DNA from: Clostridia bacterium
GTDB taxonomy: Bacteria; Bacillota; Clostridia; Oscillospirales; CAG-272
Length of the DNA: 39,617 nucleotides
Reading direction: 5' to 3'
Assembly (NCBI GenBank): GCA_024404665.1
Contig: JAKSPQ010000001.1
Coordinates: 1-39,617 of the forward strand
Under the pieces are notes generated by a model. The model worked only from the letters and a program-made list of their open reading frames with translations. It had not been told where the DNA came from and did no database searches. Position numbers and translations under genes: made by a program. Positions within the stretch are counted from its first letter, which is position 1. The number at the start of each line of letters is the position of its first letter. This document shows positions 1 to 39,617 of this stretch, piece by piece.

Positions 1-6
1 TTTCAT
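1..6 (-). CDS. Possible first two codons (ATG AAA) of a leftward gene that runs off the window
   Basis: Minus-strand ATG at 6..4. An SD-like GAGGGTGGTGG (reverse complement of 15..25) lies 8 nt upstream. Only two codons are visible, so the product cannot be called. Confidence 0.25.
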
Positions 7-156
7 ACTAAATTCCACCACCCTCTTACTGTAGAAGTTACTTTGAAAATTTACAGTTGATTGAACGGTTACAATAACTGTGTTCCCGTGAATAATAAGA
101 TTGACAGAGCTCGTCAACTCAACAGACAATCCTTCAGAGCTTTTTGTTAATCCCGG

Positions 157-205
157 AAAAAAACCGGATTGTCCGTCCAAATATGCGGGCAATCCGGATT
201 TTTTC
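157..205. terminator. Bidirectional intrinsic terminator 3' of carB
   Basis: The stem pairs 164-175 ccggattgtccg with 186-197 cgggcaatccgg (one G-U). An A-run at 157-163 and a T-run at 199-204 flank it, so it reads as hairpin plus U-tract on both strands. It lies about 40 nt downstream of the carB stop. Confidence 0.6.
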
Positions 206-246
206 AATAGATTCGGCCTGAGAAAAGCCTTGTTTGAATTTGTGTT

Positions 247-3200
247 TCAGCAGTTTATAGTGTCAACTCTGAATGTTACCTCTTCAAGAACGTCAAGGAA
301 GACGCGGACAGTATCGAGCGATGTGAACATCGTGACTCCGTTCTGTATGGCGGTCGCTCGGATGGCCTCGCCGTCAACGTAATGAATGCCCGAAAGGATC
401 GCGCGGGTGTTTATTACGTAGCTCACTCTGCCGGAGCGGATGGAGTCGAGGATTTCCTCGCTGCCCTCGCTGAGCTTGCGGCGGACTCTTGTACGCACGC
501 CGGCAGCCTTGAGATACTCTGCAGTCAGGGACGTTGCCTCTATCGAGAAGCCCATGTCGTAGAAGCGCTTGGCGAGCGGGATACCCTCCGCCTTGTCTTC
601 ATCGGCGAGAGAGACGATGACGGTGCCGTGGCTTCCGAGCTTCATTCCGGAAGCCAGAAACGCCTTGTAAAGAGCGCGATGCAGCTTTGCGTCATAACCG
701 ATGGCTTCTCCGGTGGATTTCATCTCGGGAGAGAGGTAGGAATCCATTCCGTGCAGCTTGGAGAAGGAAAATGCGGGAGCTTTTACATACCATTTTGAAG
801 CGATATGCTCTGTTTCGCAGTCGATGCCCTGCTCGTCGAGGCTCTTCCCGAGAATGACAAGGGTGGCTATGTCGGCAAGACTGAAGCCGGTGGCCTTCGA
901 GAGGAACGGGACGGATCTCCAGGAGCGCGGATTGACCTCAATAATGTACACGTCATCATTATCGTCAACGATGAACTGAATGTTGAAAAGACCTATGATT
1001 CCGCAGCCGAGACCGAGCTTGACGGTATAATCCTTTATTGTGCTTCTGACCTTTTCCGAAACGCTGAACGTGGGATAAACGCTCACCGAGTCGCCGGAAT
1101 GGACTCCGGTTCGCTCGACAAGCTCCATGATGCCGGGGATGAATACCTTTTTGCCGTCGCAGATTGCATCAACCTCGAGCTCTTTGCCGCGGATGTACTT
1201 GTCAACCAGGACGGGCTTGTCGACATCGATTTTTACCGCAGTGTTGAGGTAATGACGCAGGTCCTTCTCCTTGGCAACTATCTGCATCGCGCGTCCGCCC
1301 AGAACAAAGGAGGGGCGAACAAGAACCGGATAGCCGATTTCGGCGGCGGCGCGGACGCCGTCCTCGATATTTGTGACAGCCATTCCGCGCGGCTCGGGAA
1401 TATTCAGCTTCTCCAGAAGCTTTTCGAAGACATCGCGGTTTTCGGCCTTCTCGATGGCGGCGCAGACTGTTCCTATGATTTTTACTCCGTAGCTGTCAAG
1501 CGGCTCCGCAAGGTTAACGGCCGTCTGGCCGCCCAGAGAGACGATGACGCCGTACGGCTTTTCGAATTCGATAATATTAAGGGTATCCTCAGTAGTCAGA
1601 GGCTCAAAATAAAGCTTGTCTGACGTTGTATAGTCCGTGGAAACGGTTTCGGGGTTATTGTTGATGACGATGGCTTCAAAGCCGTTTTCTTTTATGGTCT
1701 TCACGGCGTGAACGGTAGAATAATCGAATTCAACGCCCTGGCCGATGCGGATGGGGCCTGAACCCAGAACGATGATTTTCTTCCTTCCGGAATCCAGCGA
1801 TTCGTTTTCCTCCTCATATGTCGAATAGAAGTAAGGAACGTAGCTTGAAAATTCGCTCGCGCAGGTGTCGATCATCTTATACACGGGCTTTATTCCGCAG
1901 GCTTTCCTGAATTCTCTGACCTCGCGTTCGGTTTTTCCCGTGAGCTTGGCGATGTACTTGTCTCCGAAGCCGGTCTTTTTGGCTTTTAACAGTATTGCTT
2001 CCGAAAGACCCGATTCCGCGATTTCCTTCTCGGTATCGACAATGTTTCTGAATTTGCGGATGAAGAATACATCGATGAGAGTGCGGGAGGCCAGCTCTTC
2101 GCAGGAGATTCCGCGGCGAAGCAGTTCTGCGACGGCGAAAATTCTGTCATCGGTGCCGATTTTTATGTATTCGAGCATTTCCTCCGTGGAGGCGCCGTCG
2201 AACTTGGCCATCCACAGATGATTGGCTCCGGCTTCAAGCGAGCGTATGGCCTTGAGCAGGCTTTCCTCAAGAGTGCGGCCTATGCTCATGGTTTCGCCGG
2301 TGGCCTTCATCTGAGTATTCAGACTGTTGTCCGCCGATGTAAACTTGTCAAACGGGAAGCGCGGCATTTTCGTAACGACATAGTCGAGAGCAGGCTCAAA
2401 GGACGCCATCGTGTTCGCAAGCCTGATTTCATCGAGTCTCATGCCTACGGCAATTTTTGCGGACACTCTTGCGATGGGGTACCCGGAGGCCTTTGAGGCG
2501 AGGGCGGAGGAGCGCGAAACGCGGGGGTTGACCTCTATGACGTAGTAGCGGAACGAGTGCGGGTCCAAAGCAAACTGAACGTTGCAGCCTCCCTCTATTT
2601 TAAGCTCTCGGATGATGCGGAGGGCGGCATCGCGGAGCATGTGATATTCCTTATTGGTCAGAGTCTGGGAGGGACATACAACAATGGAGTCTCCGGTATG
2701 GATGCCGACGGGATCGATATTCTCCATATTGCAGACGGTTATGGCGGTATCGTTGCCGTCGCGGATTACTTCATACTCGATTTCCTTGTATCCCTTGACG
2801 CTCTTCTCGATGAGAACCTGGTGCACGGGGGAGAGCTTGAACGCATTCTTGCCGATTTCGCGGAGCTCAGCCTCGTTATATGCAAAGCCTCCTCCGGTTC
2901 CTCCGAGCGTGAATGCCGGGCGCAGAACCACGGGATAACCGATATTTCCTGCGGCCATGACGGCTTCATCGAGGTTATATGTAATCTGAGAGGGGATTAC
3001 GGGCTCTCCGAGCTTCAGACAGAGCTCCTTGAAAAGCTCACGGTCCTCAGCGCGGTTGATGCTGTCGCTGCCGGTTCCGAGCAGCTCGACGCCGCATTCC
3101 TCAAGTACGCCGTCCTTCTGAAGCTCTATTGCCAGGTTTAAGCCTGTCTGTCCGCCGATGCCGGGCAGGAGAGCGTCGGGACGCTCCTTGCGTATGATTT

Positions 3201-3426
3201 TGCCGACGAATTCGGTGGTGAGAGGCTCCATATATACCTTATCGGCGATGGTGGTGTCAGTCATGATGGTGGCGGGATTGGAATTGCAGAGAATAACCTC
3301 ATAGCCCTCCTCGCGCAGAGCGAGGCAGGCCTGCGTGCCGGCATAGTCGAACTCTGCCGCCTGGCCGATTACTATCGGACCCGAGCCTATGACAAGGACT
3401 CTCTTTATATCCGTTCTCTTAGGCAT
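247..3426 (-). CDS. carB: Carbamoyl-phosphate synthase large subunit
   Basis: 1059 aa. Two duplicated ATP-grasp halves each open with the hallmark motif ([24 protein letters not shown] and [24 protein letters not shown]). A C-terminal MGS-like domain is present. The start overlaps the carA stop. Confidence 0.97.
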
Positions 3427-4520
3427 TGGTTTTTCTCCTTTCTGAATCCATCGGTTAATTTAAGAAATTTGTCGAAAAGATAGCTGCTGTCCTGGGGACC
3501 GGGAGCGCTTTCTGGGTGATACTGAACGGAGAACACTCTTTTTTCCGCATTCTCCAGTCCTTCAACCGTGTTGTCCAGAAGATTCATGTGGCTGACTATG
3601 AGGCCCGTGCCTTCAAGGCTTTCGGGATCAACAGCATAGGAGTGATTCTGGGATGTGATCTCAATTTTGCCGGTCTCAAGATTTTTTACCGGATGGTTTC
3701 CGCCTCTGTGGCCGAATTTCAGCTTGTATGTGTGAGCACCGGAGGCCAGCGCAATAATCTGATGTCCCAGGCAGATACCGAATACGGGCAGCCTTCCGAG
3801 CAGCGTTTTTACGGTTGCTACGGTTTCGGTGCAGCTCTCCGGGTCACCGGGACCGTTCGAGATGAACAGTCCGTCGGGATCGCAGGACATGATTTTTTCA
3901 GGTGACGCGTTCCACGGCACGACTGTTACTGTGCAATCGCGTTTTATGAATTCTCTTACTATATTCTTCTTCATTCCGCAATCGATGGCGACTATTCTTC
4001 TGCGTCCGCTGCCTGCGGTATAGCTCTTCGGCGTGCTTACAGTAGCGACGGCATCGGTTTTATATTCCGCCTCCGCGATTTTGTTAAGCGCTTCGGGGAC
4101 TGTGGTTCCGGCATCGCAGAGTATTGCTTTGCAGCTTCCGTTGTCTCTTATATGTCTTCCGAGCTTTCTTGTATCTATACCGCTGAGTCCCGTGATGTCA
4201 TATCTTTTCATAACCTCGGAGAGGGTTTCGGCGCATCTGAAGTTCGAGGGCTCATCGCAGTACTCTTTGCATATGAGAGCAGATACGGAGGGACGGTCGG
4301 TCTCGTAGTCATCGTCGCAGATTCCGTAATTGCCGATGAGGGGGTAGGTCATAACGACCGCCTGATATGTATATGAGGGGTCTGATATTATTTCCTGATA
4401 GCCCACCATCGAGGTATTGAAGACAATTTCGACGCATTTTTCGGTGTCGGCGCCAAAGGAGCTTCCTATATATTCGGAGCCGTCCTCAAGAACCAGCTTT
4501 ATTTTTTTGTTCTGTTCCAT
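3405..4520 (-). CDS. carA: Carbamoyl-phosphate synthase small (glutaminase) subunit
   Basis: 371 aa. It carries the class I amidotransferase triad context (VFGICLGHQ and VQYHPES). A GAGG SD lies 8 nt upstream. It overlaps carB by 22 nt. Confidence 0.95.
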
Positions 4521-4532
4521 TTTTAAGCCTCA

Positions 4533-5912
4533 TTAAACGGGGTAATTGTTATCAAAACAGGCTTTGCACAGCGACAGCCCGCCTGTCATTTTTTCAAGAT
4601 CCTCAAGCTTCATGTATCCTAAGGAGTCAGCGCCTATCCTCTGGCGTATTTCCTCCGTGGAGTGCTCGCTTGCCAGCAGCTGTGAGTTGTTCGGGACATC
4701 GGTGCCGTAGTAGCAGGGATAGAGGAACGGGGGGGAGCTTATGCGCACGTGAACCTCTTTGGCACCGGCTTTTCTCATTTCGTCAATCAGGCCCGCCATT
4801 GTAGTGCCTCGGACTATGGAATCATCTACAAGGACCACGCGCTTGCCTCTTACGACCTCCTCGATTACGCGGAGCTTCATATGGACTGCGGAGATTCTCT
4901 CGCTTTGGTCGGGCTTTATAAAGGTCCTTCCGACATAGTTGTTCTTGGCAAACGCAAGTCGGAAGGGAAGTCCTGCAGCCTCCGAATAGCCTGCAGCGGC
5001 AGCCAGACCTGAATCCGGGACGCCGGTTACGACATCGGCTTCAACCGGATAGCGCTCGGCAAGAGCTCTGCCCCCGCGAACGCGGGCATCATATACGCTG
5101 ACGCCGTCGATTACCGAATCAAGTCTCGCAAAATAAATGTATTCAAATACGCAGTGAGCCTTCTTTGAGGCCTGTGCGAAGTTGTTCGATTTAATTCCTT
5201 CTTTGGTTATGGTTACTATTTCGCCGGGCTCAACGTCTCTTACAAAATCCGCTCCTACGGCCGCAAGCGCGGTACTCTCAGACGCAAGAATATAGGCAGA
5301 ACCTCTTCTGCCTATACACAGCGGCTTGAGACCCAGCGGATCGCGCACGCCTGTCAGCTTCTGAGGACTTAAGAGAAGCAGGCAATAGCCGCCCTTCAGT
5401 TCTCTTGCGACACGGGCTGCGGCCTCCTCGATAGAGGCGGCTCTCATGCGTTCGCGGGCTATTTTGTAAGCAATGACCTCCGAATCGGTAGTTCCGCCGA
5501 AAATTGCACCCTCGTCCTGAAGCTCGCGGCGGAAGGTTTCGGCATTTGTGATGTTGCCGTTGTGCGCAAGAGCCAGGGTGCCCTTAGAGTAGTTCAGAAA
5601 TATCGGCTGGGCGTTTTCCTCTATACTGCCGCCCGTTGTCGAATATCTTACATGACCTATTCCGATGTTCCCTCTCAGCTTTTCAAGCGTGGTGCTGCGG
5701 AAGACCTCGCTGACGAGGCCCATGCCCTTGTGTGCGCTGATATTTCCGATAGGTCCCATTGTATCGCAGGTAACGATGCCGGCGGATTCCTGTCCGCGGT
5801 GTTGAAGGGCAATAAGGCCGCAGTATATCATTTCTGCGGCCTTAAGCTTCTCGGGACTCCAGACTCCGAAAACGCCGCATTCCTCGTGCAGACCGGTGGT
5901 GTCATTGGTCAT
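4533..5912 (-). CDS. purF: Amidophosphoribosyltransferase (glutamine PRPP amidotransferase)
   Basis: The protein opens MTNDTTGLHEECGVFGVW, a short propeptide followed by the Ntn Cys. It has a PRPP loop (VVLVDDSIVRGTT) and a C-terminal Cys cluster (CKACFDNNYP). I chose the ATG at 5912 (AAGGAAG SD upstream) rather than the ORF-track start at 6257. That start would add 115 low-complexity residues and overlap asnB. Confidence 0.92.
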   Translation of the reverse strand: MTNDTTGLHEECGVFGVWSPEKLKAAEMIYCGLIALQHRGQESAGIVTCDTMGPIGNISAHKGMGLVSEVFRSTTLEKLRGNIGIGHVRYSTTGGSIEENAQPIFLNYSKGTLALAHNGNITNAETFRRELQDEGAIFGGTTDSEVIAYKIARERMRAASIEEAAARVARELKGGYCLLLLSPQKLTGVRDPLGLKPLCIGRRGSAYILASESTALAAVGADFVRDVEPGEIVTITKEGIKSNNFAQASKKAHCVFEYIYFARLDSVIDGVSVYDARVRGGRALAERYPVEADVVTGVPDSGLAAAAGYSEAAGLPFRLAFAKNNYVGRTFIKPDQSERISAVHMKLRVIEEVVRGKRVVLVDDSIVRGTTMAGLIDEMRKAGAKEVHVRISSPPFLYPCYYGTDVPNNSQLLASEHSTEEIRQRIGADSLGYMKLEDLEKMTGGLSLCKACFDNNYPV

Positions 5913-6024
5913 AGTTTTATTCTTCCTTATCCTGTGTTTTTTTGGAACGCAGCCGCGCGCTTGGTTGCTGCACGGCTGCTGCTTTTCGGTACGGATGGCG
6001 TACCGTACAGTGCGGGGCAGGAGA

Positions 6025-7608
6025 TCAGACTCCGGAGGCTCCGTAGTTCGACAGCACTCTTGCGGAGGGATCGTTGACGTTGCAGCCCTCCCACTCCCTG
6101 TTGGGCATCCAGAAGTCTGCAACCATCTCGGCCTGTCCCGGATAATACTTTTCAAAGATTTCGCGGTACAGGAGCGATTCCTTTGTAAACGGTGTCGAGA
6201 ATGTATATTTTCTGCGTTTTTCCTCGTATTCTTCTTCAGTATAGCAACTCTCCGCATATTCCTTTAGGTCATCCACCATGGAGTGACCCACGGCATCCGA
6301 GAAGGCGGCCTTCTGTCTCCAGAGAATGGATTCGGGGAGAAGCCTGTCGTCCTCAAAGGCGTGGCGGAGGAGGTATTTACCCATTCCGTATGTGTTGAGC
6401 TTCTTTTCGGGATCGACTGACATTACATATTCGACAAAATCAAGATCTCCGAACGGAACGCGTGCCTCAAGAGAGTTGGAGGAAATGCATCTGTCGGCTC
6501 TGAGTACGTCGTACATATGAAGCTCTCTTATGCGCTTCTGCGCTTCCTTCTGGAAAGCATCGGCGGAAGGGGCAAAGTCTGTATATTTGTATCCGAAGAG
6601 CTCATCGGAGATTTCGCCGGTGAGAAGCACCCGGATATCGGTGTTTTCGTGAATCCATTTGCAGAGCAGATACATACCCATGCTCGCGCGGATTGTCGTG
6701 ATGTCATAGGTCCCGAGAATTCGGATGACCTCCTCAAGAGAAGAGAGCACCTGCTCCTTGGTCATGTATACCTCGGTGTGATCGCTGCCGATGAAATCGG
6801 CAACCTGCTTTGCGTATTTGAGGTCTATAGCGTCCTTATCCATACCGATGGCAAAGGTCTTGATCGGCGCGGAGGATTTCCTTGCAGCGATGGCGCATAC
6901 AAGAGAGGAATCCAGTCCTCCGGAGAGAAGGAAGCCGACTTTTGCGTCCGCAACCAGACGCTTGTCAACGCCGGCTGTGAGCTTTTCGTTGATTTTTTTG
7001 CAGACGGTTTCAAGATCGTCATGTGAATAAACCGGAGCATCCTCTATTTTGCGATAGCAGACGAAGCTGCCGTCTATGTAGTAGTGTCCGGGAGGGAAGG
7101 GCATGATTTTGTCGCAGATTCCGGTGAGGTTTTTGGGCTCGCTGGCAAAGACGACGGTTCCGGCGGCATCGTAGCCGTAGTACAGGGGACGGATTCCGAT
7201 GGGATCGCGGGCAGCGATGTATTTTCCGGACTGTCCGTCGTAGATGATGAGGGCGTATTCGGCATCGAGCATTGCGAACATGTCCGTGCCGTATTCGCGG
7301 TAGAGGGGAAGAAGGATTTCGCAGTCGGAATCCGATTTGAAGGTGTAGCCTTTTGCTTCAAGCGAATCTCTGAGGGCCTTAAAGCCGTAGATTTCGCCGT
7401 TGCAGACAACGTAGCTTCCGTCTGCCTCGAAGGGCTGCATGCCTTCCGGAGTCAGGCCCATGATGGCAAGGCGGTGGAAGCCGAGGACGCCGTCTCCGGT
7501 TTCGATAATCCTGCAGTCATCGGGACCGCGGGATATGGTTTGGTCAAAGCCTTCTTTAAACAGCGGAAAGTCGATGCATTTCCCGCAATATCCGATGATG
7601 GAACACAT
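6025..7608 (-). CDS. asnB: Asparagine synthase (glutamine-hydrolysing)
   Basis: 527 aa. It has the N-terminal MCSIIGY nucleophile (Cys2) and the PP-loop LLSGGLDSSLV. An AAAGGAG SD lies upstream. Confidence 0.93.
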   Translation of the reverse strand: MCSIIGYCGKCIDFPLFKEGFDQTISRGPDDCRIIETGDGVLGFHRLAIMGLTPEGMQPFEADGSYVVCNGEIYGFKALRDSLEAKGYTFKSDSDCEILLPLYREYGTDMFAMLDAEYALIIYDGQSGKYIAARDPIGIRPLYYGYDAAGTVVFASEPKNLTGICDKIMPFPPGHYYIDGSFVCYRKIEDAPVYSHDDLETVCKKINEKLTAGVDKRLVADAKVGFLLSGGLDSSLVCAIAARKSSAPIKTFAIGMDKDAIDLKYAKQVADFIGSDHTEVYMTKEQVLSSLEEVIRILGTYDITTIRASMGMYLLCKWIHENTDIRVLLTGEISDELFGYKYTDFAPSADAFQKEAQKRIRELHMYDVLRADRCISSNSLEARVPFGDLDFVEYVMSVDPEKKLNTYGMGKYLLRHAFEDDRLLPESILWRQKAAFSDAVGHSMVDDLKEYAESCYTEEEYEEKRRKYTFSTPFTKESLLYREIFEKYYPGQAEMVADFWMPNREWEGCNVNDPSARVLSNYGASGV

Positions 7609-7622
7609 TTTTTATCTCCTTT

Positions 7623-7657
7623 GCTCCTTTTTTGAAAAGGAGCGTTTTTCTCTTTTT
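7623..7657 (+). terminator. Terminator-shaped hairpin plus T-tract, oriented antisense to asnB, just beyond the asnB start codon
   Basis: The hairpin is gctcctttt-ttg-aaaaggagc (7623-7643), followed by gtttttctcttttt. On the asnB (minus) strand the same hairpin is preceded by an A-tract and followed directly by the SD, so there it is not a terminator. Confidence 0.45.
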
Positions 7658-7668
7658 ACATAGGATTG

Positions 7669-7698
7669 CCGTCTCGACGGTTTTCACCGTCGAGACGG
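7669..7698. other. Perfect 12-bp inverted repeat / hairpin in the asnB upstream region
   Basis: Sequence is ccgtctcgacgg-ttttca-ccgtcgagacgg. There is no convincing U-tract on the minus strand. Function is unknown. Confidence 0.6.
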
Positions 7699-7716
7699 TA
7701 TTATTCGGTTAAATTT

Positions 7717-7985
7717 GATGACGCTCCGTCACCTATGCCTGAGTGTCGGCGATTATAATAGATGCGACCGAAGGCGGTTTGCGTTAGCAAATCGATGACG
7801 CTCCGTCACCTATGCCTGAGTGTCGACGATTATAATAGATGCGACCGAAGGCGGTTTGCGTTAGCAAATCGATGACGTTCCGTCACCTATGCCTGAGTGT
7901 CGGCGATTATAATAGATGCGACCGAAGGCGGTTTGCGTTAGCAAATCGATGACGCTCCGTCATCGAAGCCTGAGTGTCGACGATT
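7717..7985. repeat. Tandem direct repeat, 77-bp unit x about 3.5
   Basis: Units start at 7717, 7794, 7871 and 7948 (the last is partial). The unit is gatgacgctccgtcacctatgcctgagtgtcggcgattataatagatgcgaccgaaggcggtttgcgttagcaaatc. Full units differ by single substitutions (gtcggc/gtcgac, gacgctcc/gacgttcc). Each unit contains three short hairpins: gatgacg-ctc-cgtcac, accg-aagg-cggt and ggtttgc-gtta-gcaaatc. Confidence 0.92.
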
Positions 7986-8010
7986 TCAAAAGTCATGTTG
8001 ACTTTTGAAA
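7984..8010 (-). terminator. Hairpin abutting the amt-PII stop codon (weak terminator, no U-tract)
   Basis: Sequence is tttcaaaagtca-tgt-tgacttttgaaa, a perfect 12-bp AT-rich stem. On the minus strand it is followed by tcgtcgac, so read-through into the repeats and asnB is plausible. Confidence 0.4.
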
Positions 8011-9768
8011 TCATTCTACATCCTGCAGCGCTTCGTAGCCTTCCTCACCGGTGCGGACCTTTACGACGTTTTCAACATCGTAAACAAAGATCTTGCCGTC
8101 GCCGATGTGACCGGTGTAGAGAACTCTCTTGGCGGTCTCTATGACGCTGCGGACGGGAACCTTGCTGACAACGATGTCAACCTGAACCTTAGGCAGCAGG
8201 CTTGCTTCGATTGCAACTCCGCGGTAATACTCGGGCTTGCCCTTCTGAACACCGCAGCCGAGAACGTGCGACACCGTCATGCCGGTGATGCCGATCTCCA
8301 TCATAGCGCTCTTAAGCGTTTCAAGCTTGGCTTCCTTGCATATGATTTCGACCTTGGTGAATTTGGGAGATCCGTCGTCGAAGGTGGGAACCTTCTTTAC
8401 GGGAACCGCCTCGGCAACCGGTGTATCGCCGGAAACCGCAACAGCGGGCTCTTCAAAGCCGTAATCGATGCTTTCGACAGCGGGAACAAAGTCTGCATAC
8501 GCACTGGGCAGACCGTGCTCGGTGCTGTCAAGGCCCTTGATTTCTTCTTCGGCGGAAACGCGGAGACCGACAGTCTTCTTGATAAGCATGAATACGAGGA
8601 ACATCATGATTCCGGTCCATGCAAGGATGCATACGATACCGAGAACCTGAACACCGAGTAGTCTGAAATCACCGGTGTAGAGGAGGCCCTTAAGACCGGC
8701 GGGAGCATTCGGGTTGGAGAGCAGACCTACGGCGATTGTGCCCCAGACACCGTTGGCAAAGTGAACGGCAACAGCACCGACGGGATCGTCGATGTGGAGC
8801 TTGAGGTCGAGCAGCTCAACAACAACTACTACAAGGATACCGGAAACAAGACCGATAACGGCAGCGCCGATGGCATCGACGGAATCGCAGCCCGCGGTTA
8901 CGCCTACGAGTCCGGCGAGGGAGCCGTTCAGACACATGGAAACATCGGGCTTGCCGTTTTTAACCCATGTGTAAATCATGGTGGCAACGGTTGCCACGGA
9001 GGGAGCGATGGTGGTTGTTACAAAGATTGAGGCGAGAGAGGGGTTATCCCAGGCGGCGGCACCGTTGAAGCCGTACCAGCCGAACCAGAGGATGAAGCAG
9101 CCGAGAGCTCCGAGAGTTACGGAGTGACCGGGGATCGCGTTTACCTTAGTGACCTTGCCGGTCTTGTCCTTGACGTACTTGCCGAGACGGGGACCCAGCA
9201 TCATCGCGCCGATCAGAGCGGTGATTCCGCCGACGGAGTGAATGGCGGCCGAGCCTGCGAAATCGTGGAAGCCCATCTGTGCGAGCCAGCCCTGGGAGTT
9301 CCATACCCAGCCGGCCTCGATGGGATATACAAAGAGTGAAATTGCTGCGGAATAAATGCAGTAGGAAAGGAACTTGGTTCTTTCCGCCATTGCACCGGAA
9401 ACGATTGTTGCCGCGGTGGCGCAGAACACGAGGTTAAATACAAAGGAGGTTGCCTGACCGCCGGTTATGAATGAACCGAAATCGGTGAAAAGCTGCATAT
9501 TGGGAACACCGATGACGCCGAAGAGATAATTCTCGGACATCATAAGGCTGAAGCCTATTACCATGAAAAGAACGCAGCCGATGCAGAAGTCCATAAGGTT
9601 CTTCATGATAATGTTTCCGGCGTTCTTGGCTCTTGTAAAGCCTGTCTCAACCATTGCGAAGCCGGCCTGCATAAAGAATATGAGGGCGGTTCCTATCAGG
9701 ATCCAGATGCCGTACGCTTCTTTCGATACGGCATCACCGATTAATTTGGTGATTTCTTCTATTCCCAT
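8011..9768 (-). CDS. amt: Ammonium transporter (Amt) fused to a C-terminal PII (GlnK/GlnB-like) signal-transduction domain
   Basis: 585 aa. The N-terminal ~410 aa form a polytopic Amt (FFMQAGFAMVETG, multiple TM segments). An acidic/Pro-rich linker follows. The last ~115 aa are a PII fold with a T-loop-like GCGVQKGKPEYYRG and DGKIFVYDV. The start lies only 25 nt downstream of the glnN stop. Confidence 0.92.
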   Translation of the reverse strand: MGIEEITKLIGDAVSKEAYGIWILIGTALIFFMQAGFAMVETGFTRAKNAGNIIMKNLMDFCIGCVLFMVIGFSLMMSENYLFGVIGVPNMQLFTDFGSFITGGQATSFVFNLVFCATAATIVSGAMAERTKFLSYCIYSAAISLFVYPIEAGWVWNSQGWLAQMGFHDFAGSAAIHSVGGITALIGAMMLGPRLGKYVKDKTGKVTKVNAIPGHSVTLGALGCFILWFGWYGFNGAAAWDNPSLASIFVTTTIAPSVATVATMIYTWVKNGKPDVSMCLNGSLAGLVGVTAGCDSVDAIGAAVIGLVSGILVVVVVELLDLKLHIDDPVGAVAVHFANGVWGTIAVGLLSNPNAPAGLKGLLYTGDFRLLGVQVLGIVCILAWTGIMMFLVFMLIKKTVGLRVSAEEEIKGLDSTEHGLPSAYADFVPAVESIDYGFEEPAVAVSGDTPVAEAVPVKKVPTFDDGSPKFTKVEIICKEAKLETLKSAMMEIGITGMTVSHVLGCGVQKGKPEYYRGVAIEASLLPKVQVDIVVSKVPVRSVIETAKRVLYTGHIGDGKIFVYDVENVVKVRTGEEGYEALQDVE

Positions 9769-9793
9769 TGTTCGTTACTTCCTTTTGTCGTTT

Positions 9794-11890
9794 TTATTTT
9801 ACGCTAAAGAGCATATCAGCGTAGCTCGGATAAGGCCAGTATGCCTTGGCGGTCTTGGTCTCGGCGGAATCGACAAGAGCTCTTAAGGCATCCATGGCGG
9901 GGATGAGCTCGTCGCGGATGGCGTAGGACTGTTCGATAACGTCGTCTATGGCCTTGACATCGGCAATCTTGGCTTCCAGGGAAGCGGTTGAAACAGCGAT
10001 GGCATCGGTGAGCTCGGAGAGGGTCTTCATTGCGGAGGACTCATAAGCGCAGGCGACGGAGCCGCATGCGGCCTTCTTGGCGATGATGGAATCGGCAAGC
10101 TTGTGAGTGTACTCGGCAACAGCGGGAGTGATGGCGGTGCCGGCCATATCGACCATGGTGTTGGCTTCTATGATAACGGTCTTGCAGTAGTTCTCAAGCA
10201 TGATGTCCACACGGGAATCGAGCTCGGTCTGAGTGAATACTCCGAGGCCCTTGAGCATATCGGCGTTCTTCTTGTCGAGCAGGTGAGGCATGCAGTCGGG
10301 AGTGGTGCGGTAGTTGAGAAGTCCGCGCTTTTCGGTGGCTTCTCCGATCCAGGAAGCATCGTAGCCGTTTCCGTTGAAGAGGATGTGCTTGTGATCCTTG
10401 ATGGTCTTTCTGATGATGCCGTGAAGAGCGGCGGTGAAATCGTCGGCGACCTCAAGCTCATCGGCGAAGCCCTTGAGAACCTCTGCTACGGCGCTGTTGA
10501 GCATGATGTTCGCGCAGGAAATGCTGTTGGAGGAGCCGAGCATTCTGAACTCGAACTTGTTGCCGGTGAAGGCGAAGGGAGAGGTTCTGTTTCTGTCGGT
10601 GGTGTCGCGGTTGAACTGAGGAAGAACGTCTACACCGAGCTTCATCTTGGTGCGGACGGTTCCGGAATAGGGAGTGTCGGTTTCGATTGCCTCAAGGATG
10701 GCGGTGAGCTCATCGCCGAGGAAGATGGAAACGACAGCCGGAGGAGCCTCGTTTGCGCCCAGACGGTGGTCGTTGCCGGCGGTGGCAACGGAGATGCGGA
10801 GCAGATCCTGATATTCGTCTACGGCCTTGATAACGGCGCAGAGGAATGTAAGGAACTGAACGTTCTCGTGAGGAGTATCACCGGGGGAGAGGAGGTTGAT
10901 GCCTGTATCGGTAGCCATGGACCAGTTGTTGTGCTTGCCGCTTCCGTTGACGCCGGCAAACGGTTTTTCATGGAGCAGGCAGACGAGACCGTGCTTGGAG
11001 GCGATCTTCTGCATCATTTCCATCATCAGCTGGTTGTGATCGGTTGCGATGTTGGTGGTTGTGTAGATGGGAGCCAGCTCATGCTGAGCGGGAGCAACCT
11101 CGTTATGCTCTGTCTTGGCGAGAATGCCGAGCTTCCAGAGCTCTTCGTTGAGGTCTTCCATGAACTCGGCTACCTTCGGCTTGATTACGCCGAAGTAATG
11201 GTCGTCCATCTCCTGGCCCTTCGGAGGCTTGCAGCCGAAAAGGGTTCTGCCTGTGAAGCGGATGTCGGGGCGCTTGTCGTACATTTCCTTAGTAATAAGG
11301 AAGTATTCCTGCTCGGGACCGACGGATGTGCGTACGCACTTTACGTCGCTGTTGCCGAAGAGCTTTAAGATTCTCAGAGCCTGCTTGTTGAGAGCGGCCA
11401 TCGAACGGAGAAGAGGAGTCTTTTTATCCAGGGCCTCGCCGCCGTAGGAGCAGAAGGCTGTGGGGATGCAAAGGGTCTTACCCTTGACGAATGCATAGGA
11501 AGTGGGGTCCCAGGCTGTGTAGCCTCTGGCCTCAAAGGTGGCGCGGATACCGCCGGAGGGGAAGGAGGAGGCATCGGGCTCGCCCTTGATCAGCTCCTTG
11601 CCGGAGAATTCCATGATTACTCCGCCGTCGGGAGAGGGAGAGATGAAGCTGTCGTGCTTCTCGGCAGTAACACCGGTAAGCGGCTGGAACCAGTGAGTGA
11701 AGTGTGTGGCGCCCTTGGCGATGGCCCACTCCTTCATGGCTTCCGCAACCGCGTTGGCGACGCTGCTGTCGAGCTCTGTGCCTTCATCAATTGTTTTTTT
11801 GAGCGATGCGTAAACCTTTGCGGGAAGATTTGCTTTCATGACTCTGTCATCAAAGACGTTGCTTCCGAACATTTCTTTTACTGTTTCCAT
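9794..11890 (-). CDS. glnN: Glutamine synthetase type III
   Basis: 698 aa, the size typical of GS-III. It has a GS catalytic core ([47 protein letters not shown]). An AAAGGAG SD lies upstream. Confidence 0.93.
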
Positions 11891-11940
11891 AAGTTTTATC
11901 TCCTTTGGATAAAATTAATTATTTTCTGTGAATGGTGGGC

Positions 11941-12018
11941 GAATAACAAAACAAAGAGGCGCCTGTCGGAGCAGAGTTCCGAAAGACGCCATTGCCTTGT
12001 TTTGTTATTCGTTTTTTT
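11941..12018 (+). terminator. Long hairpin plus T-tract in the glnN 5' leader, terminator-shaped only in the antisense (+) orientation
   Basis: The outer stem pairs gaataacaaaacaa (11941-11954) with ttgttttgttattc (11997-12010), with inner ggcg/cgcc and tcgga/tccga pairs. It is followed by gttttttt. On the glnN strand it is preceded by an A-run and followed by gcccacc. Confidence 0.45.
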
Positions 12019-12025
12019 GGAGGTT

Positions 12026-12065
12026 AAAAAAGAGAAAAACGCCCTTTAGCTTGCACTAAAAGACG
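12026..12065 (-). terminator. Leader (attenuator) intrinsic terminator of the glnN operon
   Basis: On the minus strand the RNA reads CGUCUUUUAG-UGCAAG-CUAAAGGGCG (10 bp including 2 G-U), followed by UUUUUCUCUUUUUU. It lies about 15-55 nt downstream of the predicted start site and about 135 nt before the glnN ATG. Confidence 0.7.
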
Positions 12066-12076
12066 CCCTTGCCTTT
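12059..12076 (-). promoter_or_regulatory. Candidate antiterminator hairpin with AAGGGC hexaloop (possible ANTAR site)
   Basis: On the minus strand the RNA reads AAAGGC[AAGGGC]GUCUUU. The 3' arm (12059-12064) and last loop base are the 5' arm of the leader terminator, so the two structures exclude each other. The loop has A at position 1 and G at position 4. Confidence 0.45.
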
Positions 12077-12085
12077 GATGGGCAT

Positions 12086-12114
12086 ATTTTACACCAAACA
12101 AACACGTTTGTCAA
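12086..12114 (-). promoter_or_regulatory. Sigma-A type promoter of glnN
   Basis: On the minus strand: TTGACA (12114-12109), a 17-nt spacer, then TAAAAT (12091-12086), with TG immediately upstream of the -10. A/T tracts lie further upstream. Confidence 0.65.
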
Positions 12115-12321
12115 GAGTTTTTTTCGATTTTTTAAAGATTTTTTCGCTTTGAGACCAATAAAGGGCTTCTCACGGCTGATCGCCGCCGTTTCGCCGTCTT
12201 ACGACAGTGCTTCAGGGCAGGATAAACCGCAAAAATGAATAATGTTAATCCGCATCTTATCAAAGAATCCTGCGCGGATAATAAAAATAGGGATTTTTTG
12301 TTTGGTTTTTGAATTTTTGTA

Positions 12322-12350
12322 TTGACAAATCGTTCAAAGAGTTGTATAAT
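12322..12350 (+). promoter_or_regulatory. Consensus sigma-A promoter of the GOGAT-glnA-ANTAR operon
   Basis: TTGACA (12322-12327), a 17-nt spacer, then TATAAT (12345-12350), preceded by TG. Confidence 0.7.
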
Positions 12351-12356
12351 ACGCGT

Positions 12357-12378
12357 AAATGAGCAAAGGCGTTCATTT
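12357..12378 (+). promoter_or_regulatory. Candidate antiterminator hairpin with AAAGGC hexaloop (possible ANTAR site)
   Basis: The RNA reads AAAUGAGC[AAAGGC]GUUCAUUU, an 8-bp stem with one G-U. The 3' arm and last two loop bases (12369-12378) form the 5' arm of the downstream terminator. Confidence 0.45.
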
Positions 12379-12423
12379 CTATCACAGTATAACTGTGCGG
12401 AAATGAGCGCTTTTATTTTTTTT
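12369..12423 (+). terminator. Leader (attenuator) intrinsic terminator of the GOGAT operon
   Basis: The outer stem pairs GCGUUCAUUUC with GGAAAUGAGCGC, with inner CACAG-UAUAA-CUGUG. It is followed by UUUUAUUUUUUUU (12411-12423) and ends 22 nt before the first ATG. Confidence 0.7.
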
Positions 12424-12445
12424 CACCATCAGAAAGAGGTACAGG

Positions 12446-13540
12446 ATGAAGCTCGAAGGAGAAGTACGCATTCCGTCGGGATGCGCGATTGCTGCTGTAA
12501 TATCCAAAGAAGGAAAGAAGATGTCGGGTTCTCTGATTACCGAGGCCATGAAGCCGATGCATGACAGATCCAACGGTCTGGGCGGCGGCTTTGCCGGCTA
12601 CGGCATCTATCCCGAATACAGGGACTATTATGCGTTCCATATGTTTTTTGACTCGCGCGAGACCCGCAAGGACTGCGAGGTTTTCCTAAAGGAGCGCTTT
12701 GAGATAGTAAAAAGTGAAATAATCCCCACGAGAAAGATTCCGGAAATAAAAGATATCCCAATCATATGGCGATACTTCTTAAGTCCGCTTAAATCCAAGG
12801 TCGATGCTCTTCAGCTCAATGAGGACGAGTATACCGTAAGAGCCGTGATGCACATCAACACTCAGCTTAAGGGTGCCTTCGTTTTCTCCAGCGGAAAAAA
12901 CATGGGAACCTTCAAGGCCGTAGGCTTCCCGGAGGATGTCGGCGTCTTTTACAGGCTTGAAGAATATGAGGGTTATTCCTGGACCGCTCATGGACGGTAT
13001 CCCACGAATACTCCCGGCTGGTGGGGAGGCGCTCACCCGTTTACGCTGCTTGACCAGTCGATAGTCCACAACGGTGAGATATCTTCATACGATGCCAACC
13101 GCCGTTTCATAGAGATGTTCGGTTATCGCTGCACGCTTCAGACCGATACGGAAGTAATTACATATATTCTCGATTACCTGATCAGAAAGCAGGGATTCAG
13201 CCTCGACGAGGCCGCCAAGGTCATCGCCGCTCCGTTCTGGAGCACCATCGGCCGAATGGCTGACGATGAGGAGAGAAAAAAGTGCGAATATCTCCGCAAG
13301 CTCTTCCCGAGTCTCCTGATAACAGGTCCGTTCTCCATCGTCTTCGGATTTACCGGAGGCCTCATGGCGCTGAACGACAGACTCAAGCTGAGATCTATGG
13401 TGACCGGAGAAAAAGACGACAGAGTATTCATCGCGAGCGAGGAAGCCTCTATCAGAACAATGGAGCCCGATGCCGTAAACATCAAGGCTCCCGCAGGCGG
13501 AGAGCCTGTTATCATTCGTGTTAAGGACGGTAAATATTGA
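12446..13540 (+). CDS. Glutamate synthase, stand-alone class II glutamine amidotransferase domain (archaeal-type split GOGAT, domain 1)
   Basis: 364 aa. A Cys lies near the N terminus in an Ntn-amidotransferase context (IPSGCAIAAV), with HGRYPTNT and VHNGEISSY motifs. An AAGAGG SD lies upstream. Confidence 0.88.
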   Translation: MKLEGEVRIPSGCAIAAVISKEGKKMSGSLITEAMKPMHDRSNGLGGGFAGYGIYPEYRDYYAFHMFFDSRETRKDCEVFLKERFEIVKSEIIPTRKIPEIKDIPIIWRYFLSPLKSKVDALQLNEDEYTVRAVMHINTQLKGAFVFSSGKNMGTFKAVGFPEDVGVFYRLEEYEGYSWTAHGRYPTNTPGWWGGAHPFTLLDQSIVHNGEISSYDANRRFIEMFGYRCTLQTDTEVITYILDYLIRKQGFSLDEAAKVIAAPFWSTIGRMADDEERKKCEYLRKLFPSLLITGPFSIVFGFTGGLMALNDRLKLRSMVTGEKDDRVFIASEEASIRTMEPDAVNIKAPAGGEPVIIRVKDGKY

Positions 13541-15045
13541 TGGGTATCGAATATATCTTTCCGGAGTATGAGGTTGTCCGCAACGAGTCACGCTGCATAG
13601 CCTGCCGTGTATGCGAACGACAGTGCGCCAATGAGGTGCATTCCTATGATCCCGAGCGCGGAATCATGATAAGCGACGAAACCAAATGCGTGGATTGCCA
13701 GCGCTGTGTTTCGCTTTGCCCCACAAGAGCTCTTAAGATTGTAAAGAGTGATTGCACATTCAGGGAAAACGCCAACTGGCAGAACGATACTATTAAGGAA
13801 GTTTATAAACAGGCAAACAGCGGAGGAGTTCTTCTTTCCTCCATGGGCAACCCGAAGCCGCTGCCCGTATACTGGGACAAGATTCTTATCAACGCCTCTC
13901 AGGTTACGAACCCCTCCATCGACCCGCTCAGAGAGCCGATGGAAACAAAGGTCTCTCTCGGCAAGAAGCCGGATAAGATTACCCGCGATGCCGAAGGAAA
14001 AATGGTCTGCGACATGCCCCCTCAGCTTGAGCTGTCAATGCCGGTTATGTTTTCTGCGATGAGCTACGGCTCCATCAGCTACAATGCCCACAGCTCTCTT
14101 GCCCGCGCAGCCACTAAGCTCGGAGTATATTATAACTCCGGAGAGGGCGGACTGCACGAGGATTTCTATCAGTACGGCAAGAACACCATCGTTCAGGTTG
14201 CCAGCGGCCGCTTCGGCGTTTACGAAAAGTATCTGGGCGGAGGAGCCGCAATCGAAATCAAGATGGGCCAGGGCGCAAAGCCCGGCATCGGCGGACATCT
14301 TCCCGGAGCCAAAATCGTCGGAGACGTTTCGAGGACCAGAATGATTCCCGAGGGCTCGGATGCCATTTCTCCCGCTCCTCATCACGACATTTACTCCATC
14401 GAGGACCTCCGTCAGCTGATTTTCTCTCTGAAGGAAGCCACCGAATATAAAAAGCCGGTAATCGTAAAGGTTGCCGCCGTTCACAACATCGCCGCTATTG
14501 CAAGCGGAATTGCCCGAAGCGGAGCGGATATCATCGCCATCGACGGTTTCCGCGGCGGAACCGGAGCTGCTCCCACGAGAATCAGGGACAATGTAGGTAT
14601 CCCGATCGAGCTTGCCCTTGCCGCTGTTGATACGAGACTCCGCGACGAAGGCATCCGCAACAACGTTTCCCTTGTCGTCGGAGGAAGCATCAGAAGCGCG
14701 TCCGATGTCGTCAAGGCCATTGCCCTCGGAGCCGATGCCTGCTACATTGCGACCGCCGCGCTGCTGTCGCTGGGCTGCCATCTGTGCAGAAGCTGCCAGA
14801 CCGGCAAGTGCAACTGGGGTATCGCCACACAGCGTCCCGACCTTGTGAAGCGTCTGAATCCCGATATAGGAAGCGAAAGACTCGTAAATCTTATGACTGC
14901 ATGGAACAATGAAATCAAGGAAATGATGGGCGGAATGGGTATCAACTCCATTGAAGCTCTCCGCGGAAACAGACTGATGCTCCGCGGAATAGGACTCACC
15001 GAAAAGGAACTTGAAATCCTCGGAATCTCTCATGCCGGAGAATAA
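13540..15045 (+). CDS. Glutamate synthase FMN/Fe-S central domain with N-terminal 2x[4Fe-4S] ferredoxin module (split GOGAT, domain 2)
   Basis: It has ferredoxin motifs (CIACRVCERQC, CVDCQRCVSLCP) and GltB-core motifs (MSYGSIS, NSGEGG, KMGQGAKPGIGGHLPG, SPAPHHDIYSIEDL, DGFRGGTGAAP). I chose the ATG at 13540 (TGATG overlap with the upstream stop) rather than the TTG at 13537. Confidence 0.9.
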   Translation: MGIEYIFPEYEVVRNESRCIACRVCERQCANEVHSYDPERGIMISDETKCVDCQRCVSLCPTRALKIVKSDCTFRENANWQNDTIKEVYKQANSGGVLLSSMGNPKPLPVYWDKILINASQVTNPSIDPLREPMETKVSLGKKPDKITRDAEGKMVCDMPPQLELSMPVMFSAMSYGSISYNAHSSLARAATKLGVYYNSGEGGLHEDFYQYGKNTIVQVASGRFGVYEKYLGGGAAIEIKMGQGAKPGIGGHLPGAKIVGDVSRTRMIPEGSDAISPAPHHDIYSIEDLRQLIFSLKEATEYKKPVIVKVAAVHNIAAIASGIARSGADIIAIDGFRGGTGAAPTRIRDNVGIPIELALAAVDTRLRDEGIRNNVSLVVGGSIRSASDVVKAIALGADACYIATAALLSLGCHLCRSCQTGKCNWGIATQRPDLVKRLNPDIGSERLVNLMTAWNNEIKEMMGGMGINSIEALRGNRLMLRGIGLTEKELEILGISHAGE

Positions 15046-15048
15046 AAG

Positions 15049-15480
15049 ATGAAAAGAGTATATGTTAACGAAGAATGGTGCCTCGGCTGCAGGCTTTGCG
15101 AATACAACTGCGCTTTTGCCAATTCCGGACTTAAGGACATGGTTACGGCCCTGAAGGGCAAAAAAATCTTCCCCAGAATTCATGTGGAGACCGACGGAAA
15201 AATCAACTATGCCGTTTCCTGCAGACACTGCGAGGATCCTATGTGCATAAAGAGCTGCATTGCAGGAGCGATATCCAAGAAGGACGGCGTGGTTGTTGTT
15301 GACAGAACACGCTGTGTCGGCTGTCTTACCTGCGTCCTTGTTTGTCCCTACGGAGCTCTTTCGCCCTCGGAGGACGGAATCATGCAGAAATGCGAGCTCT
15401 GCCTGAAGAATACCTGCGGAGAGCCTGCGTGCGTTAAGGGCTGTCCGAATAAGGCCATCGTTTACGAGGAACGTGATTGA
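15049..15480 (+). CDS. 4Fe-4S dicluster (polyferredoxin-like) electron-transfer protein
   Basis: 143 aa with four Cys clusters: CLGCRLCEYNC, CRHCEDPMCIKSC, CVGCLTCVLVCP and CELC..C..GCP. A GGAGAA SD lies upstream. Confidence 0.85.
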   Translation: MKRVYVNEEWCLGCRLCEYNCAFANSGLKDMVTALKGKKIFPRIHVETDGKINYAVSCRHCEDPMCIKSCIAGAISKKDGVVVVDRTRCVGCLTCVLVCPYGALSPSEDGIMQKCELCLKNTCGEPACVKGCPNKAIVYEERD

Positions 15481-15481
15481 T

Positions 15482-16714
15482 ATGAAAAATTATGTTATTA
15501 TTGGAAACGGCACCGCGGCCGCAGGCTGCATCGAAGGAATAAGAACAACGGATAAGGAAGGAAAAATCACGGTTATTTCCGCTGAGTCCCGTCCCGTTTA
15601 CTGCCGTCCGCTTATTTCGTACTACCTTGAGGGAAAAACAACCGTAGAAAAAATGTCTTACCGTCCCGCCGATTTCTATGAAGCGAACGGCGCGGAGGTT
15701 CTGTACGGCAAAAGAGCCGTAAAGGCAGATACAGAGGCTCACACGGTAGAGCTTGACGACGGTTCCGTTGTCTCCTACGACGAGCTTGCGCTGGCCACGG
15801 GCTCATCGCCCTTCGTTCCGCCATTCGCGGGACTTGATACCGTAAAGAACAAGTATTCGTTTATGACTCTCGACGACACTCTTGCGCTTGAAAAAGCCAT
15901 TACGCCGGACTGCCGCGTTCTGATTGCCGGCGCCGGACTCATCGGACTCAAGTGCGCGGAGGGCCTCAGAGACAGAGTAGGAAAAATCACGGTCTTCGAT
16001 CTCGCCGGTCGCGTTCTCTCGAGTATACTTGACGACGAATGCGCCTCGATAGTACAGAAGCATCTCGAGGACAGCGGAATCACGGTTCTTACCGGCGATA
16101 CTGCCTCGGAATTCAGAGGAAATACAGCTGTTATGAAGAGCGGACGCGTCATCGATTTTGACGTTCTGGTTCTTGCCGTAGGCGTCAGAGCGGGCATCGG
16201 CATCGCAAAGGATGCAGGCATTGCCTGCGGGCGCGGAATTACCGTCGACAATACCATGAAGACAAGCGCGGATTCGGTATATGCCGTGGGCGACTGTACC
16301 GAAAGCCCTGATATTTCATCCGGAGCAGTTAAGGTAATGGCCATTATGCCCAACGCTTACATGCAGGGAAGAACCGCGGGAATCAACATGGCCGGCGGAA
16401 GCGCTTCTCTCGATAATGCTTTCCCGATGAACTCGATCGGCTTCTTCGGACTTCATATGATGACTGCAGGAAGCTACGACGGTGAAATGAGCGAGGAAAA
16501 GACCGGGACGTCGCTTAAGAGATTCTTTGTCAAGGACGGCCGCCTTTCGGGCTTCATCCTTATCGGAGACACGACGAGAGCGGGCATTTTTACCGCTATG
16601 ATACGCAATAAAACGCCTACCAACAGCGTAGATTTCGAACTTATGAAAAAAAGTGCGACAAATGCTGGATTTTCTTCAGAAAAAAGAAGAAAAATGTACG
16701 GAAGTGTGGTATAA
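15482..16714 (+). CDS. FAD/NAD(P)-dependent pyridine-nucleotide oxidoreductase (probable electron-input subunit of the split GOGAT)
   Basis: It has two Rossmann signatures (VIIGNGTAAAG, VLIAGAGLIGLKCAE) and YAVGDC. I prefer the ATG at 15482 over the in-frame GTG at 15473, which overlaps the upstream gene. Confidence 0.87.
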   Translation: MKNYVIIGNGTAAAGCIEGIRTTDKEGKITVISAESRPVYCRPLISYYLEGKTTVEKMSYRPADFYEANGAEVLYGKRAVKADTEAHTVELDDGSVVSYDELALATGSSPFVPPFAGLDTVKNKYSFMTLDDTLALEKAITPDCRVLIAGAGLIGLKCAEGLRDRVGKITVFDLAGRVLSSILDDECASIVQKHLEDSGITVLTGDTASEFRGNTAVMKSGRVIDFDVLVLAVGVRAGIGIAKDAGIACGRGITVDNTMKTSADSVYAVGDCTESPDISSGAVKVMAIMPNAYMQGRTAGINMAGGSASLDNAFPMNSIGFFGLHMMTAGSYDGEMSEEKTGTSLKRFFVKDGRLSGFILIGDTTRAGIFTAMIRNKTPTNSVDFELMKKSATNAGFSSEKRRKMYGSVV

Positions 16715-16718
16715 TATT

Positions 16719-17438
16719 ATGGAGATAGACGTAAAGGAGCTCGGCTTTGCCGAGGTGAACCGTAAAATACGCGAAGCGGGGAGCGAATGCAGGGTTAAAG
16801 GCTGCATCGGACAGCGCTTCATCGCGGCCGGAATGAACGGAAAGAGCATCGTAATAGAGGGAATACCCGGAAATGCTCTCGGAGCTTATCTCGACGGAGC
16901 CGTCATCGACGTTCACGGCAATGCGCAGGACGCAGTCGGCGACACCATGAACGACGGTGTCATTACGGTGCGCGGAAACATCGGCGATGCCGCCGGCTAT
17001 GCGATGCGCGGCGGAAAAATATATGTCAGGGGAAACGCCGGATACAGAGCCGGAATCCACATGAAGGCATATAAGGAAAAGGTGCCGGTTATCGTCATCG
17101 GCGGACATACGGGCAGCTTCCTCGGCGAATACCAGGCGGGCGGAATCATCGCAGTTCTCGGACTTGGGGACGGTGACGGTCCGATCGTGGGAAATTTCCC
17201 CTGCACAGGTATGCATGGCGGGAAAATGTATCTCAGAGGAGAATGCAAGGGAATAGAATTCCCCAAACAGGTCAAAACCGAGACTGTCTGCGGCAAGGAC
17301 GACGAGAAGCTTTGCGAGATTATTTCGGATTATTGCAAGGTGTTTGAAACGGATGCGGAGGAAATACTGTCATCGGTATTTACCGTGGTTACTCCGGATT
17401 CCAAGAATCCCTTCAAACAAATGTATGTAGCAAACTGA
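16719..17438 (+). CDS. GXGXG-motif protein (glutamate synthase alpha-subunit C-terminal domain homologue; split GOGAT, domain 3)
   Basis: It shows repeated beta-helix G-x-G motifs (VHGNAQDAVGDTMNDGVITVRGNIGDAAGYAMRGGKIYVRGNAGYRAG). I chose the ATG at 16719 (MEIDVKEL...). The ORF-track start at 16653 overlaps the upstream gene by 62 nt. Confidence 0.87.
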   Translation: MEIDVKELGFAEVNRKIREAGSECRVKGCIGQRFIAAGMNGKSIVIEGIPGNALGAYLDGAVIDVHGNAQDAVGDTMNDGVITVRGNIGDAAGYAMRGGKIYVRGNAGYRAGIHMKAYKEKVPVIVIGGHTGSFLGEYQAGGIIAVLGLGDGDGPIVGNFPCTGMHGGKMYLRGECKGIEFPKQVKTETVCGKDDEKLCEIISDYCKVFETDAEEILSSVFTVVTPDSKNPFKQMYVAN

Positions 17439-17459
17439 CAAAAAAGGCAGGACAGGGTT

Positions 17460-18671
17460 ATGAATTACACAAAGGAAGAAGTATTGCAATATGTTGCCGA
17501 GGAGGATGTCAAATTCATCCGCCTCTCATTCTGCGATGTTTTCGGAAGGCAGAAGAACATATCCATAATGCCCGACGAGCTCTACAGAGCCTTTGAGACA
17601 GGAATAGCGTTTGATGCCTCTGCCATCACCGGCTTCGGCGATGAAACGCAGAGCGGTCTGCTTCTTCATCCGGATCCGGATACCCTTTCCGTTCTCCCCT
17701 GGAGACCGGAGCACGGCAGGGTTGTCCGTATGTATTCTTACATAACCTATCCTGACGGAACACCGTTCGAGGCCGATACCAGAGCGCTGCTTAAAAAGGC
17801 CATTTCCGAGGCCGAAGCCAAGGGATACAGCTTCTTCTTCGGCTCCGAACAGGAATTCTACCTGTTTGAAACCGATGATTTCGGCGCTCCTACAACACGC
17901 ACATACGACAAAGCAGGCTATATGGACATAGCTCCCGATGACAGAGGGGAGAACGTCCGCAGAGAAGTCTGCCTGACTCTCGAACAGATGGGCATCTGTC
18001 CCGAGTCCTCTCATCACGAGGAGGGGCCCGGTCAGAACGAAATAGATTTCAGATATTCCGACCCGCTCACGGCAGCGGATAACACAATGACCTTCCAGAC
18101 CGTCGTAAGAACCGTTGCAAAGAGAAACGGCGTATATGCGGACTTTTCTCCCAAGCCCATTGAAGGTCAGCCGGGCAACGGCTTCCACATCAATATGTCC
18201 GTCAAACCCGATACGGGCGACTGCAATCTCGGATATATGATAGCCGGAGTTCTGGAAAGAGCCAAGGCTCTTACGGTCTTCCTTAATCCGTCCGATAATT
18301 CTTACAGACGTCTCGGACGCAGCAAGGCCCCGAAATACATTTCGTGGTCAAAGGGCAACCGTTCTCAGCTTATAAGAATTCCGGAGGTTGCAGACGGAAA
18401 GACCCGCGCCGAGCTCAGATCTCCTGATCCCTCGGCAAATCCGTATCTTGCTTTTGCTCTGATTATTTATGCGGGACTTGCTGGACTCGAAAACCAGATT
18501 CCGCTTCAGGATCCCGCGGAAATCAATCTCTTCAAGGCGGACGGAGAGACTCTCTCCAGGTTCGAAAAGCTTCCCGAAACTCGTGCGGAAGCAATAAAAG
18601 CCGCTCTTGAAAGCGATTTTATCAGAGAGCGCGTTCCCGCAAAAATATTGGAGATTTACTGCGGAAGATAA
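17460..18671 (+). CDS. glnA: Glutamine synthetase type I
   Basis: 403 aa with GS-I motifs: FGSEQEFYLF, HHEEGPGQNEIDF, GNGFHINMS, NSYRRL and ELRSPDPSANPYL. Confidence 0.92.
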   Translation: MNYTKEEVLQYVAEEDVKFIRLSFCDVFGRQKNISIMPDELYRAFETGIAFDASAITGFGDETQSGLLLHPDPDTLSVLPWRPEHGRVVRMYSYITYPDGTPFEADTRALLKKAISEAEAKGYSFFFGSEQEFYLFETDDFGAPTTRTYDKAGYMDIAPDDRGENVRREVCLTLEQMGICPESSHHEEGPGQNEIDFRYSDPLTAADNTMTFQTVVRTVAKRNGVYADFSPKPIEGQPGNGFHINMSVKPDTGDCNLGYMIAGVLERAKALTVFLNPSDNSYRRLGRSKAPKYISWSKGNRSQLIRIPEVADGKTRAELRSPDPSANPYLAFALIIYAGLAGLENQIPLQDPAEINLFKADGETLSRFEKLPETRAEAIKAALESDFIRERVPAKILEIYCGR

Positions 18672-18755
18672 CGGATCCGTTCCCGCGTTCACGGCAAAAT
18701 CAGTCCAGTCCACCCCGAAACATTCAACAGACCTTTTCTGTTCAGGAATTCAAAC

Positions 18756-19361
18756 ATGAGTCTTAAGGAAAGAATATACAGCGTGTTGATAGTTTCCTCA
18801 TCGGAATCAATTAATTCCGCGCTTACAGCGTTGCTCCCCATGTCGGATTTTTCGCCGGTATCGGTGGCATCGAGCATAAGCTCGGCAAAAAGGATGCTTG
18901 AGGAGCGGTCATACGATTTTGTAATAGTAAATTCTCCGCTCCCGGACGATGTCGGAACCAGGTTTGCCATCGATGTAAACCTTTCCGTCTCAACGGTGGT
19001 TCTGTTGATGCTCAAGGCGGAGATACACGATGAAGTCCATGCCCAGGTTGCGGATCACGGAGTGTTCACGCTTGCGAAGCCTACGTCCACGAAAACCGTC
19101 GCAACGGCAATCAGCTGGCTTTGCAGCGCAAGGGAAAAGCTTCGCAGAAATGAAAAGAAGACGGTATCCATCGAATTCAAAATGGAGGAGATACGTCTGG
19201 TTAACCGCGCAAAATGGCTGCTGATAAGCGAAAACGGCCTGGATGAGCCCGATGCTCACAGATTTATAGAAAAAGCTGCCATGGACCGCTGTGTTTCAAA
19301 GAAGGAAATCGCGGAAGATATCATTGCGCACAGGCTGCGCTTTGAGCGCGGCGCAGAATAA
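18756..19361 (+). CDS. ANTAR-domain RNA-binding antiterminator with a pseudo-receiver domain
   Basis: 201 aa. The C-terminal ANTAR signature is EEIRLVNRAKWLLISENGLDEPDAHRFIEKAAMDRCVSKKEIAEDII. The N-terminal receiver-like fold lacks the acidic pocket (VLIVSSSES instead of DD) and the phospho-acceptor Asp (DFVIVN). It retains the KP motif. Confidence 0.85.
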   Translation: MSLKERIYSVLIVSSSESINSALTALLPMSDFSPVSVASSISSAKRMLEERSYDFVIVNSPLPDDVGTRFAIDVNLSVSTVVLLMLKAEIHDEVHAQVADHGVFTLAKPTSTKTVATAISWLCSAREKLRRNEKKTVSIEFKMEEIRLVNRAKWLLISENGLDEPDAHRFIEKAAMDRCVSKKEIAEDIIAHRLRFERGAE

Positions 19362-19362
19362 T

Positions 19363-19415
19363 AAAACCGTGTATATCAAAAAGTCCCGGACTTTTTGATA
19401 TACACGGTTTTTTCG
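19363..19415. terminator. Strong bidirectional intrinsic terminator between the ANTAR gene and the convergent GH-like gene
   Basis: The stem is about 22 bp: aaaaccgtgtatatcaaaaagtcc / ggactttttgatatacacggtttt. T-rich tracts flank it on both strands. Confidence 0.85.
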
Positions 19416-19467
19416 TAAAATATCTCTTAAATTAAGGTGCTTTATTCGAATACGAAGCACTTCCTGA

Positions 19468-21189
19468 TTATGAACGGCGTTCGACGATGAAGCCGAAGGC
19501 CTCAAGGCTGTGTCCGTCGTATTCGCGTGCTTCGTCGCTGTTGTTGCCTATGATTCTCGTGCCGTCTTCGTATACGGCTATTTCGATGCCGTCTTCGGCA
19601 AAGATGTAATCCGTCATATATTTAAGCTGCAGATCCTTTATCTGTTCGAAAATATCCATACCTTCCTTAACAGCCGCGACGCTTTCGTCAAGAGCTTCGA
19701 GAGTCAGATCGTCTTCACCCATCCAGTTTTTGGCTCCGGTGCGGAATCTCGAGTAGAAGTAGAATGAGGGCAGTCCGCCGCGCATTATGAACATGAGTCT
19801 GTCGCGGGGGTCCTTGATGGTGAAGTTTATCGTAGGACTTGCGGGGTTGTAAAGCAGAATGCCGTGGTATACGAGCTCCCAAAACGGAAGATACCTGTCT
19901 GCGAGTTCGTAAGAATTGTGTCCGAATCCGTCACCGAACGTAACGTACAGGGCATAGTCCAGATACGGAATGGCAAAGTCCATCGCTCCCTCTGAACAGA
20001 AGCCTCCGTACAGAACCTGATTGAAATGCATCAGTCGCTGAGAATACACGATGCCCTCGGCGGTGGTGCAGGGGTGGAGCGGGGAATGGCAGGAGTCAGG
20101 CTCGATAATCGAGATTACATCGGTGAAATGAAGGCCGTTTTCTCCCATAAGAGCGATTTTCGGCTCGCTTTGGATTGCGTTTGTCCACTGCTTTTTAGGA
20201 CAGACATGGTAAGCGTATCCCGAGCTGTAGTGACCGATCTGGAGGTAATGCCCCTCCTTGTCGGTGGCAACGTTGTCCCAGGAGAAGTTGTCGGCAATTT
20301 CATAGCTGTCCACCCAGATGGTATGCGTGGAGATTCTGTAGCCGAGATTTTTGACATATTCTATGGTCTTTCTCATCTCGGTCTCTCCGCCGAGTCTTTC
20401 TTCGACGGGGAAAAACTGCGGGAATCTTCCGTCGTGACCGCCTATGGACCAGCCCACCAGCTGGAGATCGGCTTTTTCCACGCCCTGCTTTTTAAGAGAG
20501 TCCGCGATGCTGCGCACATCGGCAAAGGTGCAGGCAACATGCATCGGCGGTTCGTTGTCAGGTGTCTGATGCTTTACCGGAGAAGGACTCTGCTTCCAGC
20601 CCATGCGAATGCGGATGAGAGGTGCCTGCCTCTGATATTCCATAACCTCGCGGGCTTCGCATTTTTCCGACAGCGGGGATATTTCTTTTCTGGCAAGTCT
20701 GATGTTCCTTTCGGCAGCCGCCATTTCGGGATAGCCGGCGCTTTCGGGAAGCTCGATAATCTCGATTCTTATGTCGTCATAGGGATAATCGGTATCGACC
20801 TTCTCGAAATTTACGATCGGAGTGACGGTGTAAACGCCATCGCGACACAGGATCTCATATCTGAATTTGTAATTTCTCTCCAGACGGACGATGCAGCAGA
20901 GTCCCGGTTTTTTTATTCCGTAAAAGGACATTATCGGCTTGGAATACTCGGTGACGGCATCCGGACGGTCCTTAAAGAAGACCTGGAAGTCGGCGCGCAT
21001 TCCTATGTTGCGGGGCATAACGTAATATCCCTCGTCGCCTGCGTGAGCCATGCTGAGCTCGGGAAGAAGGCGCAGTTTTTTAGAGTTAGAAAAAAGTGAT
21101 TTATCCAAGGTCAGAAGCTTGTTGCCGTTTTTTTCGGAAACAGTGAATTCAAGCTGTTTTCCGTTCTCGTCGTATGCAAAAAAGTTCAT
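19468..21189 (-). CDS. Hypothetical protein, possibly a TIM-barrel glycoside-hydrolase-like enzyme
   Basis: The long ORF has coding-like composition and a GGAG SD 7 nt before the ATG at 21189. The ATG at 21195 sits only 1 nt from the SD. An AraC regulator lies divergently. The function guess rests only on weak resemblance (VGWSIGGHDGRFP...) and on context. Confidence 0.7.
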   Translation of the reverse strand: MNFFAYDENGKQLEFTVSEKNGNKLLTLDKSLFSNSKKLRLLPELSMAHAGDEGYYVMPRNIGMRADFQVFFKDRPDAVTEYSKPIMSFYGIKKPGLCCIVRLERNYKFRYEILCRDGVYTVTPIVNFEKVDTDYPYDDIRIEIIELPESAGYPEMAAAERNIRLARKEISPLSEKCEAREVMEYQRQAPLIRIRMGWKQSPSPVKHQTPDNEPPMHVACTFADVRSIADSLKKQGVEKADLQLVGWSIGGHDGRFPQFFPVEERLGGETEMRKTIEYVKNLGYRISTHTIWVDSYEIADNFSWDNVATDKEGHYLQIGHYSSGYAYHVCPKKQWTNAIQSEPKIALMGENGLHFTDVISIIEPDSCHSPLHPCTTAEGIVYSQRLMHFNQVLYGGFCSEGAMDFAIPYLDYALYVTFGDGFGHNSYELADRYLPFWELVYHGILLYNPASPTINFTIKDPRDRLMFIMRGGLPSFYFYSRFRTGAKNWMGEDDLTLEALDESVAAVKEGMDIFEQIKDLQLKYMTDYIFAEDGIEIAVYEDGTRIIGNNSDEAREYDGHSLEAFGFIVERRS

Positions 21190-21291
21190 AATCATACTCC
21201 TTTTAAAAATTGTACAGATTATTATAATTGAAAAACGGACCTGAGTCTATACCGAAACACAATAAAAAAGTTTGAAAAAGCAATATTGTGC

Positions 21292-21321
21292 TTGACAGGA
21301 CAGCCGGTCTGATTGTATAAT
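21292..21321 (+). promoter_or_regulatory. Sigma-A type promoter of the AraC-family gene
   Basis: TTGACA (21292-21297), an 18-nt spacer, then TATAAT (21316-21321), preceded by TG. The ORF-track TTG start at 21313 lies inside this -10 region. Confidence 0.55.
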
Positions 21322-21369
21322 ACTGTAGGTATCCGGATTATGTTCGAAAAAATGAGATGGAGAAAAAAT

Positions 21370-22236
21370 ATGAAAACAGTGACCTTATCATCCTGTAATC
21401 CTTTTGTCAGAGCAGCTGAAATTCACGCTCCCATGGAGACTCTCACAGGACTCAGACGTTGCTATGATTACCGTGTTTTCTGTGTCTTTGAATGCAGCGG
21501 CCCCGACTGCTTCCTGTTTCTGCAGGACAGAAACGAAAAGCTTACAAGAGGTACTATAATGGTGCTGCCGCCTGAGACCGCATATGATTTTTCCGGCTCA
21601 ATGAAGGTAGGATTGCTGAATTTCGATGTTACCAGAGAGTGTGAAAGCAGAATAAAACCGATTTGTCCTCCTGTATTGGAGGCTTTTCAGCCTTCTCTGA
21701 TCTTCGATGGCGTTACCGTTGACTGTTTTTCTTCGCCGTTCATATTTCACGGCGGGGAGGATGTAATAGAACGCGTCAAGGAAATCATCGCCGAGTTTTC
21801 AAAGGGCAACCGCTTTTCTGACAGCGGAACCAGCGGCAGAGTCAAGGTGCTCCTGTCAGATCTCTGCAGCAAGGACAGGGAGATAAAGGACGCGGAAACC
21901 GTTCTTGCGGACAGCATACTGGCATACATCAGAATGAACGGTACTTCGATTTCTTCAAACGATGAAATCGCCGAGCATTTCGGGTACAACAAGGTGTATC
22001 TCGGAAGCGTACTCAAGCGCAAGAAAAAAATATCTCTGCATGCGGCAGTCCTCGGCGTCAAAATATCGAGAGCGCAGTATATGCTCGAAAACACGGATGA
22101 GCCTGTGGAAGCCATTGCGGAAAAGTGCGGATTTTCGTCGAGAAGCTATTTCTGCACTACTTTTAAGGCAGCAACCGGTTATACTCCGCTGAAATTCAGA
22201 GAGCTTGTCGGTATGCGTCAGGAAAACAAGCAGTGA
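21370..22236 (+). CDS. AraC-family transcriptional regulator
   Basis: The C terminus carries the AraC double HTH (IAEHFGYNKVYLGSVLKRK ... IAEKCGFSSRSYFCTTFKAATGYTPLKFR). I chose the ATG at 21370, which has a GGAG SD 7 nt upstream. Confidence 0.85.
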   Translation: MKTVTLSSCNPFVRAAEIHAPMETLTGLRRCYDYRVFCVFECSGPDCFLFLQDRNEKLTRGTIMVLPPETAYDFSGSMKVGLLNFDVTRECESRIKPICPPVLEAFQPSLIFDGVTVDCFSSPFIFHGGEDVIERVKEIIAEFSKGNRFSDSGTSGRVKVLLSDLCSKDREIKDAETVLADSILAYIRMNGTSISSNDEIAEHFGYNKVYLGSVLKRKKKISLHAAVLGVKISRAQYMLENTDEPVEAIAEKCGFSSRSYFCTTFKAATGYTPLKFRELVGMRQENKQ

Positions 22237-22366
22237 CAGCAAGGATTTTCGGGAGCACGTATGTGAAGTCAATGACCGAACCCGAGTTTCCGTCACGATA
22301 TTTCTTGCATAATCGCATATAATATGGTATAATATACTGTTATTATTTTAATCAGAGGATATTGAA

Positions 22367-23962
22367 TTGAGTATTTGTGATTCGATTACAAAAGAAAATA
22401 TAGAGAGAAGACGCACCTTCGCCATTATCTCTCACCCTGACGCAGGTAAGACTACGCTTACCGAGAAGCTTCTGCTTTACGGCGGAGCGATTCAGTCGGC
22501 AGGCTCGGTTAAAGGAAAGGCTTCCGACAGGCATGCCGTTTCCGACTGGATGGAAATGGAAAAGAAGAGAGGAATCTCGATAACATCGTCGGTTATGCAG
22601 TTCGAATTCAACGGATATTGCGTAAATATCCTTGATACTCCCGGACACCAGGATTTCTCGGAGGACACTTACCGCACGCTTATGGCAGCCGACAGCGCTG
22701 TTATGGTCATAGATGCCGCAAAGGGCATTGAGCCTCAGACCCGCAAGCTTTTCAAGGTCTGCGCAATGCGCCACATCCCGATTTTTACGTTTATCAACAA
22801 GCTTGACCACGATGCGAGAGACCCCTTCGATCTGCTGGATGAGCTGGAAACCGAGTTCGGCATCGGAACTCATGCCATGAACTGGCCCATCGGCTCCGGT
22901 GTGTCGTTCAAGGGCGTTTATGACAGGGAGGCTCATAAGATCCTCTCGTTTGCCGATGCTCACAGAGGCCGTGACAGACTGGCCGCCATCGACTGCGACA
23001 TCAACGATACCGTAAGACTTGACGAACTCATCGGTGAGAAGCTCCGCGAGGAGCTCTGCGAGCAGATAGAGCTCATCGATGCCGCAGGCTTCGATTTTGA
23101 TATGGAGCAGGTCAGAACGGGAAAACTCAGCCCCGTATTTTTCGGCTCCGCGCTCAACAACTTCGGCGTTGAGACCTTCCTTGAGCACTTCCTCAGGATG
23201 ACTTCGTCTCCGCTGCCCAGAAACTCGGATATCGGCCCGGTCGATTCCTTTGACGAGGATTTCTCGGCGTTTGTTTTCAAGATTCAGGCGAATATGAACA
23301 AGGCGCACCGCGACAGAATTGCCTTCATGCGAATCTGTTCCGGAAAATTCGAGAAGAATACGGAGTATTACCATGTTCAGGGCGGCAAGCCCATCCGCCT
23401 CGCTCAGCCGCAGCAAATGATGGCGCAGGAGCGCGCAGGCGTCGATGAAGCCTATGCCGGAGACATTATCGGCGTATTTGACCCGGGAATCTTCTCCATC
23501 GGCGATACCGTCTGCTCCAAAAACAAGAAGCTTAGGTTCGATGCGATATCCTGCTTTGCTCCGGAGGTCTTCGCTCTTGTCGAGCAAAAGGATTCGATGA
23601 AGCGCAAGCAGTTCTCAAAGGGCATGAACCAGATCGCCGAGGAAGGCGCGATCCGCATTTTCTTTGAGCCCGACGGAGGCATGGAGCACGTTATCGTGGG
23701 CGTTGTGGGCGTCCTTCAGTTCGATGTGCTCGAATCCAGAATGAAGAGCGAGTACGGCGTGGAATACCGTCAGTACAGCCAGCCATACACGCAGATAAAA
23801 CGTGTTCCCGACGGTGTGGATCCCAAGTCTCTCAGACTGCTTGACGCGAAATGGGTAAAGGACCACAGAGACCGTAATTTCCTTCTGTTTAACAGCGAGT
23901 GGCATGTAAGACATGCTCTCGAACAGAACGAAGGCCTCGAGCTGCTGGAATACGATAATTAA
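22367..23962 (+). CDS. prfC: Peptide chain release factor 3
   Basis: 531 aa. GTPase motifs are present: AIISHPDAGKTTLTEK, DTPGHQDF and NKLD. It uses a TTG start with an AGAGGA SD 7 nt upstream. Confidence 0.94.
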   Translation: MSICDSITKENIERRRTFAIISHPDAGKTTLTEKLLLYGGAIQSAGSVKGKASDRHAVSDWMEMEKKRGISITSSVMQFEFNGYCVNILDTPGHQDFSEDTYRTLMAADSAVMVIDAAKGIEPQTRKLFKVCAMRHIPIFTFINKLDHDARDPFDLLDELETEFGIGTHAMNWPIGSGVSFKGVYDREAHKILSFADAHRGRDRLAAIDCDINDTVRLDELIGEKLREELCEQIELIDAAGFDFDMEQVRTGKLSPVFFGSALNNFGVETFLEHFLRMTSSPLPRNSDIGPVDSFDEDFSAFVFKIQANMNKAHRDRIAFMRICSGKFEKNTEYYHVQGGKPIRLAQPQQMMAQERAGVDEAYAGDIIGVFDPGIFSIGDTVCSKNKKLRFDAISCFAPEVFALVEQKDSMKRKQFSKGMNQIAEEGAIRIFFEPDGGMEHVIVGVVGVLQFDVLESRMKSEYGVEYRQYSQPYTQIKRVPDGVDPKSLRLLDAKWVKDHRDRNFLLFNSEWHVRHALEQNEGLELLEYDN

Positions 23963-23963
23963 T

Positions 23964-24008
23964 CGAAAAAAGGGATAGCGAAAAAGTGGGTGATTTTTTT
24001 GCTATCCC
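23964..24008 (-). terminator. Terminator closing the AT-rich RiPP-like operon (also 3' of prfC)
   Basis: The stem pairs gggatagc (23972-23979) with gctatccc (24001-24008). On the minus strand the hairpin is followed by TTTTTTCG. Confidence 0.6.
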
Positions 24009-24016
24009 TATTACTA

Positions 24017-25078
24017 TTAGTTGAAAAAAGAAGCAATGGCTTCTCTGACGCAGCCTAAAACACAATACTCATTGTTGATTATTCTTATCATACGAGAAAA
24101 CGCAGCTTGCTTGACTTTGTCATCTATAGAAAAATGTGACTTTAAAAACAGATTATGTACAATTTCTTGGTCGTCTAATACCGTGGCAAATTGATCTACC
24201 AAGTTTTGGGTGATTATGTTTTCGGATTTTAAAAACATCAATCTGTAATACATTATTCTTTTCAAATCAAGAAAGAACCTGCTATATCTTTCGTCAAGAA
24301 AAGCATTTTCCGGAGAAACAATATATTCGCAAAAGGCCCGTTCACAATCGATTCCGAACCTTTTTTCATCTTGTGTAACAGAAACAGACTCAAGATAATT
24401 ATCCAAAGAGGTATACAGTTCATTAAGATTTAACTCAAAATGGTATTCGGGATTTATCTTAAAAGCTTCGAGTTCGATTTTCTCATAGGATATTGTCTGT
24501 TTCTTTTCGAGGCTGAATCTGCGTCCGATCACGGCTGAAACAAAGCATTCGTATGGAATTGGATGAGAGAGATATTGTTTGCCACGTGTGTATCCTATGG
24601 CAATAAATGCAGCAGTTGCTTCATCATACCCATACAACAAAATCGAATGTCTGTGGTGTTTAACTAAATAACTGTCTGTGTTGGGAATGTGATATTCATC
24701 CACAAACCCCACCACATACCAACCATTATCGAGATGACTAATTGTGAAGTCTATTATTTCTGAAGATGATACACCGGAAATTCGATCGTATTCAAAGCGG
24801 TTTACTAATGTTGCACCGCATTTTTGAAAATAACGACCATCAGGCATATAGTGACAAAACTTCTTTTTGGCATTTGGATCATAGTAACAATTGATATATT
24901 GCCCGAATATCCATGGCGATTTGCATTGTAATACGCCAAGTTCAAAATTTCTTAATTGATAGGTTTGAATCCAAGGGTTCTCTTCAAGATATAGTATTAC
25001 GCTCATTTGATTAATGATGTATGGAACGGAAAGAATGGTAGTTTTTTCAAACAACAATGGCTTTTTTGAGACGAACAA
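24017..25078 (-). CDS. Hypothetical protein; possible papain-fold C39-like / BtrH-like cysteine hydrolase or acyltransferase
   Basis: 353 aa, the last gene of the AT-rich operon. Candidate Cys...His elements are LQCKSPW / INCYY and HSILLYGYDE, the latter resembling the H-x-hydrophobic-x-G-Y-D motif of C39/BtrH_N-type proteins. The start is uncertain: TTG at 25078 overlaps the upstream gene by 32 nt, and the alternative is ATG at 25006. Confidence 0.6.
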   Translation of the reverse strand: MFVSKKPLLFEKTTILSVPYIINQMSVILYLEENPWIQTYQLRNFELGVLQCKSPWIFGQYINCYYDPNAKKKFCHYMPDGRYFQKCGATLVNRFEYDRISGVSSSEIIDFTISHLDNGWYVVGFVDEYHIPNTDSYLVKHHRHSILLYGYDEATAAFIAIGYTRGKQYLSHPIPYECFVSAVIGRRFSLEKKQTISYEKIELEAFKINPEYHFELNLNELYTSLDNYLESVSVTQDEKRFGIDCERAFCEYIVSPENAFLDERYSRFFLDLKRIMYYRLMFLKSENIITQNLVDQFATVLDDQEIVHNLFLKSHFSIDDKVKQAAFSRMIRIINNEYCVLGCVREAIASFFN

Positions 25079-26468
25079 GAAAATCCGTGTTTTTTCCGGT
25101 GTCCTGTGTCATGATTTCTTTTATTTTGTGGCGCTGTTTAATATAAGACACCATTTTTTCTTCGACTTGGCTACCAATTGCTCTGCATGATACTGCAAAC
25201 ATGATCAGCTTATCTTCTTCGATTCCAATAGTGCCGATGAGTCCGAATTCTCCGTATGCGTTTTTAAGGAAAACCGAATAGAGAAACGGAACCTTTTTTA
25301 AATCTTTTACAGTGAAACGGCCGCCATTAGTTTTTTTATTTGTCCTGAATGATAACTCTGATATTCTATTATACTCAGTTGGGGTTGCTGGGTGAATATC
25401 TATTTCTTCATTTTCATTTGCTAAATAAGATCCGGTGACCTGTGGGAAATTGCGATAATTGCCCGCTCGGGTTTGAGGCAAGATAGAATTGGCGCCGGAT
25501 AGTTTGAAACAACTTAAATCGGAAAAAAAAGATTTGGAATTGAATAAAACGGAAGTGATATCCGGAAGCAAAGCTTTAACTTCATTAATTTCGGTTTCGG
25601 AATCGTCGACAAAAACTATACTGTTCTGTGAAATACCGAGCGTTTTTGCAATAGTAATAAGTCCCTTTGATTTTGAGGAGTTGTCACCCCATATATAAGA
25701 TATGTGTTCTCTTTTTATTAGCATGCCGCTGTGGCTATCCAACACATCTTGTACATCTTCTCTTGAGTTCTTAGTACATAAGCATAAAATCACTCCGCAA
25801 TAAAATAGATGAAGCACAAAACGTTGAAAGTCTTCATATGCTCTTGAAACATTTATACCTTCTAAACCATCCTCGCTTAATATGCCTTCCCATAATACTC
25901 CGTCACAATCCAAAGCAAGGCATTTGGGCGTTTTGAAGTGATAAACTGAATAGACGATATTTATTTCTTTGACAAACGCTTTGACAATCTTCTCGCTGTA
26001 TGGGGCCGACCATCGATATTTGTTTTTGAAATCATAAGCTATTGTAATACCGGCGTCTGCTATTATTCGTTTAGTATCGATGAGGAAATCATCGGGTGAA
26101 ATAATCGATGAAATTTGAATATTAAGCTTGTCTGCCAGGTGATTCAAAACATAAACAGATCCAAAAATGGATGTGTCATTGCAATAATAATCTTCATAAC
26201 CAAACCAAATGACAGGAATAGAAGTGAGTGATTTTATTCTTTTATATATATCACCGGTCAATGAGCATATGCCGTCCGGAGACATTGTTCGCAGAGCTTC
26301 TTCTAAATTGATCATTAATACGACGAAATCGGCATTTGAAGTTCGAATCTCATCGATGGAAGACAGTGAAAAATACCGACTGTGGCTTTTTTCTCCGAAT
26401 GTGGATTTGATACATTCACCCAAAAACGGCTCAAGGATAATATTGCTTATGAAATCAAGCTCTATCAT
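25047..26468 (-). CDS. FkbH-like HAD-superfamily IIIC protein with C-terminal GNAT-like domain
   Basis: 473 aa with HAD motifs: LALDCDGVLWEG (DxD), CTKNSREDV and VFVDDSETEINEV. The C-terminal FkbH-type tail is FGLIGTIGIEEDKLIMFAVSCRAIGSQVEEKM. It overlaps the ACP gene by 14 nt. Confidence 0.82.
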   Translation of the reverse strand: MIELDFISNIILEPFLGECIKSTFGEKSHSRYFSLSSIDEIRTSNADFVVLMINLEEALRTMSPDGICSLTGDIYKRIKSLTSIPVIWFGYEDYYCNDTSIFGSVYVLNHLADKLNIQISSIISPDDFLIDTKRIIADAGITIAYDFKNKYRWSAPYSEKIVKAFVKEINIVYSVYHFKTPKCLALDCDGVLWEGILSEDGLEGINVSRAYEDFQRFVLHLFYCGVILCLCTKNSREDVQDVLDSHSGMLIKREHISYIWGDNSSKSKGLITIAKTLGISQNSIVFVDDSETEINEVKALLPDITSVLFNSKSFFSDLSCFKLSGANSILPQTRAGNYRNFPQVTGSYLANENEEIDIHPATPTEYNRISELSFRTNKKTNGGRFTVKDLKKVPFLYSVFLKNAYGEFGLIGTIGIEEDKLIMFAVSCRAIGSQVEEKMVSYIKQRHKIKEIMTQDTGKNTDFLVRLKKAIVV

Positions 26469-26724
26469 TGTTTAACTCGCTTTTGTATATGTTGCTCAAT
26501 ACCAGGTGAATTTTATTTATGGTGTTTATCTTTGACAAAATTAACATATCAATCGGAATCTCACAATCAAACGCTTTCTCGAGCGAAACAACAATACGCA
26601 CAAAGCCGATCGAATCAATATTTAATTCTTCAAATGGCGTATCAACATCCGATACGGATATACTGTAAGCGTTAGAGCAAGAGTTGACAGTTTTTATGAT
26701 TATGTTAAGTTCCGGGTGTATCAT
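26455..26724 (-). CDS. Acyl carrier protein
   Basis: 89 aa. The phosphopantetheine-attachment context is ELNIDSIGFVRIVVSLEKAF (DS motif at a helix II start). It overlaps both neighbours. Confidence 0.78.
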   Translation of the reverse strand: MIHPELNIIIKTVNSCSNAYSISVSDVDTPFEELNIDSIGFVRIVVSLEKAFDCEIPIDMLILSKINTINKIHLVLSNIYKSELNNDRA

Positions 26725-27595
26725 TTGGAATCCCTCTGAACATTGCTTTATTGATCTCTATTTTACGGATATCTGAAGAAGTCAAGTCCTGCGCAATCAA
26801 AGAATAAATATCGGTTGAGCTGAGACGGCAGGAAATATCACAATTCCACGGTTTTCGTTCTTTGTCACAAAGCCCATAATAGTTTAAGAGCTCAGTTCCT
26901 TCTCTTGATTTGAAAGCAGAGATGTAACCATCGAGGATCTCGTCATTGAAAATTAATCCGGTGTGGAATAGAACATAGAAGGCATATGGGATGATATCAT
27001 ATTTTTGACAAGCTTCGTAAAGTTTTTGCGGAGTAAGTTTGTCGTGGTGACGAACTAATAGCTGATATACATCGTTGAACGCAGTCTTATTTATGCTTTT
27101 TCTTGTTGCGAGAAGATAAATGCTGTTCATGTCTCTGTAGATGTGCAAAGCCAATTGGATAAAGGTGTTTTCATAGGATAGCGTTTTTACATCAAATCCA
27201 AACAGATTAATTGAGACTGTATCCGCAAGAAAATCAGATACCGGGATGCGTTGTCTGTCATACTCTCCCCAGGTGACATCGAAGTTAATGTCATAAATCA
27301 AGTTTCCGGTGTGATCTGTGTAGGTGGGAAGTTGATGTGAGTACAATTCGCAAAATATCTCACGCTCTTGGGAGTAATTCTGAACGTGAAAACAATTCTT
27401 TTTCAAGGCTTCCTTCATTTTACCGATACTATCCCGGCATATAAGAATATCAAGGTCATTGTATTCTCGAATGTTGGGATCGTTATATAATATTTGGGAC
27501 AACGCCGGCCCTTTGATTATTGCATAAGGTGCAGAAAAATCATTTAATACGGGCTTGAGTTTTGTTAAATACAATTTGCTCCACAATTTATGCAT
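26705..27595 (-). CDS. Nucleotidyltransferase-family protein (NTP_transf_5-like)
   Basis: 296 aa. The N-terminal signature YAIIKGPALSQILYNDPNIREYNDLDILICRDSIGKMKEALKKNCF matches the pattern G.aL....Y.....R...DiDlLv of the uncharacterised nucleotidyltransferase family. Confidence 0.75.
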   Translation of the reverse strand: MHKLWSKLYLTKLKPVLNDFSAPYAIIKGPALSQILYNDPNIREYNDLDILICRDSIGKMKEALKKNCFHVQNYSQEREIFCELYSHQLPTYTDHTGNLIYDINFDVTWGEYDRQRIPVSDFLADTVSINLFGFDVKTLSYENTFIQLALHIYRDMNSIYLLATRKSINKTAFNDVYQLLVRHHDKLTPQKLYEACQKYDIIPYAFYVLFHTGLIFNDEILDGYISAFKSREGTELLNYYGLCDKERKPWNCDISCRLSSTDIYSLIAQDLTSSDIRKIEINKAMFRGIPNDTPGT

Positions 27596-27597
27596 GA

Positions 27598-28449
27598 TTA
27601 GTACCCAAAAGAAAAAGATTCAAGCGATTGTTTCAGCAATGGAATTGAGTTTGGAATTGTCATTTTAAAAGCGTGAATGTGCGAGAGTGCATTAACAGCA
27701 TTGTTGATACATTCAAAAGGAAGGTATTCGTTTCCAATGATATTGTTCGCCAAAAGGATTTGTTTCTTGATTTTTGAACCGATCTCTTTTGTTTCGATTT
27801 TCTCTGAATCATGTCTATCGAGATAAAAAATGCGCCCCAAAGTGGTGCTGCTTTTGTTGGAAGCCATAAGGTCAATCGCAGAATCAGGGAAAAAGTATGC
27901 TTTCCCGGAAATGTTATATCCCTTGGTTTGTGAAAGTTCGCGATGGTCGAGAATCGATTTATCAATCCGAATGAATGAACCTGAGGAGCAACAAAGGTGC
28001 GGGCAGGCTAGAGAGACGCATATGGTATCATCTCCGACAAACGGGTAATAGGAAGACATCAAGTAGGTGAGAGTTGATTTTCCCACCTTTTTATTACCGG
28101 AAAAGATACATATTTTATCGTTTATCAATACTGCCGACCCATGAATCAAAACGCATTCTTTTGAGATTGCCAAAAAAACGCCGAATGGAATATTGAAAAC
28201 AGATGATACTACTTTGTTAATGTCATCGGAAAAAACCGTGATGTTTTTTTGGAGGGGATCTATCAAATACACCAAATTAAAATGAAAATCAATGATGATT
28301 TTATCATTCTTAAGCGATTCATTGTATTCAGAGAAGGAATGAACGCAGATGTCTAAATCAACCTCGGATGACGGATTGTATTCTGTAAGAATGTCAATTT
28401 GAAAATTTGTACGGGTTATGATTCCGTAAATCATATAGTATTTATTCAT
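27598..28449 (-). CDS. HPr-kinase-like serine kinase (HprK C-terminal domain homologue)
   Basis: The motif IHGSAVLINDKICIFSGNKKVGKSTLTYLMSSYYPFVGDDTICV matches the HprK catalytic/P-loop region. The ATG at 28449 overlaps the ABC stop by 8 nt. An upstream in-frame start at 28482 is possible. Confidence 0.78.
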   Translation of the reverse strand: MNKYYMIYGIITRTNFQIDILTEYNPSSEVDLDICVHSFSEYNESLKNDKIIIDFHFNLVYLIDPLQKNITVFSDDINKVVSSVFNIPFGVFLAISKECVLIHGSAVLINDKICIFSGNKKVGKSTLTYLMSSYYPFVGDDTICVSLACPHLCCSSGSFIRIDKSILDHRELSQTKGYNISGKAYFFPDSAIDLMASNKSSTTLGRIFYLDRHDSEKIETKEIGSKIKKQILLANNIIGNEYLPFECINNAVNALSHIHAFKMTIPNSIPLLKQSLESFSFGY

Positions 28450-30217
28450 AGCAAGAACTCTGAGCAGTATACATTTTGGCATATAGACCGTTCATGCTCA
28501 TCAAATCATCGTGATTTCCTTCCTCGGTTATACATCCGTTCTCAATGACCAGTATGCGGTCTGCTTTTCGGCAGAATACTAATCTGTGAGATACAATGAT
28601 CATTGAGCGGTTTTGTGTTGTGCTTAGAATATTTTCAATCAAATCTCTTTCCATAATTGGATCCAATGAATTTGACGGCTCATCAAGAACCAATATCTTT
28701 GATGACCTGAGAAGTGCTCTTGCCAGGAAAAGGCGTTGCTCTTCTCCTCCGGATAAGACAATACCTTTTTTATCAAATGATCTTTTCAACTGTACGTCAT
28801 AGCCCTTGGGATTATCCGCAAACTTCTCAGTCATTTGGACTTTTTCCAAAGCTTTAGTGATTTCCGTGTCCGAATATGAATGGCCAAAGGTCAGGTTGGT
28901 TCTTAGTGTATCGGGATAGAGTATGCCATCTTGAAACACTACAGCCATCTGCCTCCTTAAAGACACGAGGTCATATGATTTGATGTCTCGGCCGTCGATC
29001 AGTATTTCTCCTTCTTGTGGATCATACAGGCGGAATAAAAGTTTGGTAATTGTTGTTTTTCCGGCACCATTTTCTCCTACGAGACACACATGTTCTTGGG
29101 GGCGAATAACAAAAGACAAATTATTTAAGGTCGGATGGTCACAGTTGGGATATGTGAAAGAGACGTTTTTGAATTCAATAATATAGCTGTCTCTATCGGG
29201 AAGGGGAATTTGTGAATCGGTGGAGAGCTCAACAGTGCATTCCTCATTTAATATTGCTCTCAAATCGTCGATGAAGCGTGATTGTTGCCCGAGAGACGGA
29301 ACATTGGCTACCAACGTGTTTAACTGTTGTGTCAATGAAGTGACTGCATTGACTATTGACATAAATGATCCCAAAGTGATGATTCCGCCTATGATATCTT
29401 TTGAGACCAACAGCATTACAGCCAAAGAGGCTAACGAAGCAACCAATGCCTCTAAATATAGCCATGAGTTGGTTTTGTGACAGTATTTGAGATTTTGTTT
29501 GATATTATTCTCTTGTTCTTTTGAGTAATAATCGATATAAAAGTTTCCCGAGTCATACATTCTCAACTCTTTTAGCGTTACCGAAGACCAAAACAGTGCG
29601 GCTAAATAATTATTGGTATGTCTTTTTGCGCGGGTCAAAACAACACTTTTCTCGTATTCCAATTTGTTGTTTTTTGATAGAACAACGTAAGATATTAAGA
29701 CGCTGATACAGGCTATTAGGAAAAATAAAAAATTATGTGTCAGAATTTGAATTAGTGACACGATTGAAACAATAGTAATAAAGCTGGAGAACAAAGAAAT
29801 ATAAGTCCCCGCCAGTCGTTGTATCGCACCGTCCGCTTGCTTGAGTGCTCTCGTTTTTTTGTCGTAAAAATCAGGGTCATCAAAGCATCTGAAATCCAAA
29901 ACAAGGGCTTTTACCATCATTTCTGTTGTCATACGAAGCGATAAAGACGAAAAGGCTTTTTCGGTGTAATAATTCGTGAAAATGGTAAAGATCTCACAAA
30001 TCAGCAGAATGAGGACGTATGTCAATACAACTGGCAATACTTGAGTGATTGTTGAAGCAGAAGCTACAGCATCAAGTATTTTACCAATAAAATAAATGCT
30101 TGACACATATCTCAATGCCTGGAACAGTCCGCAAAGGAAAAAGAACAGAAAAACAAAAGGGTTGTATTTCCACAAAAAAACGGACATAAAGGAAATGTTT
30201 TTAATAGTATGTCTCAT
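28442..30217 (-). CDS. ABC exporter, fused permease + ATPase (no N-terminal C39 peptidase domain)
   Basis: 591 aa. About six N-terminal TM segments are followed by Walker A (LVGENGAGKTT), signature (LSGGEEQR) and Walker B (ILVLDEPSNSLD). An ATGA overlap joins it to the radical SAM gene. Confidence 0.9.
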   Translation of the reverse strand: MRHTIKNISFMSVFLWKYNPFVFLFFFLCGLFQALRYVSSIYFIGKILDAVASASTITQVLPVVLTYVLILLICEIFTIFTNYYTEKAFSSLSLRMTTEMMVKALVLDFRCFDDPDFYDKKTRALKQADGAIQRLAGTYISLFSSFITIVSIVSLIQILTHNFLFFLIACISVLISYVVLSKNNKLEYEKSVVLTRAKRHTNNYLAALFWSSVTLKELRMYDSGNFYIDYYSKEQENNIKQNLKYCHKTNSWLYLEALVASLASLAVMLLVSKDIIGGIITLGSFMSIVNAVTSLTQQLNTLVANVPSLGQQSRFIDDLRAILNEECTVELSTDSQIPLPDRDSYIIEFKNVSFTYPNCDHPTLNNLSFVIRPQEHVCLVGENGAGKTTITKLLFRLYDPQEGEILIDGRDIKSYDLVSLRRQMAVVFQDGILYPDTLRTNLTFGHSYSDTEITKALEKVQMTEKFADNPKGYDVQLKRSFDKKGIVLSGGEEQRLFLARALLRSSKILVLDEPSNSLDPIMERDLIENILSTTQNRSMIIVSHRLVFCRKADRILVIENGCITEEGNHDDLMSMNGLYAKMYTAQSSCYE

Positions 30218-31572
30218 TCCTCAGCCTCCTCTTCATCATCTTCTTCAGTATCGTCACGGTTCTTAAGAAGCGATGCGAAATACATTGTCATCATTTTGTC
30301 AACAAGTGGATGAAAGGTGTTGCAACTTGCAATTCCTTCCTTTAACCATTGGGCCGGGCAAGTACCTCCATAGCAGACAGGGAGATCTTTACAGCTAATG
30401 CATCCCCGGGCTTTAATTGCGGATTCCGGAGCTGAGAGCCATTGTCTGTGTTTTTTTTCATCAATATCAAATATACCGTTGTTAACGAAACCAATTTTAT
30501 TGATTGCATCATCATCCAGGTATTCAGTACATTTTCTAATCGTTCCATCAACATCGATAACCAGACAATGCTTGTTTCTTGCATAACATAATGGTGCTGC
30601 GGGATTTAAATTTGAGTAGTATTCCTCAATTCCGATATTGTTTTCGGCAAAGACATCGAAAATATAATCCTGTGCCAGTATTTCAGCTTTGTTTGAAACA
30701 AAATCATACTTGAGCTTTGTGTTTGATGGCGGGTTGATCTTAGCACAGAAAAAATGAAATCTAGGGTCGTCAAAATCAGCCTTCAATCCCAATAGGATTT
30801 CGGGTAAACGTTCTAGCATATCCGTATGATAATTGATCCGAATTCTGATATCTATATTCTGAAGATCGGTTTCTTTGATTGACATTAGATTGGAGTGTAT
30901 TCTGTCCCAGGTTCCGTCTCCGTTTTTTAAAACACGAAGCTCATCATGGAAATGCTTGTTTCCGTCAAGAGTGATCTGATATGTTGTCAACTTCAATTTG
31001 GCCAATTCTTTGGCTTTTTGTGATGTCAAAAGATACCCGTTGGTTGTCATTGACATCCAAAAGGCAATTGATGTATTGTCGCAGTATTCTTTCAGTGCTC
31101 TTGCTATTAATACTATTTGATCGAAACATAACATGGGCTCCCCTCCAAACCACTCAATATGAAGTGCCTTGATTTGGGGATGGATTTGCAAATAATGAAT
31201 GGTTCCGCGAATTATATTCTTGATTAAATCGCTATCGTAGAACTCGGTCCGTTTTTCTTCATAACAATAAGTGCATCTGAAATTGCATTCTCTTGTCGGA
31301 AGCAAAATAAGACGGAGGGTCTCTCCGTCATTTAATAGTTTATTAACGAAATTAATCGCATCGACAGTTTCATCGCGGTTTTCCGGAACTAAAACGCCGG
31401 CTTTTACCAGTCGATTATCAGGGGCCTCAAGATACCCGTTAGCCGAACGTTTTAATTCTGAAAGCAGTTCATCATCAAATATTCTTGCTTTAAAACCGCG
31501 TAGCGAATTGTATATGCACAACTCACCGTCGATGTTATAAAATCTGATATATTTGGATAATTTGTACTTCAT
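30214..31572 (-). CDS. Radical SAM / SPASM-domain peptide maturase
   Basis: 452 aa. The rSAM cluster is LLPTRECNFRCTYCYEE (CxxxCxxC), about 95 aa from the N terminus, leaving room for an RRE/PqqD-like leader-binding domain. C-terminal auxiliary-cluster Cys motifs are CLVIDVDGTIRKC and CISCKDLPVCYGGTC...C. A polyacidic tail (DDTEEDDEEEAEE) ends the protein. The start lies 3 nt after the precursor stop. Confidence 0.9.
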   Translation of the reverse strand: MKYKLSKYIRFYNIDGELCIYNSLRGFKARIFDDELLSELKRSANGYLEAPDNRLVKAGVLVPENRDETVDAINFVNKLLNDGETLRLILLPTRECNFRCTYCYEEKRTEFYDSDLIKNIIRGTIHYLQIHPQIKALHIEWFGGEPMLCFDQIVLIARALKEYCDNTSIAFWMSMTTNGYLLTSQKAKELAKLKLTTYQITLDGNKHFHDELRVLKNGDGTWDRIHSNLMSIKETDLQNIDIRIRINYHTDMLERLPEILLGLKADFDDPRFHFFCAKINPPSNTKLKYDFVSNKAEILAQDYIFDVFAENNIGIEEYYSNLNPAAPLCYARNKHCLVIDVDGTIRKCTEYLDDDAINKIGFVNNGIFDIDEKKHRQWLSAPESAIKARGCISCKDLPVCYGGTCPAQWLKEGIASCNTFHPLVDKMMTMYFASLLKNRDDTEEDDEEEAEE

Positions 31573-31575
31573 ATG

Positions 31576-31749
31576 TTAAGAGGAGCATCCGCATGAAGCT
31601 GTGGTATTGGTTTGACAAGCGCTGCACCCGCATTGAACAACCGTGTTACACACACTACATCCGCATCTGGAAACAGTGTTGCATTTGCTGCATGAGGTCT
31701 GTGCTGCTTTTGAATCTAATAATTGAAACAAGTCCTCGAATATTTCCAT
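31576..31749 (-). CDS. Cys-rich RiPP precursor peptide (57 aa), not in the supplied ORF track
   Basis: My own translation of the minus strand gives MEIFEDLFQLLDSKAAQTSCSKCNTVSRCGCSVCNTVVQCGCSACQTNTTASCGCSS*. An AGAGGG SD lies 8-9 nt upstream and a consensus promoter about 35 nt upstream. The stop lies 3 nt before the rSAM ATG. It has an acidic/hydrophobic leader, 10 Cys and three CGCS repeats. Confidence 0.75.
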   Translation of the reverse strand: MEIFEDLFQLLDSKAAQTSCSKCNTVSRCGCSVCNTVVQCGCSACQTNTTASCGCSS

Positions 31750-31784
31750 AAAGAGAGCCCTCTTTCTAAGAATATTTTTATATT

Positions 31785-31813
31785 ATTATAACATAGTTCA
31801 ATTCAAAAGTCAA
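31785..31813 (-). promoter_or_regulatory. Consensus sigma-A promoter of the RiPP-like operon
   Basis: On the minus strand: TTGACT (31813-31808), a 17-nt spacer, then TATAAT (31790-31785). Confidence 0.65.
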
Positions 31814-31936
31814 TAGATTCTTTATTACTGGATTTATGTTGTTGTAGTGTTACAATTGATGCCCGAGTCCCTATTTTGCACGAAAACAACGTTTTTTGCT
31901 CAAAAATAACCTTAAAAAAGCCATTTTCAAGGCGAA

Positions 31937-31980
31937 AACAGCCGAAATCCTTCATTTTGGACATCGGCTGTTTTTGTTTT
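31937..31980 (+). terminator. Orphan terminator-like hairpin plus T-tract with no upstream plus-strand gene
   Basis: The stem pairs cagccga (31939-31945) with tcggctg (31964-31970) and has an inner tcc/gga pair. It is followed by tttttgtttt. It sits in the 390-bp non-coding gap at the right edge of the AT-rich island. Confidence 0.35.
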
Positions 31981-32091
31981 CCGGTAAACTCGGGTTATAT
32001 CAGATTTTATTGCCTTTGTCCTGCTTTTTTTTTAATAATTAACGTCAGGACTTCGGTTCCACCCCAACATTAATTTTAGAACCCTGATTAA

Positions 32092-32134
32092 AACCGGATG
32101 CGGCAAAAGTCAAAAGCTTTTGCCGCATCCGGTT
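32092..32134. terminator. Strong hairpin terminator 3' of the GH-A hydrolase gene
   Basis: The 18-bp perfect stem is aaccggatgcggcaaaag / cttttgccgcatccggtt. On the minus strand it is followed by TTTTAAT, and it starts 3 nt after the stop codon. Confidence 0.8.
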
Positions 32135-32137
32135 GTT

Positions 32138-33481
32138 TTAGAGTTCAAAATAAATCGTCTGATACTGTCCGAGGGTGAACTGCTTGCAGTTGATTTTTTT
32201 CGGTGTCAGGAAATGCTTTTCGTCTATGGCGTAGGCGGAAAAGCCCGCATCGAGGTTGGTCCTCACGAGCTTTTTTTCAGCGTTGTTGGTAATAAGAACG
32301 CCTTTTTTGGCGCCATCGGTCGCGGCGATGGCGTAGAGACCGTCGCCGGTGTCACCGGTGAGCTCGACCTCGTTTCCCATGGCATAAAGCTTGCCGAAGG
32401 CTGTAAAGGAGTAAAGCGTGCAATAGGGAGTCCTCGTTGTGGGATCAAAAAAGCCGGCGTATACGCTTGTGCCGTAGCGGGCATCGTAAAAGCACATCAT
32501 CGACATTTTTGTCGCATGCATGGCGATCATCATCGCGGCAACATCGGCTGCCGCTTTGGTTGTTCCGCGGGTTTCGCGGGTTCGGTCGGTATTCCACTCG
32601 TTCAGGTGGATTTCAACGTCGGGGAAGCCGGCCCTCGCAAGAAGCTCTTCGGCGTATTTCTGAACTTTTGTTGTAAGTCTGACGTCCATGTAGCTGTGGT
32701 GTGAGAAGAAATCAAAGGGGATACTGTCGCGTTTGATACGCTCCAGAAATCCTTCCAGGAATTTTGTGTGATATATCGCGCGTTCTTCCCAGTGGGTTAT
32801 CTCGTGAGGCGCTTTATACTTCTCCGATTCGCGCATATATCCGAGATAAAGCCCCGTCGATGCATAGCCTCCGACCTTTATACTGTCTCCGAAGCATTTC
32901 TTCAGATGCGTGGCTGTTGCCGCGTACAGATCGTAATACTGCAGAGCGGTGCCCTTCCACATGTTGTTGAGGGCGATGTCCTCCTCGTTGTCTGGCTCGT
33001 TCCAGATTTCCCAATAGGTGATGCCGTAGCGGAAACCGTCGGCCCAGCCCTCGTTGTAATGGCGGACGATGTGCTCGCAGATGCGCGCCCATTTTTCAGG
33101 ATCACGGGGCGGGAATATGCGGTAAGCCTTAATCATATGGGCGTTTTCGATGGTTACGCCAAGGCGGAAGTAGGGCTCAAGGCCCCAGGCCATCATCTTT
33201 TCCAGCAGAGCGTCCGTAAAAGCGAAATCGTATGAGGCGGGATCGTTTTCATCGGCCTCGAAATCACGGAAAAGATTCGGAACGTCAACGAAAAAGTAAC
33301 TGCCGAAATCCCCGTAAGTGTCGTGAAGACGCGAGTAAGGAATGTTTGCCTCCTTCAGATAGTGAAAGAGGGAATCGTCAATTCCGTCGTCTCCGACACC
33401 GAGAGGCGGCTGGCCGACTGCGTGCATGGGCTTTATTTTCCCTACTGTTTTGCCGAAATCAAAAATAAGCTTTTTATTCAT
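32138..33481 (-). CDS. Clan GH-A glycoside hydrolase (GH39/GH5-like TIM barrel), cytoplasmic
   Basis: 447 aa. The acid/base context is YWEIWNEPDN and the candidate nucleophile context is EIHLNEWNT. There is no signal peptide. Confidence 0.8.
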   Translation of the reverse strand: MNKKLIFDFGKTVGKIKPMHAVGQPPLGVGDDGIDDSLFHYLKEANIPYSRLHDTYGDFGSYFFVDVPNLFRDFEADENDPASYDFAFTDALLEKMMAWGLEPYFRLGVTIENAHMIKAYRIFPPRDPEKWARICEHIVRHYNEGWADGFRYGITYWEIWNEPDNEEDIALNNMWKGTALQYYDLYAATATHLKKCFGDSIKVGGYASTGLYLGYMRESEKYKAPHEITHWEERAIYHTKFLEGFLERIKRDSIPFDFFSHHSYMDVRLTTKVQKYAEELLARAGFPDVEIHLNEWNTDRTRETRGTTKAAADVAAMMIAMHATKMSMMCFYDARYGTSVYAGFFDPTTRTPYCTLYSFTAFGKLYAMGNEVELTGDTGDGLYAIAATDGAKKGVLITNNAEKKLVRTNLDAGFSAYAIDEKHFLTPKKINCKQFTLGQYQTIYFEL

Positions 33482-33513
33482 ATTATTATCCTTTCACGGA
33501 TGGAGTTGTTTTT

Positions 33514-35136
33514 TCATGTTGCGGGAAACACGGTGTGTTCGATAAACCCTTTTGCGAACACTTCGTAATCCTCAAGATTGATTGCAGATGCGGATTCGCT
33601 CAGCTCCTTCATGATGCTCAGCGCATTTTCATCGCAGAGCGCTGCGACGGCGCCCTTCAGCGCTGTGTTTCCCACGGTTTCCGTTCGGTATTTGAAGCAC
33701 TCGGGAATCATGCCGATGACGGCTGCGTTTTCGGGATTCATATAAAACCCGAAGCCTCCCGCGATGAAAACCCTGCCGCCGGCAGCGATAAAGCTCTCCG
33801 GCGTGTAATCAGCCGCGGCCAAAAGGGTTTCCGTTCCGGCGTAAATTGCGCTTTTTGCAAGCTGAATCTGTCTGATATCGCCCTGCGTGAGCATTACGGA
33901 CGGAACCGCTTCCGGCTTGGCTAAGCCTCCCTGTGGGTATATCCGCAGCTCCGGGGAGGTATCGTGTGAGCCGCTGAGTACGGCCGGAGCTCCGAAAAGC
34001 CTGAGACGGCCGTCTTTTTCAAGGAGACCGGATCTGAGCAGAAATGCCGTAAAATCAAGAAGACCGCTGCCGCATATGCCGTTTGCCGGCGCATTTCCGA
34101 CCGTTCTGTAAATCAGATGTCCGTCGATGGCTCTTACAGAACAAACCGCTCCGGCTACTCCGCCTGTGCCGCAGGAAATATTGGCTCCTTCAAAAGCAGG
34201 ACCTGCAGCTGCCGATGTGGCCAAAAGCCGTCCTGGGCCTTCAGCCGGCCTTTTTTCGGAGCCTATGTCAAGCACCATTTCGGCGTTTGTTCCTATATCG
34301 AGGAGGAGCTTCGGCGCATCGGATCTGCCGAATTCAAGGGAATACATTCCGGCGGTTATGTCGCCGCCGTCAAAAGCGGATATCGACGGAAGAAGTGTGA
34401 TACCGTTCACTGGCAGACCGAGCTCCTTGCCCGGGATAACGCGCGCGTCCCTGAAGGCGGGAGTGAACGGATAACGTCCCATCCCCTCGGGTGAAATGCC
34501 GGCAAACAGGTGCAGCATCGTCGCGTTTCCGGCAACGGTCATGTCGGGCGGGGCTTCCGCGTCGCTCCCGAACCCGGGCAGAAGCTTCTCCAGAAGCTCT
34601 CTTACGGCTTTTGTTACGCTGCTCTGCAATTCGTTCAGATGCCCCGCCGATGCAGCCGTTATTCGGCTGATTACATCGGCGCCGAAAGCGGCCTGAGGAT
34701 TTAAGCACGATGCCGTCGCTGCGATTTTTCGGGTTTTCAGATTAACCTTCGCAGCCGCAATAGTGGTTGTTCCAATGTCGAGCGCGATGCCGAAGGGGCC
34801 GTCATTTCCCGCATCTTCAGTCGGCAATTCAAGACCTCTTCCAACCGGGTTACGTATCGCAATATGTGTGCATTCCTTTGAGCAGTAAGCCTTGCAGGCG
34901 GGAACCGTTCCGTTTTCATCCGGAATAAGGGGGACTCCGTTCTTGTCCGTGAGCTTCCCCTTCAATACTTTTACCCGGCACTTACCGCAGGTTCCGTTTC
35001 CCCCGCAGGGCATGCTGATTGAATGACCGAGCACGGGGAGTACGGAGGCTAGTTTCATTCCCACTGTCCCCAGCGGTATTTTAACAATGATTTCGTTCTT
35101 GTCTTTTTTCATTGGCTTTATCTCGGTTTTCGGCAT
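33514..35136 (-). CDS. 2Fe-2S ferredoxin + ASKHA (DUF4445/RACo-like) protein
   Basis: 540 aa. The N-terminal plant-type ferredoxin Cys pattern is PCGGNGTCGKCRV ... PACKAYC. An ASKHA phosphate-1 motif GIALDIGTTTIAAAKV follows. This architecture matches reductive activators of corrinoid enzymes. Confidence 0.82.
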   Translation of the reverse strand: MPKTEIKPMKKDKNEIIVKIPLGTVGMKLASVLPVLGHSISMPCGGNGTCGKCRVKVLKGKLTDKNGVPLIPDENGTVPACKAYCSKECTHIAIRNPVGRGLELPTEDAGNDGPFGIALDIGTTTIAAAKVNLKTRKIAATASCLNPQAAFGADVISRITAASAGHLNELQSSVTKAVRELLEKLLPGFGSDAEAPPDMTVAGNATMLHLFAGISPEGMGRYPFTPAFRDARVIPGKELGLPVNGITLLPSISAFDGGDITAGMYSLEFGRSDAPKLLLDIGTNAEMVLDIGSEKRPAEGPGRLLATSAAAGPAFEGANISCGTGGVAGAVCSVRAIDGHLIYRTVGNAPANGICGSGLLDFTAFLLRSGLLEKDGRLRLFGAPAVLSGSHDTSPELRIYPQGGLAKPEAVPSVMLTQGDIRQIQLAKSAIYAGTETLLAAADYTPESFIAAGGRVFIAGGFGFYMNPENAAVIGMIPECFKYRTETVGNTALKGAVAALCDENALSIMKELSESASAINLEDYEVFAKGFIEHTVFPAT

Positions 35137-35423
35137 TCGGAATGGATGATAAGCGTATATTGCGGGATTAAGGTCGGAATTTATGTCGGCGTGCAGAAAA
35201 CAAAAGCCCGGCGGAAATCCCCGGTGCGGCTGTTTCCGTGCCGTCCTAAATCCATAGTAATTTTATCATAATACCCCGGTGTTGTCAACATGATAATTAT
35301 AGGATGTAAAAATAAACAAAAGCTCCCGAAACGGTTTCAGCTTCCGTATACGCGAGCAGTATGCGGGATATACGCCTCCCTGCCTGATTAATCACCGAGA
35401 GTGTGTGATTTCGGATAAGTCTA

Positions 35424-35452
35424 TTGCTTTTTTTACGGGAGTGTGTTATAAT
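35424..35452 (+). promoter_or_regulatory. Extended -10 promoter of the GH10-like gene
   Basis: TTGCTT (35424-35429), a 17-nt spacer, then TGtTATAAT (-10 at 35447-35452). Confidence 0.55.
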
Positions 35453-35507
35453 TAAAAAAATCGCAGAGCCTTTGGGCTCCGGTCTGAATAATGAGTTTGG
35501 AGAAAAA

Positions 35508-36863
35508 ATGGAAGAATTTATTGAATACAACAGGGAAAATGTCCTGAAAACCTATGAGGAGATGGGTGACGCCCTTAAAGCACGCAATACGGAGAACACC
35601 GAGAAGTTCAGAAAAGGTTCTTTTACTCTGAAATTTCAGTCCGAAGGAGACAGAAGAATCCGAATAAAGCAGATAAAGCATTCATTCCTTTTCGGCTCAA
35701 CCGCGTTTATGCTCGGCTCCTTTGAGGATGATCCTTCAAAGGAATCCGTATTCAAAGAGAAGTTTGCCGGAATATGCAACCAGGCAGTTGTTCCGTTTTA
35801 TTGGTCGGATCTTGAACCTGAAGAGGGGAAGCTTCGTTTTGATAAAAACAGCGAGTATATTTATCGCCGCCCGACTCCTGATTCAGTCCTTGAGTTCTGC
35901 AGCGAGTATGGCCTTGAGCCAAAGGGCCATTGTCTTCTGTGGCATATAAGCTTACCGGGATGGCTGTCGAAATACAGCCCGGAAGTCCGTAAGAGGCTGG
36001 TAGAGAAGCGTTTCCGTGAGATTTCGGAGAGATATGCCGACAAAATACCTTCATTTGACATCGTCAACGAATCGTGCTCATTTCAGCCGAAAGCGGATAA
36101 AGTATTATTCCCTGACAGCGAAGAGTACGCTCTGGAGCTCGGAAACAAATACTTCCCGAACAATCGCAAGATACTCAATGAAACCAATGAGGCAATATGG
36201 TATTCATATTTCAGGACAGGTAAGTACATGCCCTTCAATATGCAGCTGAAGGATTTCATCCGTCGCGGTCTGCCATTTGACGAAATCGGTATTCAGTATC
36301 ATATTTTTGCCAAGGAGCAGGACCTGATGAAGGTAGGCGGAGACCGATTTGCATCTCCGTACAGATCTTTCATCGATGCATCGTCAATGATGGGCGTTCT
36401 TGACATGCTTGATGCCTATAATAAACCAATGCATATTTCCGAAATAACCATACCTTCGTATTGGGGCGGCAACGCTGTTCATGAGGATGCACAGGCGGCG
36501 CTCACCGAAATCCTTTACAGAATATGGTTTGCCACACCGAATATGAAGAGCATAGTCTGGTGGAACCTTGTGGACGGTTATGCGGCATATGCTCCGCACG
36601 GAGTCGGAGTTGGCGAGAACAAATACGGAGGCGGATTGCTGAGATATGATCTCTCCGAAAAGCCGGCCTACAAAGTACTTGACAAGCTCATCAATAACGA
36701 ATGGCATACTGAAATCGACGATAAATGCAGCGGAACCGATTATTCCTTCAGAGGCTTTTACGGAGATTATGTAATCGAAACCGAAGAAGAATCGGGACAC
36801 CGGACTCACCGTGTGTCTTTTGACAGCGATGGCTGCGAAGTCTTGGTTAATACCGAAGAGTAA
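35508..36863 (+). CDS. GH10-family xylanase-like glycoside hydrolase, cytoplasmic
   Basis: GH10-like motifs are present: PFYWSDLEPEEGKLRF, KGHCLLWH, FDIVNES (acid/base) and HISEITIPS (nucleophile). I chose the ATG at 35508, which has a GGAG SD 5 nt upstream. The ORF-track start at 35424 lies inside the promoter. Confidence 0.82.
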   Translation: MEEFIEYNRENVLKTYEEMGDALKARNTENTEKFRKGSFTLKFQSEGDRRIRIKQIKHSFLFGSTAFMLGSFEDDPSKESVFKEKFAGICNQAVVPFYWSDLEPEEGKLRFDKNSEYIYRRPTPDSVLEFCSEYGLEPKGHCLLWHISLPGWLSKYSPEVRKRLVEKRFREISERYADKIPSFDIVNESCSFQPKADKVLFPDSEEYALELGNKYFPNNRKILNETNEAIWYSYFRTGKYMPFNMQLKDFIRRGLPFDEIGIQYHIFAKEQDLMKVGGDRFASPYRSFIDASSMMGVLDMLDAYNKPMHISEITIPSYWGGNAVHEDAQAALTEILYRIWFATPNMKSIVWWNLVDGYAAYAPHGVGVGENKYGGGLLRYDLSEKPAYKVLDKLINNEWHTEIDDKCSGTDYSFRGFYGDYVIETEEESGHRTHRVSFDSDGCEVLVNTEE

Positions 36864-36877
36864 AATAACCGAACAAA

Positions 36878-36928
36878 AAATATCCGAACCCGCCGGCGAT
36901 AAGCTGTGGGGTCGGATATTTGTCTTTT
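36878..36928 (+). terminator. Intrinsic terminator of the GH10-like gene
   Basis: The stem is aaatatccgaacc / ggtcggatattt (12 bp with a 1-nt bulge), followed by gtctttt. Confidence 0.6.
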
Positions 36929-37176
36929 GGCGGAGGGAAAGGGGTATGCGCCAATTGCGCAGATTCGCACGTCCTGCGCCTGGAAAGCAAGCTTTCCGAT
37001 CTTCGGACGGCGAATGCGAACCCTTGTGAGATTGCTCTCAAACGGTTTTCAAGAACATAATCAGTTGTCCCTGTTCGTCCCTCTACGTCACTGTTTTGCC
37101 GCTTTTCGTCACTCTTTTTCTGACACTTTCGGAAAACCCCCGGAAATTTGTTAGAAAAGTGTTAGATACAATACTG

Positions 37177-38397
37177 TCAATACTTGTCGCTGAGAAGGAA
37201 ATCGGCAACGTGCATAGTCTCGATTCCTTCATAATTTCCGCCGACAAATTCATCTGTACGCAATACGTACTTCGGATAATTGTCGTGAATAGAAAGCAGC
37301 CGCTCGTATTCACGTTTTTCGGTTCTTTCGGTTTCGATTGATTGTGCCACCTGAATGTAAAGCTTCTTTTCCTGACGTTCGGCAACAAAATCGATTTCGC
37401 CGTCATCGGTCTTGCCAACGTACACGGTATACCCTCTTCGGCACAGTTCAAGATAGACGACGTTTTCGAGACTTGAAGCAACACTGTCAGGTCTGTATCC
37501 CATTACACCGTAGCGCAGTGAAGTGTCTGCCAGGAAAAACTTTTCCTGTGTCTTTAGAATTTCTTTTCCCTTAATATCGTACCTTGAACAGCGGTGGAGA
37601 ATATATGCTTTTTCAAGTTTTTCAAGATAGCTGTACACTGTTTCATTGTCTATAGAACGGTTTTCAGATTTCAGATAATCTGAAATTGACTTTGCCGAAA
37701 AAGTATTGCCGACGTTCTGAAACGTATATCTGACAACTCTCTCAAGCTGATCAATCTTCTTGATCTGACTGCGTTTAACAATATCCGAAAACATCGTGGA
37801 ATTATAAATATCCCTGACGATCGCGTAGATTTCATCGGCTGAATAATTTTGTAAGTGAGTTGCCGGAAAAGCACCGAGTCGGATATACTCGGCAAGTTCC
37901 GAACGAATATCGGAAACGGGTGCATATTGCTTTTTGAATTCAAGATATTCGCTGAAAGAAAGTGTATAAATTCGGAAAGACACGTATCTTCCCGTCAGAT
38001 ACGTTTCGATTTCCGAAGACATCATACGTGAGTTGGAACCGGTAACGTAAATATCCGTGTCAAAGTCGGCAGCAATGGAATTGACCACCTTTTCCCAACC
38101 CTTGATTTCCTGAACCTCATCCAGAAAGAAATACGTTTTCTTCCCGCTTACGATACGATTCTTCAAGGAAGTGTACATCTGTTTTGCAGTCATCTCATCG
38201 TATTCCATGGAGTCAAATCGAAACAATACGATTTGTTCATTGCTGACTCCGCGCTCAGACTGCAGCTTTTCCATCAACATTTTCAAAATAGTGGATTTCC
38301 CACAGCGACGGATCCCGGTCAGTATTTTAACGAACGGAGTATCCGCGTAAGCCATAATTTTATCAACGTAAATAGGTCTGTAAATCATTCTGATCAC
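37177..38397 (-). CDS. AAA_14 / DUF4143-type ATPase
   Basis: 406 aa. The P-loop is ILTGIRRCGKSTI and Walker B is YFFLDEVQ. The C-terminal region is typical of the DUF4143 family. Confidence 0.85.
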   Translation of the reverse strand: MIRMIYRPIYVDKIMAYADTPFVKILTGIRRCGKSTILKMLMEKLQSERGVSNEQIVLFRFDSMEYDEMTAKQMYTSLKNRIVSGKKTYFFLDEVQEIKGWEKVVNSIAADFDTDIYVTGSNSRMMSSEIETYLTGRYVSFRIYTLSFSEYLEFKKQYAPVSDIRSELAEYIRLGAFPATHLQNYSADEIYAIVRDIYNSTMFSDIVKRSQIKKIDQLERVVRYTFQNVGNTFSAKSISDYLKSENRSIDNETVYSYLEKLEKAYILHRCSRYDIKGKEILKTQEKFFLADTSLRYGVMGYRPDSVASSLENVVYLELCRRGYTVYVGKTDDGEIDFVAERQEKKLYIQVAQSIETERTEKREYERLLSIHDNYPKYVLRTDEFVGGNYEGIETMHVADFLLSDKY

Positions 38398-39054
38398 CTC
38401 ATTCTGTATATATTATACCGCAAAATCTCAAGAAGTCAATACGTTTTGCGATTTATAACCGCAAATTTTTTCAAAATTATTATAACCTTGCGATTGCATC
38501 TAAGAAACCATACCAGTACGAAAAGCGAAAAATGTCAAGATGAATCTTGATCTTTCGTGCATTCGTGTCGAAATCCGTTGATTTTTCAAAATTATTCGCG
38601 TATATTTACACGAATAATTCTCGGATAATTACTGATATTAACACGAATGGTATTTGCCGCATTTCGCAGTGCGATTGCAAGATTACAAAAATGCCGCGAA
38701 TTTTATCATCCGTATCACTGAATCTGATTCCACTGAATTGAAATTCAGTATTGTTTTTCCGATTCTCGCTGGACTTCCGGCGGGAGTTGTGATATGTATT
38801 GTGTTGCCTTCGGAGCCCTGCGGCAAATAAGTATACCGAAAGGATACAACATGCAGTCTCGGGTATATGAGTCCGGTAGAATATCGTCTGAGGTATCCAG
38901 ACAACGGCGAACATCAACTCGCACCTCGATGCGCAGAGCAAGCATGAAAGCGCAGCGGCGATCGGCGAAGCATTGAAGATGTATAACGAAAAAGCAAGGG
39001 GGGAACAAAATGTTCACCCCCCTAATGGCAAATTATATTATCGTGAGAGATAGC

Positions 39055-39585
39055 TCAACAAACCGGGATTTGTCTAACTCTTTTAACATCTATTTTCCAG
39101 ATTGTATTACCGCCCTGAAAATAACCGTAATATACCACAACTTCTTTTGCGGTACTTATTGCCTGAGTGATATCGGGCGATAGGGTGCTTTCAAAACGAA
39201 TTTCGCTTGTTCCTTCTTTGACAATAAGATTATAGCCCAAGAACGAGTCTCTATACCGATTCTCCTCGAATGAAATCGATTCCGTATCAGTTACTACTAA
39301 CGTTTCACATGTCCCTTTTTCCATTTTGTTTTGAAAGCGAACAGCATCAAAGAGTTGATAACCGAAGCATATCAAAAAAAAGATAAATACAATTGATATC
39401 GTTATAGGAACTGCGAGATCCCCAAAAAGAAACCCGGAAAATTTTAGATGTTTCTTTTTCATTTTCAGAAATATTACAACAAAAATACCGACTAAGGCAC
39501 ATATTAAGATTGTAACAATAATGCCGTACATCGTTGTGCCTTGCAAAAAATCGGAGTTTTGATAAATTGTATCATAAGTATCCAT
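39055..39585 (-). CDS. Hypothetical small membrane protein (two predicted TM helices)
   Basis: 176 aa. Hydrophobic segments are YGIIVTILICALVGIFVVIFL and LAVPITISIVFIFFLICFGY. The region is AT-rich. I recognise no family. Confidence 0.55.
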   Translation of the reverse strand: MDTYDTIYQNSDFLQGTTMYGIIVTILICALVGIFVVIFLKMKKKHLKFSGFLFGDLAVPITISIVFIFFLICFGYQLFDAVRFQNKMEKGTCETLVVTDTESISFEENRYRDSFLGYNLIVKEGTSEIRFESTLSPDITQAISTAKEVVVYYGYFQGGNTIWKIDVKRVRQIPVC

Positions 39586-39617
39586 ACAGGGATTCCGTTT
39601 CCTTTCAAAGAGATTCT

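Follow-up and report, generated by a model that had tools for sequence, protein, structure and literature searches.

Two hairpins, P1 and P2, make up the targets of EutV; 5-12 nt separate them, and induction requires both (PMC3369931). A change of the linker between them abolished induction (Ramesh 2012, PMC3369931), and the sequence of the closing pairs of P1, A-U and then C-G, also matters for induction (PMC3369931). The smallest unit that an ANTAR protein binds is one hexaloop, and it has been argued that two hairpins must be bound one after the other for antitermination to occur (Walshe 2022, PMC8934654). In the current ANTAR model, antitermination needs a recruitment hairpin and an antitermination hairpin. 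Nitrogen genes are among the predicted targets of the family, ANTAR leaders having been proposed upstream of GS, GOGAT, PII and Amt genes (Ramesh 2012, PMC3369931). In the account of Stutz et al. 2007 given in PMC6316151, NitR of Clostridium saccharobutylicum induces GS/GOGAT genes by antitermination under nitrogen limitation. GnfR of Geobacter sulfurreducens, which is phosphorylated by GnfK and whose targets are nitrogen genes including glnK and amtB, bound in vitro RNA containing CAGGCAAGGGCGCC (PMC2995071), and deletion of gnfR leads to premature termination (Ueki & Lovley 2010, PMC2995071). AmiR is considered an unlikely response regulator, its receiver-like domain not being a working phospho-receiver (Ueki & Lovley, PMC2995071). 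NasT is released by its partner NasS when the latter senses nitrate or nitrite. The equivalent partner for AmiR is AmiC. Earlier work has described ANTAR control of GS/GOGAT as well as the recognition sequence; no paper on single-hairpin ANTAR leaders in Clostridia was found in the literature searched.

The window, by which we mean the whole stretch of 39,617 nt that was analysed, contains two divergent nitrogen operons whose leaders carry three attenuators. These attenuators are genuine and are shared widely among gut Clostridia; their main departure from the textbook arrangement is the use of one hairpin, not two. On the minus strand, the glnN/amt-PII operon (8011-11890; Pfam and NCBIfam) consists of glnN, encoding GS-III (11890-9794), and, after a gap of 25 nt, an Amt-PII fusion gene (9768-8011). 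On the plus strand, the GOGAT and GS-I genes (12446-18671; Pfam and NCBIfam, with synteny in relatives) encode the split glutamate synthase domains GATase_2, FMN domain, Fer4, Pyr_redox_2 and GXGXG, and a GS-I-like protein of 403 amino acids. The first-pass annotation had claimed that an ANTAR gene closes this operon, and a REC-ANTAR regulator gene is indeed located at 18756-19361 on the plus strand (Pfam PF03861, 55.6 bits against a cut-off of 27.3). No promoter or terminator is predicted just before this gene, and a bidirectional terminator with a 20-bp stem (19366-19408; terminator scan) closes the operon behind it. Compared with the NitR system, the organism of the window additionally draws on GS-III, on a fused Amt-PII and on a split GOGAT of archaeal type.

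The plus-strand leader is headed by a promoter at 12322-12350 (TTGACA, 17-nt spacer, TATAAT), which matches the sigma-70 consensus in 12 of 12 positions. The antiterminator hairpin AAAUGAGC[AAAGGC]GUUCAUUU (12357-12378, plus strand; 8 bp, hexaloop at 12365-12370) begins 6 nt past the -10 box, at or adjoining the predicted 5' end of the transcript. Promoter and spacing recur in relatives, and the hairpin is the same or nearly so in 34 GOGAT-type leaders. The hexaloop and the 3' arm of this hairpin form the 5' arm of an intrinsic terminator (12365-12423; MFE fold, RNAalifold and covariance model), the arms of which, GCGUUCAUUUC and GGAAAUGAGCGC, pair in a stem spanning 12365-12414 that is followed by a U-tract to 12423. 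The MFE fold of 12365-12414 is this single terminator hairpin, with -31.9 kcal/mol and z = -5.7, and the antiterminator hairpin alone has -6.1 kcal/mol. Sequence and MFE fold therefore place the hairpin, and the overlapping terminator that ends at 12423, where the first-pass annotation had claimed them.

The minus-strand leader is likewise promoter-led, with TTGACA, a 17-nt spacer and TAAAAT at 12086-12114, a match in 11 of 12 consensus positions that is conserved in relatives. Hairpin 1, AAAGGC[AAGGGC]GUCUUU (12059-12076, minus strand), begins 9 nt past the -10 box and is conserved upstream of GS-III in 41 of the 42 relatives having upstream sequence. It overlaps terminator 1 (12026-12070), which has a stem at 12070-12035, a GCAA loop and a U-tract to 12026; this hairpin and terminator, claimed earlier, were confirmed by the sequence, the terminator scan and the folds. 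The accompanying statement that each leader holds one hexaloop hairpin stands for the plus strand only, the glnN leader having two, of which the second was missed. Hairpin 2, AAGGC[AAUGGC]GUCUU (11983-11998, minus strand), was identified by an exact core match and a relaxed scan, and it is overlapped by terminator 2, a long terminator-like hairpin seen in the folds at 11940-12011. The inner stem of terminator 2, GGCGUCU/AGGCGCC (11990-11958), is followed by a U-rich tail, which pairs with the A-rich 5' flank to form an outer stem of 17 bp, and this outer stem has a compensatory change in one relative (L001). The U-tract of terminator 2 is weaker and interrupted. The two glnN hairpins, about 77 nt apart, are two serial attenuators, each with its own terminator, and not a canonical P1-P2 pair. 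A second hairpin copy is also present in 15 glnN leaders of relatives, 62-127 nt downstream of the first. The downstream copies of the motif are without a promoter.

Folding of both leaders in silico bears out the proposed competition between hairpin and terminator. In the leaders of the window the two are mutually exclusive, and the terminator conformers are 11-14 kcal/mol more stable than the hairpins, which alone have -2.6 to -6.1 kcal/mol; the leader folds have z = -5.7 and -6.4. The terminators show the G+C-containing stem-loop and the U-tract that define an intrinsic terminator. Among the 101 related instances, a downstream arm is the MFE partner of the loop and 3' arm in about 97, and at least 5 U within the next 8 nt are found in 74. 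Considering that the hairpin loop and 3' arm double as the 5' arm of a far more stable terminator, termination in the leader would be the default. 5' stem-loops stabilise mRNAs in Firmicutes, and the hairpins described here start only a few nucleotides from the predicted 5' end, which could suggest that they are mRNA-stabilising stem-loops only, and that the downstream hairpins terminate leakily and without regulation or serve as processing sites. We regard this as very improbable, considering that the hairpins are too weak for such a role against terminators 11-14 kcal/mol more stable, and that this reading would leave unexplained why the loop is invariant, why it must overlap a terminator's 5' arm, why second copies have no promoter and why the element is confined to nitrogen genes.

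Attenuation is also favoured by the distribution of the motif. GCAANGGCGTY occurs without mismatch three times in the window, always in the divergent region and always in leader sense. For comparison, 85 related loci were taken from Clostridia encoding the same REC-ANTAR protein, all of them chosen for having the ANTAR gene; they represent Lachnospiraceae, Oscillospiraceae, Christensenellales and Allobaculum, and both synteny and motif are conserved. Among them, the cultivable Allobaculum stercoricanis DSM 13633 (L029) has both leaders. The core motif is found 135 times in 86 sequences, 101 times with a stem of at least 5 bp, as against 8.3 and 0.5 times in shuffles. A downstream ORF was called for 98 of the 101, and in these the motif lies in sense and upstream of that ORF, which is mostly a nitrogen gene (48 GS-III, 30 GOGAT and 6 GS-I of the 98; also GDH and purC). 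About 70 leaders have a promoter that agrees with the consensus in 9 or more of 12 positions and ends 3-11 nt upstream of the hairpin; the end of the -10 box is usually 5-11 nt from the start of the motif. The consensus of the motif is a loop A-A-N-G-R-Y closed by C-G and then G.U. No change at loop positions A1, A2 and G4 was seen among 92 distinct instances or in any of the looser variants (AAAGAC, AAAGGU, AAGGGU). The A1/G4 loops followed by GU that had been noted earlier therefore hold, both for the loops of the window (AAAGGC, AAGGGC and AAUGGC) and, as regards A1 and G4, throughout the relatives. The closing C-G and the following G.U are present in 92 of 92 instances, the search pattern having demanded both pairs; in a looser search the closing C was altered in one variant only (L030). 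An alternative tetraloop fold, GC[AANG]GC with a GU bulge, was rejected, as four independent variants have G changed to A at loop position 5 with C10 uncompensated.

Covariation in the relatives points in the same direction. In the RNAalifold consensus terminator, compensatory changes are found in 11 of 21 pairs, including those of loop positions 5 and 6. For the hairpin, 87.9% of cells are paired compared with 71% in shuffles, and covariation is 0.50 compared with 0.22, a value reached in 0 of 500 shuffles, where the covariation is phylogenetically non-independent, stemming from differences among about four stem classes. In the 5' hairpin of the GOGAT class, the changes are one-sided, to G.U, and none is doubly compensatory. 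A covariance model for which only relatives were used matches the window at 12355-12429 with 66 bits (E = 1.7e-14), but the GOGAT-type model scores a generic operon-end terminator at 25.8 bits, and therefore a part of such a score reflects terminator shape. The glnN leaders match the GOGAT-type model weakly, with 15.6 and 13.7 bits.

The position of the element directly past the -10 box in about 70 leaders, its highly conserved sequence and the scarcity of covariation within classes could also be expected if the inverted repeat at +1 to +20 were a DNA operator, at which a dimeric repressor acts as a roadblock. Several observations do not agree with a DNA operator. First, the second stem pair is an invariant G.T in 92 of 92 sequences, and one-sided changes always yield G.U or U.G, which keeps RNA pairing and not DNA symmetry; second, promoter-less second copies lie 62-127 nt downstream; third, every copy overlaps a terminator, the 3' arm of which covaries with loop bases. 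No GlnR/TnrA-type site (TGTNAN7TNACA) was seen on reading the sequence. Owing to the invariant G.T, the promoter-less second copies and the terminator covariation, this reading is rejected as the least credible of those considered.

Attenuation at the RNA level being preferred, the leaders can be compared with those of the described ANTAR systems. As in the EutV/EutW system of the Enterococcus faecalis eut genes, an A1/G4 hexaloop is closed by C-G and then R-U, and the hairpin extends into the 5' half of a terminator. The closing C-G and the GU after it agree with the closing pairs of EutV P1. Of the features that Ramesh 2012 used for ANTAR targets, the A1/G4 hexaloop, its exclusivity with the terminator and the closing pairs are found; a P1/P2 pair with a linker of about 5-12 nt is absent from the leaders of the window and of the relatives. 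In contrast to EutV/EutW, the terminator-overlapping hairpin is the only one present here and is located at the 5' end of the transcript. No second A1/G4 hexaloop was found inside the terminators, whose apical loops vary from 3 to 20 nt, nor upstream of the hairpin, where the stretch is occupied by the promoter. Since the promoter leaves no room for a P1, one hairpin per terminator is a conserved design.

The resemblance to GnfR is closer at the level of sequence. GnfR is a REC-ANTAR protein acting on a conserved leader element, CAGGCAANGGCGCC, which lies upstream of and overlaps an intrinsic terminator, and the same arrangement is found here. The element of glnN leader 1, AGGCAAGGGCGUC, is identical in 12 of 13 bases to the GnfR site of Geobacter nifH, CAGGCAAGGGCGCC; the second glnN element is AGGCAAUGGCGUC, and the GOGAT leader shares GCAAAGGCGU, so that a GnfR-type recognition sequence is present in all three. 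On the other hand, the stem here, GGC/GUC, contains a G.U pair and that of Geobacter is GGC/GCC, the promoters are of sigma-A consensus instead of RpoN-dependent, the targets are GS-III, GOGAT and GS-I instead of nif genes, and the host belongs to Clostridia and not to Deltaproteobacteria. The ANTAR interpretation is supported by the motif being the sequence that GnfR binds and by ANTAR control of GS/GOGAT being known from NitR and from the predictions of Ramesh 2012.

The regulator itself was aligned with EutV, Rv1626 and AmiR. Four of the five RNA-contact residues of EutV have conserved counterparts, K143, K147, K149 and Y164 corresponding to R147, R151, K153 and H168, each retained by 82-86 of the 86 orthologues; the fifth, R142, aligns with I146. 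The receiver domain is more altered. The position of the phospho-acceptor (D54 in EutV, the Asp of the IMD motif in Rv1626) is occupied by N59, and those of the acidic pair by S14 and S/A15; these replacements are invariant or nearly so in the 86 orthologues, and K108-P109 is kept. The acidic pair and phospho-acceptor Asp of a response regulator are thus lacking in the regulator of the window, and no kinase gene is located near it, whereas GnfR is phosphorylated by GnfK. As the phospho-acceptor Asp is replaced by Asn, the signal probably arrives by a route other than phosphorylation. In this respect the protein resembles AmiR and NasT, ANTAR proteins with a receiver-like N-terminal domain that does not work as a phospho-receiver. 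Unlike in AmiR/AmiC and NasT/NasS, an AmiC- or NasS-like gene is not adjacent, and the conserved neighbour is the GS-I-like gene. The order of GS-I followed by ANTAR is shared with NitR, an ANTAR-family regulator whose gene adjoins glnA (PMC6316151).

It could be asked whether these real attenuators are read by some other trans-acting factor, such as another RNA-binding protein or the GS-I-like or PII proteins directly. Another factor would fit with the degenerate receiver of the regulator and with a layout that has one hairpin where the canonical ANTAR substrate has two. However, the loop keeps the exact ANTAR determinants A1, G4 and the C-G closing pair, GnfR, itself an ANTAR protein, binds the same sequence in vitro, and the RNA-contact residues of the operon's ANTAR protein are invariant. 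In essentially all loci the ANTAR gene is a member of the regulated operon, a co-occurrence examined within loci chosen for the ANTAR gene. We therefore judge a different factor to be unlikely. The ANTAR reading given in the first-pass annotation is favoured by the A1/G4 loops, the closing pairs, the ANTAR gene of the operon, the contact residues and the GnfR precedent, and it is probable that ANTAR-opened hairpin/terminator attenuators control both divergent nitrogen operons. From the GnfR precedent on the same sequence, the operon's own ANTAR protein is the putative binder, and by analogy with NitR and GnfR nitrogen limitation is the putative inducing signal.

Under ANTAR control, two strong and probably constitutive sigma-A promoters would fire divergently, and each transcript would open with a weak hexaloop hairpin. 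By default, transcription would stop in the leader, once before GOGAT/GS-I/ANTAR and twice in series before glnN/amt-PII. The REC-ANTAR protein would bind the hexaloop hairpin as it emerges and block strand invasion by the 3' arm of the terminator, allowing RNA polymerase to read through. GS-III, the ammonium transporter/PII fusion, GOGAT and GS-I would be co-induced, and in relatives also GDH and purC. Because the regulator gene is the last gene of the operon that it controls and sits behind its own target, the regulator would be autoregulated, and the circuit positively so.

More tentatively, and with slightly less than even confidence, we propose that these leaders form a natural class of P1-less ANTAR antiterminators, in which one hexaloop at the 5' end suffices, and that the pseudo-receiver regulator (Asp to Asn) obtains the nitrogen signal through a protein partner, plausibly the GS-I-like protein that is always adjacent or a PII domain, and/or by way of its own positive feedback. 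If true, a P1-less class would contradict the two-hairpin requirement drawn from EutV, and the regulator would be a master switch of GS-III, GOGAT, GDH and purC in many uncultured gut and rumen Clostridia. For the ANTAR field, the leaders offer a test case, a natural and conserved set of terminators for each of which a single hexaloop hairpin is apparently enough, and the degenerate receiver raises the tractable question of how an ANTAR protein senses nitrogen without phosphorylation. Nitrogen control is poorly understood in gut and rumen Clostridia, which are abundant and mostly uncultured. With the motif described here, their nitrogen assimilation gains a candidate regulator and a cis-element defined by sequence, from which regulons can be predicted directly in metagenomes.

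Other regulatory elements were also searched for. No Rfam family, including T-box, glutamine riboswitch and PyrR site, matched at or above the gathering threshold in the window and five related loci, and permissive matches (PyrR site, Phe leader, rliE and miRNAs; E about 1) were rejected as generic terminator shape. Read-through into asnB-purF-carAB, which the first-pass annotation had considered possible, gains no support here and is not contradicted either. The asnB of relatives has its own T-box leader; no T-box was found in the asnB leader of the window. Downstream of amt-PII, no canonical minus-strand terminator was found in the window, and the 400-nt gap there contains a 77-nt tandem repeat.

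The region at 11891-12445 is a divergent nitrogen control region with three attenuators, which are most likely opened by the ANTAR protein that the operon itself encodes. The minus-strand genes are, in order, GS-III (glnN), an Amt-PII fusion, asnB and a purF-like gene (Pfam), followed by ORFs that the first-pass annotation had assigned, from sequence alone, to carA and carB; the plus strand carries a split glutamate synthase (GOGAT), a GS-I-like gene and the REC-ANTAR gene (18756-19361), all by Pfam. In the GOGAT leader (plus strand), the hairpin AAAUGAGC[AAAGGC]GUUCAUUU (12357-12378; brackets mark the loop) is overlapped by a terminator with the paired arms GCGUUCAUUUC and GGAAAUGAGCGC (12399-12410) and a U-tract that runs to 12423, and the minimum-free-energy fold of 12345-12445 places a single terminator hairpin at 12365-12414 (-31.9 kcal/mol, z = -5.7). 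In the glnN leader (minus strand), hairpin 1, AAAGGC[AAGGGC]GUCUUU (12076-12059), is overlapped by terminator 1 (12070-12035, U-tract to 12026), as located by a terminator scan and folds. The first-pass annotation had placed both hairpin/terminator pairs exactly, and the two promoters it proposed are also present: each of these hairpins lies directly 3' of a near-perfect sigma-70-type promoter, TTGACA-17-TATAAT (12322-12350, plus strand, 12/12 consensus matches) for the GOGAT operon and TTGACA-17-TAAAAT (12114-12086, minus strand, 11/12) for glnN.

The same annotation had counted one hexaloop hairpin per leader, but it missed a second one in the glnN leader, AAGGC[AAUGGC]GUCUU (11998-11983, minus strand), which was detected by an exact core match and a relaxed scan. 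The inner stem of terminator 2, GGCGUCU/AGGCGCC, is built from the loop and 3' arm of this hairpin 2, with a U-rich tail after it, and the glnN leader contains two hairpin/terminator units in series, spaced 77 nt apart. The sequence GCAANGGCGTY occurs three times with zero mismatches in the 39.6-kb window, always in the glnN/GOGAT intergenic region and in leader sense. The hairpins alone are weak (-2.6 to -6.1 kcal/mol), and in all three leaders the terminator conformers are favoured over them by 11-14 kcal/mol. These energies predict that termination is the default state and that read-through requires a stabilising factor.

Homologues of the window's ANTAR protein number in the thousands, and those nearest to it (57-83% identical) belong to uncultured Clostridia of the gut and rumen. 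Homology to this protein was used to gather 85 loci from, among others, Lachnospiraceae, Oscillospiraceae, Christensenellales, one Peptococcaceae MAG and the isolate Allobaculum stercoricanis, and the divergent arrangement of glnN versus GOGAT-GS-I-ANTAR is kept across them. In 1.16 Mb the core motif occurs 135 times, against 8.3 expected from block shuffles, and 101 of these instances (0.5 expected) have a stem of 5 bp or more, although these counts are inflated by the relatedness of the loci (92 distinct 26-mers). An ORF is called downstream of 98 instances, every one of which sits directly 5' of that ORF in sense orientation; the gene is GS-III in 48 cases, the first GOGAT gene in 30 and GS-I/ANTAR in 6, and among the 13 ORFs without a match are GDH, purC (SAICAR synthetase), a DHODB-type Fe-S protein and a PPDK_N protein of 870 aa. 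When loop variants are allowed, and among genes whose upstream sequence is long enough, the motif is present at 41 of 42 GS-III genes and at 36 of 38 GOGAT operons; the remaining two operons both follow a motif-bearing gene. About 70 instances have a promoter (at least 9/12 consensus positions) ending 3-11 nt before the hairpin, which is therefore the structure that the transcript forms first, leaving no space for an upstream hairpin. Those without a promoter are the second copies of tandem leaders: two copies, 62-127 nt apart, are found in 15 glnN leaders, and one more tandem pair each lies before a GDH-sized ORF and before GS-I.

Since the motif precedes GDH and SAICAR synthetase genes in relatives, the regulon is broader than GS/GOGAT. 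The GDH case is Pfam-confirmed in locus L010 and rests on ORF size and N-terminal sequence match only in L028, L046, L067 and L078; the purC case is Pfam-confirmed in L010 and L016, and rests on the same two features only in L029 and L040. In the window, neither GDH nor purC has the motif. The PPDK_N (pyruvate phosphate dikinase ATP-binding) protein of about 870 aa has the motif upstream in two loci (L076 1099-3739, L084 1099-3721), and its gene precedes the GOGAT genes in two loci. In L032 (2084 onward) the motif directly follows the ANTAR gene, and the next ORF starts with the same residues, MAAFE.

The first-pass annotation had pointed to A1 and G4 in loops overlapping a terminator. In all instances, loop variants included, positions 1, 2 and 4 are invariant (A, A and G); position 3 may hold any base, position 5 is G/A and position 6 is C/U, and the loop is closed by C-G and then G.U. 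Pairing is kept in about four stem sequence classes, AAAUGAGC/GUUCAUUU, (U)AAAGGC/GUCUUU(G), AAGAGC/GUUCUU and UGAAGC/GUUUCA. Across the full set, 87.9% of stem cells are paired versus 71% in shuffles, and the covariation score is 0.50 versus 0.22 (0 of 500 shuffles as high; slid registers at most 0.19). Within the GOGAT class the hairpin has zero double changes and ten one-sided changes, all yielding G.U or U.G; therefore the support for the hairpin, though good, comes mostly from differences between stem classes. The terminator has better support. It is the RNAalifold consensus structure of 34 GOGAT-type leaders, its 5' arm is the hexaloop plus the 3' arm of the hairpin, and 11 of its 21 pairs, among them those with loop positions 5 and 6, show compensatory changes. 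In locus L003 its 3' arm differs in sequence and register and retains complementarity to the fixed hairpin. The in silico checks suggested earlier agree: folding recovers the terminators, and a covariance model trained on 31 relatives, with the window and its closest relative left out, matches 12355-12429 with 66 bits (E = 1.7e-14).

The product of 18756-19361 contains an ANTAR domain (Pfam), and the gene closes the plus-strand operon, as first proposed: it is followed at 19366-19408 by a bidirectional terminator, in which a 20-bp inverted repeat without mismatches is combined with a T-run on each strand. This terminator separates it from a convergent gene at 19468-21195. Neither a promoter nor a terminator is predicted between the GS-I and ANTAR genes of the window, and the ANTAR gene is co-transcribed with the regulated operon. 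In an alignment to 6WSH/6WW6, the hexaloop contacts K143, K147, K149 and Y164 of EutV, the last of which stacks on loop G4 (Walshe et al. 2022, PMC8934654), correspond to R147, R151, K153 and H168, conserved in 82-86 of 86 orthologues; I146 aligns with EutV R142. The receiver is degenerate, with N59 where EutV and Rv1626 have the phospho-acceptor Asp, and with S14 and S/A15 at the acidic-pair positions, in 86 of 86 orthologues. Judged by these residues the regulator is a predicted pseudo-receiver protein, which makes phosphorylation unlikely as the signal. There is no kinase gene near the window's ANTAR gene. By analogy to AmiC/AmiR or NasS/NasT, the signal would enter through a partner protein. 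The GS-I-like protein (17460-18671) is short (403 aa), scores 345 bits against the TIGR00653 cut-off of 429, and in essentially every locus is encoded directly 5' of the ANTAR gene. Instead of being an enzyme, or besides being one, it might serve as a sensor or partner.

The ANTAR interpretation is also supported by known systems. In Geobacter sulfurreducens, CAGGCAANGGCGCC is conserved upstream of and overlapping the leader terminators of nifH, nifEN, nifX and glnK-amtB, RNA with CAGGCAAGGGCGCC is bound by GnfR, an ANTAR response regulator, and deletion of gnfR or gnfK leads to premature termination (Ueki & Lovley 2010, PMC2995071); the window's glnN element AGGCAAGGGCGUC shares 12 of 13 bases with the GnfR sequence. 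In several Firmicutes, ANTAR leaders were predicted before GS, GOGAT, PII and Amt genes (Ramesh et al. 2012, PMC3369931), and NitR of C. saccharobutylicum is described as an ANTAR regulator through which GS/GOGAT genes are induced when nitrogen is limiting (PMC6316151). What is new here is the lineage and the target set of a known type of leader control. However, the definition of an ANTAR target calls for two A1/G4 hexaloop hairpins (the P1-P2 pair), for which closing-pair sequence and linker length matter (Ramesh et al. 2012, PMC3369931), whereas the leaders of the window and its relatives lack this pair, a conserved deviation. More recently an ANTAR dimer was shown to touch the hexaloops one at a time, the minimal binding motif was redefined as one hexaloop, and antitermination was still argued to use two hairpins in succession (Walshe et al. 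2022, PMC8934654). No Rfam family covers these elements in the window or in five related loci. ANTAR-type leaders without P1-P2, combined with a pseudo-receiver regulator, would make up a more novel reading of the region.

In the minus-strand operon, read-through into asnB-purF-carAB, as suggested by the first-pass annotation, is no more than a possibility. No canonical terminator was found 3' of amt-PII. The 400 nt that separate the amt-PII stop from the start of asnB contain 3.5 tandem copies of a 77-nt unit (7717-7985, 95% identity), each with a TATTATAAT stretch; the unit is absent from the rest of the window and from 85 related loci, and has no Rfam match. In L010 a T-box leader precedes asnB (3322-3556, minus strand; 85.6 bits, E = 2.8e-19, just under the Rfam gathering score of 93), and similar sequence lies upstream of asnB in L008, L021, L029 and L067. 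No T-box was found in the window's asnB leader, and asnB therefore appears to be under different control in this genome than in relatives.

Folds enclose glnN hairpin 2 in a long hairpin (12011-11940, minus strand) with a 17-bp outer stem, in which the A-rich stretch upstream of hairpin 2 (12011-11995) pairs with the U-rich tail of terminator 2 (11956-11940). This stem is kept in locus L001 with a compensatory change, and L012 and L015 have similar A-tract/U-tract pairing. Read on the plus strand, the long hairpin has a T-run after it, and a role as a bidirectional terminator, or as a processing/stability element, is possible.

Follow-up and report, generated by a model that had tools for sequence, protein, structure and literature searches.

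Goadvionins, lipolanthines and selidamides are hybrid lipopeptide RiPPs to which long acyl chains are added from carrier proteins or CoA, via GNAT or PKS enzymes. AziU2/AziU3, the aziridine synthase of azinomycin biosynthesis, is a heterodimer whose substrate is sulfated and tethered to an amino-group carrier protein. It is not a transferase and it forms the aziridine by displacing sulfate (PMC12865890, PMC12559475). CtaG, BtrH and CcbD, on the other hand, are carrier-protein-dependent transacylases that form amides and have a papain-like fold (PMC12865890). This BtrH/CtaG-type fold is part of the papain-like clan (PMC7183216), and the solved members of the CtaG/CcbD/AziU fold all act on carrier-protein-bound substrates (PMC7183216, PMC12865890). 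The FkbH/OzmB-type enzymes of the methoxymalonyl-ACP and tetronate pathways produce glyceryl-S-ACP from 1,3-bisphosphoglycerate (PMC7489565). In lasso-peptide systems, HPr-kinase homologues phosphorylate the C-terminal Ser of the precursors and an associated nucleotidyltransferase adds a hexose to the Ser phosphate (PMC8498205).

The window studied here, a stretch of 39,617 nucleotides from a Clostridia bacterium, carries a low-GC operon of eight co-oriented genes on the minus strand, in the order precursor, radical SAM/SPASM enzyme, ABC exporter, HprK-like protein, NTP_transf_5 protein, ACP, FkbH-like enzyme and a last ORF. A sequence-only reading had singled out the last three genes as an ACP, an FkbH-like loader and a possible BtrH/C39-like transferase lying inside a RiPP operon; all three ORFs are present where it placed them, and the precursor, radical SAM/SPASM and ABC exporter genes upstream confirm the RiPP setting. 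The features are as follows.

31785 to 31813, minus strand: strong promoter-like site (TTGACT, 17 nt, TG-TATAAT) ahead of the precursor gene, the best consensus match in the region with 11/12 positions (a consensus match only)
31576 to 31749, minus strand: precursor peptide of 57 aa with a cysteine-rich core, ending in ...CGCSS
30214 to 31572, minus strand: radical SAM/SPASM peptide maturase (Pfam Radical_SAM, E = 8e-15)
28442 to 30217, minus strand: ABC exporter, permease plus ATPase, without an N-terminal C39 peptidase domain
27598 to 28482, minus strand: candidate HprK-like P-loop kinase (weak match to TIGR04355, E = 2.7e-4)
26705 to 27595, minus strand: NTP_transf_5 nucleotidyltransferase-fold protein (PF14907, 76.3 bits, cut-off 31.2)
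26455 to 26724, minus strand: stand-alone acyl carrier protein, 89 aa (Pfam PF00550, PP-binding)
25047 to 26468, minus strand: FkbH-like three-domain enzyme, 473 aa (TIGR01681, TIGR01686, AlphaFold2, Foldseek)
24017 to 25006, minus strand: cysteine-less CtaG/BtrH/AziU-fold protein, 329 aa (read mechanically, the ORF extends as far as a TTG at 25078, 353 aa)
23971 to 24009, no strand: hairpin, stem of 17 bp, located where the ends of prfC and of the operon converge (consensus scan only)

The operon forms an island of 36-38% GC in surroundings of about 50% GC, and the hairpin is probably a terminator for both prfC and the operon. Neighbouring coding regions either overlap or lie only a few nucleotides apart, so that translational coupling is likely within one operon running from promoter to terminator. 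A syntenic copy of the whole operon was found in locus L001 (69-88% protein identity) and more diverged copies with the same gene order in L004 and L005; the full eight-gene architecture thus recurs in three loci, indicating that the three ORFs are real genes and not chance ORFs. The last gene probably spans 24017 to 25006, since its homologues start at the position of Met25. The best NCBIfam matches of the radical SAM enzyme (TIGR04463 geopeptide maturase, CefB and PapB) are all below their cut-offs. The lack of a peptidase domain in the ABC exporter was deduced from its alignments to bacteriocin exporter models, which start at profile positions 159-161.

The precursor and the two genes between exporter and ACP point to a particular site on the peptide. 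The precursor orthologue of L001 ends in ...CGCAS, and the precursors of L005, L136 and L146, otherwise unrelated in sequence, also end in Ser, so that a C-terminal Ser is present in 5/5 precursors found in clusters with the kinase; this makes the C-terminal phosphoserine the likelier target of modification. Phosphoserine had been offered in the sequence-only reading as one alternative acceptor only. The HprK-like protein has no sequence relative in the PDB; Hpr_kinase_C is matched, weakly, by its L129 and L128 orthologues. The window resembles the lasso peptides paeninodin and pseudomycoidin in combining genes for an HPr-kinase-like protein and a nucleotidyltransferase with a precursor whose last residue is Ser (PMC8498205). 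It is no lasso cluster, however: it encodes neither a lasso cyclase nor a leader protease, a radical SAM/SPASM maturase serves as the core enzyme, and it adds an ACP, an FkbH-like enzyme and a protein of the BtrH fold.

The ACP is predicted to be a phosphopantetheine carrier and looks catalytically intact: it matches Pfam PP-binding with 38 bits (cut-off 20.8; E = 2e-9), and the modifiable serine that its role depends on is kept as Ser38 of NIDSIGFV, in a (D/N)-S-I motif where the Ser is invariant in nine orthologous or neighbouring ACPs. No phosphopantetheinyl transferase gene was found in the window; in the related cluster L141, an Sfp-type phosphopantetheinyl transferase gene lies between the FkbH gene and the relative of the last ORF. 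The stop of the ACP gene overlaps the ATG of the FkbH-like gene by 14 nt.

The FkbH-like enzyme has three domains: an SGNH/flavodoxin-like one at the N-terminus (about residues 1-175), a HAD-IIIC phosphatase domain (about 180-310), and a C-terminal one that contains the cysteine of the SCR motif (about 355-473). It scores 45.3 bits against TIGR01681 (HAD-IIIC, cut-off 35.75), and its match to the FkbH-domain model TIGR01686 (E = 6e-38, profile positions 2-290 of 323) reaches 130.7 bits, below the curated cut-off of 146.65. The motifs named in the sequence-only reading (DCDGVLW, KNS, DDS and SCRAIG...VEE) are all intact and their columns are invariant or nearly so among 120 homologues, in keeping with a loader that looks catalytically competent. 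K182, C183, D187, C188, D189, N234, K266, D288, D289, R368, R375, S427 and C428 are invariant and kept, K233 and R429 nearly invariant. Cys428 of the SCR motif, found in 120/120 sequences, is presumably the counterpart of the OzmB catalytic cysteine, which forms the acyl-enzyme intermediate. The AlphaFold2 model (mean pLDDT 89.4) matched by Foldseek the structures of BF1531 (3slr, E = 8e-22), the closest solved relative, of MDP-1 phosphatases and of SsfX3/GDSL-type proteins; in our reading the last of these belong to the N-terminal domain. The enzyme thus shares with FkbH/OzmB a HAD-IIIC domain with an intact DxD, an FkbH-specific C-terminal domain with an invariant Cys and a stand-alone ACP encoded directly upstream. 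It differs from them in its score below the FkbH-model cut-off and in the extra SGNH-like N-terminal domain, as in BF1531; moreover, the window has RiPP genes alongside instead of polyketide synthase, FabH-like or dehydrogenase partners. Conversion of 1,3-bisphosphoglycerate to glyceryl-S-ACP is accordingly a predicted activity, assigned by family resemblance.

For the last ORF, the resemblance to C39/BtrH_N proteins that had been noted holds at the level of a BtrH/CtaG-type fold and of the HSILLYGYDE motif, whereas the Pfam BtrH_N match is weak (E = 4.6e-4, 20.9 bits, cut-off 29.7) and C39 is absent, both from the Pfam matches and from the structures among the 12 significant Foldseek matches. 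Even a weak BtrH_N match is seen in 8/55 family members only. The 12 significant Foldseek matches of the last-ORF model are all full-length (295-374 aligned columns, probability 1.00, E from 2.6e-7 to 1.6e-4) and correspond to AziU2/U3, CtaG and CcbD, the best being AziU2/U3 (E = 2.6e-7, 357 aligned columns, 11% sequence identity). The AlphaFold2 model is of moderate confidence (mean pLDDT 72.8, falling below 50 exactly at the expected nucleophile site), and its secondary structure agrees with a two-domain fold with a papain-like N-terminal and a helical C-terminal domain.

A Cys-His-Asp triad was looked for in this protein and is absent. There is no conserved cysteine among 144 family members: Cys occurs in at most 2% of sequences at five tabulated columns of residues 36-39 and 49-50 (55 members) and at residues 40-48 (144 members), and Cys64 is Cys in 82/144 members and hydrophobic in most others. 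The candidate counterparts of the nucleophile position, which in this fold starts the first helix, are Tyr40, Asn44 or Phe45. His144, kept in 137/144 members, aligns with the histidine of the canonical cysteine-containing relatives, and the canonical triad Asp aligns with Gly162 (Gly in 133/144 members). It therefore appears that the protein is not a leader peptidase of the C39 type, and not a canonical thioester transacylase of the BtrH type either; the nucleophile used by all characterised acyl-transferring members of the fold is missing, and the transacylase mechanism invoked in the sequence-only reading is unlikely. In comparison with CtaG, BtrH and CcbD, it is similarly encoded beside a carrier protein and a loading enzyme and has the conserved His, but it lacks the Cys nucleophile, has Gly for Asp and scores below the BtrH_N cut-off, and its presumed acceptor is a ribosomal peptide, where theirs are aminoglycosides, amino sugars or PCP-bound chains.

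That reading had also considered that the last ORF is simply the leader peptidase. The ACP and the FkbH-like enzyme would then act independently of it. No other protease gene is present in the operon of the window and the exporter has no C39 domain, the fold falls in the papain-like clan (PMC7183216), and family members often adjoin ABC exporters (30/105 loci in 8-kb genome blocks, which also include radical SAM enzymes in 7 loci). However, besides the missing Cys and Asp and the missing C39 matches, 21 of the family loci already have an S8 peptidase beside the family member, and a double-glycine (GG/GA) cleavage motif before the core is not common to the five precursors. The exporters, S8 peptidases and radical SAM enzymes in these blocks connect the family with peptide clusters. 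Family loci are moreover enriched for carrier proteins and loaders: one or the other was found in 45/107 of the 8-kb blocks with a family member and in 0/13 chance-match control blocks, in the form of A-PCP didomains, PaaK-like ligases paired with an ACP, or FkbH paired with an ACP. No carrier protein occurs in 62/107 blocks; in L002 none was found in the 20 kb covered, and the contig there extends beyond the locus end, which falls within an NTP_transf_5 gene. One family member, P0252, makes up a tandem pair of C-terminal domains in a KS-C-A-PCP-PCP megasynthase, after the PCP domains. A leader peptidase is consequently improbable, and the leader is probably removed by a protease encoded elsewhere.

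Gene neighbourhoods were compared in about 200 related loci. Among 40 close metagenomic relatives of the FkbH-like gene, the flanks contain an ACP in 33 (upstream), NTP_transf_5 in 25, ABC transporters in 18, relatives of the last ORF in 12 and radical SAM enzymes in 10, whereas in 40 distant FkbH-like loci each of these was found at most once. NTP_transf_5 lies directly upstream of the ACP in 20 of the 28 related loci whose sequence reaches far enough. Within 2.5 kb downstream of FkbH, 8/22 loci encode a relative of the last ORF, its place being taken in two further loci by a canonical cysteine-containing BtrH_N protein, and 8/10 sampled contexts of this FkbH subfamily have a BtrH-fold neighbour. 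The most constant unit is NTP_transf_5, ACP and FkbH, often accompanied by an HprK-like kinase, an ABC exporter and a radical SAM enzyme. NTP_transf_5, the most constant partner of the ACP and FkbH genes, had been missed in the sequence-only reading. Some clusters, L129 and L128 among them, possess the three genes with no protein of the BtrH fold nearby; the core module can therefore do without the last protein.

These neighbourhoods also bear on whether the three genes make or decorate a non-peptide product, for example a small molecule or a polymer of the cell surface, and simply share a mobile island with the RiPP genes. Sugar-nucleotide genes, with no radical SAM gene, adjoin the trio in L006 and L007, where the BtrH_N protein has the canonical Cys-His-Asp, a family-9 glycosyltransferase is encoded downstream in L140, and BF1531 is, as we take it, encoded in a Bacteroides polysaccharide locus. 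Against this, the coding regions of the window overlap or nearly abut, the gene order recurs with unrelated precursors, and NTP_transf_5, ABC and radical SAM genes flank the close FkbH relatives but not the distant ones. A predominant occurrence of the trio in polysaccharide or lipid loci, named beforehand as a finding that would count against a role in the RiPP pathway, is not what the 40 close relatives of this FkbH subfamily show, and a non-peptide product appears to be of low probability.

The reading that we favour, and consider evenly balanced between right and wrong, is that five genes (for the HprK-like, NTP_transf_5, ACP, FkbH-like and CtaG/BtrH/AziU-fold proteins) act as a tailoring set, with the three genes as its carrier-protein arm, and that this set modifies the radical-SAM peptide at its phosphorylated C-terminal Ser. 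The radical SAM/SPASM enzyme would cross-link the cysteine-rich core. The HprK-like kinase would then phosphorylate the C-terminal Ser and NTP_transf_5 build on that phosphate, as suggested by the lasso-peptide precedent and the conserved terminal Ser. Family membership, intact motifs and gene adjacency point to a third step in which the HAD domain and Cys428 of the FkbH-like enzyme would put a small acyl unit, most likely glyceryl from 1,3-bisphosphoglycerate, on the phosphopantetheine arm of the ACP. Finally, judging from its fold and gene neighbourhoods, the last protein may bind the loaded ACP and pass the unit to the peptide or process it there, likely at or beside the modified C-terminal Ser. 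Since it lacks the papain-type Cys and Asp, this step would be direct, with no covalent enzyme intermediate, and the conserved His144, Glu128 and Tyr40 are candidate catalytic residues. Weighing against this reading are the low TIGR01686 score of the loader, the missing nucleophile and moderate model confidence of the last protein, AziU2/U3 as its closest structure, the clusters without a protein of this fold, the family members with no carrier protein in the stretch covered, and the lack of another protease gene in the operon.

It is also conceivable, if rather unlikely, that NTP_transf_5 itself joins the ACP-bound unit to the peptide phosphoserine (for example as a phosphodiester to the glyceryl-ACP hydroxyl), and that the last protein carries out an AziU2/U3-like intramolecular displacement, cyclisation or release with no acyl transfer. 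The missing triad residues would fit such a role, as would the conservation of NTP_transf_5, ACP and FkbH as a unit (20/28 loci), also in L129 and L128 where the fold protein is lacking. The best structural match displaces sulfate from a substrate, and phosphate put on by the kinase would leave in a comparable way. AziU2/U3 has the same fold and does not transfer acyl groups (PMC12865890), and relatives of the last ORF frequently occur as adjacent paralogue pairs (L002, L003, L019, L042, L049, L058 and L066), like the AziU2/U3 heterodimer. Unlike AziU2/U3, however, the window has a single gene copy and no pair, and its carrier is a phosphopantetheine-type ACP. NTP_transf_5 would moreover have to use an ACP-bound substrate, and the nucleotidyltransferase of the one case studied needs no ACP (PMC8498205).

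No published description of such a carrier-protein-dependent peptide modification was found in the literature. If the module modifies the peptide, it would unite two rarely combined logics, those of ribosomal peptides and of carrier-protein (thiotemplated) chemistry. The concept is that of goadvionins, lipolanthines and selidamides, namely an acyl unit that PKS/FAS-type machinery makes or carries and that is attached to a ribosomal peptide; the window differs from them in its FkbH-like loader, which implies a C3 hydroxy-acid unit, and in a candidate transferase of cysteine-less papain-like fold. To our knowledge, a donor unit of this kind is not known from RiPPs. The chemistry of C-terminal Ser phosphorylation would in addition reach from lasso peptides to radical SAM-cross-linked peptides, and a role would be found for a large clade of papain-fold proteins, so far unannotated, that have lost the catalytic Cys and Asp. 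The compact eight-gene operon makes the idea directly testable by heterologous expression and mass spectrometry.

A broader proposal is put forward tentatively, as possible and not as probable: that the operon represents a new RiPP tailoring route, with C-terminal Ser phosphorylation, extension by NTP_transf_5, joining to a glycerate-derived unit delivered by FkbH and ACP, and transfer or AziU-like displacement by the cysteine-less fold protein with no covalent intermediate, and that the clade of the last ORF is a general family of carrier-protein-dependent peptide-modifying proteins with A-PCP, PaaK-like ligase plus ACP, or FkbH plus ACP as donors. The clade numbers at least 3,700 representative sequences, and Pfam covers essentially none of it. 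The sampled loci come mainly from anaerobic Firmicutes, and one is from an Anaerolineaceae MAG.

The three-gene feature formed by the ACP, the FkbH-like protein and the last ORF is real, and the module is, as far as checked, undescribed: searches covering part of the journals gave no paper that places FkbH-like or BtrH-fold proteins in a RiPP cluster. We regard it as a new form of hybrid tailoring in which RiPP and carrier-protein chemistry are joined, and it poses a mechanistic puzzle because its papain-fold partner is devoid of its nucleophile. The sequences show that the parts are there, seem intact and are repeatedly found together, and copies of the module turn up in metagenomes of rumen, gut and fermentation origin. 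In the 39.6-kb contig of this Clostridia metagenome-assembled genome it belongs to a single minus-strand operon, which occupies a low-GC island (GC 36-38% at ~24,000-32,000 versus ~50% around) and comprises the following features:

31785-31813, minus strand: promoter-like site, near-consensus match, at the operon start
31576-31749, minus strand: precursor, 57 aa, MEIFEDLFQLLDSKAAQTSCSKCNTVSRCGCSVCNTVVQCGCSACQTNTTASCGCSS
30214-31572, minus strand: radical SAM/SPASM maturase
28442-30217, minus strand: ABC exporter without peptidase domain
27598-28482, minus strand: HprK-like P-loop protein
26705-27595, minus strand: NTP_transf_5 protein
26455-26724, minus strand: ACP
25047-26468, minus strand: FkbH-like protein
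24017-25078, minus strand: last ORF, probable start Met25 (position 25006)
23971-24009: hairpin with a 17-bp stem at the operon end, common to the converging prfC

Overlaps of a few bases between several adjacent coding regions fit one translationally coupled unit. For the last ORF, Met25 is the probable start, since all of its homologues begin there. The HprK-like and NTP_transf_5 proteins showed no sequence relatives in the PDB. A related locus (L001) is syntenic with the operon, and there too prfC adjoins; the low-GC island (~37% versus ~52%) lies beside this gene in both the window (24000-32000) and L001 (1-7778). Identity between the two is 96.6% for prfC and 86% for GlnA, versus 69-72% for the five tailoring proteins (HprK-like, NTP_transf_5, ACP, FkbH-like and last ORF), 82% for the radical SAM enzyme and 88% for the ABC exporter; by these identities, the island has either changed much more rapidly than the sequence flanking it or been exchanged. 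Other clusters related to the operon likewise have a GC content below that of their surroundings. Two more diverged loci (L004 and L005), with FkbH-like proteins 39-44% identical to that of the window, keep the gene order (radical SAM, ABC, HprK-like, NTP_transf_5, ACP, FkbH and a relative of the last ORF). In L004, the cluster is disrupted by transposase genes (4883-5519, 1975-2718) that part the radical SAM gene from the ABC gene, and no precursor gene was found, so this copy may be decaying.

Every motif quoted in the sequence-only reading was found in the proteins of the window. The ACP scores above the Pfam cut-off, and its serine is shared without exception by nine related ACPs. The FkbH-like protein clears the threshold of the HAD-IIIC model; its match to the FkbH model is strong (E = 6e-38) but stays under the curated cut-off, the one curated membership threshold that this loader fails. 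In an alignment of 120 homologues it keeps the invariant residues K182, C183, D187, C188, D189, N234, K266, D288, D289, R368, R375, G382, S427 and C428 as well as the nearly invariant K233 and R429. FkbH enzymes act on 1,3-bisphosphoglycerate (PMC7489565). The protein is modelled with confidence (mean pLDDT 89.4), apparently as three domains. Full-length Foldseek matches are dominated by the HAD domain, and BF1531 (3slr, E = 8e-22) and MDP-1 phosphatases both fit this central domain; SsfX3 and GDSL esterases are also among the matches, and we read them as belonging to the N-terminal domain. The C-terminal α/β domain may resemble the GNAT fold, as suggested by just two features, its secondary-structure order and an R-x-x-G motif after strand 420-426 of the model. 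The N-terminal domain (residues 1-175 of the protein at 25047-26468), which appears similar to SGNH/GDSL esterases and the acyltransferase SsfX3, has conserved W88, E92, N116, D131 and a stretch K148-x-K150-Y-R-W.

A metagenome scan for the FkbH subfamily kept 80 loci, split into 40 with close (mostly 35-42% identity) and 40 with distant relatives (24-31%). Neighbours at the close loci were an ACP (33/40), NTP_transf_5 (25/40), an ABC transporter (18/40), a relative of the last ORF (12/40), a radical SAM enzyme (10/40) and, by single-sequence search, an HprK-like protein (4/40), versus 1/40, 1/40, 1/40, 0/40, 1/40 and 0/40 respectively at the distant loci. The concern that polysaccharide or lipid loci might be the main setting of these genes thus did not hold for the FkbH subfamily, and this comparison of neighbours rules it out as a polysaccharide-locus family. 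Among FkbH loci with enough DNA, 20 of 28 have NTP_transf_5 as the gene immediately upstream of the ACP, and 8 of 22 have a relative of the last ORF no more than 2.5 kb downstream of FkbH. At this post-FkbH position, a canonical cysteine-containing BtrH_N protein occurs in two further loci and an Sfp-type phosphopantetheinyl transferase in one. ACP-FkbH pairs partnered by a canonical BtrH_N/C39_2-like protein with Cys, His and Asp were observed in L006 (8698-11572) and, downstream of FkbH, in L154 and L156. Since both types are found next to the ACP-FkbH pair, the cysteine-containing and cysteine-less forms appear interchangeable beside the FkbH loader.

Precursors located beside related radical SAM enzymes have wholly different cores and five out of five end in serine: ...CGCSS in the window (31576-31749), ...CGCAS in L001, ...CPQANCCS in L005 (5438-5611), ...LQCPSS in L136 (3271-3396) and ...CVETS in L146 (1996-2124). 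The cores are cysteine-rich and unrelated, that of L005 repeating CPQxx with a cysteine every fifth residue. A simple filter found no precursors in L128, L129 and L130. Lasso-peptide clusters offer a precedent: their HPr-kinase homologues phosphorylate precisely the Ser at the C-terminus of the precursor, and an associated nucleotidyltransferase then puts a hexose on that phosphate (PMC8498205). In its kinase, NTP_transf_5 and terminal serine, the operon follows the tailoring logic of paeninodin and pseudomycoidin, although the scaffold here is not a lasso peptide. A module function unrelated to the peptide would fit two loci, L006 and L007, in which sugar-nucleotide genes lie near a canonical trio, but it is improbable given how tightly the operon is built and that the module recurs with different precursors.

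CtaG, BtrH and CcbD move acyl groups off carrier proteins via a papain-type Cys-His-Asp triad, and AziU2/U3 have the same fold with a different function (PMC7183216, PMC12865890, PMC12559475). The AlphaFold2 model of the last ORF (mean pLDDT 72.8, pTM 0.69) is α/β in its N-terminal half and helical in its C-terminal half, and Foldseek against the PDB gave 12 significant matches, all full-length and all to AziU2/U3 (the best match), CtaG and CcbD; PDB sequence searches with profiles of its family gave nothing relevant. Close homologues are scarce (eight among 5.8 billion proteins), and a profile built from these eight retrieved 3,714 representative proteins (E ≤ 0.001), typically of 320-345 aa. 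Pfam scarcely detects the clade, with weak BtrH_N matches in 8 of 55 members. The papain-like triad expected of a BtrH-type transferase is absent: across 144 full-length members there is no conserved cysteine column, and Gly162 stands where the catalytic aspartate aligns. The start of the first helix has Tyr40 (127/144), Gln/His41, Ala/Asn/Gly44 and Phe/Tyr45, and the family also conserves Tyr121, Asn/Asp127, Glu128, His144, Gly150, Asp152, Tyr163, Asp262, Arg264, Arg267, Glu271 and Lys313. Cys64 was rejected as nucleophile, as it sits in a β-strand and 47 of 144 family members, about a third, carry L, I, V or F instead. A search with the L006 BtrH_N protein returned only itself, so the canonical profile consisted of three cysteine-containing sequences; it aligned the His/Asp region at 54% probability, placing His144 on the canonical histidine and the canonical aspartate on the invariant Gly162, whereas against a single canonical sequence the C-terminal helices alone aligned. 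A forced global alignment set the canonical cysteine opposite Phe45 with low confidence; as the N-terminal register is uncertain, our claim is limited to there being no cysteine anywhere in the nucleophile region, and the alignments indicate that the nucleophile is missing under any register. Having failed three defining features of BtrH/CtaG/CcbD (Pfam threshold, cysteine and aspartate), the last protein belongs to their fold only, not to that enzyme family.

Scanning 185,579 species genomes with a degenerate DNA motif yielded 120 blocks of 8 kb, 107 of which hold a family member. Clustering of the neighbours in these blocks gave ABC exporters (30 loci), adenylation-PCP didomains (28), S8 peptidases (21), PaaK-like ligases (13), small ACPs (12) and radical SAM enzymes (7); a carrier protein or loader is present in 45 of the 107 family blocks versus 0 of the 13 chance-match blocks. 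One hybrid megasynthase (P0252, 2689 aa, KS-C-A-PCP-PCP) ends in two tandem clade domains (residues 1895-2245 and 2336-2680), the usual place of a release domain. The alternative offered by the sequence-only reading, that the last ORF is simply the leader peptidase, is disfavoured and unlikely: Cys and Asp are missing, C39 similarity is nil, S8 peptidases are encoded next to many relatives, and one clade member is fused to a megasynthase. In L003, an ACP-like protein (3453-3755), an Orn/Arg-decarboxylase-like enzyme (7449-8501) and two clade paralogues (10001-12074) adjoin radical SAM enzymes and an S8 peptidase, which echoes the ACP, decarboxylase and BtrH logic of butirosin (BtrI, BtrK and BtrH). 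Adjacent diverged paralogues are frequent in the clade (L002 10001-12069, L003, L019, L042, L049, L058, L066, L116 and L122), the second one with a conserved LPIC(I/T)TP motif near its N-terminus, and these pairs recall the AziU2/AziU3 heterodimer.

The module would resemble a loading pair of FkbH and ACP that is coupled with an off-loading enzyme of the BtrH/CtaG type. The kinase and NTP_transf_5 would modify the terminal serine, and the FkbH-like enzyme would place an acyl unit derived from glycerate on the ACP via its HAD aspartates and Cys428. The last protein may then dock the loaded ACP and either transfer the unit to the peptide or transform it there, without a covalent cysteine intermediate and probably with His144 as general base. 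This mechanism as a whole is held with moderate confidence. Its main rival, a possible but distinctly less probable one, has the same parts, but NTP_transf_5 joins the unit and the last protein plays an AziU2/U3-like role; in its favour are AziU2/U3 being the best structural match, the missing triad, the frequent pairing of clade relatives and the occurrence of NTP_transf_5, ACP and FkbH sometimes without a protein of the last-ORF type (L128, L129).

Another cluster (L002) has two tandem precursor genes (14963-15291) that end in ...VAWCSSCCSLKNGG and ...VAWCSSCCSLKNGK instead of Ser, despite the HprK-like and NTP_transf_5 genes it contains. Upstream of them are genes of an agr-type quorum-sensing set, comprising AgrB, a LytTR regulator and a histidine kinase.

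Follow-up and report, generated by a model that had tools for sequence, protein, structure and literature searches.

We found that a 57-codon unannotated open reading frame (ORF) in the window, i.e., the whole 39,617-nucleotide stretch of Clostridia DNA analyzed here, is a real, conserved gene under strong purifying selection. Its position, organization and conservation support a role as a genuine RiPP precursor serving the adjacent radical SAM (rSAM) enzyme, as the initial annotation had proposed. The gene is the first of an eight-gene operon on a horizontally acquired low-GC island, and its product belongs to a small, rare, previously uncatalogued peptide family, without a match in the searched literature or among database names. 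We regard the reading of these eight genes as a RiPP operon, with the proposed pathway taken as a whole, as probable, the chemistry being predicted at every step. The features on which this reading is based are listed in Table 1.

Table 1. Features of the precursor gene and the operon, in order of position in the window
Feature	Position	Strand	Basis or remark
17-bp hairpin between the operon end and the convergent prfC gene	23971..24009	.	likely bidirectional terminator
BtrH_N-like papain-fold protein	24017..25078	-	PF14399, E 4.6e-4, 20.9 bits vs 29.7 cut-off
FkbH-like HAD-IIIC protein, 473 aa	25047..26468	-	TIGR01686, TIGR01681, PDB 3slr; DCDGV phosphatase motif
Acyl carrier protein (ACP), 89 aa	26455..26724	-	PF00550, E 2e-9; D37-S38-I39 phosphopantetheine site
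NTP_transf_5 (PF14907) nucleotidyltransferase	26705..27595	-	E 3.6e-21, 76.3 bits vs cut-off 31.2
HprK-related P-loop protein (ScmC / HprK_rel_A / HprK_rel_B type), predicted C-terminal Ser kinase	27598..28482	-	weak HMM matches, motif
ABC exporter, fused permease-ATPase, 591 aa, without C39	28442..30217	-	HMM matches; adjoins rSAM in all loci
Radical SAM/SPASM maturase, 452 aa, N-terminal RRE-like domain	30214..31572	-	HMM matches, conserved Cys, fold model
Precursor peptide gene	31576..31749	-	57 aa + stop; leader ~1-18, Cys-rich core ~19-57
Ser57 codon, C-terminal, predicted phospho-acceptor	31579..31581	-	C-terminal Ser in 29/32 family peptides; precedent PMC8498205, PMC6993621
Core module 3, N48-T-T-A-S-C53-G-C55	31585..31608	-	family alignment
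Core module 2, N35-T-V-V-Q-C40-G-C42	31624..31647	-	family alignment
Core module 1, N24-T-V-S-R-C29-G-C31 (N-x4-CGC)	31657..31680	-	family alignment
Shine-Dalgarno AGAGGG	31758..31763	-	8 nt upstream of the precursor ATG; read directly from sequence
Sigma-70-type promoter-like site, TTGACT-17 nt-TATAAT + extended TG	31785..31813	-	11/12 consensus matches

The precursor gene and its peptide family

Translation of the precursor gene from its ATG gives MEIFEDLFQLLDSKAAQTSCSKCNTVSRCGCSVCNTVVQCGCSACQTNTTASCGCSS, followed by a stop codon. The peptide contains ten Cys (residues 20, 23, 29, 31, 34, 40, 42, 45, 53 and 55) and three copies of CGCS (residues 29-32, 40-43 and 53-56); residues 17-57 consist only of C, S, T, N, Q, V, G, A, K and R, the last two being Ser-Ser. 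All of these properties, which the initial annotation had described, were reproduced by translation, and the Shine-Dalgarno sequence and tight coupling to the rSAM gene that it had cited were also found, the precursor stop codon (31578-31576) being separated by a 3-nt gap from the rSAM ATG at 31572. The promoter-like site located directly upstream of the precursor has the top score within positions 23500-32500 (~9 kb); judging from its consensus match, it would drive the whole operon.

Related loci were collected with the rSAM alignment, and in each of them for which upstream sequence is available, the rSAM gene is immediately preceded by an in-frame homologue. The homologous ORF occupies the same position and frame in loci L001-L007 and L009-L016; L008 and L017 have more divergent versions, and L018 has only a loosely related peptide. 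A comparison of the precursor gene with that of the 82%-identical locus L006 yielded 20 synonymous and 3 non-synonymous differences (pN/pS ~0.04), a pattern indicative of coding sequence. Because all related loci retain the ORF with its frame and Cys spacing and selection on it is strongly purifying, we count it as a genuine precursor. It shows what is generally expected of RiPP precursors, i.e., a small ORF adjoining a maturase gene, with position and frame conserved under purifying selection, and the peptide has the corresponding two-part organization, the leader carrying a conserved motif and the core being rich in Cys. It is hardly conceivable that the ORF is instead open by chance or lies in a non-coding leader of the rSAM mRNA. 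The ORF is short, is absent from the protein collection searched and has no Pfam or NCBIfam match, all of which would suit such an origin; however, it is kept in frame across loci with rSAM proteins 36-82% identical, the excess of synonymous differences is large, and a ribosome-binding site and the promoter-like site are present. Furthermore, no Rfam family matches the precursor region, and the overlapping antisense ORF (31593..31751, plus strand) is interrupted by stop codons in other loci. A chance or non-coding origin is effectively refuted by the conservation, the pN/pS value, the negative Rfam search and the broken antisense frames taken together.

With database matches included, the family comprises 32 distinct peptides, which share the leader motif M-[DE]-I-F-[DE] and the repeat N-[TS]-x-x-[QR]-C-G-C in three copies per peptide. 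Three CGC motifs are found in 27 of the 32 peptides, an Asn precedes the motif at position -5 in 84 of 91 cases, and all 22 sequences of alignment A4 retain CGC. The initial annotation had described a nested repeat, (S/Q)-C-G-C-S-x-C-(N/Q)-T; the CGC part of it holds for the family, whereas the Cys of the S-x-C part is variable, so that the conserved unit is the Asn-led repeat given above. The last residue is Ser also in the distant peptides of L018, L021 and L034 and in a small ORF of Clostridium perfringens. The peptide P0132 has GG immediately before the first module.

None of the Pfam and NCBIfam models matched the window precursor, and a comparison of 22 family members to curated precursor models returned nothing meaningful at E up to 10. 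A single-sequence search of the protein collection with the precursor detected no homologue, as no entry shared enough 5-mers; database homologues, which carry neither a Pfam domain nor a name, were recovered by a profile built on nine locus-derived peptides. The motifs QCGCS, AQCGC, SQCGC and CGCSS are printed in no relevant paper found in a literature search that left most subscription journals outside. The whole family is known from metagenome-assembled genomes (MAGs), its carriers being uncultured Clostridia of the gut and rumen (Oscillospiraceae, Christensenella, Lachnospiraceae).

The operon and its encoded enzymes

The GC content is ~37% across 24-32 kb, compared to ~50-55% in the flanks, and the operon genes overlap or abut throughout. 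The island boundaries showed neither direct repeats nor a tRNA or att-like site. The conserved core set consists of the precursor, the rSAM enzyme, the ABC exporter, the HprK-like kinase and NTP_transf_5, with the ACP/FkbH-like/BtrH-like module being optional. In L020, the tailoring cassette is present in a locus that is flanked and interrupted by IS elements, and no convincing precursor was found there. The same tailoring cassette is also present on Clostridium perfringens plasmids, among them the 56-kb plasmid NZ_CP148674.1, where it accompanies different rSAM genes and a further small ORF ending in Ser.

The rSAM enzyme contains the cluster motif CNFRCTYC (CxxxCxxC), with C96, C100 and C103 invariant in 17 sequences, and seven Cys in the SPASM region (C329, C348, C391, C394, C400, C405 and C417) that are invariant in the same set; it thus combines CxxxCxxC with a seven-Cys SPASM region for two auxiliary clusters, as a maturase of this kind should. 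In the structure model (pLDDT 88.9), an N-terminal domain is formed by strands in residues 3-31 and helices in residues 34-81, with pLDDT >90. The best PDB match, by sequence and by fold, is CteB (5why/5wgg; E 4e-17 for the fold, ~455 columns, N-terminal domain included), at an identity of 17-18%; subsequent fold neighbours include ChlB, anSME, TigE and SuiB. Because this near full-length superposition is on CteB, which has an RRE, the model indicates that the enzyme carries an N-terminal PqqD-like RRE leader-binding domain, the binding itself being predicted. All of the nearest HMMs, PapB included, describe maturases of Cys-rich peptides. The bit scores compared to the curated NCBIfam cut-offs are 172 vs 525 for TIGR04463 (the best), ~163 vs 400 for the geopeptide maturase (TIGR04280), 136 vs 600 for CefB, 134 vs 600 for Clo7bot, 128 vs 340 for PapB, 92 vs 500 for CcpM and 66 vs 425 for SCIFF ScfB. 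The related rSAM proteins likewise fall below every curated NCBIfam maturase cut-off; therefore, the reaction is not transferable from a characterized equivalog. The plasmid collection contained no close rSAM relative (identity <=32%), the best match being on a B. cereus plasmid in an unrelated context.

Next to the ABC gene, the window carries both the kinase-like and the nucleotidyltransferase genes, and so do L001, L002, L004, L006, L007, L009-L015 and L018. The HprK-type signature H...GxxGxGKS/T...DD is invariant in the kinase-like protein (H114, K131, G134-K135, T137, D151-D152), the true start of which may be M12 at 28449. The window protein matches TIGR04355 with E 2.7e-4 (20 bits vs a cut-off of 200), four of seven orthologues match HprK_rel_B (best E 8e-8, all below the cut-off), and there is a weak match to ScmC (PF27840) among the orthologues. 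A profile search of the PDB gave a weak match to Hpr(Ser) kinase (3tqf, E 0.038); a single-sequence search of the PDB and a search of the plasmid collection gave no match. The adjoining nucleotidyltransferase passes the PF14907 gathering score and is predicted to decorate phospho-Ser by analogy to PsmN, which we take to be a PF14907 member. The suggestion in the initial annotation that the C-terminal Ser is the acceptor of an HprK-like kinase gains indirect support from the frequency of Ser ends in the family (29 of 32 peptides) and from the signature and weak HMM matches of the kinase-like protein. Phosphorylation of a C-terminal Ser followed by hexosylation has a precedent in lasso peptides (PMC6993621, PMC8498205). 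L008 retains the C-terminal Ser and lacks both the kinase and the nucleotidyltransferase genes, and because of this the C-terminal Ser may matter for another reason.

The window, L004, L006, L007 and L020 each carry ACP, FkbH-like and BtrH-like genes together, forming a module. L001 and L034 have ACP and FkbH-like genes, with no BtrH-like match detected, and L008 has ACP, AMP-ligase and BtrH-like genes in place of the FkbH module. The FkbH-like protein of the window scores slightly under the TIGR01686 cut-off (130.7 vs 146.65 bits) and passes that of TIGR01681 (45.3 vs 35.75); its C. perfringens homologue passes TIGR01686 (217.5 bits). The predicted role of the window protein is to charge the ACP with a unit derived from glycerate. 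The BtrH-like protein likely starts at M25 (25006), which gives a length of 329 aa. Three of five homologues match PF14399; D127 and Y149-G150-Y151 are invariant, and C87 and H144 are present in four of the five. PDB searches with this protein returned no match for the single sequence and nothing meaningful for the profile, and its single-sequence AlphaFold model (pLDDT 31.7) was unusable.

The alignment of the ABC exporter to the C39-containing NHLM ABC model begins at profile position 159. Sequence and HMMs bear out the earlier observation that the peptide has no Gly-Gly motif and the exporter no C39 domain, and we rejected a double-glycine/C39 export system because the window peptide has no GG and the ABC protein no peptidase domain. 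HMM annotation identified no leader protease gene in the operon, and no recognizable immunity gene was found in the family loci.

Proposed pathway and alternative readings

The pathway that we propose can be outlined as follows: (i) the short acidic/hydrophobic leader, with its motif M-[DE]-I-F-[DE], would dock on the N-terminal RRE of the rSAM/SPASM enzyme; (ii) by homology to CteB and PapB, this enzyme would cross-link the core at the three N-x4-C-G-C modules, the likeliest links being thioethers from Cys sulfur to carbon, of the ranthipeptide or sactipeptide type, with the conserved Asn as attractive acceptors; (iii) by analogy with paeninodin and pseudomycoidin, the HprK-related protein would phosphorylate the C-terminal Ser, and the NTP_transf_5 enzyme would put a further group on the phosphate (a hexose in the case of pseudomycoidin); (iv) in the sub-lineage of the window, the FkbH-like enzyme would charge the ACP with a glycerate-derived C3 unit, which the BtrH-like papain-fold protein could then move to the peptide or its appendage; (v) the ABC transporter would export the product. 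Leader removal, if any, would presumably fall to another host protease, the operon being without a dedicated one. A broader claim is that the operon founds a new RiPP class of gut Clostridia, with a tri-(N-x4-CGC) core cross-linked by a divergent rSAM enzyme and a C-terminal Ser bearing a phosphate, a nucleotidyltransferase-added group and an ACP-carried glycerate-derived unit, all made by a portable cassette. We put this claim forward tentatively and regard it as doubtful.

The nature of the rSAM reaction is the point at which a different outcome deserves most weight. With a real precursor, the rSAM/SPASM enzyme might make no thioethers and instead catalyze Cys oxidation of the anSME type, C-C or C-O cross-linking, epimerization or an unprecedented processing of CGC; we consider this unlikely, yet it is consistent with the low identity to CteB, with the scores below all curated family cut-offs, and with the presence of ChlB, anSME, TigE and SuiB, which catalyze other reactions, among the fold neighbours. 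Conversely, the best matches by sequence and fold (CteB, PapB, the CefB family and Clo7bot) are thioether formers or maturases of Cys-rich peptides, and the core residues that never vary are Cys, without which no thioether can form. The same Cys could be read in another way, with the product acting mainly through thiols that bind metals or are redox-active, in the manner of a metallothionein, a chalkophore or a CGC-disulfide redox peptide; free CGC pairs would then be functional rather than serving as cross-link donors. Clusters of C-x-C are typical metal-binding motifs, and the peptide has three C-G-C pairs and variable additional Cys, in a family without a recognizable immunity gene. Nevertheless, such a product seems improbable, as the peptide is strictly linked to an RRE-containing rSAM/SPASM maturase, and no locus contains a metal uptake, receptor or metal-regulation gene. 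Since cross-links need not consume all Cys, the thiol reading agrees with thioether formation as far as function is concerned and departs from it on biosynthesis.

The initial annotation had pointed to the last operon gene as a candidate leader protease, a role that we also judge to be unlikely, if marginally less so than that of a thiol peptide. Its product has the weak BtrH_N match, and BtrH_N is a papain-like fold related to C39 and close to C39 and C70 peptidases (PMC10318531); C87 and H144 are available as candidate catalytic residues, and the operon encodes no other protease. However, the gene is missing from most family loci, namely L002, L009-L015 and L018, the precursors of which have the same kind of leader, and the protease role is weakened because loci without the last gene still need leader removal. 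The L007 homologue is devoid of the aligned Cys and His. Moreover, the gene is found only in loci that also encode an ACP and a loader for it, which in L008 is the AMP-ligase; because its presence tracks the carrier protein, the product is more likely a transacylase than a leader protease. The characterized relatives BtrH, AsbE and CtaG are papain-like transacylases dependent on carrier proteins, with BtrH and AsbE using carrier-bound donors and free acceptors (PMC12865890); by analogy, an ACP-dependent transacylation by the last gene product appears more likely than proteolysis.

Comparison with known systems and significance

The thioether-forming ranthipeptide and sactipeptide systems (thermocellin-CteB, freyrasin-PapB) resemble the window system in several respects: repeated motifs in a Cys-rich core that comes after a short leader, a maturase in which an N-terminal RRE is combined with CxxxCxxC and a seven-Cys SPASM domain, and an ABC exporter gene adjoining that of the maturase. 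In contrast, the window rSAM enzyme is only distantly similar to CteB (17-18% identity) and far under the PapB, SCIFF and other curated cut-offs, its core of three N-x4-C-G-C modules with a C-terminal Ser matches no curated precursor family, and the thioether of the window peptide is predicted. In the literature searched, we found no ranthipeptide or sactipeptide system described as having tailoring genes of the kinase, nucleotidyltransferase, ACP, FkbH or BtrH-like types. If the proposed reading is correct, the system adds a new precursor and maturase family to rSAM peptide chemistry, and its compact, thrice-repeated N-x4-CGC unit should ease the dissection of cross-link rules. The precursor gene was overlooked by standard annotation, which makes regions upstream of orphan rSAM maturases worth searching.

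The tailoring genes have their closest parallel in the lasso peptides paeninodin (PadeK) and pseudomycoidin (PsmK, PsmN), which also combine an HPr-kinase-like gene and an "uncharacterised nucleotidyltransferase" gene with a precursor ending in Ser. The scaffold in the window differs in being rSAM-modified and Cys-rich, and neither a lasso cyclase nor a B protein is encoded; the similarity of the kinase-like protein to HprK is only distant, at the level of ScmC, HprK_rel_A and HprK_rel_B. The ACP/FkbH-like/BtrH-like module is unreported in the paeninodin and pseudomycoidin clusters. If the proposed reading holds, the kinase and nucleotidyltransferase pair acting on C-terminal Ser would not be limited to lasso peptides and could be portable to any Ser-terminated RiPP.

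The GeoRSP and SynChlorMet cassettes, known as NCBIfam/TIGRFAM definitions only and, to our knowledge, themselves uncharacterized, likewise combine rSAM/SPASM maturases with HprK-related P-loop proteins. The geopeptide maturase TIGR04280 is the second-best HMM match of the window rSAM enzyme, and the kinase-like orthologues match HprK_rel_A, HprK_rel_B and ScmC. The differences are the window scores, which lie well under the cut-offs, the hosts (gut and rumen Clostridia MAGs) and the precursor. In the literature search, ScmC led to unrelated acronyms only; no paper was found that ties HprK to rSAM precursors or FkbH to RiPP or rSAM systems, most subscription journals being outside the search, and the combination of modifying enzymes in this operon was found reported together nowhere. 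On the broader, doubtful claim made above, one portable cassette would serve several unrelated rSAM scaffolds, including one on plasmids of the culturable C. perfringens. The related cassette on these plasmids offers an experimentally tractable entry point. With uncultured Clostridia of the gut and rumen as the predicted producers, the product could matter for microbiome competition or signalling.

The optional module resembles butirosin BtrI/BtrH, petrobactin AsbE and closthioamide CtaG in having a standalone carrier protein, a loader and a papain-like protein whose C-terminal half is helical, although the BtrH_N and TIGR01686 scores in the window are below the cut-offs. Those pathways are non-ribosomal, whereas the presumed acceptor in the window is a ribosomal peptide. 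On the broader claim, polyketide-style carrier-protein chemistry would be grafted onto such a peptide. If the proposed reading holds, the operon is a first candidate for carrier-protein-dependent tailoring of the FkbH/ACP/BtrH type acting on a ribosomal peptide.

A coding gene and its peptide family

The 57-codon ORF that precedes the radical SAM (rSAM) gene is a coding gene. The clade of this rSAM is sharply bounded and comprises roughly 19 database clusters that are 43-82% identical to the window rSAM; beyond the clade, identity is at most 35%. In eight independent clade contigs (L001-L010) and six species-representative MAG contigs (L011-L016), a small Cys-rich ORF with the same Cys spacing lies directly 5' of the rSAM gene and runs co-directionally with it in each contig compared. 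The nearest locus is L006, whose rSAM is 82% identical; over the 57 codons, it differs from the window at 20 synonymous and only 3 nonsynonymous sites (pN/pS ~0.04). The initial annotation had named loss of the small ORF from homologous loci and a non-coding substitution pattern as grounds for rejecting the gene; given that the ORF is retained, with its frame and Cys spacing, and that pN/pS is ~0.04, both points are answered in favor of coding. The antisense ORF (31593..31751) is broken in other loci, and no Rfam family matched the precursor region.

The translation, MEIFEDLFQLLDSKAAQTSCSKCNTVSRCGCSVCNTVVQCGCSACQTNTTASCGCSS, bears out the earlier description of ten Cys at positions 20 to 55, three CGCS motifs, a restricted amino acid set in residues 17-57 and a Ser-Ser end. 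The AGAGGG ribosome-binding sequence and the tight coupling to the rSAM gene likewise stand, the former 8 nt 5' of the ATG and the latter with a stop-to-next-start gap of 3 nt. The ORF heads eight co-directional, overlapping or abutting genes, from 31749 down to 24017, preceded by the strongest promoter-like site within the surrounding 9 kb and ended by a hairpin common to the convergent prfC gene.

Features of the precursor operon and its surroundings (window positions)
Feature	Positions	Strand	Remarks
AcsV-like gene	33514-35136	-	540 aa; like corrinoid activation/regeneration protein AcsV (288 bits vs 800 cut-off); host gene unrelated to the operon
GH39-like gene	32138-33481		upstream neighbor of the island
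Inverted repeat	32092-32134		perfect 18-nt repeat, 7-nt loop, just 3' of the GH39-like gene; probably its terminator, marking the upstream island edge
Promoter-like site	31813..31785	-	TTGACT-17-TATAAT, extended TG, 11/12 matches
Precursor	31576-31749	-	57 aa
rSAM maturase	30214..31572	-	
ABC protein	28442-30217	-	fused exporter, without C39 domain
Kinase-like protein	27598-28482	-	invariant H...GxxGxGK[ST]...DD core
Nucleotidyltransferase	26705-27595	-	clear PF14907 NTP_transf_5 member
ACP	26455-26724	-	D-S-I phosphopantetheine site
FkbH-like protein	25047-26468	-	HAD-IIIC motif; TIGR01686 score just under cut-off
BtrH-like protein	24017-25078	-	weak BtrH_N match; candidate catalytic C87, H144; probable true start M25
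prfC	22367-23962		downstream neighbor of the island

A profile of nine locus-derived peptides retrieved 14 unnamed database peptides, none with a Pfam domain. Scanning 1.84 billion representative proteins in full with HMMER gave 16 matches at E <=0.001, of which about 12 are genuine. This is a real, if rare, family, and the protein collection apparently lacks the window peptide in its exact form. Among the 32 distinct peptides from loci and database matches, 27 carry three CGC motifs; Asn stands five residues ahead of CGC in 84 of 91 motifs, and Gln directly ahead in 62. This makes N-[TS]-x-x-[QR]-C-G-C, present in three copies, the family unit, and C20, C23, C34 and C45 of the window peptide are variable extras. 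The leader has a short M-[DE]-I-F-[DE] motif, and Ser is the final residue in 29/32 peptides. In a 94-aa database member (P0132), a long double-glycine-type leader (...SQIVGG) directly precedes NNTVAQCGC, the first of three QCGC modules, which are followed by an extended Gly/Ser/Asn tail with CGS at its end. Because this leader ends just before the first Asn, the sequence suggests that the core begins near the first-module Asn and that GG-type leaders serve some members of the family. No family member matched the NCBIfam precursor models, even at E up to 10, and in the literature searched the motif is printed nowhere in a relevant context. The identified carriers are all uncultured Clostridia MAGs (Oscillospiraceae, Christensenella, Eubacteriales, Lachnospiraceae) from gut or rumen-type samples; the window likewise carries the label of a Clostridia bacterium MAG.

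The maturase and the genomic island

The CxxxCxxC motif and seven Cys of the SPASM region are invariant across 17 members of the rSAM clade. The MSA-based model (pLDDT 88.9) has an N-terminal strand-helix domain, and its top Foldseek match was the thioether synthase CteB (E 4e-17), followed by ChlB, anSME, TigE and SuiB; since about 455 columns align with CteB, the leader-binding RRE is included in the match. CteB was also the only match in a PDB sequence search. The top NCBIfam matches are all maturases of Cys-rich peptides (TIGR04463, geopeptide, CefB, Clo7bot, PapB), every score being far under its cut-off, as is also the case for more distant rSAM relatives. The rSAM represents an uncurated maturase lineage with a predicted reaction.

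The operon block (24000-32000) has a GC content of about 36-39% (overall about 37%), compared to about 50-55% in both flanks, and is, therefore, an acquired island. Because prfC also neighbors the L006 locus, the insertion site is common to both. A search of the flanks found no direct repeats, tRNA or integrase. Related clusters often lie in mobile DNA, with an integrase and PemK toxin (L001:18880-21350), Rep and PcfJ/PcfK conjugation genes (L004:5728-6675 and 18953-21240), or IS elements that flank and interrupt the locus (L020:7462-8379 and 10370-11006).

Distribution of the tailoring genes and the predicted role of the last gene

Precursor, rSAM, ABC, kinase-like and nucleotidyltransferase genes occur as a set in the window and, among the loci of sufficient length to assess, in nearly all (L001, L002, L004, L006, L007, L009-L015, L018). 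Among seven kinase-like orthologues, HprK_rel_B was matched by four (best 8e-8), HprK_rel_A by three and ScmC by two, and the alignment of their profile to Hpr(Ser) kinase 3tqf, weak as it is, spans exactly the invariant core. In the L004/L005 lineage, the kinase-like gene is divided into ORFs of 148 and 151 aa (L004:13122..14023, L005:4713..5614); a frameshift may have made it a pseudogene, or the protein may truly be split. The NTP_transf_5 protein reaches 505 aa in L010:13891..15408 and L018 (~13022-14506), where some 220 additional residues at the C-terminus have no Pfam match. Located 3' of one cluster (L007:8445..11078) are genes for a polysaccharide deacetylase, another rSAM with 29% identity to the window rSAM, and a second ACP, after which comes an IS110 transposase.

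In L034 and L020, the kinase, nucleotidyltransferase, ACP and FkbH-like genes accompany rSAMs that are only distantly related (28-33% identity); no precursor was found in the L020 locus. Other Cys-rich, Ser-terminated peptides, MYFLSDIDSLNGSNGNCPPGCDTNCGCKGKCNGCQGSCGS (L034:8743..8865) and ...SVCGCKGYCNGCKSKCSGACVGVCS (L021, ~8700-8837), lie beside rSAMs 28-30% identical to the window's. A kinase-like gene is present in both loci, to which L034 adds the nucleotidyltransferase, ACP and FkbH-like genes. These two loci suggest that Ser-terminated Cys-rich RiPPs form a wider superfamily. The same tailoring set occurs on 56-kb mobilizable plasmids of Clostridium perfringens, which offers a culturable host for the cassette. 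On these plasmids (L092; NZ_CP148674.1, record 6257-27072), an HprK-related gene, two ABC genes and a nucleotidyltransferase gene, whose product shares 39% identity with that of the window, are followed by VOC, ACP, FkbH (217 bits, which exceeds the cut-off) and a gene of 328 aa, adjoined by three other rSAM genes and signal peptidase I. An unannotated small ORF just 5' of the kinase-like gene (L092:5166..5291) encodes MLRMSKKKYVKPTLKTVKVDKAVMVAASRSGMGNCKITFLS, Ser-terminated (...TFLS). Taken jointly, the portability of the cassette and the near-universal C-terminal Ser offer the strongest indirect evidence that the cassette would act on the peptide C-terminus.

The initial annotation had proposed the last operon gene as a candidate leader protease, and the BtrH-like fold is indeed close to that of C39 (PMC10318531). 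However, the gene is missing from most loci with the same kind of leader and follows the carrier protein instead. ACP, FkbH-like and BtrH-like genes occur together in the window, L004, L006, L007 and L020; L001 and L034 have ACP and FkbH-like genes with no BtrH-like match detected; and L008 (4131..6826) combines an ACP, an AMP-dependent ligase and a BtrH-like homologue without kinase or nucleotidyltransferase. The BtrH-like protein, therefore, tracks the carrier protein, whichever enzyme loads the ACP. This distribution fits a transacylase that depends on ACP, of the BtrH, AsbE or CtaG kind (PMC12865890), better than a leader protease. In L008, the peptide MVIFDSIQDILGETQTDAFAAVAANNSVPMCGCALYQPQCGCITYAVVQCGCTTTTS (L008:552..743) has Cys only as three CGC pairs, and the locus is followed by an agr-type histidine kinase with a LytTR regulator. 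Directly 5' of the L001 precursor, and in that locus only, a protein of 850 aa that bears a serine-hydrolase-like GNSNGG motif (L001:6976..9528) is a possible locus-specific peptidase.

Proposed pathway and comparison with known systems

From the existence, conservation, domain content and linkage of the genes, which were observed, we infer every chemical step of the following pathway. The leader would be bound by the RRE of the rSAM, which would cross-link the three N-x4-CGC modules, most likely as thioethers. The kinase-like protein would phosphorylate Ser57, the nucleotidyltransferase would put a further group onto the phosphate, and the FkbH-like enzyme, ACP and BtrH-like protein would deliver a glycerate-derived unit, prior to export by the ABC transporter. 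Lasso peptides provide a precedent for the kinase and nucleotidyltransferase steps: an uncharacterized nucleotidyltransferase is required there to add one or two hexoses onto the C-terminal Ser phosphate (PMC6993621, PMC8498205).

The system failed membership in every curated maturase and precursor model tried. The literature, as far as its incomplete coverage goes, holds no report of an rSAM RiPP in which an HprK-like gene is paired with a nucleotidyltransferase gene, nor of FkbH, ACP and BtrH-like genes in a RiPP system of any kind; rSAM maturases associated with HprK-related proteins are already known in GeoRSP and SynChlorMet (NCBIfam definitions). For RiPP specialists, the cluster is rare and well supported; its decoration is unusual and its repeated motif tractable, while its overall logic is familiar. 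By mode of action, it would be closest to ranthipeptide/sactipeptide systems with lasso-type C-terminal tailoring.
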